A stretch of DNA of 64,000 bases, taken from assembly GCF_001194135.2 (NCBI RefSeq), contig NC_068995.1, positions 32,889,974 through 32,953,973 of the forward strand, given 5' to 3'. The translations under genes were made by a program, and so were the position numbers. The notes beneath the pieces were generated by a model that saw nothing but the letters and a program-made list of their open reading frames with translations, made no database searches and had not been told where the DNA came from. Origin of the DNA: Octopus bimaculoides. Taxonomy: Eukaryota. Shown here piece after piece: positions 1 to 64,000 of this stretch. Each line of letters begins with the position of its first letter. Within the stretch, counting starts at the first letter, position 1.

Positions 1-297
1 AGTACCGCCTGACTGGCTCCTGTAGGATTTTCGAGCGAGATCGTTGCCAGTGCCCCTGGACTGGCTTGTGCGGGTGGCACATAAAAGACACCATTTCGAG
101 CGTGGCCGTTTTCGTGCGGGTGACACGTAAAAGCACCCACTACACTCTCTGAGTGGTTGGCGTTAGGAAGGGCATCCAGCTGTAGAAACTCTGCCAAATC
201 AGACTGGAGCCTGGTGTTGCCATCCGGTTTCACCAGTCCTCAGTCAAATCGTCCAACCCATGCTAGCATGGAAAGCGGACGTTAAACGATGATGATG
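1..297 (+). mobile_element. 3' tail of an RTE-type LINE, or a SINE sharing it, ending in (GAT)n
   Basis: Same sequence as the tail at 23286-23534, which lies downstream of an RTE reverse transcriptase fragment; ends gcggacgttaaacgatgatgatg. Confidence 0.75.
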
Positions 298-3200
298 AAA
301 GAAGGAAGAGAAAAGGGGAAATAAGAAAGTTTCTTACAATGCAGAAAGTTTTACAAAAACCTTTATATTTCAGGCACAAAAGTCCATCCTCAGAAGGAAG
401 CAGTCTGGGAAATGTCTAGTTACACAGATTCCATCATTACCTCACTCAAACTCCTTGGGGTTAGGTTAGCAGCAGTAGCAACTTAACACAGAAGAGTTTG
501 AGTAAGGTAACAGAATTGGTGTAACTGGGCATTTCCTGAACTGCTTTCTTCTGAGGATGAGCCTTTGCACTTGAAGTATAAAGGCTTTTGTAAAACTTTC
601 TGCATTGTTAGAAACTTTATTTTCTCTTTTTCTTTTCCTTCTTCAGTACTACAGTGCTTCAAGTGAATTACAATGCTTTTACATGCATACATACATACAT
701 ACATACATACATACATACATACATACGTGTGTATTTGGATTTGAAGCTATTTCTTTTGCTATAACTCAATAATTTCCTGCCTTATACAACATGGAGTTAA
801 TCAATATTTCTAAGTGAAGCAACAGTGGATGGTGGAGACACCAGAACACAGTAAAGTCCCTGGCTAGATGCTTTGCTGTATTTTGGATTCATCCCTCTAA
901 GTAGGGAGAACTGACAAATGGCGAATGCAGCAATATGCTGCTCCAATGCATGACTCTTGAGTTTATTTAATAACTCTGGTTTAAGAAAATAAACACTTGT
1001 ACAGAAGTTGATTCAGTTAATATCCTTAGTGTCGATTGAGAAGATTTATCATACAAAGTCTTCTAGTCTTGACTATTATGTCCTTTGCATATTGCATGCC
1101 TTTATCACATGTATCTTTTTTAAGATGGTAGGGTGCGTGTTGATGAAAATTTAACTGTTTTTATGAAGTGAAGCAACCATATAGAATCTTCACTATTGGT
1201 TTGTGGTTATACCCGTCTAGATATTTTTTTATCAAAAGAACCTCAATATTATTCTATGTTATGATAAAGAAGAATGTATGTATTCATTTATTCATAAATC
1301 ATATTTGAGCAGAGAGGTTGATAGCTTGTATTGTTGGAGATATTGGAGTATATGTTACTGGTTATTTCACTTAGCCATGTGTAGGTAAAGCTAATTGTTG
1401 CAAGCGCCAGCAACAGGGCCACCACCATCACAGCTGCCATCACCACTACAACTCATCATCATCAGCCATCATTTTTATGTCCAATGTTTCCATAGTGGGT
1501 TTGGGTTAGACAAGACTTCTTGAAGCACTATTCTGTGGCCAGATGCCATATATATATATATATGTATATGTATGTATGTATTTGTGTTTGTCCTCCCACC
1601 ATCGCTTGACTACTGATATTGGTGTGTTTGCGTCCCTGTAACTTAGCAGTTTGGCAAAAGAGACCAATAGAATAGGTACTAAGCTTACAAAGAATAAATC
1701 CTGGGGTCAGTTTGTTCAACTGAAGGCAGTGCTTCAGCATGGCTGCAGTCGGATGACTGAAACAAGTAAAAGAATACATGATTTTATACATGGATATATC
1801 TGTATGCTTGTGTGTGTGTATAGTTAGTCTATACTACTCTGTAAGGAGCATAGGGCTAGTTTCCCAGTTTCTCTGGCATGTATATTTCTCCCTGAACAGA
1901 ACATTGGTCTGGTGCATGATTACTCATTTTTACCAGCTGAGTGGACTGGAGCAACACGAAATGAAGTGTTTTGTTCAAGAACAGCACATTGCCTGATCCA
2001 GGAATCTAAACCACAATCGTACAATTATGAATCCAACACCTTAACCGTTAAGCCATGCACCCCCGCTATGTGTGGCTATATCTATATATATATAAATATA
2101 TACATTATGGGCTTTCTTAACAGTTTTTGTTCACAAAATATAAATCACAAAGCATTGGTCAACCCAAAGCTATAGGAGAATACACTTGCTCAAAGTACAA
2201 TGCAGTCAAGAACTGGGGGGAGGGGGTTGATTTAATCGAGTAACACCCTCCCCACTTACAAATTTGTAGCCATGTGCCCTATGTTTGAAATTATTGTTGT
2301 TATTCAGGAACACTGTAGCTTGACAGACTTGTTAGAGCATCGGCAAAATACCTTGTATTTGTTCCAGCTCTTTATTCGCTGAATTCAAATTCCACCGAGG
2401 TTAGCTTCGCCTTTCATCCTTTTGGGGTCGATAAATTGTGGCTACATGGTGATGTTCTTAACCATGCAGCCATGCTTGCAACTGTACATAAATTATAAGT
2501 GTTTTGTTAGTTTGCAGTACTAAGTTCAAGTCCATCTATGAGCCTGAAGTAAACAGTAGGGGAGCAAGTAATTGTGCCTAAGCTAATGAATATGTATATG
2601 TATAAGATGGTGAAGAGAGAGATCTGGGACTGTTGAGAGCTACACTAAATACTATGTGCTATTTAGATTATTCCTTCTACGTTTAATATCTGCTAGAGAC
2701 TGAGTTCACATCTATCAGTGGCAGGAAAACTAATATTCGGAAGGCTGCATTAGAAAACATTTTATTAAATACTTGAAATGATTTATTTAAATATATTGTG
2801 TATTAGAAATAAATGCATTCTTCCTTGCCATTTCCAGAATGTTGCACTTTGGGGTTAAACTGGCACACTGTTGGTGATGTTGACAAGGATTCTGGTTGAT
2901 CTAATCAACGGGACAACCAGCTCATGAAATTAATATGCAAGTGGCTGAGCACTCCACAGAAGTGCATACCCAGTTCTTAATGAGATTCAATGTGATACAG
3001 AATGTGATAAGGCTGGCCCTTTGAGCTAGAGGTACAACTCATTTTTGCCAACTGAGTGAACTGGAGCAAAGTGAAATAAGATGTTTTGCTCAAGGATATG
3101 TGCCACCAGGAATCACTCACAACCTTGCAATTGTGAGCCAAATACCCTAAACCATGCACCTTCACACTTTGGACTTACCATACTGCAAGGTTCCCTCTAC

Positions 3201-3497
3201 CCTTGATCTAGTCAATACCCTGAAGTGAAGAAGCTGCAGTGGTTACTCAAGTACAGTATGGTCTTGAATATAATGTAACCTCTATATTTTGCACCTAAAA
3301 ATCAATATATTTATCCTCTTTCCTTTCCCTCAAGTATAATACTTATCCTTCAATTTTAACCTGATGTCCTGTATTAAATTTTCATGTTATATATGAGTAA
3401 ATATAAGGACTAGTGAGACCCTGAGCTTTGCAAGATCACCAGGAAATCAATCTCTCTATGAAGTATAAAGCAATTTTAAAAAAAAGTTACCAAGTAT

Positions 3498-3894
3498 GAG
3501 TGGCTGTGTGGTAAGTAGCTTGCTTACCAACCACATGGTTCTGGGTTCATTCCCACTGCGTGGCACCTTGGGCAAGTGTCTTCTACTATAGCCTCGGGCC
3601 GACCAAAGCCTTGTGAGTGGATTTGGTAGACGGAAACTGAAAGAAGCCCGTCGTTTATATGTATATATATACATGTATGTGTGTGTGTATATGTTTGTGT
3701 GTCTGTTTGTCAACCAACATCGCTTGACAACCGATGGTGGTGTGTTTGCGTCCCCGTAACTTAGCGGTTTGGCAAAAGAGACCGATAGAATAAATACTAG
3801 GCTTACAAAGAATAAGTCCTGGGGTCGATTTGCTCGACTAAAGGCGGTGCTCCAGCATGGCCGCAGTCAAATAACTGAAACAAGTAAAAGAGTA
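3498..3894 (+). mobile_element. tRNA-headed SINE with internal (TA/TG)n microsatellite (family A), near full length
   Basis: The head tggctgtgtggtaag...gggttcattccc has A/B-box-like motifs. A near-identical copy lies at 26308-26701, with many decayed copies elsewhere (about 13729-14122, 32291-32644, 44879-45260 and others). Confidence 0.75.
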
Positions 3895-3900
3895 AGTATA

Positions 3901-3944
<44 letters not shown>

Positions 3945-5192
3945 GTAAGTTACATCATTTCTTTTCCTGTTTTTACAAAATAGTCTTATCATCCTCCAAC
4001 ACACGCTATTATTCTGATGTTTTTATTTTATTTTTTATATTTATAATTTTTTTCTCTCCTGTTTTTAACATTTTCAGTAGCTGAAAACATTGTCAGTTAA
4101 CCTAGCTGATAGCTCTGTTAAAAGAACTTGTGTTGCAACATAAATAACTTCAATGGCATCATGAGGAGGGGAAGGACAATGGCATACTTTAGTGGATTTA
4201 TTTATTTATTACACAAGTTACATACAAAATACCTTTCTTTATTGTTCTTTCATGTTGTTGTTTAGCCTCAGGTCAGTCTTCATCTAGCACACCTATTATT
4301 AAAGGTATTCCAGGTGTGAGCATCCCATTTTTCCCTATGTCCAGAATATCTCAGATCACCTTATCCAATTTGCCTGTTTCTAAGATGATGGGATGTAATT
4401 TGAGGACAATGTAGTTGTTATTTCTAGCAGTTTAAATGACCATGTAGAGGTCTTTTTTTTGCTCATGCTCTTTTACATGAAACTATAAGGTGCTCATTAC
4501 AAATTTGTGGAAATGTTCTGATAGTCTTACATTCAAGTAATTGTGTATGTGTGTGCTATCAAAACCTATAATTTAAGTAGTAAATTTTAAAAGATTGTAC
4601 TGAACCTTTCAAGCTGTTTTAGCTCTATGAATTGCATCGTCGTCATTGTCATCGTTTTAATGTCCAGTTTTCTATGTTTGCACGGGTTGGATGGATTTTA
4701 TTGAGGAAGATTTTCTACAGCTGGATGCTCTTCCTGTCACCAACATTCACCTGTTTTCATGGCTAGACATGTTCTCACAGAATATTAGGAATGAATGACA
4801 CTGCCTGTATGATAGTGACAGTCATTTTACAACTCTCACATGATGTCAAGATGACACAAACATACACACACACATGTGTGTGCATGGTGGGTTTCTTTCA
4901 GTCTCCATCTTACCAAATTCACTCATCAGACTTTGGCTGGCCCAAGGCTATAGTAGAAGACACTTGCCCAAAGTGTTATGCTGTTGTACTGAACCCAGAA
5001 CCATGTGGCTGAGAAGCAAACTGTTTACCACATAGCCATACCTGCACCTATACATGCATCAGTGTCAATTGTAAAACAGGATACACAATGAAACTGCAAA
5101 GGAATACTAGTAAAAAATTAAATAATTTCTCCTTGACATTTTTGTTTTGAATCCATTTTCCCTCACACTAAAGGCATGTAACCCAAACCCCC

Positions 5193-5227
<35 letters not shown>

Positions 5228-7241
5228 TTGATCCTTTATATTGAACACTCAATATTTCATCTACATTCAATACTTTCTTTCATGGTGCCATCCATTTTTA
5301 TTTTATTTTATTTTATTTTATATTATATATTGTATATTCCATATTCTATACCCCACATTGGTTCTGCAGGAATATAAATAAAACATAAAAAAACAGACAG
5401 TGTTCGAACTCTTTTAAACAAAATACTATATTCCTCTATACACAATCATACAAAAAAAGCACCATTTTTGTATTTATTTTTACTCGCANNNNNNNNNNNN
5501 NNNNNNNNNNNNNNNNNNNNNNNNNNNNNNNNNNNNNNNNNNNNNNNNNNNNNNNNNNNNNNNNNNNNNNNNNNNNCACACACACACACACACGCGCACA
5601 CACAAAAAATCTGCCCCGACAAATTTGGAGCATGGGAAAATGGATGTTAAAGTGATAATTATGATGATGATGATGATAAGACGGAGAATGACAATGCCGA
5701 AATCAGAACTTCTTAGATATGATGATGTATTAAAGAATCCTGTAATCTATCACTTCTGGTGAACCAATATATATATATATATATATATTAGGTGCAGCCA
5801 TAGATAGCTGTTTGGTTAAAAAGTTCATTTTTATCTATGTATAATAGTTTAGCTGAGATGTGGGAGGTATTAATAAAAGCAAATATAATGGGAGGTGGAG
5901 GGGTACTAGTTGAATAAACAAAAGGGAGAAATAGATGAGATCTGTATTTTCCTCCAGTTTCTTTAGTTATGTAATAAATATTTTTTCCTATTGGTTTCAA
6001 ATTTTGGCACAAGGCCAGCAAGTTTGGGGAATGGGATAAGTCAATTACATCAATTTCAGTGTTCCACTGTACTTATTTAAGTGACCACGAAAGGATGAAA
6101 GGTAAAGTAGACCCCAGCAGCATTTGAACTCAGAATGGAAAGTTGGGTGAAACATTCTTCCTGGCGTGCTACCAATTCTGCTAGCTCACCACCTTCTATT
6201 GTATTGATAATTACTGCTACTTAGTATTGAAGTAAACATTCTTTCAGACATCCAAGCGGACTTAACCTTAAAATAGATTACAGAGGGTTTAGAAATACAG
6301 TTTATAGGCCACTCACACACCCAGTATGAACAATGATTGGTGTAACAATGCTTCTCTGACCACAATGCACATTAATGCAAGAATAAAGGGGCAGTAAGAT
6401 TAAAATCAACTAAAGTCAGTCAGACACAAATGCACATGTCTTAATTTTGGTTTCAAATTTTGGTGCAAGACCAGCAATTTGGGGAGGGGATGAGTCAATT
6501 ACATTGACCTCAGTGTTCAACTGGTACTTATTTAATTGACCCCAAAAGAATGAAAGGTAAAGTCAGCCATGGTGGAATTTGAACTTGGAATGTAAAACCA
6601 GTCAAAATGCCGCTAAGCATTTTATCTGATAGCTAATGATACTGTCTGCTAGTTGCCTTCTACATTTCTTCTTAATCTTGGCAACAGCGACAAGAAATAG
6701 AATATACCAATAAATACCAATACTATAGCATCAGCTCACATAGAGATTGTAACATAACAGTAAAATCAGTTGAAAATCTAAATCATTTGAAAATATTTAC
6801 CTATTGGGAAGGCCACAAGTTTAATGGGAGTGACAGATATTGGAGAAAAAAACTGAAGATGAACAACTCACGACTCTTGTGAAATATATCTATATTAATG
6901 CTTGTATGTTTTGAGCTAATGTTTACAAATAAATTTAGCTTTCCCTTCCTTCATACTTATACTACGACTTATAGATTTCCTGGCTTGTTTAATGTTGAAA
7001 CAACACCTGGAAATGTTTTTACAAACCGGGCTTTTTTTTCTTTATTAAGCTAAAAATATTTAAAAATATGAAAGAAAGTCAGCAGTTATTTTCCCATTAT
7101 ACTATTGTGTCTATTTGTTGGATGAAACACTTCTAAGCATTCTGCCTAATGTGCTAACAATTCTGCCAGCTCACTGCCTTTCTGTGGTAATGCATTTTAA
7201 ATAAATCCTAATTATCTTTGGTGGAAATTGTTTCACTAAAC

Positions 7242-7510
7242 CAGTGGTTTTCAACCAGGGTCTATATAAGATTTTGTTGTTAAAATTTATGTGCAATAAA
7301 TTGGTTATACTTTTACAATACACAAAATATTTTAATTATTATACACTTCCTAATAATATTTAATTATAAAAATACTGTAGGATTTGTATATATATAACAA
7401 AAAAATACTGTAGGATTTTTTTTTATATATACCATAAGTGGCTATGGAGGTCCACCTGAGCAAAATAGAAACCAAAGGGGTCTATACGCAGAAAATGGTT
7501 GAAAACCACT
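7242..7510. mobile_element. hAT/Charlie-type MITE
   Basis: Termini cagtggttttcaacc ... ggttgaaaaccact; flanks cactaaac / ctctaaat resemble a decayed 8-bp TSD. Confidence 0.6.
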
Positions 7511-7850
7511 CTCTAAATAGTAGTGATGCTAATTTGTTAATCTCTACAAAACTTGAGAACCTTCCTACAATACCTGCAGGGTGATTTGAAATTAAGAGTT
7601 AGGAGTTCACTGTTTTATTAATTTAGCCATGCATAATGTCTCCAACACATTGGATTGTTGCCCACTACTGGGAAACTTCATTTTTATACACGGATTCAAG
7701 GTAGAGGAAATATGCTGTTTTCTTTTGCTTTTTCTATCATTGGAAAGTTTTGAGTTTTGCTGAACTCAGCACTGCATGTTAACAAAGTATTTGTCAAAGC
7801 CATTTTATAGCTTTGTTGAAAGGTGGGACTGCAAAGCTGTTTTGTACATG

Positions 7851-8151
7851 AAGAATAAAATGTTTTGAATGAAACAATAATGCACTATAATACAAACAAT
7901 GGACTATAATAACTGTTGTAATTTAATCATCCATAGTCTGATATGATATTTCGGAATAAAAATTTCTTCTTCAGATATCCCTAGGAATCAATGGAGTTGC
8001 TGCTATAATCGGTTATAGCAGCGGCTCCATCAATTCCTAGGGATATCTCAAGAAGGAATTTTTATTCCGAAATATCATATCAGACTATGGATGATTAAAT
8101 TACAACAGTTATTATAGTGCATTGTTGTGTCATTCAAAATATTTTATTCTT
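7851..8151. repeat. About 300-bp near-perfect palindrome (fold-back MITE-like element)
   Basis: Arms centred on gctgctataa-TCGG-ttatagcagc (7999-8022). Symmetry can be read out to aagaataaaa / ttttattctt; the left arm carries a roughly 19-bp internal duplication. Confidence 0.85.
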
Positions 8152-8870
8152 TATAAACATTACACAATGCTTCAAGCGAACTACAATACTCTGCTATCTC
8201 TACGTCTGTTTTGTACAGTTTCTTTGTTGATTATGAAACAAATCTGTGTATTGATTTATGAGGCTTATGATTTATTGTTATAGGAATGGGGAATTAAGTG
8301 TACCCATTGTGCATTTAAAGGGCTTTAGTGACGTAATATGAAGTGTCTGCAACTAGAAATGAAAGCTGTTTTCTCATCTTGCAGGTTCTTACTCTCTACA
8401 TATCTATGGTACATAATGTTTTGTGCTGGAATGGGTTGCAATGCCTATAGCCAAGAATTCAGACCTGGGTACCATAATGATTTATTTATTAAGTACAAAG
8501 TTATTTCTTGTTAGTTGAGGGAGGTATACTTACTTGATTGAATCAATCAGTTCTAGAGCTATAGATTCTAGAATTTGAAAAGAGAGATCAATGAATACGT
8601 AGATGCCACACTCTGCATTGAACATATATTCTCCAGACAAATAGACTAAATTAATCGAAGGAAACTCAGACAGAACTATTGCCAGTAGTCCGAGGGATAA
8701 AAAAAACCAAGTATTCGGCTACACAACATGCTGATAATAGTTAAAAGCTCTTTGAAATAATATTTATTTAGCATTTCTTTTTATTACATTGTACTAATGC
8801 ATCTTTTGTCATGCCAGCTGTTTTTTTTTTCTTTTTTTCTCCTTCTGCTTGTGTAGGAGACAAATAGAAA

Positions 8871-8932
8871 TTTGGCGGGTTGATGTTCAATGAATTGGCT
8901 TGGGAGCTACGGTAGAGAGAAATGGCGGGAAA
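8871..8932. promoter_or_regulatory. Cluster of E2F-like sites (TTTGGCGG 8871-8878; TGGCGGGAAA 8923-8932) with an inverted CCAAT box (ATTGG 8894-8898)
   Basis: Motifs read directly from the sequence in an otherwise CpG-poor region; function is only inferred. Confidence 0.3.
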
Positions 8933-10799
8933 ATAAGCAAACCTAAACAACACACATATACACTTAACTGTTGGTCTGCTGCTGATATCATAAAACACTA
9001 CAATACAAGCTGTAAACAGCATCACACTGATGGCATGTTGGTCGCAATTGGTTTGCTTCTCTTATTCCTTTTCTCTCTTACATATTGCCTGCAGGTGATG
9101 TGGTTTGCACTTCCAATTTCTAATATTGTCTCCATTGCAGCTGTCTTACTTTGCTTCTCTTTGACTGCTGTTCATTTTTTTGTTTATTTCTCTGTTTTCA
9201 CTTCTCTTTCTCTTCTCTTCTTTTCTCTACTACCTTATCCTTTTTCTTTTTTTCTCCTTATCTTACCCCCCCTCTCTTTATTTTTTTTTTTAATCTCCTT
9301 TCCTCTTTTTATTTTATCCTCAATTTTATTTTTTTACCATTGAAATTCTTAGATTTTCTTTTTTCATCTCTTTATTTTCAACTCTCTTTTTTAAAAAATA
9401 CATCTTTGTTCCACCCCCCACTTCTATTTTTAATTAGTTCTTACTCCTTTCTGTCATTCCCTGATATATATTTTTCAAGTACTTTTGCGTTTATTTTCAT
9501 TATTCATTTTCTTAAACCTCTTCTCCATTCTCAGGTGACTCTTCTTCAAGTTGTCCAAAATATTTTACATTTACTTTCTCACCTTCAACTAGTTCCACCA
9601 ATAAACTGCTCTCTTGTTCTAAGAATAGTTTGTTTTTGTTATGATTAAATCAATATGTTCTCTGTTCTTATCTCACTTTTCCCATCACCCCCCCTTTATC
9701 ACTCCCCAATCTCCATTTATTTTATTTTCTAGACGATAAAAATAATTTTTGTCTGAAAATATATTTTTATCTAAGTAAAAAAAAGAAGTGTTTAACAAAT
9801 TGTTTTAGGGGGGAAGAAGGGAGGGAAGAGGAGGGTGATGCTCTGTACCTCTGTGATGAAACTTGGGAGAGAATTATTAAGGCTTGCAAATCTTGTGTTT
9901 AAGTGTTTGGGAGATGAGACAGTAGGAGGACTGGAGGAGACAATGTGGATGCATCTGTTGTGGCCATGTGTTATAGTAATAGTAGTAGTAGTAGTAGTAG
10001 TAGTAGTATATTTGTTAAGTGTAGTAATAGTAGATTTGCTTTATGTTATTATGTTTTAACAATGCCACATAATAACAAAGTTTTAGGGGAAAGCTTTTGG
10101 TTGATTGAATTGACCATAGTCCACATGCCTGGTATTTTAATGACTTAGCAGAGATGAAAAAGCAAAGGAGATCTCAGTGGGATTTGAAACCAGAACATAG
10201 AAAGTCAGAATGAAATACTGGAAATCATATATAGCTTCTGCTACTCCACTCCATTCTGATGCTAATTGCTAACTAATATAAACATAACTAGTGTGTGTGT
10301 GTGTGTGTGCACATGTATACACACATTTAAATATGTATACACACATACATGAATAATATACACATACACATAGATATATATACATATACACGGGCATGTA
10401 TCTTCTGCTGACCAAAGCCTTGTGAGTGGATTTGGTAGATGGAAACTGAAAGCAGCCCGTCACATATTATATATGTATGTATCTATGTGAGTGTGTCTTT
10501 GTGTCTGTTTTTGTCCCCCATCATCACTTGACAACCAGTGTTGGTGTGTTTATGTCCCTGTAACTTAGCGGTTTTTCAAAAGAGATGTGGGGTCGATTTG
10601 TTCAACTAAAACCCTTCAAGGCAGTGCCCCAGTATGGCTACAGTCAAATAACTGAAACAAGGGCATCCACCCGTAGAAACCATGCCAAATCAAACTGGAA
10701 CCTGGTGCAACCCTCTGGCTTACCAGTTCCAGTCAAATCATCTAACCCATATCAGCATGGAAAGCAAACATTAGATGATGATGATGATGGATGATTATA

Positions 10800-10829
10800 T
10801 CTGTCTGTCTGTCTCTGTCTCTGTCTCTC

Positions 10830-10909
<80 letters not shown>

Positions 10910-11155
10910 CATACATACATGTGTGTGTGTATATAGATAGATCAAGTTGATGAGTGCCTCATATTCCCCGCCATTTTCTTATTGCTATATAAATTTATGG
11001 TAAAATAACCCCCTTTTACCCGCACCCACTTATTGCACTTGGTATAACACTAGTGTAACAATAATTGGGTACCCTCCCAGTATATTGGATAGATATTACC
11101 CCTTAGTGGGTTGGATCCTCAATCCCCAACTCTCTTGGATTATATATATATATAC

Positions 11156-11192
<37 letters not shown>

Positions 11193-11333
11193 CATATGTG
11201 TGTATATATATATTTATATATATATATATATATACACATACATATGTGTGTGTGTATATAGATAGACAGATATAAAATGTAATATAAATATATATATATG
11301 TATATGTACATATGTATGTATATACATACATAC

Positions 11334-11382
<49 letters not shown>

Positions 11383-11470
11383 ATAAATATATATGTAAGA
11401 TAAATATATATGTAAGATAAATATACAAATATAATGTAAATATGTGAATAAATAATAAAAAAAAAAACTG
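10800..11470. repeat. Compound microsatellite block (CT/TA/TG repeats)
   Basis: Direct reading. Similar tracts occur throughout, e.g. (TAT)n 11910-11960, (GA)n 36270-36340 and (CA)n 30870-31060. Confidence 0.9.
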
Positions 11471-11907
11471 GCTTGTGCCTATTGGGAATCAAACCGCATA
11501 TCCCCTGGTGTGCATGCGTGTGTCAGCACGCGTGCCTTTGCTTCCCTCTCTTATCTTTCAGCCGTCTGTTTTGTTTTGTCATTTGTGGGGTCGTTAACTT
11601 TTTCTATTTTATCATGGCCTTATAGCTGCCAGCCTTCTCAAATTCCAGGTATATCTTGATGCTAAAGCACAAAGCACAAGAAATGTGGGTTGGGTTTAAC
11701 TTGCTTCTCTCATCAGTTCACCTAGTTCTTATCACATGCAAAATATTTTCTTACTTGTAATAGAAAGGCCTCAAAAATTAATTTATGCACTTTATTGAGT
11801 TTAGAGGTGAAACTAAGTGAGGTAGTTTTAAGAAAAGAACTATACATATTTTCCTTATATGAATATATATTCTTTGAGTGTATCTTGAGCAGGTCATTAT
11901 GTCATTG

Positions 11908-11957
<50 letters not shown>

Positions 11958-11974
11958 CATCATCATTAAGGCAT

Positions 11975-12190
11975 TGAGTTGGCAGAATTATTAGCACACC
12001 AGGCAAAATGCTTAGCGGTATTTTGTCTGCCGCTACATTCTGAGTTCAAATTCTGCTGAGATCGACTTTGCCTTTCATCCTTTCTGGGCCGATAAATTAA
12101 GTACCAGTGAAACACTAAGGTCGATGTAATTGACTAGTCCCCTCCCTCCCAAATTTCAGGCCTTGTGCCTTTAGTAGACAGGATTATTAT
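11975..12190 (+). mobile_element. SINE family B (gagttggcagaat...gcctttcatcctt...gtcgataaattaagtacc...)
   Basis: Related copies at about 29280-29480, 63568-63770 and 63885-64000 (+) and about 5990-6200 and 6445-6660 (-). Boundaries are approximate. Confidence 0.6.
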
Positions 12191-12379
12191 TTTTATCGTT
12201 TTTATTATTTAACTAGTTAACCAATTAACTCATTGATTATTTGACTAATTGTTCTGTCAGTCAGTTTTTAGAGTTCTTTTATCACCATTTGCGATATCTT
12301 CAATAATATGCCCTCATTACTCCAGGTCTGCCTCTTAGTTGCAGATTGTATATTTATATATATGGGGAAATGAGTGAGA

Positions 12380-12411
<32 letters not shown>

Positions 12412-14992
12412 TAGAAATAGAGAGAGAGAGAGAGAATGCATGTGTATGTGAGATGTATTGACTGGTGTGGATTCTGTGTTGTGTCAAATGTAATGCTTAT
12501 TTATTCATATTGTTTTGAATTATCCATTATCTTGTAGCCTCAAGATCAATATAATGTGATTGTTTATTTTTTGATTGACATTGTAGGGTAGTTGTGAGAG
12601 AAGCCTGATCTGGCTGGTTTGAACATAAAACAGGTAAACTATTTTGGCCAGATATATGGCCTCAAGCTGACCAAAGACTTGGGAGTGGATTTGGTAGATG
12701 GAAATTGAAAGAGGCCTGTGTGTGTGTGTGTCTTTGTATCTGTTTGTCCCTCACCACCACTTGACAACCAGTGTTTATATGTTTACGTCCCTGAAACTTA
12801 GTGGTTCGGCAAGAAAAATTGATAGAATAAGTACCAGGCTATACAAAAAAATAGTACTGGAGCCAATTCATTCAACTAAAATTCTTCAAAGCGGCACCCC
12901 AGTATGGCCACAGTCTAATGACTGAAACAAGTAAAAGAAGATATTTCTCATAGATAATGGCCATAGCCCTAACTAATTTCCAGTTAGTTGTAAGCATTCT
13001 TAGTAAAATAAATGCTTCACTTATATGAATTAATGTGAGCCTTGTGAGGTACACATGTACCTAGCTAACGCATAGACACTCATGCAAGTACATGTATACA
13101 CACATCACACTACACACAGAGTTGTTTATCTTTTTAGTCTTGTGGATGTCTCTTGGTGTGGGAGTGGTGAAACATTGCTCCTACCTTTGCTTACTTTCTC
13201 CCCAACTCCATTTCATTATTATTACAACATCTGTCTTACTGCTGTTATTTGGCCGTTTCAGTTTACATTTAATTTATAATAAACTTCTGATCTGAGTTTA
13301 GCTACATTTAAGAAAGGATCTTATGGTATAGATTTTGCTCAAATGAAAATGAAGGCAACTATTTTATCATAAATAGTTTAAAGTTGGGTGGAATCAATAC
13401 TAAAATTCTATACAATTTTTATTTTCAAAAGGAAATGAATAAATTCATTGCAGTCTTGAGATGTTATAAAATCCCTATCACTCTCTATCAGACATGCGTA
13501 GCCAGGATTGTATTCTCAGAATTTGTGTGTGCGCACGTGTAGGGCATCTGTTTGTGCATGCATGAATAAATCTATCTTTAAAATAAACAAGAATGCATGC
13601 CTGTTTGTTTTACATTTGGATAAAATTTTGGTAAAGGCAAAAGATAAGTTGCTATCATATTGATGTGGTAGTAGGTAGGCATGTTTCTGAATATCAAGTA
13701 AAAACTTGCAAAGTTTATGCAGGCACTGGTATGGCTGTGTGGTAAGAAGCTTGCTTCCCAACTACATGGTTCTGGGTTCTGTCCCACTATATGGCATCTT
13801 GGGCAAGTGTCTTCTACTATAACTTCAGGCCAACCAAAGCCTTAGGAGTAGATTTGGTAGGTAGATGGAAACTGAAAGAAGCCCATCATATGTGCGTGTG
13901 TATGAGCGTGTGCGTGTCTTTGTTTGTTCCCCACCACTGTTTAACAACTGCTGTTTGTTTACATCCTTATAACTTAGCGGTTTGGCAAAACAAAAGATCT
14001 ATAGAACAAGTACCAGGCTTAAAAGAATACAAATAAGCACTGAAGTTAATTCATTCCACTAATATTTCTTTAAGGCAGTGCCCCAGCATGGCCACAGTGC
14101 AATGACTGAAACAAGTGAAAGAAGATTCATTCATCCATCTATCCATCACTGGTACATGTGAAAAATTTCTCTCAACGATCTTGTCCATTAGTTTATAACT
14201 ATTTACCAGAGTGAGACCACTGACATCTAATTACAGCAGGGGAAGGTTGGATTGTACAATACAATTAAACATGTGTCTTGTTTGTTTATAGTACATGAAA
14301 TTGGATATATTGGATTAAGAAAAGATACTAGAGGCAGTGGTGTGATAGTTTTGTCAGAGTTTGGACTCAGCACCTTTACAGTTGTTAGTTTTCTCCCTTT
14401 GTTTTCTGATTTCAAATCTCACCAGAGTCAACTTTGAGTTCTCTTTTTCCAGGACCTATAAAGTAACTGAACATATAGTGTAGTCAATTTAATCTATTAT
14501 AAGCTTTCCTTATAAATTTCAAGGTACATTAAAATTGATGTTCCACCAGCTTTTTCACAGAGTTGGGAAAACCCTGCAGTTTGTCATAAGCTCCTAAATA
14601 CAAGCTGTTTTGGGTTTGGTTAGCTTTGGGGCTGAGTGACTTTAATTTTAATTTTTTTACACATTTGCTTATTTTGACATAATATATATAGGATTTAGTC
14701 TTTGAAATGACTTATTCTAATGGCTCTGATACTTTTTTCTATGACAGCTCTTTAATCTGTTAAAATGTTACAGTATCTTCATCTGACCTAAACATTTTCA
14801 ATTATTGAAAACAGTTATTAAAATTTCAAGCTGAGGATTTTTTTTTACCATCACCATCATCATCTTAATGTCCACTTTTCCATGCTAGCATGGGTCAGAA
14901 GGCATTTATTGAGACAGATTTTCTTTCTGTTGCCAATCTGCACCTGTTTCCAAGCAAGATAAATAATCTTTAGCTTTCAAATTTGGCGGAAG

Positions 14993-15462
14993 TCTGCTTT
15001 AAGCACACCATATAATCCCTCATAATTTATTTATTTTTGGAAATTTTCATTTTTTTTTTTGAATTTGTATCATACACATGGGAAATCACATGACTATGAA
15101 AAAATTTTTTTCTAATTTTATGAAATTAAAAAATTACTTCCTTTTTTTATTCACAGTTTAAAAATACACACAATTCAAACTTTTGGCTTAAATCCCAGTA
15201 ATAGATCATTGAATATGTTTATGGGGAGAAAGATATTGAAAACTTCAATACGTCAGACTGACGAACAAACAGGGAAGGTATGAGGATGTTGTGAGATGTG
15301 CTAAAAATAACAGCCCTTAAATCATGCATCAATTTTTTTTTTGTTTTGTTTTTGCATAATCAAGAATTCCCATTGTAGAACACAAATTTGCCAAAATTTT
15401 CTGAAAATTCTAAAAAAAATTTTTTTAAATTACGAGGGGTTATATGGTGTGCTTAAAGCAGA
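14993..15462. mobile_element. MITE of about 470 bp with long terminal inverted repeats
   Basis: tctgctttaagcacaccatataatccctcataattt (14993-15028) versus aaattacgaggggttatatggtgtgcttaaagcaga (15427-15462). Confidence 0.7.
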
Positions 15463-16420
15463 ATTTTACCACTGATTTTACAGTCTACCAGATCTGATTT
15501 CATGGGATTAACGTAATTAGACAGGCTTTCAAAAGTTTCATGTTCATATCCATGCTGTACACATAGGTGAAAAATGTAACTCATCGTATATTTTTGTGTT
15601 CACCTCAACTTTAGAGAGATTCCAGTAGATATCATTTATAGCACTTCTTAAGTTTCTCATGATTAAGTATTGTGGTATGAAAGAGTTGTTGACTTCTGTT
15701 TAATATTGGTATATAAAGAGAAGTAAATGTGTAATTATTGAGGGACAATAGGTGAATGTGGGCATAAGTTCAATCCTAATGTCAGCCAAGTTATATACTC
15801 TACTAGCTGACGTACCTGGTAATTCCTGGAAAAGTGGGGCTTATCTCCTGGTCCCGTTCTCATAATTGTTTTGCTAATCCAATAGGAACACTACAAAGTA
15901 TGTAGCCCTTAAAACAGTTTTTGTGCATTTACAGAGAATACCGAACCGTCTTACATAGGATTTTGTTTTTAGGAAATCCCAATAATTATGAATACCAAAA
16001 TCGTGAAGTCAGTTATGTAATAACCTGCAAATTAGTTACCCGATAGTAACAATTCAAATAAAGTAGCCCTGGAAAGGGCTTTAATGCATTCCCAGAGTAC
16101 ATAGAACTTAGGAGGAAATACCAATAAGGTATGTATACCAAAATCATGAAGCATGTCACGTAATTACAGGCAAATCGGATATGAGATAATAGCAATTCAA
16201 TGTCAGTAACTCTGAAAAGTTCTTCATGTAGTGCCTGTCAATTGGCTGAAATGACATGAAAGGCATCGTCATTCATGGTATATTCATGAATAAGTCACTA
16301 ACCGAAATAAGTAGATCTTTTGTTGAGGAAAATACTACTTACTTGTTTAAGGGTTGTTCTGGGTAAAGTGCGAAAATAACCCTAACATCATACGAACAGG
16401 AACTGCTATAAAACCATTTA

Positions 16421-17654
16421 TATAGAGTTAACCAAAATGTCCATTTGGTTTTTTAAGCAAAAATAAGACAAGTTTTAAACATAAAGTGATGTATTCAATC
16501 AATGATATAAGTACCATTTCATTCCAGTCTCTGCTGCCATGCTGTAGGCAGATCAATTATTCCCTTCTCAAAAAGAATTTCCTGTCTTTACTGGTGAAAA
16601 ACTCTCCCTGGTGAATTTTTACATCCTTTTCAGAATTGAAAATTTGTCCATTCACTGAACTTTGAAGACACCAAAACAGGTGGAAACATAAAGGCAGATG
16701 GTCAGGTGAATATGGAGGGTGCAGCAGAACTTCTGAACCAAGTTCCAGTAACTTCTGCCATGCCTGCAAAGAAGTGTGTGGTCTGGCATTATTGTGATGA
16801 AAGATAATGTCCTTACAGTCAGAAAGTGCTGGACACTTCTGGTGGATCACTGCATTTAATTTGTCCAGCTGGACACAGTACATATCCAAATTGATGGTCC
16901 TGTCCATGGGAAGGAGCTCATACAAGACAACACCCTTCCAATCCTACCAAATTGAAAGCATAATCTTCTTTGGGTGAAGTTCTGCTTTGGAGGTTGTTAG
17001 TGGTGGTTTGCCACTTTTCTCTCATGATTATTTGTGCTTCACATCATTGTAGACAACCCATTTTTCATCCCTTGTCATCATTCTCTTCAAAAAAGGATCA
17101 TTTCCATCACGTTCCTGCAACAAATTGCAGATGGAAATCCATTATGCAAGTTTAGCCTCATTCAATTGATGCAGATGGGTTTCAACATTCTGTTTGGATA
17201 TTTGGAGAATATCTGTGATCATCTTGATCGTAGAACAGGAGTTGGTATTGACTAGCACCTTCATTTTGTTGCTGTTGGCTGGCCAGTGCATGGTGCATCT
17301 TGAACCAAAAGGTTTCACAGTCGAAATCTTGAAAATCACTTTTGGCAAGAACATTCCATAACAGCAGCCTCTCTACAGAACATATATCTTCCTGCAGGTT
17401 TCCACCACTTTCTTGTCATTGTTAAAAATTAAAAAAAAAAAATGCAGTGTTGAAAATGTTTGTTTTGCCCATTTTTAGGGTGATCCCATGCACACAAAAT
17501 ACATGCCTCATTGCAAGTTTGTGTTGAACTATATTGAATTGCCATGTATCTAACAAGTGTGCATGCACAAGGAAGACTAAAGTTAGCTACTTATTAGAGT
17601 GTCTGTACTTCAGTGTCTACAAAAACTGGAACAAACTTCTTGGCCAACCCAACA
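16421..17654 (-). mobile_element. Decayed mariner transposon (about 1.23 kb) with a frameshifted transposase pseudogene
   Basis: ORF 16557-16925 contains HHNNARPHT and LLHPPYSPDHLP (mariner HDNARPH / HPPYSPDLAP). An N-terminal fragment lies at 17142-17354, and the degenerate TIRs are tatagagttaaccaa... / ...ttggccaacccaaca. Confidence 0.85.
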
Positions 17655-17985
17655 GATGAATTTAAACATTTTCATACATTCTTATGTGTCTGTGTCTCTA
17701 TGTTATAGAATGTAATAGAATAGATATGTTTATTTAAAGTTTTTCACATCATGTAAATTTGAATGCATTTGAAATTAGGTGGAACTCTTAAGTCAAACAA
17801 ATGTGGTCACACCTATCATATATCTTAGAAGAAGAAATTTAGAAATCAGTTTTAATTTAAATACCACTCCTACCATTAACCAATTATTCATATAAAAGGG
17901 GATTATAAATCTGTTCTCAGCTAGGTTGGCTAACAACATCCATGTTACTTGCATCAACATCACATATTTAAAGAGGTTAATTATG

Positions 17986-18862
17986 TAAGAGGCAGTATCA
18001 AAAAGTTCCTGGACTAATTATGTTTAATAAAAAATGACTTATTTAACCTAAGTTCTAACATCATCCCCTTTGAAATAGTCACCTTGTGCAGCAATACACT
18101 GATCCCAGCATTCCTACCACTTTTGGAATCCAGTCTGGAAGTTGTTTTCCATAAGTGAGTTGAGGACCTTTTGTGATTCACTCTAGATCTTGACAATGGT
18201 GTTAAAATGGTGCTCTTTGAGCTGCATTTTCATCTTGGGAAAGAGACAAAAGTTTGCAGGTGCTAAATCTGGCGAACAGGGTGGGTGTGGAAGTGATACC
18301 ATGTTCTTTTTGGCAAGAAACTCATGAGTGAGGAAAGCTTGGTGACAGGGTGCATTGTTATGACAATTTTTCACGCTCCACAGAGCCAGCTGATTTCACT
18401 AAATGTCCTCCCTCAAACGTTTCAAAATGTCACAGTAGAATTATTGATTAATAGTTTGGGTCTGGGAGACAAATTCTCGATGCACTATACCACAGATTTT
18501 GAAAAAACGAGCATGCTTTTGATTAAGCTGCTGCTCTGTCATGCCTTTTGAAGTGCCTGTGCCACATGAAACATGTGTATGACCTATTGCCTTGTCGCTG
18601 TAAGCTTGCTGAAAGCATTCTCAATGTCTGTGTAGCAGACTTCCCAAGTTTAATGCAAAATTTCACATTGGCTCTTTGTTCCAGCATGCTGTCCATGATG
18701 AAAATCACATAGACTACAGCATACATGTGATCAGGAAAACACAAATTTCAGCACAATGCCTGATGAAGGTCAATTCTAGTTCTCACTGCACATGCAACCA
18801 TGTACTGCTATCTGTTGGCACACTACAGCACTAGTTTGGAAACTTTTTGAAACAACCTTGTA
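17986..18862 (-). mobile_element. Internally deleted mariner element (877 bp)
   Basis: TIRs ...gtatcaaaaagttcctggact / gtttggaaactttttgaaacaacc. The N-terminal piece MLEQRANVKFCIKLGKSATQT (18523-18744) lies close to the C-terminal piece HNNAPCH...PHPPCSPDLAPANFCLFPKMK (18183-18374). Confidence 0.85.
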
Positions 18863-19074
18863 TTCCACACTATCCATCATTTAACATAATTATCATGTAT
18901 TATCCTTTTTATATCCACTTTTCCATGCTGATATTGGATGAGACTTGTTGAGACTCCCTTCTTGGTGTCAAACTTTATTTCAAACTGCCAAGCGGCTAGA
19001 TTTTTTTGACGAGGAATATAAATCAGTATCACCACTGCCAAGATTAATGGGGCCACCCATCTCTCCCCATACAT

Positions 19075-19107
<33 letters not shown>

Positions 19108-21672
19108 CACCCATACATACACATGCACACAGATACATTTATACATACAAATGGGTGGCTTCCACACCATTTCCATCTACTGAATTTCATTCATAAGGTA
19201 TTGGTCCACCTGAAGCTAGAATAGAAGACCCCTAAGGTATTTTGTAATGGGACCAAATCCTATACCAAATGGTTGCAAAGTGAACTTTGTAACCACACAG
19301 CCCTATTTATCCCATATTTGATTTCTGTTATGATTGTTTTAGGTTATAGCTGAAATTAGCTCAGAGCTCCTGATTTATATTTAAATACATATTTATTGTG
19401 TTCTATGCTGTAATTTATATTGTGGCGTAGTAGCAAACCCACAGTGTGTCAGCTGTGTCATACAGGTTTGTTTTACAGTTGTGCAAATTCTATTTATGTA
19501 CTCATCATTCTTACAAGCTCTTGGCAGTAGCCCAGGTTATGTTAAAGCATGTCTATCTTACACACTATTTAGACAGTGGTTTTTGATCATGATACACTAC
19601 ATAGATATTGGTTTTTGAGGTGACATACATTATTTTAATTCTAACTGCTGAGAAGATTAACCTTCTAACTGAGAAGATTAACCTTTAATCCAGTCATATT
19701 CGGTCCAAATATTCTAACCCGTTTTATGTTAAAACTAACCAGATCTAACCTCTCATACCTGTCCTACACTGTCATTCTAAAAATATACACTGACACCACT
19801 GAAATCTTGAAGCTACAAAATAATGCATGATTAATTCAAAACAATGTGAAAAAATAAGCAATACATTTGACGAAGAAATCTGAATGCTAAAAGTTTAGAA
19901 GAGAGAGTTCATGTCTCTTTGAGCTTCCATTACTTGTGGGCAGAAATTATTCTCAGACAGGGAACCAGGTACTGGTGTTAAATCAGCCAATGGGTTAGAT
20001 CTACCACATATGAACAGGAAAGTTCTATTTGATGGGTTCCATGCTATTTCCATGTACCAAATTTCACTCACAAGTTAACCCAACTCTGTAGCAGACGTTT
20101 TGAGGGGTTATACAGTGAGATCCAGCTTCAAACCACACAACTGTGAAGTAAGCTTCTTAGCAACCTTTAAAAGTTATCAGTTATTTTCCTTTTTATACTA
20201 TCATTTAAACATGTTCCAAATTTCAGTACCTATGATAGGCTACTGGTCTTGGTTGTAATTGAGTTTGAACTCGTGACCAGATTCATAGATAGTTTCCTAC
20301 ATTAACCTTAATAGCAACTGATTATTAAATTTCTTTCTATAATCAGACTTTTTTTTTTGTGCTGATGTCAGTTAGATGTTTCTGTAAAATCAAGTGTTGA
20401 TATGAGTTATTATAGGAATATATTTTGGTATGAACTGTCGGGAATATTTTGTACACATGGATTAACCAACAAGGGTCAATACATTCATGTAGGCCTTTCA
20501 GCCACAAGCTGGGTGTCATATTAGTTTCTCAAGTAAACAAGATAGTTTTGCATGTGGTCACAATATTGTACCTCTATTAAGATGTTTATGTTAACTATTA
20601 TCATACATGCCAGTAGTAGGTGTAGTAGTAGCAACAGCAGCAGTGAATACTGGTATTCGTTTAACAAAAATTCAATAAAATCAAGAAGATGAAACCAATA
20701 ATTAAATGAAATGTTATTTTTGTTGCTGTCATCGGTATTGTGATGGAAGGTCGCAACACTGATAACTGTGAAGCCCTTCCTTTTACTGCAGGAAGTCAAC
20801 AAGGTTATTTAGTGCATGTCTAACATGCTCTGAGGGCATTTTTTGACATGACAGCTATTGGTGTAATTCAGTGGGAAGGGCTGTGTTAAACACCCTCTGT
20901 CTCTCTGTTCTTTGTGATGATGGTGGCAGCAGCAGCAGCAGTAATGCTTGCTGTGGTTGCACTGACATGAATCAGTGCAAGATACAGCAAGGTCAAGTCA
21001 ACTGCGAAGAATAATAAATCTACTCACTGTTTAATGGTAGGATTTAGACTGATGCACTTGTTGTGTAGCCCCCTTTGACCCCTGTTACCGAGTGTATTTT
21101 TTTATTTTGATTTTTCTTGTCATCTTAGAGTATCAACACCGCCATTACTGTTATTACTATTATCACCACTATCTCATAGCTTTTCTGATTGGGTTGTGTT
21201 TGCTACATTCACTAGAAATTACGTAATATCTGCAAGGCCAGTTTCTTTTGTTTTACATGACCTGCAGTATTGCATGAAACCCAGATCAGGCCTGTCTCTT
21301 TCACTAGTTATCTTCAAAGTCAAGAATCTCACATGGCACTCATATAGCTGCTACTGTACTCCAGCACCAACACATTTTTGATTTAAAAACAATTGTCAAG
21401 ATAAGGCTCTCAACAATTCTATTAAATCACAACTCTCCTTTTATCATATCACTCTTTTAAGACAACCTTCAACAACACTTAATATTTGATATCTTAGTGC
21501 AAAGGCAGGTTCATGTGGTTAGAAAGTTTGCTTCAGAATCATGAAGTTTCAAGGCTGATCCCATTTTCATGGCATTTTGGGCAAGTATCTTCTACCTTAG
21601 CTGCAAGTTGTCCCAAACCTGTGAATGAAATTGAAGAAACAAAACCTAGGGAAGCCCATCAGAGAGACTAAT

Positions 21673-21896
21673 TTAACCCTTTAACATTCAGATTTCTTTG
21701 TCAAATGTAATGCTTATTTATTCATATTGTTTTGAATTAATCATTCTCTTGCAGCTTCAAGATTTCAATGGTGTGTTTGTATACTTTTAGAATGACATTT
21801 TAGGGTAGGTCTGAGAGGTTGGATCTAGCCAGTTTAGCATAAAACACGTGAAATATTAAGGCCAGTTATGACTGATTTAAATGCTTAAAGGGTTAA
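21673..21896. mobile_element. piggyBac-type MITE (TTAA-CCCTT...AAGGG-TTAA), abundant family
   Basis: ttaaccctttaacatt ... aatgcttaaagggttaa. Related copies at about 38500-38712, 39190-39424 and 61775-61983, plus fragments. Confidence 0.65.
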
Positions 21897-22007
21897 AAGG
21901 CTATCTTTCTGGCATGCTTTTCTGCATTAAAGGTACCATGTATGTGGAATACTCTATAACTTACTAATATGATGAGTAGGTACACATGTAGCAACTACAC
22001 ATGTAGT

Positions 22008-22390
22008 GGAAGCCCAATGGCCCAGTGGTTAGGGCAGTGAGCTCGTGGTCATAGGATCGCGGTTTCAATTCCCAGACTGGGCGTTGTGAGTGTTTATTGA
22101 GCAAAAACACCTAAAGTTCCACGAGGCTCTGGCAGAGGGTTATGGTGAACCCTGCTGTACTCTTCCACCACAACTTTCTCTCACTCTTTCCCCCTGTTTC
22201 TGTTGTACCTGTATTTCAAAGAGCCAGCCTTGTTACACTCTGTGTCACACTGAATCTCTCCAAGAACTACATTAAGGGTACACGTGTCTGTGGAGTGCTC
22301 AGTCACTTGCATGCTAATTTCATGAGCAGGCTGTTCCGTTGATCGGATCAACTGGTACCCTCTTTGTCGTAACTAACAGAGTGCCACAAT
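22008..22390 (+). mobile_element. tRNA-headed SINE family C with a candidate 9-bp TSD
   Basis: Head tggcccagtggttagggc...ggtttcaattccc; acatgtagt on both sides (21999-22007 and 22391-22399). An inverted copy lies at 45310-45691. Confidence 0.7.
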
Positions 22391-23285
22391 ACATGTAGTA
22401 AGGGCACTCTATCACTAATACAATGAGAAGGGATGGTAGTTTGCTAAACAACTGAAGTGACACATTGTCAAAACTATTTAGCTTGTGTGATTGATTCAGA
22501 ATATATTGTCCAACTTAACTCTTTTTCTATTCTTATGTCATTGTCTCTAATAATTGTCAGCTTTCGAATTTGAGCCATCAAACCTTATGCAGGGAACTTG
22601 TTATGAGCAAATATCAACTCTGGTTCTTTTAATTATTGAGCTCATCCCAGTTAGCTCTGTTTGGACAGACATATGATACAGAAGTAGCTAATTGAGAGCC
22701 ATCAGTATATGACATGTTTCATTATGGTTTTGTTACTGCAGTATATGAATATATTATGTACTAAATTTCACCCACAACCCTCCTACCTTCTTTTAAAATG
22801 TACAAAAACACCACAGTATTAAATTCTTTTAATAACATGGCAAATAAATAGGAAGGGCAATCATAGCTTGAATAGCAGCTAAAGCAATAGTCTAACTCAT
22901 TGTTGGCTTTGGTGAATCTAAAGATATATCATTTTAATATGTAAAAAAAACAAAAAAAAAACAAATGTTTGGCTAAGAAAGCAGTTATTTGCTGAAAATG
23001 CAAATAATTTGGCTATACGGCAAAATATTGTAATGAATAAAACATTTTCACAAAAGAAAACACAAAAAAATGGGCAATTATTACTAAAATAGAACTGCCA
23101 TGAGAGAATCTTGTACATAATACAAGAAAAAGTAAAACTTATTTTTACGAATGAGAAGATATAAAAAGAAATTTATAGTTGTTTCTTGTTTTGCAGGTTT
23201 GTTAGATTTTAGAAATAGTTTGCTTGTCCTTATCCTCTGTTTATACATTGGTATCACCTGTAAATAATAGTGGAGAATCACTAAA

Positions 23286-24762
23286 TCATCATCATCATCA
23301 TCATCATCGTTTAACGTCCGCTTTCCATGCTAGCATGGGTTGGACGATTTGACTGAGGACTGGTGAAACCGGATGGCAACACCAGGCTCCAGTCTGATTT
23401 GGCAGAGTTTCTACAGCTGGATGCCCTTCCTAACGCCAACCACTCAGAGAGTGTAGTGGGTGCTTTTACGTGTCACCCGCACGAAAACGGCCACGCTCGA
23501 AATGGTGTCTTTTATGTGCCACCCGCACAAGCCANNNNNNNNNNNNNNNNNNNNNNNNNNNNNNNNNNNNNNNNNNNNNNNNNNNNNNNNNNNNNNNNNN
23601 NNNNNNNNNNNNNNNNNNNNNNNNNNNNNNNNNNNNNNNNNNNNNNNNNNNNNNNNNNNNNNNNNNNNNNNNNNNNNNNNNNNNNNNNNNNNNNNNNNNN
23701 NNNNNNNNNNNNNNNNNNNNNNNNNNNNNNNNNNNNNNNNNNNNNNNNNNNNNNNNNNNNNNNNNNNNNNNNNNNNNNNNNNNNNNNNNNNNNNNNNNNN
23801 NNNNNNNNNNNNNNNNNNNNNNNNNNNNNNNNNNNNNNNNNNNNNNNNNNNNNNNNNNNNNNNNNNNNNNNNNNNNNNNNNNNNNNNNNNNNNNNNNNNN
23901 NNNNNNNNNNNNNNNNNNNNNNNNNNNNNNNNNNNNNNNNNNNNNNNNNNNNNNNNNNNNNNNNNNNNNNNNNNNNNNNNNNNNNNNNNNNNNNNNNNNN
24001 NNNNNNNNNNNNNNNNNNNNNNNNNNNNNNNNNNNNNNNNNNNNNNNNNNNNNNNNNNNNNNNNNNNNNNNNNNNNNNNNNNNNNNNNNNNNNNNNNNNN
24101 NNNNNNNNNNNNNNNNNNNNNNNNNNNNNNNNNNNNNNNNNNNNNNNNNNNNNNNNNNNNNNNNNNNNNNNNNNNNNNNNNNNNNNNNNNNNNNNNNNNN
24201 NNNNNNNNNNNNNNNNNNNNNNNNNNNNNNNNNNNNNNNNNNNNNNNNNNNNNNNNNNNNNNNNNNNNNNNNNNNNNNNNNNNNNNNNNNNNNNNNNNNN
24301 NNNNNNNNNNNNNNNNNNNNNNNNNNNNNNNNNNNNNNNNNNNNNNNNNNNNNNNNNNNNNNNNNNNNNNNNNNNNNNNNNNNNNNNNNNNNNNNNNNNN
24401 NNNAACATCTGCCACAAACAAAAACTAACTTGCTAGTTAACCTGCCTTTGATGTTGCTGCACCTCTTATGTGTCCATAGCTTGCACCGGGTACATCTTAT
24501 AGAGTTACTACCTACTCCTTTTCTACATACTGAGCAGGGCCATCTACCTGAAGGGGTTTGTGTTTTATCTACCTTCCTACTTATTAGGATTTTGGTTTTA
24601 GCTAGGTTGACTCTAAGGCCCTTCAATTCTAGACCTTGCTTCCACACCTGAAACTTCTCCTCTAGTTCTGATAGTGACTCCGCAATTAGGGCAAGGTCAT
24701 CAGCATAGAGGAGCTCCCAGGGGCAACCTGTCTTGAACTCCTCTGTGATTGCCTGGAGGACT
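23286..24762 (-). mobile_element. 5'-truncated RTE-clade LINE (RT fragment, PHD-like finger, N gap, 3' tail)
   Basis: Minus frame 24404-24762 reads LQAITEEFKTGCPWELLYADDLALIAES...GLRVNLAKTK...WPCSVC...CTRC...HKRC...CGRC. The (GAT)n tail is at 23286-23534. Linkage across the N gap 23535-24403 is inferred from orientation and plausible length. Confidence 0.8.
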
Positions 24763-25251
24763 AGTGAAATTATAATAATAATATCTTTTGCTGATGTTGA
24801 AAAGTCTCTATAACATTTCTGATAATTAATTCTCTGTCCAAGAAGAATAGGAGGCACGGTTGAGTCTAACAGAATTTGAATGGGGAGCTAAAACTATAGA
24901 CTGTACACACATAACTCAGTACTGTTAGTGCTAAATCACCCACTCTTTTTAGTATGATAATGAGTTATTGCTGAAGTACAGAACACATATATTTTGAAGG
25001 AAAAGGATTGTGTGATGTTCATTGACATCTCAAACATTTAATCCTATTGTAATGTCAACTGTCATCTCAGCTTTCTTTGATCAAGGCAATGTGTTTTCAC
25101 ATTAGATTGTAAATAATAAATCTTAGCTGTTTATAAGCTAGTCTAATGACCTGGTCAAATGCCCAGGCAACAAGTTGATTTTCAGCTACGATTAATTAAG
25201 GAAAAAGTTTAGCCATGTTGATTAAATGTTTTTTAATAAACTATATCTGAT

Positions 25252-25452
25252 ACACAAAAACCGTTAGATTCACTTCAACATTTAAATTTAATTTGTCAAA
25301 ATATTTTCGTCGCTTTGAGACCGCGACCTGTTCACTGACAAAATTCTGTGCTGCACAGAATTTTGTCAGTGAACATGTCACGGTCCCAAAGCGACGAAAA
25401 TATTTTGACAAATTAAATTTAAATGTTGAAGTGAATCTAACGGTTTTTGTGT
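25252..25452. repeat. 201-bp near-perfect palindrome (fold-back MITE-like element)
   Basis: acacaaaaaccgttagattcac...tgtgc-T-gcaca...gtgaatctaacggtttttgtgt, centred on 25352. I count 3 mismatches. Confidence 0.9.
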
Positions 25453-26307
25453 GTTATTTTAAATGGGTTATAAACACCTTCCATGCTGCAATTGTTTTCG
25501 TTCCAGCACACGATCTCATATTAGGTCCCTTGCTGTGCAAGTACATCTCCGTATATCTGATAATTTTACTATTAATTGGCCTCCTTACTGACTTGACTCC
25601 CTGGTTTATCTCCTGCAAAAATGCATCAGTCAGATAAAGCCTCTTAGTAGGCAATATTTCTTGTTTGGTTATTTGGAGCCATGAAAATTCCTCAGTACCT
25701 CCAGTTCTGGAAGCTGCAATGTATACTAATTGTCCTTGAAAGAAGCATTGAATTGAGAAATCCAAACTGATTGCTTTAAAGACCTGTCCTTGTACCCTAT
25801 TCATAATCATAGTAAAACACATTATGAGGTAATGAATGAAATTATCTTCATTGATAATCACTAACTGTTTACAGAATGTGAAAATGTGCAACCTTTGTAG
25901 GTTGTATTTACAACAGTGTTTGGGATCCTATATAATATGCAGGAGTATAATGCATTTGTATGTTAATCTTTTTTGTTTGTAAGTTTCCAATATAATAAAA
26001 TGCTAGAAATTTAGGAGGATAGCTCAAGTGTGAAGATGAAAAGTGAAAGATAAAGTTTAGGGGAAAGAGATGACAGATGAAGAATGGGGATTAGAAGAAA
26101 AATAAGGCAGAGCAAAAAGAACAATATTGACAACAGTAAATGATATGGTACAGGTTACATTTTTGTTTCTGTTTTATAATATAGCACTGGTTGCTATTAA
26201 AGATCATATTTGTATATCATATAGGTTGTAACCATATGATGGTATTTTCATTTCAAGTTATGATACAGGTTCTATGAGTGCAGTTTACAACAATACATGA
26301 TTTCGCA

Positions 26308-26701
26308 GAGTGGCTGCGTGGTAAGTAGCTTGCTTACCAACCACACGGTTCTGGGTCCATTCCCACTGCATGGCACCTTGGGCAAGTGTCTTCTACTATA
26401 GCCTCGGGCCGACCAAAACCTTGTGAGTGGATTTGGTAGACGGAAACTGAAAGATCCCATCGTATATATGTATGTATATATGTGTGTGTGTGTGTTTGTG
26501 TGTCTGTGTTTGTCCCCCCCAACATCGCTTGACAACCGATGGTGGTGTGTTTACGTCCCCATAACCTAGCGGTTCGGCAAAAAGAGAGCGATAGAATAAG
26601 TACTAGGCTTACAAAGAATAAGTCCTGGGGTCTATTTGCTCGACTAAAGGCGGTGCTCCAGCATGGCCGCAGTCAAATGACTGAAACGAGTAAAAGAGTA
26701 A
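26308..26701 (+). mobile_element. tRNA-headed SINE family A, near full length
   Basis: Nearly identical to 3498-3894, including the 3' end ctgaaac(a/g)agtaaaagagta. Confidence 0.75.
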
Positions 26702-27937
26702 CATATGTTGCAGATTGAAGCTAACACTGAATATTTACAACATCTAATATGATCATAAGTTACAGGAGACAGCAAATCAACCTCATTCTAAATATTAATA
26801 TATGTATCAAATGCACATTTAATCATTTAATCTAAAAACTCTCCAAGAACCACATTTCTGTAAATACCTCTACTGATATTTAATATAGCTTGAGTTATTA
26901 GATTTCATCTGTAAATGGTTGTTCACTGCCCACTATTGAAGTACTTTTCTGGTAGTGGGCAGTGGGATGTTCTAACGACTCTGCCAATTTATTTACCTAT
27001 TTAGAGACTAAATTACACATATTCCATTTACATGAAAAACAGTAGTGGAAATTCATGTGGACATATTCAACATAGATGGTATTAAAAGCTAACTGGAAAT
27101 ATATATGGTGAGAGGGGGAAAATAGTCAGTCTATTGCAAAATAACATTGATTATTCTTCAAACTTTTTTATTTTTGCACAGTTGCTTTTAGTATTGCTTT
27201 TATTCCTGTTATCGTGATCCTTTTAAGATAACTGTTTTTACCTTCTTTATGTTATCTTCACTCTCCATTCAGATGGATTCCCCCCTCTGCCCTTTATAAT
27301 CATTTGTTTCTCTACTAACCTATACTTTTGTGTCATTTCTCCTCACTTAATAGTTCACATCTCGTATTCATCACTGAAAATAATGTAATCTTGCTTATCT
27401 TAGATTTATTCTTCTTGCCTCCATCCCCTCTTTCTCAGATTTTTTGATAAGAGCAGTTTCTATACTGGAGCAAGACACTATCACATAAACAAGATGACTT
27501 ATGATTAAACACTTCATGAGGCAATTGATATCTTTCGCTTCTTCGTATTCCAGCAGAGTGAGAAGAGAACTATTTTTATTCATGGTTGAATTTGTTTGGG
27601 TGAGGGGTAGGATGGTAGAAGCACATTGCCATCATAATAAATCACATTAACATAATATTGCTCTTACTTTTAACTTTGTCTTGTATTGTAATACCAGCAT
27701 TTGCATAAAATCTCATACAAAATTATTGTAATCTAAATATATTTGTTTATTTAAAATGATAGTAAAATCTTAATTCAATTTTAATAAAAAAAACACCCCT
27801 GTTATAGTTCATTTTGAATGCCATCAGCTCACTCTCTGCTGCTCTCATTCACTGCAATCCTGTGAAATTGATCACCTGTACAGACATCAGACTCTAAGTG
27901 TGAATCTTTTTGTCGTCTATACTGAGAATCTGTGGAC

Positions 27938-27970
<33 letters not shown>

Positions 27971-28662
27971 GTGTGGTGTGTGTGTGTGTATATATATATA
28001 TATACACATACATACAGAGAGAGAGAGATAGAGAGAGCACCAGAAGCAGTATTAATACAAAAAGGTAAACTATTCACCTCTTAAAAGTGGATGCAGCATT
28101 AGAACACTAAATACTGCAATGTTTACCAATAGAGAAAGTCTCCTATAGTTTATCAGTACATAAAAGCACATCATACTTATTGCAAGCATGGCTGTGTGGT
28201 AAGAAGCTTGTATCCTAACCACATGGTTTCAGACTCAGTCCTATTGCATGGCACCTTGGACAAGTATCTTCTTTCATATCTCTAAAAAGAGAGAGAGTTA
28301 TAAAAATGAAATGACTTGGGTACTTATTGGCTTGGACTATTAGTAGATCTTGAATTCAAGTCTATTGCAAGCATTATATTGTGTATTTAAGTAATGTATT
28401 TAATTCTGCTCAAATCAGTTTACTTATCATTTGTGAATGGGTACCTGGCCCAAAATATGTGTACATGGGCTACCATTCAATTTCTGTCTATGAAGTTTTA
28501 CTCTCAAGGTATTGGTCAACCTGAGGCTATTATAGAAGACACTTGCATAAAGTACCACCCCTTAATGGAATTAAACTTGAAACCTCATGGTTGCAAAGAG
28601 AGCTTTTAAACATACAGCCATACCAGCGCGCACGCACACACATGCACATTCACACATACAAA

Positions 28663-28696
<34 letters not shown>

Positions 28697-28864
28697 TGTA
28701 GAGTGTTAGGTGTGATGTACAGAATTAAATATTGAAAAAATGTCGTCAGAATTTTGGAATAACTTCTTTCATTTATTTTATACATATATTTGCGCTTTCG
28801 TTCGTCTTTCGAACTTATCAAATATATATANNNNNNNNNNNNNNNNNNNNNNNNNNNNNNNNNN

Positions 28865-28898
<34 letters not shown>

Positions 28899-29564
28899 AC
28901 GTGTATGTACATACATATATGTGTTTGTGTATGTATGTATGTATATGTATTTATATCAATATATACATTGATGTAAATAGTAAAAAAAAAAAAAAAGTTT
29001 CACCTCTTGCAGTAAGGTTAATATAATCTGAAAAATTATAATCATATTTACATTTTTTATTTTTTTATTTTTTGCTTTTGTATTATCAGCAGCTGTGACT
29101 CTAATGAACAGATTGCAAGTCCATTATGGTTTTATTGTGGCTCTTGTCTTCATAGCTACTGTTGTACTTGTTCTTGTTATTTCTGCTCAAGTGTATTCCT
29201 TATGTTGTCATATAATGTGATAAAATTGATTTAGTAAACTATGTTTCAAGGTAATATATTTTGTTTTTCATAAAAGTAGTGAACTGGCAGAATCTTTAGC
29301 ACAACAGATAAAATGCTTAGTGGTGTTTTGTCTGTCTTTATGTTCTGAGTTCAAATTCTGCTGTGGTTGACTTTGCCTTTCATCCTTTTGGGGTCAATAA
29401 AATATGGAGCAGTTGAGCACTAGGGTCGATGTAATTAATTTACCCCTTCCCTCAAAATGCTGGCCTTGTGCCAAAATTTGAAGTGAAAATATTTTGTTCC
29501 CATTAACTTACAGTTGCAATATACATTATGTTGTATTCACTGTATTTCTATTTTTATTTTTCAG

Positions 29565-29708
29565 GAAAGTCAGACAGCTTCTAGAAGATGGTATTGATCC
29601 CAATGCGCTGTTCCATGATGATGATATTGCTCCAATTCATTTGGGCCCTGGAATTAATAAATCCATCACACATTTACTGCTTGAATATGGTGGCAACCCT
29701 AACCTCAG
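29565..29708 (+). CDS. ANKLE1: ANKLE1 coding exon A (ankyrin): KVRQLLEDGIDPNALFHDDDIAPIHLGPGINKSITHLLLEYGGNPNL
   Basis: Acceptor ttttattttttcag| at 29564 and donor ctcag|gtattt at 29709. 144 nt, phase 2 to phase 2, with ankyrin LLxxGxDPN / LLLEYGGNPN motifs. Confidence 0.9.
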
Positions 29709-30885
29709 GTATTTATTTGCCTTCTCTCTATATTTTGGATATTCAGGGTGTTTCATTTGTCCTCTGAATTCTGAAACTACTCTCACCCCAACTTTGATGA
29801 TGTTCAGAATCTTGATGTTTTAGACAACCAATTTTTCTTTTTTAATGTTATTCATACAATAGTGGAGGCACGTAGCTTAGTGGTTAGGGTGCAAGACCCA
29901 TGAGTGTGAAATTGTGGTTTCAATTCCTAAAATATTTCATTTCATGTTGCTCTGTTCCACTCAGCAGGCAAAAATGAGTAATCATGCAACAGCCCAGTGT
30001 CCTGTTCAGGTGGGGAATATATGCACCATGGAAACTAGCAAACCAACCTGAGTCTATATGGTTTGGGAAGGATCTTTATCTGTTTTTTAAATTTTTTTTA
30101 TTCATATGATAAGGCTGGTGATAGTAGACTTGGTAGAGTGCTTCACAAAATATCTTGTGACTTCAAAGTTCCAACCAGCTAAGCCATCGTTGGACAGCTG
30201 ATGATGGCTTAGTTGACCAAAACTTAGACAATGTTATTCTTGTTAAAGAATAATATATATATATTATTAGTGGTGCAAGGCAAAATAGAAGAGTGGCTGC
30301 AAATACACTGTCTGCACCAACCCATGATCCTTGTACTTGTAAATCACTGCCGGGATTCAAATGTCACATTCAATATAAGCAATATAACTGACAAAGGAAG
30401 GGTAGGTTGTTGGTTCCTGATACATCAAGACCGACAGGAGAGTCCATCATATATATATATTTACTAAAGATGTGATTAAGACTTAGTGAAGTCCTAAAAA
30501 GTTTATGAAGAGGTTGATTTAGGTGATTTCTTGAAAAGTTTGGCAGCTTTACTTTTAGTCATTCACCTATTTTATGTCTTACACTGTTCTTAGTAGTGAA
30601 CTTATTTTATTCATATTTGTCTGGAATCCTGTCACTTCACCTTTATTGTTAATAACAGGAATTAGCCTAAATTCTTAATTATTCATACTGACACGCACAC
30701 ACTGTCTTTCTCTTCTAAAAACCACTTAAGCACTTCCATTCTCCTTTATCCCACTGTTTAACACATTATCTCTCTCTCCCACACTCTTCCTACATCCTTG
30801 GGATACTTCCTCTCTTTCAGTCTGATAATTCCCACCTCTTGCTTTTCCCCTTTATTCTCTCCTTTTTCTTTCACACACACACACA

Positions 30886-30922
<37 letters not shown>

Positions 30923-33900
30923 TCTATATCTCACACACACGTAATCTCTCTCTCACACACACACACTCTCTCTCATACACTGTCCGTCTCTCTTACAAAC
31001 ACTGTCTCACATACACACTCTATCTCTGTCTGTCTGTCTGTCTGTCTGTTTCTCTCACACATGTACATATACAGGTTTTCAACTGTTTCCCATCATTACT
31101 ATTACTAATTAACTAATGCTCTAACTCTCATTAACCAATACTTTTCTAATTATATTCTCATTTGGTGTGGTGGTGTATTGCATTATATATATTCCTTTCA
31201 TAAATTCATGTTACCGATGGAGAGCTGGAAGACTAGCAGAGAACTGTAGAGTATATGTAGGATGGAGGCATATGGCTTTGTGGTTGGACTCATGATTGTA
31301 AGATTGTGGTTTCGATTCCTGGACCAGGCAACACATTGTGTTCTTGGTCAAAACCCTTCATTTCATGCCACTCCAGTCTACTCAGCCGGCAAAAATGAGT
31401 AATCCTGCAACAGTTCAGCGTTCCATCCATTGGGGTAATATATATGCCATGGGTAACAGGAAACTGGCTCTATGAGTCTATATGACTTGGGAAGGATCTT
31501 TATCCTTTATATATGGGTGGTCAAGAGGAGGTGCTGTCTGGTGGACTGGCAAAAAAGTATGGAAAGCACATGAAGTAGAGAAATAAAGGTGCCAATTGGT
31601 ACATTGGCAAAAACTGTAGAGTACATGTGGGCAAAGGAAGAAGAGTGGCATGTGTTTGTGTGTGGCGGGTGTTGTACAATATTTGTTCTTTTATGTTCTA
31701 AGTTCAAATCTCACTTTGAATTGACATTACTTTGATCTTTCCAGAGTCAGTAAGAAGATCCAGGGCCTTTATAACCCTTTTGTTACCATATTTCTATTGA
31801 AATACACTTCCTCCATTTCAATTAATTTTGAAGTAATCAGCACACACTGTAAAGTAGTTGGTGTTAGGAAGATTGAAACATTCTTTTTTGTTTTTGCATA
31901 TTCATAATCTCCGACATCTAAAACGTAGGAATCAGAAAAAAGTTTTAAAAAAAAATGCATTTTTCAAGGAGAGGTGCGAAACTACATTAGCCCCAAAATT
32001 TTGATGGAACATTTTTACTTTAGATTACTTTAAGATAGGAAGTTTGTATCGTAGAACTGGAGATTGTCTCAGATGGATTTGATATCAAAAGGGTTTATTG
32101 ATTTTAACCCACATCATGACAAAATTCTGGCTTTATACCATTGTGAGAAATAATATTTTGTTTCTAGAAATTAGTGAAGTACTAGACTGGAGTTAATATA
32201 ATGAGTGCCATACATTTAACATTCAGATTCCTCTGTCACATGTAATGCTTTTTTATTCACATTGTTTTGAATTAATCAAGCAATATCAGACATAGCTGTG
32301 TGGTAAGAAGCTTGCTTTCCAACCATATGGTTCCAAGTTCAGACTCACTGCGTGGCACCTTGGGCAAGTCTTCTACTATAGTCTTAGGTCAACCCAAACC
32401 TTGTCAGTAGATTTGGTAGATGGAAACTGAAAGAAGCCTGTCATGTGTGTGTGTGTTTGTGTTTCTGTACTTGTCTTCCAACATTGCTTCACATCTGGTG
32501 TTGGTGTTTTTACATCCCCATAACTAAGCAGTTCTGCAAAAGAAACTGATAGCATAAGTACCACGCTTATTAAACTTAAAATCCTTCAACGCAGTGCCCC
32601 AGCATGGTCGCAGTCTAATGACTGAAACAAGTAAAAGATAAAAGATATCTTTTAACTTCAAGATTTCAAAGATGTGATTGTTAATTTTTAGAATGACATT
32701 GTAGGGTAGATGTGGGTGGCTAGATGTGACTGGTTTGAACATAAAACTGGTAGAATATTTCAGTCAGATATGGCCAGTTTAAATGCTAAAATATGCGAAC
32801 AAACAAACACTGGTTGTCAAGAGGTGGGGCAACCATAAACACAAAAACACACACACATATATATGTAATATATATGATAGCGTACACACACACGAGGGAG
32901 TACTGAAAAGTTCCTGGATTTGGGTAAAAGAAAATATAGGAGAATCAGTTAACTATGATTTTATTCAACATATTTCCCTCTCAGATTCACATACTTATTG
33001 CAGCAGCCCTTCAGTTTTTCTAAGCCCTGTAAAAGAAGTTGGTAGGTTGGGTTTCCAACTAGGTCTTTTGTGATACCCTTAAAGCCAAGAACTTTTCAGT
33101 AGCCCCTTGTATATACACACATTGAGCTTTCACAGTTTCCATCTACAAAATTCAAATTCACTCACAAGGCATTGGTTGGTGAAAGGCTATAGTAGAAGGT
33201 ACTTGTCCAAGGTTCTGTGCAGTGGGATTGAATCTGAAATCACGTAGTTGCAAAGTGAGCTTTTTAACCACGTTCATATGAAAAAGTTCTTAACCAAAAT
33301 TTATATGAAAATGTTTTTTAAAAGATTAATTCCCTTGAGACCTTATGTGTTACTCCACAACCAACAAATATAGTTGTTTGTTAATTGCCGAGTAAACTTC
33401 ATGAGGATGGTAGATAAAAGAATTGGTAGAGCATCTGAAAAAATTGTAGTATGTTATCTTTTAATTGTTACTTGTTTCAGTTGTTAGACTACAGCCATTG
33501 AAATTTTAATCAAATGAATCAACCCAGTACTTTTTTTTTGAGCCTGATACTTATTCTATTTTCCCTTTTGCCAAACTGCTAAGTTACTGGGGCATAAGTA
33601 CACCAGCACCAGTTGTCAAGCAATGGTGGGGGATGAACACAGATACAAACACATACACACAATGCGCTTTTGTTAGTTTCTCTGTCTTCCAAATCCGCTT
33701 ACAAGGCTTTGGTTGGCCCGAGGCTATAGTAGAAAACACTCGACAAAGATACCACACAGTGGGTCTAAAACTGGAGCCATGTAGTTGGGAAGCAAGCGTC
33801 TTACCATGCAGCCACCCTTGCACCTACATAATGTTCTTTTACATTCTGAGTTCAAATTCGTACAAGGCCAATTTTGCTTGTCAACTTTTCTAAGGCCAAT

Positions 33901-36267
33901 TAAATAGTACCATCTGGTTACTGGAATTGATTTGATCAGCATTTCCATTCCCCTATCAATGCTTTGTACATTGTTAAAAAAAAAATCAACATTATAATAG
34001 TTCTACTTAGCTGCCTCTTCTCCTTTGTTAATTATACTTTTTAACAATGCTCTTGACGAAGCACAAATGCCACAGCTTCCCATTTTTCTTCTCTCACTCT
34101 CTATAAATTCTTGGTATTTATTTAAGGAAAGTATAGTTACTGCATAGATGAAGTAGGCAACTCTTGAAGCTGAAGTTTATCTTCTATTGCAGACGTTACA
34201 TGCTCTTAGACAGCTTTCCTTATCTAAGACATTGCTTATTTTAGAAGTTTTAAAGTGGCAGGTACCAACCGTATTGTTATCAAACGTTTTTGTGAATTGG
34301 TTTTGTAACCTTGTTTTGATTCGTGGTAGGGACCTGTTCACCTTCCTTTGCTGCTAATACTTTCCTACCTTCTGTAGAATATATGAAGGTAGGCTTTGTA
34401 AAAAAACTTTGCTGTCATTGTTGTTGATGTTGTCATCATTGCCCTCATTCTCCTCCTCTTTCTTCCCACCATCATCATCATCAGCAGCAGCAGCGTTAGG
34501 GTGAACTGGTTGAAACAATAGATTTCTGAATTAAACTATTTTCATTGTCATCACATCCATTTTTTTTATGCTGTCTTTGTTTCATACTGCAAAAGTTTTG
34601 AGTTTGAATTCCATCAGGATTGGGAAAAATAACATTATTTATACTATTAAACCTTGGGAGAGGCATTATGCCAGTAATAAACACACGCACTGGTTTGGTC
34701 CTTTATTTATTTGTAAACAGTATTTAGGTTTTTTTTGTTTGTTTGTTTGTTTGTTAAATCATTTCATTGCACTCTTGCAATCTCTTCAGTAACCTGTCTC
34801 TCCACTTCCATTTATTTAAGCGTTGTTTTGAAATTGTCTGGTATGAGCATGTGAGTGTGTTCACGCTCGTATTTATATTTGATGGATATTTGTCCTCATC
34901 CGTTTGTTGTTAACACAACGTTTCACCTGATATACCCTCCAGCATTCATCAGGTGTCTTGGGGAAATTTCGAACCTGGGTTCTCATTCCTAAGGTATTTT
35001 TCGATGTTAAGGCGCAGGCATGCACCATGCCGACCAGGTCTATCTACTAACCCCAAGATTCCAAGTTCGATTCCAGGCAGTGACCTGAATAATAATAATA
35101 ATTAATTCTGGTTTTATTGGCCACAAGTGCTAACATAAAATCAAAAACATGTAAGGGCAAACACCAAACAAAAAGTAGAAAGAGTTTTGCGAAAAAGAAA
35201 GGTCTGTGTAAACATTAAAATAATAGCGAAAAAATATAACAGTTAGAAAGAACTCTCAATAGGGGGATGCACTTTGAAAAGTTACTTGTGGAAAAACCCA
35301 TAAAAGCCACGGGAGCCTGGTCAAAAAGAGATAGCCCCTTTTATATTACCCTTTTTTTTTTTTACAGGTGTAATCTCAGAATTAGTCTGTTCATGCTGGC
35401 CATTTTACCAACATTCACCCACCTTTCAATAAATTTGCTATGAGACAGCACTTCCCTCTCTACTCTCATCTTCCTTTTCAAGTGGAACTTGAAAAAGTTG
35501 ATGAGGCCTGGCCAAAGAGGAAAGTCTGACTTTAGCCCTTTCAAACGGGTCCACCATGCCACCTCTTTCGCTACAGCCACTAGACAAAGGAAAATTGCCC
35601 TGCCCTCCCGGTTAAAGGAGGTTGGGGGGGCAATCTTCATAATGGATTCAGCTGATAGCCGGATCCGTCCTACACGAGACAGTAGCTGTTCGACATAAAC
35701 CCATAGGTCAGCAATACTCGGGCACTGGATGAGTGCGTGTAGAACGGTTTCATCGCACTGAGCGCACCTCAGGCAGGCCCTGCTGACGGCACTTCTGTGC
35801 TGGTAGAGTTTATCTTCATATTGGAGGTCAGTTTAAATGTATCCCTTTCAAAAGAAATCCCTGCTGCTACTACCACCATCATCAACACCACCACCACCAC
35901 TACTACTATGAGAAAGATAGATTGGTATATAAACTCCTTTCCACAGTTAAGAGGAATGGAATTTTGAGTGGATGTACCCAATTTTCACATTAAAAGGGTT
36001 ATTTGATCTAGTTGGCAATACCAAACAACATAGGAATGTTACCTGCAGTAAATGCATCTTCTATTTAATACCATAAAAACAGTGCTAAACACAAAGACAC
36101 CACAAGGTTTAGGAAGTGTTTATATTATCTTTTGTAAAAGACCATCGATGCTTGGCTAACTTATCTATCCATTTCTTCATTGGCTCTGCATGTTCTTCCT
36201 TGATTCTCCATGGAATTTTTCTTTGCCACTATACTTTTTATCTTTCAGAAGACAAAATGTATGTGTG

Positions 36268-36342
<75 letters not shown>

Positions 36343-38102
36343 ATACACTATTAGATTAGTACTACATAAAATGAATGTTGGTTCCTTACACTGTATTGAT
36401 GACAAACCAGTCTGGCAGTTCCTTTGTTTCTAGGCTTTACTGTAGGCTAACAAAATACTTGATAATTTATACAAGTCATGGCCAAAATGTGGCCCTTGTG
36501 ACTTTATGAATTTTTTTGATCGTGTCTTATGTGGCCTGCTTCTCAAAAAATGTGGCCCATGCCTGATTTATGCAGTACTCAGAGGGTAGAGGATCAACAG
36601 TAGTTGCTTTGTGGTATTTATTTACAACCTTTTACTTTCTGAGTTCAATATTCTTCCAAGCTCAGCTTTAACTTTCTGGGGTCAATGAAGTTGCAGCAAT
36701 TGAGTGCTGAGATCACTATAATTGACTCGAATTTTAGTCCTTGTGCCTATGTAAGAAATCAGCTATAACAACTCTTGTTTGCTTGTATTTATTTGTAGTT
36801 TATATACACTAAGCCAGTAGGGAAGAGGGCAGTTCTAGAGACTAGTTGCAAACTGTCAATTTCTCCAATTAGGGTCTGACACTGATAAATGGCAGTTCTC
36901 TAAAAAAATATACAATTTTATTAAAAAAAAAAGATTATGTTCATTTATGCTTGAATATAGAAACTTTATTGTTATTCATAGTTGTTGACTCAGAAACATA
37001 TGGCAAACAAGGTAGGAGGAAGAACACCACCACCACCACCACCGTTTTAACCCTTTTGTTACCATATTTCTGTTAACATATAATGCTTTTGTTCCAATTG
37101 AAGTTTTAAAATGATGAAGAATTTAGTAAAATAACTTTTTCATTATTAAGCTGGTGACATACAATTCTGAAGGAAGATTATAATTTAGATCACTTTAAAA
37201 CAGTAAGTTTGCATCATGGAACCAGGGGGGCAGCTTCAGGTGTGTTGGTATCCAAAGGGTTAATGTCCACTTTTCCATGCTAGCATTGGGTCAGATTTTC
37301 TGATAGGATGCCCTGTTACCACCCTCACTTGTTCCAAGCAAAATAATATTTTCCCCATTACCTTAGATTTTCTCAACGAATATTTGAAATTAATGACACT
37401 GAGTCTATGAGAGTGACACTCATTTACAAGTAGTGCATAATATGAAGACAAGGAAGGCACGTGTGTGTGTGTGCATGCATATGTGTGTGTGCGTGCACGC
37501 ACGTGCATCTTCTTCATATTGATAGTTATAAACAAGTGATACTGTCATTAAAGTGGTGTTCCTTTCTAATCTGAAAATATGTCTGGCCATGGGAGAAATG
37601 CTACCTTTCTTTGGAACAGGTGAAGAACAGTGACAAAAAGGGCATCTGGCAGTAGAACGTCTGCCTCAATGAATTCCATTTGGCTCATGCAAGCAGGGAA
37701 AAGCGAACATTATGGTGATGGTATATGTATTGTGCATGTGTGTTCATATCTATGTATATACATGTAGATATGTGTGTGTCTGTGTGCTGCTGCTTGTGTT
37801 TGTGTGCATTCTGTAAATAAGTATATGATTAAATATAGGACAGATTGTAATGAGGGCAGGATGATATTAACTTCATTAAATGTCACATAACTGTCATTGT
37901 TTCATATTATTTATTTATTAGTATATTTTCACTTCTTTCTTTCTTTTTTTTTTTTTGACTTCTGTTGGTCGTGGGGAATGGCTTGGGTATATCATGTCTG
38001 AAGGTCTGAAGTAGATTGTTAAAATTACTTATTTAATAGTAGAATTATGTGAACCTAATCTGCACATGACTGAACTTCAGGGTTAATGTTTACTGAAGTA
38101 TC

Positions 38103-38155
<53 letters not shown>

Positions 38156-41100
38156 CGGACAGAGACAGAAATAATTTTCATTTTGGGTTTTTGAAAAGAC
38201 CTTTTGTTTGATGAATTACTAAGGTTCTTTGTGAAATATGATGAGAGTTATTCCTGAAAGGGAAACTTCAGAAACCATCAGTTGAAGGTGTGTTCTGAGT
38301 GGTATGTAAAAAGTAGGGCTTGGTTATTGGAATTTTATTTGTAAGGGCTGTAGAGAAAGAGTTCTTTTGTGTATACTTACATGTATATAGATTGTGTGTG
38401 TATAAATATCTAATTTGCTGAAGATAGCCAACATGTTCCCTAATGGTTCTGTTTTATTGATACTCATTGCCATCATTGATACTCCTATTAACCATTTAGC
38501 GTATGTATTACTTTGTCAAATGTAATGCTTATTTATTCACACTTTTCTGAATTAATCATGCATCACTTTATAGCTTTGAGATTTTGATTTGTGATTGTTT
38601 ATTTCTAGAATGACAATGTAGGGTAAGTGTAACATGCCAGTTTTAGCCAGTTTGAACATAAAAAGGTAGAATATTTGGACCAAATATGGTTGGTTTAAAT
38701 GTTAAAGGGTTAATGCAACTAGCATCATAACTGCATATATTTAGAGTCAGTTGAGATTAAAAAAAGCAGGAGGTGTCAGTGTTACTGTGGTTCACAAAAA
38801 TGTTTAACTACCTCAGTGTTATTCAGGAATCATAGGTGTACATGGTGTTGGTTTGGTAAGCAGAAAGAATTGGATAGAAGTAGATAAAATAGGAGAATGG
38901 TGTCATGATTCTATATCATTTGATAATTGACATTTCCTAGTAGCTTAGATAATATACAAGCAGGAAGAGAAATACAAATATAATGAAAAAAAAAAAAGCA
39001 ATCGTATTCCTCATATTCCTTTTGGTTCACACTAAAGAAATAAGGAAGTATTTTCTAGATGTCTTTCATGAAAATAGGTTTCACTTGAAGCTTTATTGCT
39101 ATACCATCTTCACTGCTTAATAAACATCATAACTTCCTTAGTATCACCATTCTGATATCGACATTTTGAAATTAATGTTTCATTTAACTTTAACCCTTTG
39201 GCATTCAGATTACTTTGTCAAATGTAATTGCTTATTTATTCACATTGTTTTAAATTAATCATGCATTATCTTGTAACTTTGAGATTTTGATGATGTGATT
39301 GTTTATTTCTTTAGAACGATATTGTAGGGTAGGTGTGAAAGACCAGATATAGGTTTGACCAACTTGAACATACAAACAGGTAGAATGTTTTGACTGATAA
39401 GCCAGTTCAAGTGCTAAAGAGTTAATGTCAAACTGTTGTTGTGGATACACATTTGACTGCAGTCATTGTTGACATTAGGGTAAGAGTTTGAGTGGTTGTA
39501 ATGGCTTGAAATATAATTTTTATGACATAAGCAAGCACAGAATATGTTCATAAAAATATGTTACAATGAATGATTATATGAACATGTGTATCTGTCTGGA
39601 AATGCTAGTATATCGATTTCTTAAATTGACAGGTGCCTTGCAGTTGCATTGACTTCAGTCTATAACTAAAGTTTATTTTTCTTGAAAAGTGAAAAACAAA
39701 CCTGATCATGATAGTATTGGAAGTTAGAACAAAGAGCAATAGCTTTCAGTCTCATGCATAAACAGCTACTTGCATTCAAACCAAAATACTTACCAACTTT
39801 TTTTACTTCCATTTATTTTTTCTACTTTATGGAAGTCAGTATTTTCCCTGTTGACATCCACCTCAGTTAATTTTACTTTTCTCCCAGTTCTGTGCTTTCT
39901 AGAAGAAAAGCCCTCACATTATCTCAAAGCTACGAGAATTCACTAATGTGATTTATTTATTTTTTTAAAAAGATTTCATACAGGAATTAGATACAACAGA
40001 TTTTGGCTGGTTTAAACACTAAAGGGTTAAAAAGTGCCAAAATTATAAAATCAGCTTTTCTGGCCTTTTTGAGGACTTTGGAACCCCAAAACTTTTTTTT
40101 TTTTTTTTTTNNNNNNNNNNNNNNNNNNNNNNNNNNNNNNNNNNNNNNNNNNNNNNNNNNNNNNNNNNNNNNNNNNNNNNNNNNNNNNNNNNNNNNNNNN
40201 NNNNNNNNNNNNNNNNNNNNNNNNNNNNNNNNNNNNNNNNNNNNNNNNNNNNNNNNNNNNNNNNNNNNNNNNNNNNNNNNNNNNNNNNNNNNNNNNNNNN
40301 NNNNNNNNNNNNNNNNNNNNNNNNNNNNNNNNNNNNNNNNNNNNNNNNNNNNNNNNNNNNNNNNNNNNNNNNNNNNNNNNNNNNNNNNNNNNNNNNNNNN
40401 NNNNNNNNNNNNNNNNNNNNNNNNNNNNNNNNNNNNNNNNNNNNNNNNNNNNNNNNNNNNNNNNNNNNNNNNNNNNNNNNNNNNNNNNNNNNNNNNNNNN
40501 NNNNNNNNNNNNNNNNNNNNNNNNNNNNNNNNNNNNNNNNNNNNNNNNNNNNNNNNNNNNNNNNNNNNNNNNNNNNNNNNNNNNNNNNNNNNNNNNNNNN
40601 NNNNNNNNNNNNGTTGAAAGAATGACACATACAATACTGAATATGTTAAGACAATCTGAAAACAATAGAAACTTTGAAGCGTTTACCAGTTTTTATGAAA
40701 TTTTTGGATTAACGGACTTGAGTTAATGAAAGCTAAATGTAATGGAAGTTAATTAGTCCGATAATGATTTTCAAAGTTAACTTAAAAGTTAAACTGCTAA
40801 CGAAAATGTTAGCTTTGTTAATTAATGATTAATGGACTTATGCCCAGCTCTGCATATATGTATATACATACTCTCGGAGTGGTTGGCGTTAGGAAGGGCA
40901 TCCAGCTGTAGAAACTCTGCCAAATTAGATTGGAGCCTGGTGTTGCCTCCTGGTCCACTTGTCCTCAGTCAAATCGTCCATCCGATGCTAGCATGGAAAG
41001 CGGACGTTAAACGATGATGATGATAACAGTTTCAGTTTCCGTCTACCAAATCCACTCAGGGCTTTGGTCAGCCTGAGGCTATAGTAGAAGACATTTGCCC

Positions 41101-44100
41101 AAGGTGCCATGCTGTGAAACTGAACTCAGAACCATGTGGTTGGAAAGCAAGTGTCTTACCACAGCCATTCCTGCAAGTATGTGGGACATTTTATATTGGA
41201 ATGGTTTGTTTTCTATATTAAAGTGTTTGTGTGTGAGAGAGAGCGAGCGAGTGAGTGGTGTGTGTTCCAAACTTATCTATAAGATATTTTGTGATAACTT
41301 GAGACTGATTTTATACTGTTTTTCTTTTTCACTCCAGGACTCAGGAAGGAGTTACTCCATTACATATTGCTGCTACCTGGGGGAACACAGACACACTTAA
41401 ACTACTGTTAAAGAATGGTGGAGATATAACTTTACGTGATGTTGTAAGTTTTTTTTTTTACGTAAGGTTTTGTTTACTGGTTTGCTCTTACCATTCACTT
41501 TTACATTGCTGATGAAATTTTTTTAATGACATTTTTCCTTTTCCTCCATTATTTAAAGTCAGAGAGGAGTGGAAGAAGTTGAGGGAGTTGTTACCTTTGT
41601 TGACAACACAGGAAGAACAGATTGCTTAACCCTTCAGCATTTAAACCAACCATATCTGGCCCAAATATTCTTCCCGTTTTATGCTCAAACTGGCCAGATT
41701 TGGCCTCTTACACTGTCCCTACAATGCCATTAATAGTGACTAACTAATTAGTTCTATAGTCATTTCAGTAGAGCGGTGTCCTTACAGCCATAGATAAATC
41801 TGTGGCTCAAAACTGAGCTAATACTCTGATCTTCTTAACGTAGATGAACATTTTGGAATTTTCTTTCTTATTTATAGTAGGCAATTACTCAATAGAAATA
41901 AAGTCTTTACAAAATATATAATTAGCAACAAAGACAATATTAATACTGAGATGTAATATTTATCCCCACTTGAACATAGAGATTCTGTTAGAACAAACTA
42001 TATTGCAGTTGCACTTTGGTGCATTTTGCACCAGAAGCCAATATGAGAGTTTGTCTCAAGGTATATATCGCAGTATAGTTTGTTCTAACAGAACATCCAT
42101 GTTTAAGTGAGGATAAAGGCTTTATAGCCTCTGTGTTTAAGGGAAGGTGCATGGCCAAGTGGTTAGGGTGTTGCGTTCATGATTGCAAGATCATAGTTTC
42201 AATTCCCAGACTGGGCAGTGCATTGTGTTTTTGAACAAAACACTTCAATTCACATTGCTCCCGTTCACTCAGCTGTAAATGAGTAGCCCTGCAATGAACT
42301 GGTATGCTATTCAGGGGGAATGTTTGTGATCTTGACCACTTACACACCATGGAAACTGGGTAACCAGCAGTATGAGACCTGGAGCTTCAAATAGTGCTCA
42401 CTCACTTTATATCTGTACTTATGTATCCTTTTTTTTTTTTTTGAGTTTACACAGAAACAGGGCTCTTTATTCATATATTTGCAAGTAATATGTTCATGGT
42501 TAAAAATTCTATAAACCAAATTCAGTTATTCAAACAGTATTACTGATCTCAACTTTAGAGTAGTTACACCATTTCCATATTGTAAAAGGCAACTAAAAAG
42601 ATTGACAATAAGAAGGCCATCGGATCAAAACACACTACCTCAGAAAAGATATTCAACTGATATCAACATAAAAAAGTAGATAATGCTGATAATACTAGTA
42701 CACTTGTTAGTTTAAATATCTAATACTCTGATATCATCATCACTTTAATGTCCATCTTTCCATGCTGACATGGGTTGGATGGAGTTTATTGAGGCAGATT
42801 TCTATTGCTGGGTCCCTTTCTTGTCACCAACCCTCACCTATTTCCAAATAAGGTAATACTCTCCATGGCCAGACATGTTTCCATGGAAGATTGAGAACAG
42901 AGGACACCACTTGCATGATGGTGACATGCATTTACAACCTTCACAGGTTTTGTCAATGCAAAGAACACTAATGCACATACATACACACATAATATATATG
43001 CCTACATATGCAATGGGCTTCTTTCAGTTTCCATCTACTAAATCCACTTGCAAGGCTTTGGTCAGCCTGGGGCTATAGACACTTGCCCAAGGTGCCATGT
43101 AATGAGACTGAACCTGAGACCATGTCATTGGGGACCAAGCTTCTTACCATACAGCCATGCCTGCACCTACAGATTATTTATTTATTTCTGTTGAATGTTA
43201 TATCAAACGGTTTATTTTTATTTGACTTATAATAATTGCCAGTTTTAACATTTAGAAGAAATTATGACGCATATGCCTTAGCTATGTTTGATGTTTAATT
43301 GAAAAAGTTTCAATATCAAGAATTTTATCTCTTATTTTCATTTTCACATTCTAGGATGGAAACACAGCTTTGGATATGGCTCAGAATTATGCACATGAAG
43401 ATTGTATCAAAATCTTGCAAAGACATTCCCAGAAGTTGAAATCCAAGTTAGATGCTCACATGAGACAATTAAAACGAAGCCGTTCACTAAGTAAGTAAAT
43501 GTCTTCTTTAGCTCTTTAGCATTTAAGCTGGCCATATCCAGCCCAAGTATTTTACCTGTTTTATGCTTGAACTGGCTAGATCCAGCTTCTAGCACATCCT
43601 ACAATGTCATTTTGGACACTGGGCCTCACTAAGGAAATGACAAGGGACCTGAAGATGTGGCGATTTTCTGTACTTGATAAGACGTATCAGGCTCAGTAAA
43701 ATTGCTGCCTTCCACACATACAGGCTTGTCCTTTCAGGTGCCGGTGCCACATACAAAGCACCAGTGCCAGTGCTGTGTAGTGGTTGGTATTAGGAAGGGC
43801 ATCCAGCCATAGAAACCATGCCACAACAGACAACTGGAGTCTGGACAGTTCCCAGCTGGTCAACTCCATGGTAAATGTGTCCAACCCATGCCAACATTGA
43901 AAACAGACATTAAACAATGATGATGATGACATCATCAAATCTTGAATCTGTGACATAATGCATGATTAATTCAAAACATTGTGAATAAATAGGCATTTGA
44001 CAGAGTAATCTAAATGCTAAAGAGATAAAATTGACTGGATATCTGTGATTCAGTTATTGATTGACTAGAATCTGGCCTCTAGACTGGTTCAAGATATGCA

Positions 44101-44838
44101 AGTTGAATTGCTGTGTAGCTTTAGACGAGCCACATTTTTCTGTTACTCTTTTAGTGGTTTCAGTCATTAAACTGCACCCATACTACAACATCACCTTCAA
44201 GGATTTTTAGTCACTCATATAGAGCCTGGTACTTGTTTCATTTCTGTACTTGATTTCTTTGTATCTATTAAATTGTTTCGTCTTGTTTTGATGTGTTTTT
44301 ATGTTGCACCAGTACAAGTGAGGTCACTATGCTACTTGCAAGACTCAAGATCCTCTTCAACCTAGTAGGTTTCAGTAGAGTAGGAGTCGGTTTTATGGTA
44401 GGAGATGAATGGGTGGATGGTGGCAGTGGTGGTGGTGGTGTGTGTGTGGGGGGTTAGGTGTGAGATAACGGACCAGAACAGAATGGGTTTGTTGCAGAAC
44501 AGAATGGGTTTGTTGTAGAAGAGTTACACAGTTACTCACATTACAGAAGAGAGGGTAGGAGTTGCTGGGTTGGAGCTGGAAGGAGATACAAATACTGGCG
44601 ATGGGGTGTCAGAGTGGACCCTCAAGGTATGGAGTGAGTTGAAGTGAGTGGGGACAGGAGAAAAGGGTGATTGAGTGGGTAGAGGTTGCAGTAGTTTATG
44701 GGGAGAGTGAGGGATGGTTAGAGATGTGGAATGAACATGTGTTGAAGGATGATCTGTAGGGAGAAGTAGATGAACTCACATGTAGAATATGGCAGTGATA
44801 GAGTGAACATGTGAGAAAGAAAAAAACCCATAGCAATA

Positions 44839-44875
<37 letters not shown>

Positions 44876-45269
44876 TACAGGCATGGCCATGCGGTAAGAA
44901 GCTTGCTTCCCAACCACATGATTATGGATTCAGTTCCACTGCATGGCACCTTGGGCAAGTGTCTTCTACTTTAGCCTAAAGCCCACCAAAGTCTTGTGAA
45001 TGGATTTGGTAGACAAACGGAATGAAACCCACTGTATTTATATATGTATGTGTGTGTGTTTTTGTGCCTGTATTTGTCCCCCCATCACTGCTTGACAACT
45101 GGTGTGTTTATGTCCCTGTAACTTAGTAGTCTGGCAAAAAAAGGCCGATAAAATAAGTACTAGGCTTAAAAAATAAATCCTGGAGTCAACTTGTTTGACT
45201 AAATCCCTTTGAGGCAGTGCTCCAGCATGGCCTGTCAGATGACTGAAACAAGTAAAGAAATGAAAGAGA

Positions 45270-45305
<36 letters not shown>

Positions 45306-45688
45306 CGTCGTGGCACTCTGTTGGTTATGATAACGAAGGTTCCAGTTGATCCAATCAACGGAACAGCCGGCTCATGAAATTAACAGGCAAGTGGCTGAGC
45401 ACTCCACAGACATGTGTACCTGTAACATAGTTCTCAGGGAGATTCAGAGTGACACAGAGTTTGACAAAGCTGGCCCTTTGGAATACAGGTACAACAGAAA
45501 CAGGAAGAAAGAGTGAGAGAAAGTTGTGGTGAAAGAGTACAGCAGGGTTCACCATCACCCTCTGCCGGAGCCTTGTGGGGCTTTAGGTATTTTTGCTCAA
45601 TAAACACTCACGATGCTCAGTCTAGCAATCGAAACCGCGATCCTATGACCACGAGTCCACTGCCCTAACCACTGGGCCATTGCATCTC

Positions 45689-45719
<31 letters not shown>

Positions 45720-48700
45720 TATATATGAGAGAGAGAGAGAGAGAAAACTGGGAAAGAAAGGGAGACAAGAAATCTTCAATGAAGAGCAAAACTTTCTCCA
45801 ATATGTGTGTGTGTTTGTATGTGACATCTTCATCATTATCGTTTTGTCTACTTTGCATGCACCCGACCCACTCTGTGAAGTGTGAAGTTGTGGGAAAGGG
45901 CTACTGAATGAAAACTAACACCTCAATAGAGAAAATCATCATCCATCTCATGAAAACATTGGTAGAGATTAAGTGAATGAACCAACATGCATAACATAAA
46001 TGTATATATGTCTACCTAGCTATCAATTTGTAAAGGTCTGAGTGTTTATGTCTTTGTATTTATACTTTATCTAACTACTAATCTATAGATAGACCCACCC
46101 CCACCCCTTAAACAAACAAATATTTTTATAAAAGGAAAAATAAGCACAGATAAATCAACTGAATAAGAACATTGGAAAATTGCAAGCAGGGAGACAACTC
46201 TTCCTCTCATGTGTTGTTGACTGAGAGTCGTAGTTTCAGTAACGTGTGTGTGTGAATGCGAAGACATACATTGTGGACTCTCTAAATTGTAGACGATAGA
46301 TGAGGGTTCTGCAGATTTTTGCTGAGCAATCTTTCACAGATAATTCGTTTTTTAGCTTACTCCTTCCATCAAATCAATATTGCTTGTACAGTTGCATTTT
46401 GTGCCACATATTAGATGTTGAAGTGATGGCAGAGCAATGTAATGTAATGTGAAGTGTTTTACTCAAGAACACAATGCATCACCCAGTCCAGGAATCGAGA
46501 CTAAGATCTAACAATCATGAATGCAACACTCTAACCACTAGGCCATGTGCCCTCACTTTGTATGTAGACATACACATATGGTAATATACATATATTAATC
46601 TGTACATATATATACATATATTTATATTAACCTAATTGGGCTTTGTAATTGTGGAAACTGTGACACTGGTAATAGATCATAATTAGCAAGTGACAATGGT
46701 GGTGATTAAGAATCTGTTTCATGCAGCAACTAGTCAGTAAATTCATCTGTGTACTTAGCAATGACACTCGACAGTCCTATGCTGTTCCTTTGACTTTTAC
46801 ATATTTTAATCAAGTATGTCATTCAGCCAAATTTCTTCATAATTTTCACAAATACATTTACTTTCATTTCAATTATCCCTACTAAATACTGATCATCCAA
46901 ATGAATAACTTATTGATAATATGTAAAATCATCAATTATATTTCTTTGTAATAAACAATTTATTATTTTGTTTTTTAGATGAGAAGACAAAACCCACATC
47001 CTCAAGATATGTGCACCAAATGCCATCTGAGAGCTTCAATGCCAGCCAATATGTAACTGCTGATAGTGATCCTGAAGAATATGAATCTCTGGAAATGTCA
47101 AAGTCTAAACCTTCATTTTCCATCCTCAAAAGGACTCAGAATGGTCTGGTTCATCATAGTAAAGACAAACAGTTTGACATGAGGAAATCTGTTTCAACAG
47201 AATCTTATGAGGAGAAATACATCAGCAAAAACACTGGATATCAATCCTCTAACCGACCGATACCTGCTCTTCGTAGGCGCACTGGCAACATTGCAAATCT
47301 GCCAGAGAAATTTAAGGATACTGAGATTAAAAGTAAGAAAGAATCAGAAGTTAGTTCTGAAATGTTTCTGACTCCTGCAGCCTCAAGCCCACGGAGACAT
47401 CGTCATCGACCAAGTCGGCGTTATCATTCTGATGATGATTCTCCAAATGTTAGCTCTTTGGAGCAGATTTCTAGTAGTGAGGAAGAATTCATTAGTTCAA
47501 CTAATACTACAACAGATTCCGATCTATATATTACTGTTAATGAAACACCACAGAAACCAGTATTTCCACGTATTGATCCAGATTTGTCCATTGACTTACA
47601 AAAAAAAATGGAAAAATTGCAATCATTGAAAATTCCAATTGCTCATAAAATTGAACAGCTTCGTAATTGCCTGAACAAACTGGAAAACAATCAGTTATCA
47701 GCTTCTCTGGAACAGATTCTTCATGAAAGTCTTATAAATGAAAGCAAGCCCATTAGTGTACCCATTGTTCGAGAAAGTTATCCTCCAACTCACAGCCGTT
47801 TATGGAATGGTCGACATAGAGAAGGCAGAACACAGCCTACACATTCAGTCCATAAAAAATCAAGTCCAAATAATGTTGATATAAAACTAAGCATGGATAT
47901 TCCTTCAGGAAAGATTTACGTGAATGAAAGGAACATCAAGAAATCAAAACATCGTGGTCACCAAACATATGAAATTCACCTGGATTCCAGTGAATCAACA
48001 GAGAAAAGCAGTAACAGATCAAAAGATGATTCAGTTATTGATATTAAACTGAAACCAAAAAAGAAATCCCACAAGAAAATTTATGTCGTGAATCCACCTC
48101 ATGGCTCAGAGTTTCCTACAAAATATGAAAAGTTTGAATATTTAAACAGTGAGTACAATGATAAAAGTAAATTAGTATGTAATGAACCATCTTATAAAGG
48201 ACCATACCCTAACGTAACAGAAAACAACCACAACAGAAATAATCCCAAGTTTTATAATCATGCTGCTGGTCACACTGAATATTTGTCCCAACAAACCAAT
48301 CAGAATGGCTGGGGTAGAGGACAGTATATTGATGAGAGGTGTGATAGAATAGTAGCAAATACAACTAGTTCTGTGTATCAAAAAATACCGAGAAGTAATG
48401 CTGAAAAAACCTCCTGTAATAAAGAAAAACAGCGGCAAGAGCCAAGCAGAATGAGAGAAAGTGGTCATCCTTCTGGCCATTTATATCCCAAACTGACCAC
48501 ATTAACAGATAATGATGATGAGTCTTGTGAAAATCGAAATGATGTGCGGTGTGTTCAAATACCATCAAGGTTGCAACATCAACAACAAAATGCGCATTTA
48601 AGAACAGTTTCTGGAAGAGATCATCTTGACGGTGCAATAGAAGAGACTATTGTAAAGCAAGTATTTCGACCACCCTGCTCTAAATCACAGGCTGTTCTAT

Positions 48701-51700
48701 CTAAAAGAACTCAAGAGTTCAGAAAACCAGATTCACAGGTTCTTACTCATGCAGAAGTTCACCAAGAGGAAGAACCATCTCGAAATAAAATTTCAACCAG
48801 GAACAAAAATTTTCGGTTTGGGGGGCGTGTCATACAGAAGCCATGTCACAAAGATATTGCAGCTAAAACAACAGTGCCCATGGTGATGAACACGCCCCTT
48901 AATCCTCAAATTGCTCGTTGTAAGTTATATGAGACTGAAAGTGCAGTGCAAAATATGGATGTTAAACGGACTGAGTCAGATGTGAGTTGTGCTACTACAG
49001 ATACCTATGTTACATGTAGAACAATAGGCAGTGAAAATAGTGAAGAGTTCTTTTCTTGTGATGATGGAACCAATGAAAGTGCTCTTGAAAGTAAATTTGA
49101 AAGTATTCTACATTCTTTCAGTAGCTATCTGAAAAAACAACTTGAACAATCTAATAGTCAAGAATCCAGCAATTTTCAAGATTTTCAATTCAATACTGAT
49201 GAATTATCAAAAGCCATGTTAGAGCTGAATCTGAAAGAAGGAAATGATTCTTCCATTGATGCAGAAGCATATATGAGTATGTTGTCACGAATTGAAGATC
49301 AGATAATTACTGAGCCACAACGGAATGGTCAAGAATCAATTTCTCTCTATACAAGCCATTTTAAGAGTGTAAATACACCTGAAAACTCGTGCTACATAAG
49401 TACAAGTGAACAATGCCAACCAGTAAACTCACAACAGGTAGTTCATCGTCAGTCAGTGTCACCTGAATTGAAATGTTATGAACCAAAAGAGAGTAAATAT
49501 AACAGTGCTCTGTTGCCTCGGGAAAGTGATGAAGATTCTCTCTACCTTGTTTGCAATCCAAATAATTCCAGTGCTGCTCAGTTTCAATCATTTGATGAAC
49601 CCGACTGTAAACATTTAGTGCCAAAACCTCCAAAACTACTTCCTAAATTACAGCAGAAGAAATATTCAGCAAATAGAGATAGAGATTCTAATGAGACTGA
49701 AAAGACAAGGGGTTCTCATTCATCACAATTTTCACAAGTAATGTCTGAACTGCAGGGTAAATTCCAACAGAAAGCAGCACAGCCAAACACATCTGTTTAT
49801 CGGTGGCAACCACCAGACTATATTCTGAAATCTAAACCCAGCTGTTCTGCTAACAAAGCAGTTGGAAGTACCATTAGCTCAAGTGCTCATCAAGAAAATC
49901 TTAAAAGAAATGTTGGTTTAGAATTGAAAAATCACCCCCTTGTCAAAAAATTTAATCGGTTAGATGATGGTGAACTTTCATTAAGTTGTGTTGAAAACTC
50001 ATGTCATTTTTATTCATGTGAAACTTCGGGTAATGCTAATTGTAGTAACATAGTCAGTGAACCCATTGTTACTAAGTCTAATGATGTGCCACCTAAGATT
50101 GAGAGAACCGCTTCTCGGTCACACTTTGTGTCATTTGAAGAGAAAAAAAAACTTCATTGTAAACCAAGTCGCAAGCAAGAAAGACTTGTTGATCTTCACT
50201 CTTACTATACATCAGTCCAAGAAGAAGATGGACTTGATTACTCTCGTTATGTATCAGTTCAAGAAGAAGAAGAAGAAGAAGAAGAAGTTGATTCTCGTTA
50301 TGTGTCTGTCCAAGGTGAAGCTAAACCTGCTGATTCTCAATATTTATCTTTTCAAGAAGATGAAATTCCTAATTCTCGCTATTTATCAGTTCAAGGGGAA
50401 AACCAACCATTTACTTCTCAGTCTCATTATTTGTCTGCAAGGGAGGAAACAGAAGCCTCGTCATCCAAACATCATTCCATGTTAACTCAAAATCAAAATA
50501 AGTCGGTCAATTCCCAGTCACATTTCCTCTCAGCTCAGGAAGATGGTCTTGGTATTTCAAAAATAAACCATATACAGCAGAGAAGAAAGAGAATTCCTCA
50601 AAACAGCCACTCTGGGTGTAAACAGCAGTCTGCTCCTCAAAATGAACCAGTTACATTACAAACCCGATTCACATCACCAACAGATAATTGTGGGGATCAG
50701 TCACATTATGAATCTGTTCAAGGTGGAATGATGTCAATAGAAGGGCAATATTTTTCAACTGTGCAAGATTCTTCTTATAGTTTAAAAGATCAAAATCTGG
50801 ACCAATCTACTGTCCTTGATAAATCTGCTATAAACTCTCAATGGCAATATGTCTCTGCCAGTAGTGGCTTTCATAATCGCTCTGTTACCTGGCAGAATCC
50901 AATCTCTACATATGATGAACCTGATGCAGTTGTTGTTGTGAGTACTGATGATAGTCTTTCATGGAGTCCTGGAAAAGATGGTCATCCACCCCAAATTCCT
51001 CCTTTTACATCCACATCGGCTTCAGAAGATGTTACTTCTGGGTCTACCTCCTCTGATGGTCTTAAAAAATGTCTTGCATCTAAAGAGTTTCTATCTCCTG
51101 AAAAGAGAACAACTATGTGGGTTAATGGACTCTACAAGATTGAGGAATATTTTGACCAAAACATAAGTAGCATAAATCCAGTTACTTCTCAGAGCAGTTC
51201 TTCTGATAATGTAAACAACATGAAAAAAATTGCTGCTAATGCAAATAGGCCACAACCGTCAGCACCACCTAAGTCAGAGGTGTTTAGTGAGTTTACAACA
51301 GCCCATAGTGACTTTAATGCCATTACAGATATTTCTACTGTTGCTGTTGCTGGAACTACTGGTGATAAAAGTGATCCTTTGACTCCATCATCTCGAAGTC
51401 CTCAACGTCCTACTTTGTATCCATCCCTTCATGATCCTCTTCCTAATCCTGCTTCAAGTCCCACGCCAGAAGGTAAGGAACCAATGATTAAAAATAGATT
51501 GGCCAATGATGCTTCTATTCATGTGTCTTCTGATGAAAGGCAAAAAGATAATGATGGGTCATCAGCAAACTTAATTAATAATGTTAATGATAATGACCAG
51601 ATTGGTTTTGTAAGAAATAAGACAGCAATGTGTGCAATTAATGTCCTTCCATCAGTTAGTTCAAAAGGATTAGAACAGGAATTGCCAAATATTAAACAGG

Positions 51701-54700
51701 AACTAGTGAATTTTAAAGCTAATAAAAATATTTCTACTCAGACACCTATTCTAAGGATCCCACCTAGCCCTCCAACTAAAAAAGCTAATTCACACTTGCC
51801 TAAACCCCCAAACCACCTTAAGAATTCTTCTAACATAACTATTACTAGTTATACCAATGATTCTAAATCACCAAAGCGTTTTGAAAAATTACGAAAGACA
51901 ATCGTTAATTTAAAAAAATTGCTTCCCAGTGGAAAATCTCAGAGAAAAACTGGAAAAAGCACATTTATCAGTGTTGATAGAAGTCCTAAGTTTTTTTCTT
52001 CAAATCCTGGCCGATCAGTTGCAAAGACTGGTACTTCAGGAACACAAACTGATACACCAATTTATTATGAACCCACTCTCCAACCAGTACATGTTACTAA
52101 GTCTGATGAACTCTCTCTCTCTGTAAATTTTTCAGAGCACCTGTCTGATTACTCTGAGAAATACCCTGGTTCCATTATAGATCACCTTAAACAGCCAAAT
52201 CTTTCTGAGACCTTGGACATTTGTAGTTCTTCTGGAGCAACTTCAGGTTCTATAGAAAGATTCTTGACTCCATATCAAGAAGAAAATGAGCAAGCACCTG
52301 TTGGTTTTGATGAAGTTGACTTCATGCCAACTCTTTCACAGGCAAATAAGATCATTGCTACTGTACATTATGGAGAAACATATCGGAGCTGTATCAAATT
52401 GCCAGATAAACATGACAAAGATATTAAATTCATACACATAGACCCTGAAAGACACATCAATTTTATTGAGCGTCGCATTTCTGTTGAACCTGAAAGTAGC
52501 CATTCAGAGGACTCTGTGGATGCTAAAAAATATTTCTCAAAATCACCTGAGGAAACTTCTAGTGAAAGCAGTGATGAGTTATTCTGGAAGTCGTATAGCA
52601 AAGCCAAAAAGGATAAAACCCTCACAGATTCAAAACTTTTACAGCTACAAAGTGTCCTCAAGAGCCATAGTTCTTTTACAGATGATGGTCTGAAGAAAAT
52701 ATTTGTAGATTTTGATTTGCCACTTCCAGGTCCAATCACTTCAGCTACTCGGGGAATGTACATCAATCGCCTGAAGGCTATTGCAAATGGAACTCCATCT
52801 CCTAAGGTTTTACCCTCCCCAGGTAAGGTGTCTCTAGAGACATTCAACCATCTAACTTGTCCATTTTGTCTTTTTCTTTGCCCCCTTCTGGCTGTTCACA
52901 CATTATGAAGATGAAACAGTTTTCATCTGCTTCTTCATAAAATCCTTGTCTTTCAATAATGATTTTGTAAGGCAAAATAAGATCATCCCAATGTTTAGGC
53001 AAGTGATATTACATCACATTCAGTTTCTACTCTATGTTACTCCATATTATCTTTTCATTAAATTAGTTACTTTGCTAAATGAATCATGGATTAAATCATC
53101 TATTTTGGTGTGGATAATGTTTAGCTTAGTTTGGTACTTTTTACACATCAAACTCTTCCCATAGGTTTATATTATGTGCCCCCCCCCCCAAATGTTTTAA
53201 CATTTAGAATAGCTAATAACTAAACTTTCAACCACACACACTTTGAAATTTTACTGAGCTTATTATTCTAGCAAAATATCACTGTATCAATTTGCTCTGT
53301 TGTATTAGAGATTATGCAAGAAAAATTTGGTGTAATTCTTGTGTGATAGTTTATTCATATTTGTTTTACAAGCAAAAGGAATTAAATGCTGAAGGTACTC
53401 ATGTAATTATACTACTATTTAAATAACATATTATACAAGTTTAATTCTCATATTTGTTTAACATGTCTCAGTACTTTGAAAAATTATAAAAATGCTGCTC
53501 TTTAAGATGTTAGCTCTCTCACCCTCTCCAAGAAAAATCAACCCAAAACTTTAATTAATTAATTTCTTTTCTACATTGAATAATGATTTTTGTTTGTAGT
53601 ATATTTTTTTTCACTCTGGAGAGAAGGTAGTCCCTATTACAGGCCTCTGACTTGCTATTTTCGGAAAGCCTAAAAGTTCTTGAAAAAACTTTAAAATTAT
53701 ATCTATGTTCAAAGGTACAGGAATGACTGGCTAAGATTTCTTTTCAAGCACACTGTACATGTGTGTGTGTGCGTGTGTATATATAAAGGAAACTATTCAG
53801 TTTTCTGTTGTTCTCTGAGTGGTTGGCGTTAGGAAGGGCATCCAGCTGTAGAAACTCTGCCAAATTAGATTGGAGCCTGGTGTTGCCATCCGGTTTCACC
53901 AGTCCTCAGTCAAATCGTCCAACCCATGCTAGCATGGAAAGCGGACGTTAAACGATGATGATGATGATGATGATGATGATGTGTATGTGAATATATATAT
54001 ATATATATTCCTCCACATTAGGTAGGGTATCGAGCAGTAGAAACCAACCCAAATCAGATTGGAATCTGGTGCAGTTCTCTGGCTTGCCAGATCTGAACAG
54101 ACATTAAAAGATGGCGATCATATNNNNNNNNNNNNNNNNNNNNNNTATATATATATATATATATATGATCGCCATCTTTTAATGTCTGTTCAGATCTGGC
54201 AATCCAGAGAACTGCACCAGATTCCAATCTGATTTGGGTTGGTTTCTACTGCTCGGTGCCCTACCTAATGTGGAGGAATATATATATATATATATATATA
54301 TATTCACATACACATATACAACAGAAAACTGAATAGTTTCCTTTGACCAAATTCCATTCACAGTATAAGGTGCTTCCCCCGTATTCTACTCAATGAGAAT
54401 GAGCCAGAAAACATGATTGCAAAATGGACTTCTTATCCCTACAGCCTGTGACTATGAACATGCATATAATTTTATAAATTTGTTAAAAGCATGTAGTGTT
54501 TCTTAAAATAGCAAGTCTTGTAGTTTGAGTTACAGTAATACATTCAATGGTGATTTTGTAATAGAAAGTCCAGGCATATCATAAAGTAGTTCTGCATATA
54601 TAATTCTTTATTATTACCTATAATGCCCATCTTTGATCTTTTATTGCCAGATTATCCTGTCACTCTGCGTCAAGCTATGAGGGAGCTACCCAACTGGACA

Positions 54701-55735
54701 GAAACTGTTGAGATGGAGCAGAAGATGGTTGTGAAGTTTGAAAATTCCAAATATAGTCAGAAACGCAAAGGTGGAAATTTGAAGCATTTTTTCACATATC
54801 TGCTTCTGGACCCTCGAGTAACCAAGAATCTCCCACTTCAAGCATCTAAAATTGGTGAGCTATGTTAATGTGGAATTCCTACTGTATAAGGAAGGAAGTT
54901 CTGAAAGTTTAGTTGCTAGAATAAGAATAGAATGGAGGGAGTTCAAGTAGTTATTACTTTTCTTGGTAACAAGAGGTTTCTCACTCAGAGTGAAAGGTCA
55001 ATTGAATGATGCTTGTGTATGAACAGCAATGCTACATGGGAGTGAGACATGGGCCTCAAATGCAGAGGACATGTGAAAACTAGAAAGAGTGAAGCTAGTA
55101 TTCTGCATTGAATGCACAACACCAGTATGCATGTTGTGTCTATGACGAAATGCAAATATGTTGAGTAAAATTAGGTATAAGAGGAATCAGATGTAGTATA
55201 CAACAGAGAAGAGTGTGCTAGTTTGGTCATGTGATGTGTATGGATGTGGATATCTGTATGAAGAAGTGCCGATTACTTTAAAGTGGATGGAACTTGTGGA
55301 CAAGAGAGAACCAGGAAAACATGGATGAAGTAATGAAGGTTGATCTTAAGATGTTAAGCTTCGTGGAGGAGATAACAAAGGACTGAGATGATTGGTGATT
55401 TACTGTGCTTGAGAATGCCAACTACAGTTGGTGTGAAGTTGGCTGATGAAGAACTACATTACACATGGTATCCAGCCATGTACAACTACTTCTTCCTCTC
55501 TGAGCAAGTTGGCTTGCTGGGTTGGTCTGCAGTTTCCTAGCCGCTGACTTGACTGTTAGATCTGTGTTGGTGTCAGGGGGCCATGTTTTGCAACATAAGC
55601 ATTACAGAGTAATCTGAATGCTAAGGGATTAAGACTGTTTCCTTCACCTATACTTCCATTCTTCACTTCCACCTCTTGAATCAACAATTATCCTCCCCTA
55701 CCACTATATGTCTCACACACACCTCATGTACTATG

Positions 55736-55775
<40 letters not shown>

Positions 55776-58700
55776 TGTTTATCGTTTCATCATTGCTATT
55801 CTGATGTTCAGCACTGTCAGTCATCTCCTACCCCACTTCTCCATTGCTAGATTTACTCGATCACTCCAACCCTCACTTCTAAAATGTGAGTAGGCATGTA
55901 GCTTTTCTACAGAAATAAACCTGTTCTGCTCTTGCCCCTCCTCTCATAATTTTACTCATCCTTGGCCCTTTATCTCCTAGCATAAAGTTGCTCCCCTTCA
56001 GGTTTGTTGTTTTGCAAACTGCATGATGGCTTCACTGTTCCTACTCAATACATACTATAAAATGGTTGGTGTTTGGAAGAGCATGCAGCTGTAGTAGCCA
56101 TCCCAGACACTGAAGCATGATACAGTTCCTGAGCCAATCAGATTTTGTTAACCCACCCAACTTATATCAGCATGGAATATAAATGTTAAATGATGATGAT
56201 GTTAATAATGACATAAATGTGTGTTTGTGTGTAAATGTGTGTGTGTTTGTGTGTAAAAGTGTATGTGGGTATTGCATGTTTATGTCTCCTTACTTTGGCA
56301 TTTGTATGACTGTTATAAACGAGTGTTACTGTCATGCAAGCAATGTCATTTCATTTTCAGTATTCTATGACAACATAGCTCGCCATAGGAAAAAAAGTTA
56401 CCTTGCTTCAAAGCAGGTGAGGGTTGGTAACAGGAAGTGCGTCAAGCTGTAGAAAATCTACCTTAATAAACTCTGTCCAATTCATGCAAGCATGGAAAAG
56501 TAAACACTAAATGACGATGATGATGATGATATAATTTTCCTTTCCAACACTGATTAATTATTAGGTGAAATATTTTTTGTGAATGACAGACTGAGAGGAG
56601 GAGGAGGGTGCATCAGTTTTTTGTGGTCATCATCATCATCAGCGTTTAACGTCCGCTTTCCATGCTAGCATGGGTTGGACGATTTGACTGAGGACTGGTG
56701 AACCAGATGGCTACACCAGGCTCCAATCTGATTTGGCAGAGTTTCTACAGCTGGATGCCCTTCCTAACGCCAACCACTCCGAGAGTGTAGTAGGTGCTTT
56801 TATGTGCCACTGGCACGAAGGCGAGTCACACGGTACTGGCAATGGCCACGCTCAAAATGGTGTACTTTACGTGCCACCTGCACAGGAGCCAGTCCAGCGG
56901 CACTGGCAACGATCTCGCTCGAATGTCTTACACGTGCCACCGGCACAAGTGCCAGGAAGGCGACGCTGGGCACAGGTGCCATCACGATTTCGCTTTCGCT
57001 TGCCTCAACAGGTCTTCGCAAGCCGAGTTTCATGTCCAATGAAGGAGATAACATTGACATGCCTGAATCAGATGATCTTTCTCAATTTTGGACATAGTGC
57101 TGATTATGGCAGACTTGAAAGTTTGTATGATGTAATGGGGTTGTTGATTGACCTTTCTCTCAAATGTGCCCCAGTGGATTGAGGTCTGGTGAGCTGGGAG
57201 AACATGATCATGGAGATTGGTACATATCCACACTTGGGTTGTTCTAGCCTTATGAGATGGCAGGGTCTTGTTAGAAGATGTACAGCCCTTTGTTGCGTAC
57301 TTTGTCTATCCAGGGCATCACAACTTTCTCCAATACTTCTCTGTAAACAGTGGCATTGATTGTTAAGCTCTGTGACAAAAGTGAGGAGGCATGACATTTC
57401 CCTTGTTACTGACGACTTCCAGAACCATTGAAGTTGCTGAGAACTTAGTATGTATGACAGTTGGAATCTCATTTGTGTCTCTGCATAACCATCTGTCATT
57501 CCTTAAGGTTTACATTTTGGTTCTGATCAGTTTTTTTTTCATTGGAGAAAAGCCAAAGCATTCTAGCCTTTTAGTGTTTTAACTTGTTTAGGAAACACCT
57601 TGCATGGATTGAATGATTTTTTTCTCTTGACATAAACTGGCCCCTCTGTATCACTTATGGCTTGTACTTGATGTCCTTGTGCACAACTCATTTGATGGTA
57701 CATTCTGAAACCTTGAGATCTTTTGCAATGGCTCCGATTGACCTTACGGGGATTTTATCAATTATTTCTTGGGACTTTTTGTATGAAGTTCAGTGTTCTG
57801 ATGGTATTAGGACCCTGTATGTGCATTTTGTGTTTAGCAGCTTCCATCTCCTTTTGAACTTTGCTAATGAAGGATTGTGTAACTTTCAGGAAGCTAGCTA
57901 TCTCTGTAACACTATGCTACAGTGATTACAGTGTGCTTTTTCACTTGCTGAGTCAACCTGATGTCTGACATTATTTATCTGAAAAGTATGGTAAAAAAAA
58001 TAAGTTAGAAGGAAGTTAGAGTTCTTGAAACTGACACACCCTGTAAACTTGCTTGTTTATTTTTTATTTTAATTTTATTTTTTTTGTTTTCAGGAGATAA
58101 ATCTGAACTGTTCCGTAACTTTGTACATGCCATATTCTATGTTGGCAAAGGTACACGTGATCGTCCTTACAGTCACTTGTATGATGCTATGAAACGTCTC
58201 AACAGCAAGGAAACTAAGGTAAGCTACTCTCTCTCCTTCCTATAGCATTGCTTTCTTATATTGGAACTAAGCAGGAGAAGAAGGGAAATGAAATGTTGCT
58301 GTGTCTGCCCATGTCTTGGTAGTATATTCAGCTGAATCAATGACCCCATATTGCTGCTAATTTATTGACTACACAGAATATAGCCAACCTCAGTTGAGAT
58401 TTGAAATTAGAGTTGGGAGAGCCAGAACTAAATACTGTAGAGTACCTCAGTTCATTGTTCTACTTTTCTTTGCTGTCTTTGACATCTCTTGACTTCCTCT
58501 AATAAAATATAATGAAATAATAATTTCAAGCAACAGAAATGGAGGGATTTGTTTGATTTCCTTTATCACACTGAACCACACTTGCAATTATAATTTCATG
58601 TATCTCATCCGTTCATCCAATCCTTTTCAGCAGAAGGAACAGCATTTACACATCTGCTGTGGAGGATGGGTCTTCTTGAGTGCAGCAAGATGCCTCCATA

Positions 58701-61700
58701 CATAATTATTACCTCCGCCAAGGAAGGAGGTTATGTTTTTGCTGGTGTTGGTTTGGGAAATTGGTTGATTTTCAGCATGCGTGTAAAAGGGTGGAAATGA
58801 CATGCTTGGGAGAGGTCTGCACTCTCCAAGTGTTTTTCTAGTTGAATTAGGTTTTCCCCTCCCATCTCAAAAGATTTGGTTTTTACCACATTTTTGTTCA
58901 GAACTGGAGTACTTGTTACATTAAGATGAAATGTTTTATGTTTAGTTCTATTTTTGTTTTTTTTTTNNNNNNNNNNNNNNNNNNNNNNNNNNNNNNNNNN
59001 NNNNNNNNNNNNNNNNNNNNNNNNNNNNNNNNNNNNNNNNNNNNNNNNNNNNNNNNNNNNNNNNNNNNNNNNNNNNNNNNNNNNNNNNNNNNNNNNNNNN
59101 NNNNNNNNNNNNNNNNNNNNNNNNNNNNNNNNNNNNNNNNNNNNNNNNNNNNNNNNNNNNNNNNNNNNNNNNNNNNNNNNNNNNNNNNNNNNNNNNNNNN
59201 NNNNNNNNNNNNNNNNNNNNNNNNNNNNNNNNNNNNNNNNNNNNNNNNNNNNNNNNNNNNNNNNNNNNNNNNNNNNNNNNNNNNNNNNNNNNNNNNNNNN
59301 NNNNNNNNNNNNNNNNNNNNNNNNNNNNNNNNNNNNNNNNNNNNNNNNNNNNNNNNNNNNNNNNNNNNNNNNNNNNNNNNNNNNNNNNNNNNNNNNNNNN
59401 NNNNNNNNNNNNNNNNNNNNNNNNNNNNNNNNNNNNNNNNNNNNNNNNNNNNNNNNNNNNNNNNNNNNNNNNNNNNNNNNNNNNNNNNNNNNNNNNNNNN
59501 NNNNNNNNNNNNNNNNNNNNNNNNNNNNNNNNNNNNNNNNNNNNNNNNNNNNNNNNNNNNNNNNNNNNNNNNNNNNNNNNNNNNNNNNNNNNNNNNNNNN
59601 NNNNNNNNNNNNNNNNNNNNNNNNNNNNNNNNNNNNNNNNNNNNNNNNNNNNNNNNTATAGAACTACATTCAGCGTATGTCTAAGCTATTGTGTTTAGAC
59701 CTGGTTTCTATCCTCAAACTGTTCAGTTTTGTAGATGCAATTTTTTTTTTTATAAAGCACTCCAAAATTAGAAAAATCAAAAATCTGCAACAATCTCGGT
59801 ACCATGAGTATCGGATAATGGATTTTCAACAGTGTAAAGAAACTGATTGTGGTGATCATAGTTTTGACGGTGATTGTGGTGAAAGCAGAGACAGTGTTGA
59901 TGATGACGATGATCGAGATAAGTATGGGAGGAGGTTATGTTTTTGCTGGTGTTGGTTTGGGAAATTGGTTGATTTTCAGCATGCGTGTAAAAGGGTGGAA
60001 ATGACATGCTTGGGAGAGGTCTGCACTCTCCAAGTGTTTTTCTAGTTGAATTAGGTTTTCCCCTCCCATCTCAAAAGATTTGGTTTTTACCACATTTTTG
60101 TTCAGAACTGGAGTACTTGTTACATTAAGATGAAATGTTTTATGTTTAGTTCTATTTTTGTTTTTTTTTTCAGAATGATGAAAAGTTATCACACATTATT
60201 GACATTTGGAATGATGAACGAGGAGTGATATCCCTCCATTGTTTTCAAGGAGTTACTTCTGAGGAAGCACACTCTAGAGAAGCTTGCATTTTAGATGTTA
60301 TTGGTAATGCTAAACACCATTATTTATATATTTATTTATATTTTCTTTTCTGATCTGAACAGATCAAGAATGCTGCATAATTGCTGGGTAGAATAGTACA
60401 ATTCTAACTAATTTATTTGAAATAGAAGAGGGTTTAGGGAGCAAGGGTTGTGCTAGATTGATGCTGACTGGGTCACCTTGGCAGTTATTTGAAATTCTTA
60501 TGAGATTGGAAACTAGGATGGTTGGAGTAAGACAGCAGATGAATTATGATTGGATATTCTGTGTGTATGTTAAAGATATGGGAAGCTGCCTGGTGCAGAT
60601 AGTAGCACAAGTCATGAAACAAGAATGATGATGTAAGTAGAAGTGAGCTGAAATAGATTGAAGTGCATGGTGGAAGAGTGAACCATAAGCCTTTAGAATT
60701 TAAACTGGCTGTATTTGGCTCAAATAGTCTACCTGTTTAGGTTCAAACTGGCCAGCTCCAGCCTCTCACACCAACCTTACAATGTCATTTTAAAAATAAA
60801 CAAACTTCAAAACAACTTCAAAATCTTAAAGATAATACAGATTAATTTTTAAAAATATGGATAACATTTGATAAATTAACTTGAATACCAAAAAGTTAAC
60901 ACAGAACCACTCTTAGGAAAGAAACTGGAATACAGTGTAGCCTGATGAGCAAAAATGGGTTTCAAACAGAGGAGGAGAAATTTAAACTTCAGAATGGCAA
61001 TAATGAACATCTTGTATGTTAGAAGGTTGGGACTAATGTCTGAATCCCTAGAGATGTTTACATATAGGAGGGATGATTATTTAGTAGTTAGAATTTCATT
61101 CTTTGTTTGGTGTGCTTTTATGAAAATGAAAAGTGAGTGCTTGGTGGAGGGAGAGAAGAAAAATTAAGTATCATGGGTTATATAGTTAACCTCTATGCCA
61201 ACTTCCATCAGTAAACTATTTAGAAGTTAGTGGTTCTTTGCTCACTACTAGAGAACCTGTGTTTGCTGAAGAAGGGCACCATCAAGCTTCTGTATTATTT
61301 GATGTGTGTTGATGTTGAGAAAAATTTTTTTTCTCTAATATTCCTTAAGAATCAGTGACAATACACAAAGGAAAAAATCAAATAGAATACAGTGTCAAGA
61401 TTTTCCCTCAATTTAGGTATCTGGTCTAAAAGCTTGTAACAGAGGGAACTTTGTAATGATATACAAAAGTTAAGAGTTGATGTGTATGTGTGTGCATACA
61501 GATATGCATGTGGGTATCCAAATTAACAGAATGCATTATGTTTATTGTAGCATAGGCACTCAAAAGGTTGTCTTGCTGTACTTTCTTACTGTTGAGCAGC
61601 CAAATTCTATGAGAAAGTGAGCTGACGGTAAAAAGGAAAAAAAAAAGCCAGGATAAAAAGGGGTTAGATTTGAAAGTGGTGCAATCTTGAAAATGTTTAG

Positions 61701-62513
61701 ATCTAATTCTGTTGTTTTCCTCTAATTTTTAAAACTATTAAGTTTGTTGGAGTGTTTCTTATTAAATTAATATTTAAACTGGCCATATCCAGCCCAAAAT
61801 ATTCTACCTGTCTTACATTCAAACTGACCGCATTCAGCCTCTCACACCTATACTACAGTGCTATTCTAAAACTAAACAATCACATTGTTGAAATCTTGAA
61901 GCTACATGATAATGCACGATAAATTCAAAACAATGTGAATAAATAAGCATTGCATATTACAGTAATCTGAATGCTAAAGGTTAATGGTGTCTTTCTTTCA
62001 GACATTCTAACAAAATATTTTTTTGGTTTGTTTAGATTTCACTTACACCAGTTAATTTTATTTCACTATAACTCCCACCATCACTTACTACCACTTCATT
62101 GATGTTGCAGCCACTCCTCTAATGCTATCACTACTTCTACCATTCTTACTGTCACGGCTATTTGTATTATACCACTATCATTACCAAACGCTCCTGCTAT
62201 TTCTCTGTTATTTCTATTCACATAATTCCACTATTATTACCAGTCACTATACTTCTATCATTATTAGTAAATCATTTCCCCCTCTATCTTTTCTAAATTA
62301 TTAAGTTAGCAATTTTTTTTCTTTTGACTTTCTTCTGCAGGTCTTGCTAATTTAACAAACAAGATGCGTGGAACTTGCTATGGTCTCACAGCAAAATGGT
62401 CTGCATCCCAAAAACGGAAGATGGGAACATATTGGCTTTATAAGGCTTTTCAAATTTTTCTGGCTGAAGGAGAGCGTCAAATCTTTCCTATTGATCTCGA
62501 CTATAAAAGTTGA
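29565..62513 (+). CDS. ANKLE1: ANKLE1/LEM-3-like ankyrin-LEM-GIY-YIG endonuclease gene (span of 8 recognised coding exons; 5' exon missing)
   Basis: Manual splicing gives one open frame (6862 nt; 1 nt + 2287 codons including TGA at 62511-62513). Domain order is ankyrin repeats, long linker, LEM-like PGPITSATR, then FTYLLLDPR...IFYVGKG...LHCFQ...EAHSREAC...LTN...FLAEGERQ, motifs characteristic of the ANKLE1 family. Confidence 0.95.
32891..33111. mobile_element. Mariner-derived MITE (about 220 bp)
   Basis: TIRs cgagggagtactgaaaagttcctgg / ccaagaacttttcagtagccccttgta, similar to the TIR style of the element at 17986-18862. Confidence 0.65.
34912..34957 (-). ncRNA. Minimal type I hammerhead-ribozyme-like motif (Penelope-like element type), probably decayed
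   Basis: The minus strand reads GACAC-CUGAUGA-A-UGCUGG-AGGGUAUA-UCAGGU-GAAA-C-GUU-GUGUU. It has the core boxes CUGAUGA and GAAA, stem I GACAC/GUGUU and a minimal palindromic stem III; stem II has two mismatches next to the core. Confidence 0.6.
35010..35101 (+). mobile_element. Short tRNA-like SINE fragment with B box (gttcgattcc 35065-35074) and (AAT)n tail
   Basis: B-box-like motif and simple-repeat tail read directly; no intact cloverleaf seen. Confidence 0.35.
35250..35815 (-). mobile_element. 3' fragment of an L1/Tx1-like non-LTR retrotransposon ORF2
   Basis: The minus strand reads DKLYQHRSAVSRACLRCAQCDETVLHALIQCPSIADLWVYVEQLLSRVG...VAKEVAWWTRLKG...FFKFHLKRKMRVERE, including a CxxC...ET..H....C zinc-knuckle typical of the L1/Tx1 C-terminus. 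The 3' boundary is approximate. Confidence 0.75.
37047..37263. mobile_element. Second piggyBac-type MITE family (ttaacccttttgttacc...ggtatccaaagggttaa)
   Basis: TTAA-CCC...GGG-TTAA termini; a related 5' end lies at about 31770. Confidence 0.55.
40871..41024 (+). mobile_element. RTE 3'-tail retroposon copy
   Basis: Same sequence as 149-297; ends in (GAT)n. Confidence 0.75.
41338..41443 (+). CDS. ANKLE1: ANKLE1 coding exon B (ankyrin): (R)TQEGVTPLHIAATWGNTDTLKLLLKNGGDITLRDV
   Basis: Acceptor tttttcactccag| and donor gtt|gtaagt. 106 nt, canonical ankyrin TPLHIAA..G...LKLLL..GGD, and the phase fits exon A (AG+G = Arg). Confidence 0.93.
43355..43490 (+). CDS. ANKLE1: ANKLE1 coding exon C: DGNTALDMAQNYAHEDCIKILQRHSQKLKSKLDAHMRQLKRSRSL
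   Basis: Acceptor ttttcacattctag| and donor ctaa|gtaagt. 136 nt, with DGNTALD.A, the typical start of a terminal ankyrin repeat; ends in phase 1. Confidence 0.9.
45310..45691 (-). mobile_element. tRNA-headed SINE family C, inverted copy
   Basis: Reverse complement of 22008-22390; the ORF track gives near-identical translations (MVNPAVLFHHNFLSLF...). Confidence 0.75.
46979..52822 (+). CDS. ANKLE1: ANKLE1 giant coding exon D (5844 nt): S/E/Q/N/K-rich linker ending in a LEM-like motif
   Basis: Acceptor tattttgttttttag| at 46978, in frame with the 1965-aa ORF 47011-52908. Donor cccag|gtaagg at 52823. Phase 1 to phase 1, matching exons C and E; no stop codons over 5.8 kb. Confidence 0.9.
52672..52785 (+). 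other. LEM-like motif SFTDDGLKKIFVDFDLPLPGPITSATRGMYINRLKAIA
   Basis: Matches the LEM consensus pattern (helix, PGPI.xxTR.xY.xxL, helix) and lies just before the GIY-YIG region, as in ANKLE1. Confidence 0.75.
53785..54344. repeat. Inverted duplication around N gap 54124-54145
   Basis: The left arm (53785-54123) is the reverse complement of about 54163-54344, apart from about 3 substitutions and the RTE tail that is present only in the left arm. Confidence 0.85.
53812..53980 (+). mobile_element. RTE 3'-tail retroposon copy with (GAT)n tail
   Basis: Near-identical to the other tail copies; the empty site is visible in the inverted duplicate at about 54300-54344. Confidence 0.8.
54651..54854 (+). 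CDS. ANKLE1: ANKLE1 coding exon E: (D)YPVTLRQAMRELPNW...KHFFTYLLLDPRVTKNLPLQASKI
   Basis: Acceptor ttttattgccag| and donor attg|gtgagc. 204 nt, with the FTYLLLDPR motif (ANKLE1 GIY-equivalent strand). Confidence 0.93.
54895..55430 (+). pseudogene. Heavily decayed RTE LINE ORF2 3' fragment
   Basis: Translation with stops and shifts resembles ARIRI.W..F..LL..LVTRGFSLRVKG.L.DACV.TAMLHGSETWA.NAEDM..LE, the RTE C-terminal region. Boundaries are approximate. Confidence 0.6.
56604..58045 (-). mobile_element. Decayed Tc1/mariner-superfamily transposon interrupted by an RTE tail
   Basis: TIR-like ends gagggtgcatcagtttt (56604) and aaactgacacaccctgta (58045). Minus-frame remnants QD.A/PSHKARTTQ.W...NLHDHV...WG..ERKVNQQPH...KSAIISTMSKIEKDHLIQAC. 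Confidence 0.65.
56627..57025 (-). mobile_element. Longer RTE 3'-tail retroposon copy (about 400 bp) nested in the Tc1-like element
   Basis: Reverse complement of the 1-297 sequence plus extra upstream sequence; (CAT)n tail at about 56627-56640. Confidence 0.75.
58094..58218 (+). CDS. ANKLE1: ANKLE1 coding exon F: (G)DKSELFRNFVHAIFYVGKGTRDRPYSHLYDAMKRLNSKETK
   Basis: Acceptor tttttgttttcag| and donor aag|gtaagc. 125 nt, with IFYVGKG..R.RP..HL, the YIG motif of the ANKLE1 nuclease. Confidence 0.95.
58726..60170 (+). repeat. Exact 241-bp direct duplication (58726-58966 = 59930-60170) flanking N gap 58967-59657
   Basis: Read base by base as identical with an offset of 1204; both copies end in the polypyrimidine tract of the exon G acceptor. 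Confidence 0.9.
60174..60303 (+). CDS. ANKLE1: ANKLE1 coding exon G: NDEKLSHIIDIWNDERGVISLHCFQGVTSEEAHSREACILDVI
   Basis: Acceptor tttttttttcag| and donor attg|gtaatg. 130 nt, with the conserved IxDIW...GVxSLHCFQ...EA..REAC motifs. Confidence 0.95.
62341..62513 (+). CDS. ANKLE1: ANKLE1 last coding exon H: (G)LANLTNKMRGTCYGLTAKWSASQKRKMGTYWLYKAFQIFLAEGERQIFPIDLDYKS*
   Basis: Acceptor tttcttctgcag|. Contains LTN..G.CYG...W and FLAEGERQ, the typical ANKLE1 C-terminus; TGA at 62511-62513. Confidence 0.95.
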
Positions 62514-62933
62514 TCGCTGTATTCTTGATCCACTGTATGCTATAACTCTTCAACACATCTTTTCATATTCTGCATTCAATGATTGCCATCCATGCATATT
62601 TCTCTTACAGCACCCGGTCTGCCACATACATTTTGTTCTCTTGCCATTATCAACAATGTCATGTACCTAACTTTCAAAATTTTTAATAAGCAGTCAATTC
62701 ATTATACCTGTGCATATANNNNNNNNNNNNNNNNNNNNNNNNNNNNNNNNNNNNNNNNNNNNNNNNNNNNNNNNNNNNNNNNNNNNNNNNNNNNNNNNNN
62801 NNNNNNNNNNNNNNNNNNNNNNNNNNNNNNNNNNNNNNNNTATATATACGCACACACACACTCACACACACACACACACATATATATATATACACACATA
62901 TACGTGTATATTATATATGCATACATATGTGTG

Positions 62934-62969
<36 letters not shown>

Positions 62970-63037
62970 ATATATATTTTTCAATAATTTATTTTTGGTG
63001 ACTAAAAATGAAAATACTTTGTACAAAATTTTTGTTG

Positions 63038-63043
63038 AATAAA
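63038..63043 (+). terminator. Candidate polyadenylation signal AATAAA for ANKLE1
   Basis: First clear AATAAA I noticed, about 525 nt after the stop. The hexamer is common in AT-rich DNA and part of the UTR is N, so this is weak. Confidence 0.25.
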
Positions 63044-64000
63044 ATTGTGGATATTTTTACTGACTTCCTGGATGGAGAATGAAGGATGTTGTTTTCTCTC
63101 AAATTCATCCACTATGCATATTTTTTATATCATATCAATTTCTATTAGTTTCTATTCTTAAATGAAATTTTCTGTGTGCCTATTTACAGATTTTTATTAT
63201 GTTTTAAAGGGATGAAGCAGGGAGGGTAAAACCATTCCTTTTGTATTTCAAAATTAAATATTAAATTTTTTTTCATATCAAAAATATGAAAATGTTGATA
63301 ATGCAAAGCATTAAACCCATCATTTCAGAAATTTAAGTATTAATAACTCTAGCTATTTCTCTATTATGTAGCTCAAGTTGTTTGTACCATAATTATATAT
63401 ACATGTAGCAAACCACATCATATACTACAAACACATAATTGCTATCCATTTTGATTAAGTTTTGTTTTATTACTGTTTCAACCATAAGCATTCAATTCGC
63501 AACGCTTTTCCCTAGTTACATATTACACTTTAATAGCATTGTTGATATTAAAACTGATTTTGTTTAGAGCTGGTAGAATCGTTAGCACACCGGGCAAAAT
63601 GTTTAGCAGTATTTCGTCCATCTTTACATTCTGAGTTCAAATTTTGTTGAGGTCCACTTTGCCTTTCAGGGTTGATCAGGGTGGATTCAGCTGAACACTG
63701 GGATCAATGTAATCGACTTACTTTTTTTGAAACTGCTGGCCTTGTGGCAAAATTTGAATTCAATATTAAAAATAGTTTTTTCTCTAATGATAGGCATATT
63801 TTAGAATATTTTGGTTATCTCATACCTTGGAGAATTTATTAATTTGAAGGGTTTAAAAAAAAAATTTTTTTTATAAATGTTTTTTAGCAGAATTGTTAGC
63901 ACATTGGGCAAAATGCTTGACAGTATTTTGTCCATCTTCATGTTCTGAGTTCAAATTCCTCTGAGGTCGACTTTGCCTTTCATCTTTTCGGAGTCGATGA

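What the first reader, a model, noticed from the sequence alone, without database searches (positions are those of the whole stretch)
46979..52822. ANKLE1 with a 5.8-kb single exon: predicted protein over 2280 aa
Seen: an uninterrupted 5844-nt coding exon free of the transposons and long microsatellites that fill the flanking introns, inserting about 1900 aa of S/E/Q/N/K-rich sequence between the ankyrin repeats and the LEM motif. Established: human ANKLE1 is about 615 aa and C. elegans LEM-3 about 700 aa. Inference: a roughly threefold or greater expansion, with the frame maintained by selection, could turn a bridge-resolving nuclease into a long disordered scaffold. I cannot tell whether this expansion is already described.
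Basis: partly seen in the sequence, partly recalled or inferred. Interest (0 to 1): 0.7.

Follow-up and report, generated by a model that had tools for sequence, protein, structure and literature searches.

The report
Octopus ANKLE1 with giant linker exon
The 5.8-kb open exon is real and encodes a long, mostly disordered linker in the octopus version of the DNA-bridge-cutting nuclease ANKLE1, but it is already in RefSeq, and long linkers in this protein are common across animals, with cephalopods at the top of the range.

Summary
Window 46979-52822 (+) is one 5,844-nt exon with no stop codon, bounded by AG|..|GT. It is exon 5 of Octopus bimaculoides LOC106880612. RefSeq isoform X1 (XP_052829194.1, 2,306 aa) contains its translation exactly.

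The protein is an ANKLE1/LEM-3 orthologue: ankyrin repeats, a linker of about 1,890 aa, LEM, then a GIY-YIG nuclease with all catalytic residues.

The exon is maintained by selection. The frame and both splice sites are kept in four octopods. dN/dS is 0.25-0.38 overall and below 0.6 in every 150-codon window. All 48 indel runs against Argonauta are in frame. A more distant cephalopod has spliced 2,555-2,571-aa transcripts and the same single giant exon.

AlphaFold2 and composition predict disorder apart from LEM and a few helices. One 120-aa island is as constrained as the nuclease domain.

The "threefold expansion" uses an unrepresentative baseline. ANKLE1 is 714-1,701 aa in other molluscs, about 1,300-1,540 aa in sharks, amphibians and reptiles, and 2,001 aa in amphioxus. 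A snail already has a 717-codon linker exon.

A conserved internal donor (51472|51473) gives a predicted isoform that lacks 450 aa, including LEM. No paper in the searched library describes any of this. Interest is modest.

The parts
29565..29708 (+). ANKLE1 coding exon 2 (X1 aa 21-68, ankyrin repeats). Exon 1 (MAHVHGDQKLKDAIEKQNE) lies upstream, outside the window.
   Evidence: The exon set reproduces XP_052829194.1 exactly. tblastn. The exon 1 peptide is absent from all six frames.
41338..41443 (+). Coding exon 3 (ankyrin repeats)
   Evidence: Pfam Ank/Ank_2 over X1 53-128
43355..43490 (+). Coding exon 4 (end of the ankyrin region and start of the linker); donor TAA|GTAAGT
46979..52822 (+). 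Giant coding exon 5: 5,844 nt, phase 1/1, X1 aa 149/150-2096. It encodes about 1,890 aa of linker plus the LEM domain.
47578..47736 (+). Predicted long helix, possibly coiled-coil-like (X1 349-401). It is the best-predicted element in the first half of the linker.
   Evidence: AF2 pLDDT 53-75, helices at exon aa 200-235 and 241-252. Identity is 50% to the distant cephalopod over X1 361-390.
50125..50850 (+). Array of a short repeated motif, roughly S-x-[YF]-[VIL]-S-[VATF]-x-[EG]-E, for example DSRYVSVQEE and SQSHFLSAQED
   Evidence: 14 matches in X1 against 1.1 +/- 1.1 in 500 shuffles (largest 5), clustered at X1 1198-1439. The distant cephalopod has 16 matches at the homologous place.
50809..51168 (+). 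Conserved island I1 (X1 1426-1545): ...WQYVS..NRSVTWQNPISTYDE..STDDSLSWSP..TSTSASE..EKRTTMWVNGLYKIEEYFD...
   Evidence: Identity is 53-70% to the distant cephalopod and 73-100% to Argonauta in 30-aa windows. dN/dS is 0.05, against 0.07 for the GIY-YIG core. AF2 pLDDT is below 50, so it is likely a cluster of binding motifs rather than a fold. No homologue was detected outside cephalopods.
51466..51480 (+). Internal alternative 5' splice site GAAG|GTAAGG (exon would end at 51472), in the same phase as the terminal donor
   Evidence: It is used in RefSeq isoform X3 (XP_052829196.1, 1,856 aa), UniProt A0A0L8FXC9, A0A0L8FY13 and the O. vulgaris model. AGGTAAG occurs only twice in the exon, here and at the terminal donor. 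21 nt including synonymous sites are identical in four octopods.
52115..52138 (+). Internal 3' splice site ...ctctctgtaaatttttcag|AG (intron would end at 52135). With the internal donor it defines a 663-nt in-frame 'exitron', 51473-52135.
   Evidence: It is used only in the older model A0A0L8FY13. The sequence is conserved in four octopods.
52024..52248 (+). Conserved island I2 (X1 1831-1905): PIYYEPT..KSDELSLSVNFSEHLSDYSEKYP..SSSGATSGS
   Evidence: Identity is 50-70% to the distant cephalopod. dS is low, 0.33.
52351..52608 (+). Pre-LEM element (X1 about 1940-2025: YGETYRSCIKL..IKFIHIDPERHINFIERR..). It is the only part of the linker with detectable homologues in non-cephalopod ANKLE1.
   Evidence: A cephalopod profile hits Pinctada, Mytilus, Sinanodonta, Patella, Argopecten and Gigantopelta ANKLE1 at E 5e-7 to 4e-4, just upstream of their LEM. 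Predicted helix.
52678..52776 (+). LEM domain core (X1 2049-2081, ..PGPITSATRGMYINRLK)
   Evidence: Pfam LEM scores 17 bits, E 0.004, below the 24-bit cutoff. The orthologous position in P0281 scores 38 bits. PGP.T..TR..Y is invariant in the alignment. AF2 pLDDT is 70-84, helical.
54651..54854 (+). Coding exon 6 (DYPVTLRQ..: region between LEM and GIY-YIG, and start of the GIY-YIG domain with FTYLLLDP)
58094..58218 (+). Coding exon 7 (GIY-YIG: FYVGKGTRDRPYSH)
   Evidence: Pfam PF22945 over X1 2144-2302, E 1.6e-60
60174..60303 (+). Coding exon 8 (GIY-YIG: ..SREACILDVIGLANLTN..)
62341..62513 (+). Coding exon 9 with stop codon (C-terminal end of the nuclease domain, ..FLAEGERQIFPIDLDYKS*)

Best explanation
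The feature is coding exon 5 of the Octopus bimaculoides orthologue of ANKLE1/LEM-3. This is the GIY-YIG endonuclease that, in worms and human cells, cuts leftover DNA or chromatin bridges at the midbody.

The domain order is the family's usual one: N-terminal ankyrin repeats, linker, LEM, GIY-YIG. In cephalopods the linker exon has grown in frame from an ancestral mollusc exon of roughly 0.7-1.5 thousand codons to 1,950-2,200 codons. That ancestral range is inferred from living molluscs.

The nuclease end is intact and presumably active (inferred from conserved catalytic residues). The linker is translated and kept by purifying selection (shown by sequence evolution, and by spliced transcripts in a related cephalopod). 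It is mostly intrinsically disordered (predicted).

It is not featureless. It contains a few helices, an array of a short S-x-Y-[VIL]-S-x-x-E motif, and islands conserved as strongly as the catalytic domain. These most likely serve as docking or phosphorylation sites that control where and when the nuclease acts. That role is inferred by analogy with the same, shorter, unstructured region of LEM-3, which carries the Aurora B sites needed for midbody targeting.

In octopods, a conserved in-phase internal donor is predicted to give a second isoform that keeps about 1,500 aa of linker and the nuclease but drops LEM.
For: **Identity.** The window encodes A0A0L8FY13_OCTBM at 100% identity, and its exons reproduce XP_052829194.1 aa 21-2306 exactly. 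Pfam gives Ank_2 at 4.5e-14 and LEM-3_GIY-YIG at 1.6e-60. The equivalents of human Y453, Y486, R492, H498, K519, E551 and N565 are all conserved (residue list from PMC10287932). The best hits of the C-terminus are all ANKLE1.

**Selection.**
- The exon frame and both splice sites are kept in O. bimaculoides, O. sinensis, a third Octopus species (Logan genomic contig) and Argonauta hians. In-frame lengths are 5,817-5,901 nt.
- Pairwise dN/dS is 0.25-0.38, and every 150-codon window is below 0.6.
- Against Argonauta: linker 0.27, least conserved stretch 0.42, ankyrin repeats 0.07, GIY-YIG core 0.07, island I1 0.05.
- There are 48 indel runs against Argonauta, all in frame.

**Expression as one piece.** A 7,811-nt Logan contig (SRR6517992) from a more distant cephalopod encodes 2,555 aa, ankyrin repeats through GIY-YIG, colinear with window exons 2-9. 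The homologue of the giant exon is continuous in it. Its cluster holds 2,571-aa spliced forms on at least 21 contigs. It also holds genomic contigs in which the same region is one open exon that reads into an intron at the same ..SSP|G boundary.

**Disorder.** AF2 mean pLDDT is 32.8 and 34.1 for the two halves. The LEM domain, serving as an internal positive control, reaches 70-84. Composition falls on the disordered side of the Uversky plot. Pfam, NCBIfam and PDB sequence searches find nothing in the linker.

**Ancestral architecture.** Physella acuta ANKLE1 shares the flanking exon boundaries (aa 68 and 102) and has one 717-codon linker exon.

**Role of the homologous region in LEM-3.** It is described as unstructured and carries the AIR-2 (Aurora B) sites S194/S196 needed for midbody localisation (PMC11975286).

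**Alternative isoform.**
Against: - There is no direct transcript or peptide evidence from O. bimaculoides itself. The RefSeq isoforms are predictions whose read support I could not inspect.
- The species behind SRR6517992 could not be identified.
- The AF2 runs used only five sequences, so low pLDDT may partly reflect a shallow alignment.
- dS against Argonauta is about 1 and near saturation.
- The length statistics rest on predicted proteins from many annotation pipelines, and only on the best 150 of 986 HMMER hits.
- Any specific function of the linker (docking, regulation) is inferred, not shown.
Confidence: 0.85

Rival explanations
1. The giant open frame is largely an annotation illusion. 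In mature mRNAs, internal introns ('exitrons') remove most of the exon, and the real protein is of ordinary ANKLE1 size.
For: Three gene-model sets splice inside the exon at 51472|51473: RefSeq X3, the 2015 UniProt models and O. vulgaris. The internal donor and acceptor have good consensus and are conserved at the nucleotide level. Synonymous divergence is reduced in the last quarter of the exon.
Against: The predicted events remove only 221 or 450 of the 1,947 codons. AGGTAAG occurs nowhere else in the exon. The whole length, including the removable part, keeps its frame with dN/dS below 0.6 and only in-frame indels over the Octopus-Argonauta divergence. Full-length spliced transcripts exist in another cephalopod.
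Confidence: 0.05
2. The linker is a functionally inert spacer. It is disordered sequence that grew by drift and is tolerated as long as the frame stays open so that the C-terminal nuclease is made. It has no sequence-specific role.
For: There is no detectable homology outside cephalopods for X1 150-1940. The composition is polar and low in complexity. The linker evolves faster than the domains. Linker length varies widely across animals, as expected if length is weakly constrained.
Against: Selection for an open frame alone would give dN/dS near 1, whereas it is 0.27 overall and 0.42 in the least conserved 200 aa. Island I1 has dN/dS 0.05 and 53-70% identity to a distant cephalopod, equal to the catalytic domain. 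The motif array is about 13-fold over shuffles and is shared between lineages.
Confidence: 0.12
3. The model is a chimera. The big exon belongs to, or was captured from, a different gene or a transposon and is wrongly joined to ANKLE1.
For: Most of the exon has no Pfam, PDB or NCBIfam match and no homologue outside cephalopods.
Against: The LEM domain and the pre-LEM element, which is shared with other mollusc ANKLE1 proteins, lie in the same exon. Physella has the same exon layout with a shorter linker exon. Spliced transcripts join ankyrin repeats, linker and GIY-YIG. No interspersed repeat of the window occurs in the exon.
Confidence: 0.02

Closest known systems
Human ANKLE1 (Q8NAG6, 615 aa) and C. 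elegans LEM-3 (704 aa)
   Same: The domain order is the same: ankyrin repeats, unstructured linker, LEM or LEM-like, then a C-terminal GIY-YIG nuclease. All catalytic residues are identical (PMC10287932). The linker is the region that carries regulatory sites in LEM-3 (PMC11975286).
   Different: The octopus linker is about 1,890 aa, against a few hundred. Nearly all of it has no detectable similarity to these proteins. Octopus LEM scores below Pfam's cutoff. A LEM-less isoform is predicted.
Long-linker ANKLE1 orthologues already in databases: Branchiostoma belcheri XP_019619571.1 (2,001 aa), Gigantopelta aegis XP_041373213.1 (1,701 aa), skate, shark, newt, alligator and squamate ANKLE1 (about 1,300-1,540 aa)
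   Same: They have the same family and domain order, and very long spacing between ankyrin repeats and GIY-YIG: 1,000-1,679 aa.
   Different: Their linkers are not detectably homologous to the cephalopod one, apart from the pre-LEM element in molluscs. The cephalopod proteins (2,298-2,571 aa) are the longest found.
Physella acuta ANKLE1 (XP, LOC131954254, 1,024 aa)
   Same: The gene architecture is the same: small ankyrin-repeat exons with boundaries at aa 68 and 102, one large linker-plus-LEM exon, then four small nuclease exons.
   Different: The linker exon is 717 codons against 1,948. Physella lacks the intron that corresponds to octopus intron 4.
SLX4-SLX1 (functional analogy only)
   Same: A GIY-YIG structure-selective nuclease is coupled to a LEM/SAP-type DNA-binding helix pair and a very long, mostly disordered platform. 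PMC11975286 points out the structural parallel between LEM-3 (LEM-like + GIY-YIG) and SLX1-SLX4 (SAP + CCD).
   Different: In SLX4-SLX1 the platform is a separate polypeptide with defined partner-binding modules. No sequence similarity to SLX4 was found or tested here, and no partner of the octopus linker is known.

Membership tests
ANKLE1 / LEM-3 | N-terminal ankyrin repeats | tested here: met
   Pfam Ank_2 4.5e-14, Ank 3.6e-12 and Ank_5 2e-11 over X1 53-128. They are encoded by window exons 2-4.
ANKLE1 / LEM-3 | C-terminal LEM-3-type GIY-YIG nuclease domain | tested here: met
   PF22945 LEM-3_GIY-YIG, 203.9 bits, E 1.6e-60, X1 2144-2302, covering profile positions 2-149 of 151.
ANKLE1 / LEM-3 | Catalytic residues of the GIY-YIG centre (human Y453, Y486, R492, H498, K519, E551, N565) | tested here: met
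   All are invariant in an alignment of octopus, Argonauta, a distant cephalopod, Mytilus, Gigantopelta, amphioxus, skate, newt, alligator and snake. The residue list comes from PMC10287932.
ANKLE1 / LEM-3 | LEM (or LEM-like) helix pair immediately upstream of the nuclease domain | tested here: met
   Pfam LEM alone is sub-threshold in O. bimaculoides (17 bits against a cutoff of 24). However, the orthologous segment of P0281 scores 38 bits, PGP.T..TR..Y is invariant across phyla, and AF2 models it as helices with pLDDT 70-84.
ANKLE1 / LEM-3 | Orthology rather than domain shuffling (same domain order, shared gene structure) | tested here: met
   The order is ankyrin repeats, linker, LEM, GIY-YIG. 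Exon boundaries are shared with Physella ANKLE1. All named best hits of the C-terminus are ANKLE1.
ANKLE1 / LEM-3 | Cleaves branched or stressed DNA and localises to the midbody | not testable with these tools
   This needs biochemistry and cell biology. It is only inferred here from the conserved active site.

The most novel reading that the evidence does not exclude
The cephalopod linker may be more than a long tether. It may be a lineage-specific interaction platform built into the nuclease, an 'SLX4 in cis'. The 120-aa island I1 is as constrained as the active site, and the conserved S-x-Y-[VIL]-S-x-x-E motif array would recruit partners. Octopods would then switch LEM-mediated chromatin, BAF or DNA binding on and off through the conserved internal 5' splice site at 51472|51473. 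The reduced synonymous divergence in that part of the exon would reflect splicing or RNA-level regulation.
Probability: 0.2. Interest if true: 0.5.

Novelty: new member of a known kind. Interest (0 to 1): 0.25.

Why it matters
For ANKLE1 biology, the useful point goes beyond octopus. The ankyrin-to-LEM linker, which is treated as a short unstructured region in the two studied species, ranges from about 200 to about 2,200 residues across animals. Mammals, birds and nematodes are at the short end.

Cephalopods are the extreme case. They also show that parts of such a linker can be as constrained as the active site. That marks these parts as candidate regulatory or docking modules for a nuclease whose targeting is still poorly understood.

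The predicted LEM-skipping isoform offers a natural test of what LEM contributes.

For genome annotation, the octopus RefSeq entries named 'uncharacterized protein' can be named ANKLE1. None of this overturns current understanding.

Tried and rejected
1. **Orthologue lengths from the word-indexed search.** I queried search for homologous proteins with the 279-aa C-terminus. Every hit was 489 aa or shorter and the octopus proteins themselves were missing. The tool appears to keep only candidates within about 1.75x the query length, so this list is biased and I did not use it for lengths. I used the exhaustive HMMER search instead. That search also did not list the octopus cluster itself.

2. 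**Linker homologues outside cephalopods.** A single-sequence phmmer search found nothing at E < 1. Profiles built from four cephalopods found only the pre-LEM element. Pfam, NCBIfam and PDB sequence searches on the whole exon returned nothing beyond a weak LEM hit.

3. **Logan contig L001 as transcript evidence.** It is genomic, because it aligns through both intron flanks. I used it only for evolutionary rates.

4. **Species behind SRR6517992 and SRR11869394.** No paper in the library cites either accession.

5. **Literature.** No paper holds ANKLE1 together with 'cephalopod', and a broader search brought up none linking ANKLE1 to octopus, squid, mollusc or the two LOC identifiers.

6. **First AF2 submission.** I fixed this by starting that row at the called Met.

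7. **Fold search.** I did not run it, because the models are below pLDDT 50 almost everywhere and any matches would be meaningless.

8. **A guessed DNA pattern for the intronic repeat** matched nothing. I replaced it with a blastn self-comparison.

Full report

Yes, exactly as described. The window has a single very long open frame, 46927-52905 (+), of 1,993 codons. Read against the sequence, the exon starts after ttttttag| at 46979 and ends before |gtaagg at 52822. It is 5,844 nt, phase 1 at both ends. The clean frame 46981-52821 gives 1,947 residues without a stop.

At the window's base composition the chance of 1,993 stop-free codons is about 1e-61. The next longest N-free open frame in all six frames of the 64 kb is 175 codons. 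The other five frames of the exon contain 74-269 stops. GC falls from 46% at codon position 1 to 25% at position 3.

The exon holds one short microsatellite, (AAG)9, which encodes a Glu run. It holds no copy of the SINE-like repeat that occurs at least 10 times in the surrounding introns.

**2. What gene is it?**

The translation is 100% identical to UniProt A0A0L8FY13_OCTBM, so the window is from Octopus bimaculoides. The 90%-identity cluster contains RefSeq LOC106880612 isoforms X1 (XP_052829194.1, 2,306 aa), X2 (2,288 aa) and X3 (1,856 aa), and O. sinensis LOC115220343 X1 (2,298 aa). Isoform X1 contains the whole exon translation exactly, at aa 150-2096.

Eight exons in the window reproduce X1 residues 21-2306 letter for letter:
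- 29565-29708
- 41338-41443
- 43355-43490
- 46979-52822
- 54651-54854
- 58094-58218
- 60174-60303
- 62341-62510, followed by the stop codon

Exon 1 lies upstream of the window.

Pfam finds ankyrin repeats at X1 53-128 and LEM-3_GIY-YIG at X1 2144-2302 (E 1.6e-60). It finds a sub-threshold LEM at X1 2049-2081. The LEM assignment is backed in three ways. The orthologous segment of a related cephalopod scores 38 bits. The PGP.T..TR..Y signature is invariant across phyla. AF2 gives the segment pLDDT 70-84.

All residues shown by mutagenesis to matter in human ANKLE1 are invariant: Y453, Y486, H498, K519, E551, N565, and also R492 (residue list from PMC10287932). This is an ANKLE1/LEM-3 orthologue with an intact nuclease centre.

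**3. Is the exon really coding along its whole length?**

*Conservation of the frame.* I obtained the orthologous DNA from three sources: O. sinensis (L003), Argonauta hians (L002), and a third Octopus species on a Logan genomic contig (L001, 89% nucleotide identity, aligning through both intron flanks). In all four species the AG acceptor, the CAG|GTAAG donor and the frame are kept. In-frame lengths are 5,841, 5,817, 5,820 and 5,901 nt.

*Substitution rates.* Pairwise dN/dS is 0.25-0.38, and every 150-codon window is below 0.6. The values against Argonauta are:

| Region | dN/dS |
|---|---|
| Ankyrin repeats | 0.07 |
| GIY-YIG core | 0.07 |
| Linker overall | 0.27 |
| Least conserved 200 aa of the linker | 0.42 |
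| Island I1 (X1 1426-1545) | 0.05 |

There are 48 indel runs between O. bimaculoides and Argonauta, all in frame.

*Transcripts in a related cephalopod.* The third protein search found P0281, a 2,555-aa protein on a 7,811-nt Logan contig from run SRR6517992. It runs from the ankyrin repeats to GIY-YIG. It is colinear with window exons 2-9, and the homologue of the giant exon (aa 164-2348) is continuous in it.

Its cluster holds 2,571-aa versions on at least 21 contigs. It also holds 10-kb contigs in which the same region is one open frame that reads into an intron at the same ..SSP|G boundary. That species therefore has both the single giant exon and the spliced mRNA.

Its ankyrin and GIY-YIG domains are only 50-77% identical to octopus in 30-aa windows, against 60-93% for Argonauta. 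It is therefore a more distant cephalopod. I could not identify the species.

**4. What is the linker like?**

The composition is typical of disordered sequence: S 14.4%, and rich in K, E, N, P and Q. It falls on the disordered side of the charge-hydropathy boundary.

AF2 was run on two overlapping halves, each with a five-sequence cephalopod alignment. Mean pLDDT was 34.1 and 32.8, and 931 of 1,051 and 872 of 933 residues were below 50. The LEM domain served as an internal positive control and reached 70-84. Moderately confident helices are predicted at exon aa 200-252, 699-776 and 914-933. Short helices are predicted at 1358-1366, 1633-1646 and 1822-1833. The shallow alignment is a caveat.

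Pfam, NCBIfam and PDB sequence searches find nothing in the linker.

Conservation is uneven. Island I1 (X1 1426-1545) and island I2 (X1 1831-1905) are 50-70% identical to the distant cephalopod, as high as the catalytic domain.

A short motif, roughly S-x-[YF]-[VIL]-S-[VATF]-x-[EG]-E, occurs 14 times against 1.1 +/- 1.1 in shuffled sequence. It is clustered at X1 1198-1439. The distant cephalopod has 16 copies at the homologous place.

Profiles of the cephalopod linker find no homologue in 273 other ANKLE1-type proteins, with one exception. That is the 85-aa element just before LEM, which matches other molluscs at E 5e-7 to 4e-4.

**5. How unusual is the length?**

An exhaustive HMMER search with the LEM + GIY-YIG region found 986 proteins. 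Of the best 150, 120 have both ankyrin repeats and GIY-YIG. Their spacing from ankyrin end to GIY-YIG start has a median of 523 aa, an interquartile range of 358-850, a 90th percentile of 1,052 and a maximum of 1,679. Octopus is about 1,948.

Named examples:

| Group | Species and protein length (aa) |
|---|---|
| Non-cephalopod molluscs | Saccostrea 714, Solemya 780, Mytilus 803, Pinctada 841, Patella 893/1,209, Argopecten 925, Plakobranchus 976, Physella 1,024, Sinanodonta 1,029, Candidula 1,257, Batillaria 1,316, Gigantopelta 1,701 |
| Hemichordates | 1,024-1,135 |
| Amphioxus | 2,001 |
| Skates | 1,506-1,530 |
| Shark | 1,516 |
| Bichir | 1,435 |
| Newt and axolotl | 1,330-1,541 |
| Gecko, anole, snake | 1,326-1,502 |
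| Alligator | 1,438-1,497 |
| Ostrich | 677 |

Human is 615 aa and worm LEM-3 is 704 aa (PMC10287932, PMC11975286). Those two are at the short end.

The cephalopod proteins (2,298-2,571 aa) are the longest found. They are the tail of a continuum: about 2.4x a typical mollusc and 1.35x the longest non-cephalopod mollusc.

The gene architecture is also old. Physella ANKLE1 has the same small ankyrin-repeat exons and one 717-codon exon for linker plus LEM. The octopus exon is thus an ancestral exon that grew in frame, not an insertion of a new exon.

**6. Internal splicing.**

Several gene models splice at GAAG|GTAAGG (51472|51473):
- RefSeq X3 (1,856 aa), UniProt A0A0L8FXC9 and the O. vulgaris model (1,845 aa) join it to exon 6. 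This drops 450 aa, including LEM.
- The older A0A0L8FY13 joins it to an internal acceptor at 52135|52136, removing 221 codons.

The donor is in the same phase as the terminal donor. AGGTAAG occurs only at these two places in the exon. Twenty-one nucleotides around it, including synonymous sites, are identical in all four octopods.

Four-fold degenerate sites diverge about half as fast, or less, in the last quarter of the exon (exon aa 1416-1947) as in the rest. For example, O. bimaculoides against O. sinensis gives 0.022 against 0.076 (p = 0.004). Orthologous intron segments differ by about 0.05-0.08. The boundary for this comparison was chosen after seeing the window profile, so the result is suggestive only.

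This supports a real alternative 5' splice site. It does not support removal of most of the exon, because all predicted isoforms keep at least 1,497 of its codons.

**7. Most likely mechanism.**

*Shown.* This is an intact ANKLE1 orthologue. Its linker exon is translated in a related species and is under purifying selection throughout.

*Inferred.* The C-terminal LEM + GIY-YIG unit does what it does in worm and human: it binds and cuts branched or stressed DNA. The expanded, mostly disordered linker carries the regulatory and docking information. In LEM-3 the corresponding unstructured region holds the Aurora B sites needed for midbody targeting, and the N-terminal part restricts protein level (PMC11975286). 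The conserved islands and the motif array are the candidates for such sites. The internal donor would give a LEM-less isoform.

*Not shown.* Any partner, any localisation, or any effect of linker length.

**8. Novelty.**

The protein models are public, but most are not named ANKLE1. No paper in the searchable library mentions ANKLE1 together with cephalopods. I rate the finding as a new, extreme member of a known kind, of modest interest.

The more general observation may be worth more than the octopus case: ANKLE1 linkers vary tenfold in length, and the model-organism proteins are the short ones.

Noticed in passing
window 51224-52822 (last quarter of the giant exon): Four-fold degenerate sites diverge about half as fast here as in the first three quarters, or less. 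This holds in all five species pairs tested (for example 0.022 against 0.076 for O. bimaculoides against O. sinensis, p 0.003-0.02), and the rate is below that of orthologous introns (about 0.05-0.08). It may reflect splicing signals of the alternative region, RNA structure or RNA editing. The boundary was chosen post hoc.
   Followed up: partly
window 50125-50850; L004 (P0396 aa about 1395-1666): An array of a short motif S-x-[YF]-[VIL]-S-[VATF]-x-[EG]-E occurs 14 times against about 1 expected. A more distant cephalopod has it as ..HSCY[IV]S[TA]..E.. units. The serine followed by x-x-E fits a CK2-type site next to an aromatic-hydrophobic pair. No partner is known.
   Followed up: partly
other taxa (proteins P0144, P0149, P0161, P0152, P0163, P0153, P0188, P0191, P0150, against P0145 and human): ANKLE1 is about 1,300-1,540 aa in skates, a shark, bichir, salamanders, squamates and alligator, but 677 aa in ostrich and 615 aa in human. 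This suggests that the linker shrank in birds and mammals rather than growing elsewhere.
   Followed up: no
window 43491-46978 (intron 4) against L005: In Physella the large linker exon starts at aa 102, directly after the exon that corresponds to octopus exon 3. Octopus and Argonauta have an extra small exon (43355-43490) and intron before the giant exon. This is either an intron gain in cephalopods or a loss in the snail.
   Followed up: no
window 14-298, 10659-10794, 23292-23534, 40870-41024, 43738-43929, 53812-53970, 56627-56939 and others: A SINE-like interspersed repeat of about 150-300 bp (73-96% identity between copies, both orientations) is scattered through the introns and the upstream region. 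Its copies produce spurious open frames such as GLVKPDGNTRLQSDLAEFLQLDALPN.
   Followed up: partly
window 16560-16943 (-) and 35365-35832 (-): Transposon remnants lie in intron 1. One is a mariner-type transposase fragment (Pfam Transposase_1, E 1.9e-7). The other is a weak reverse-transcriptase zinc-binding fragment (zf-RVT, E 5.5e-4, below cutoff).
   Followed up: partly
window, about 5.5 kb, 23.5-24.4 kb, 28.8 kb, 40.1-40.6 kb, 58.9-59.7 kb, 62.7-62.9 kb: There are 2,327 N bases in several assembly gaps, all in introns or upstream sequence and none in a coding exon. They create long artificial 'open frames' in ORF lists.
   Followed up: no
tool behaviour: the search for homologous proteins returned only proteins within about 1.75x of the query length. 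The octopus cluster itself was absent from the 279-aa query results and from the exhaustive representative search. Length distributions taken from the word-indexed search would be biased.
   Followed up: yes
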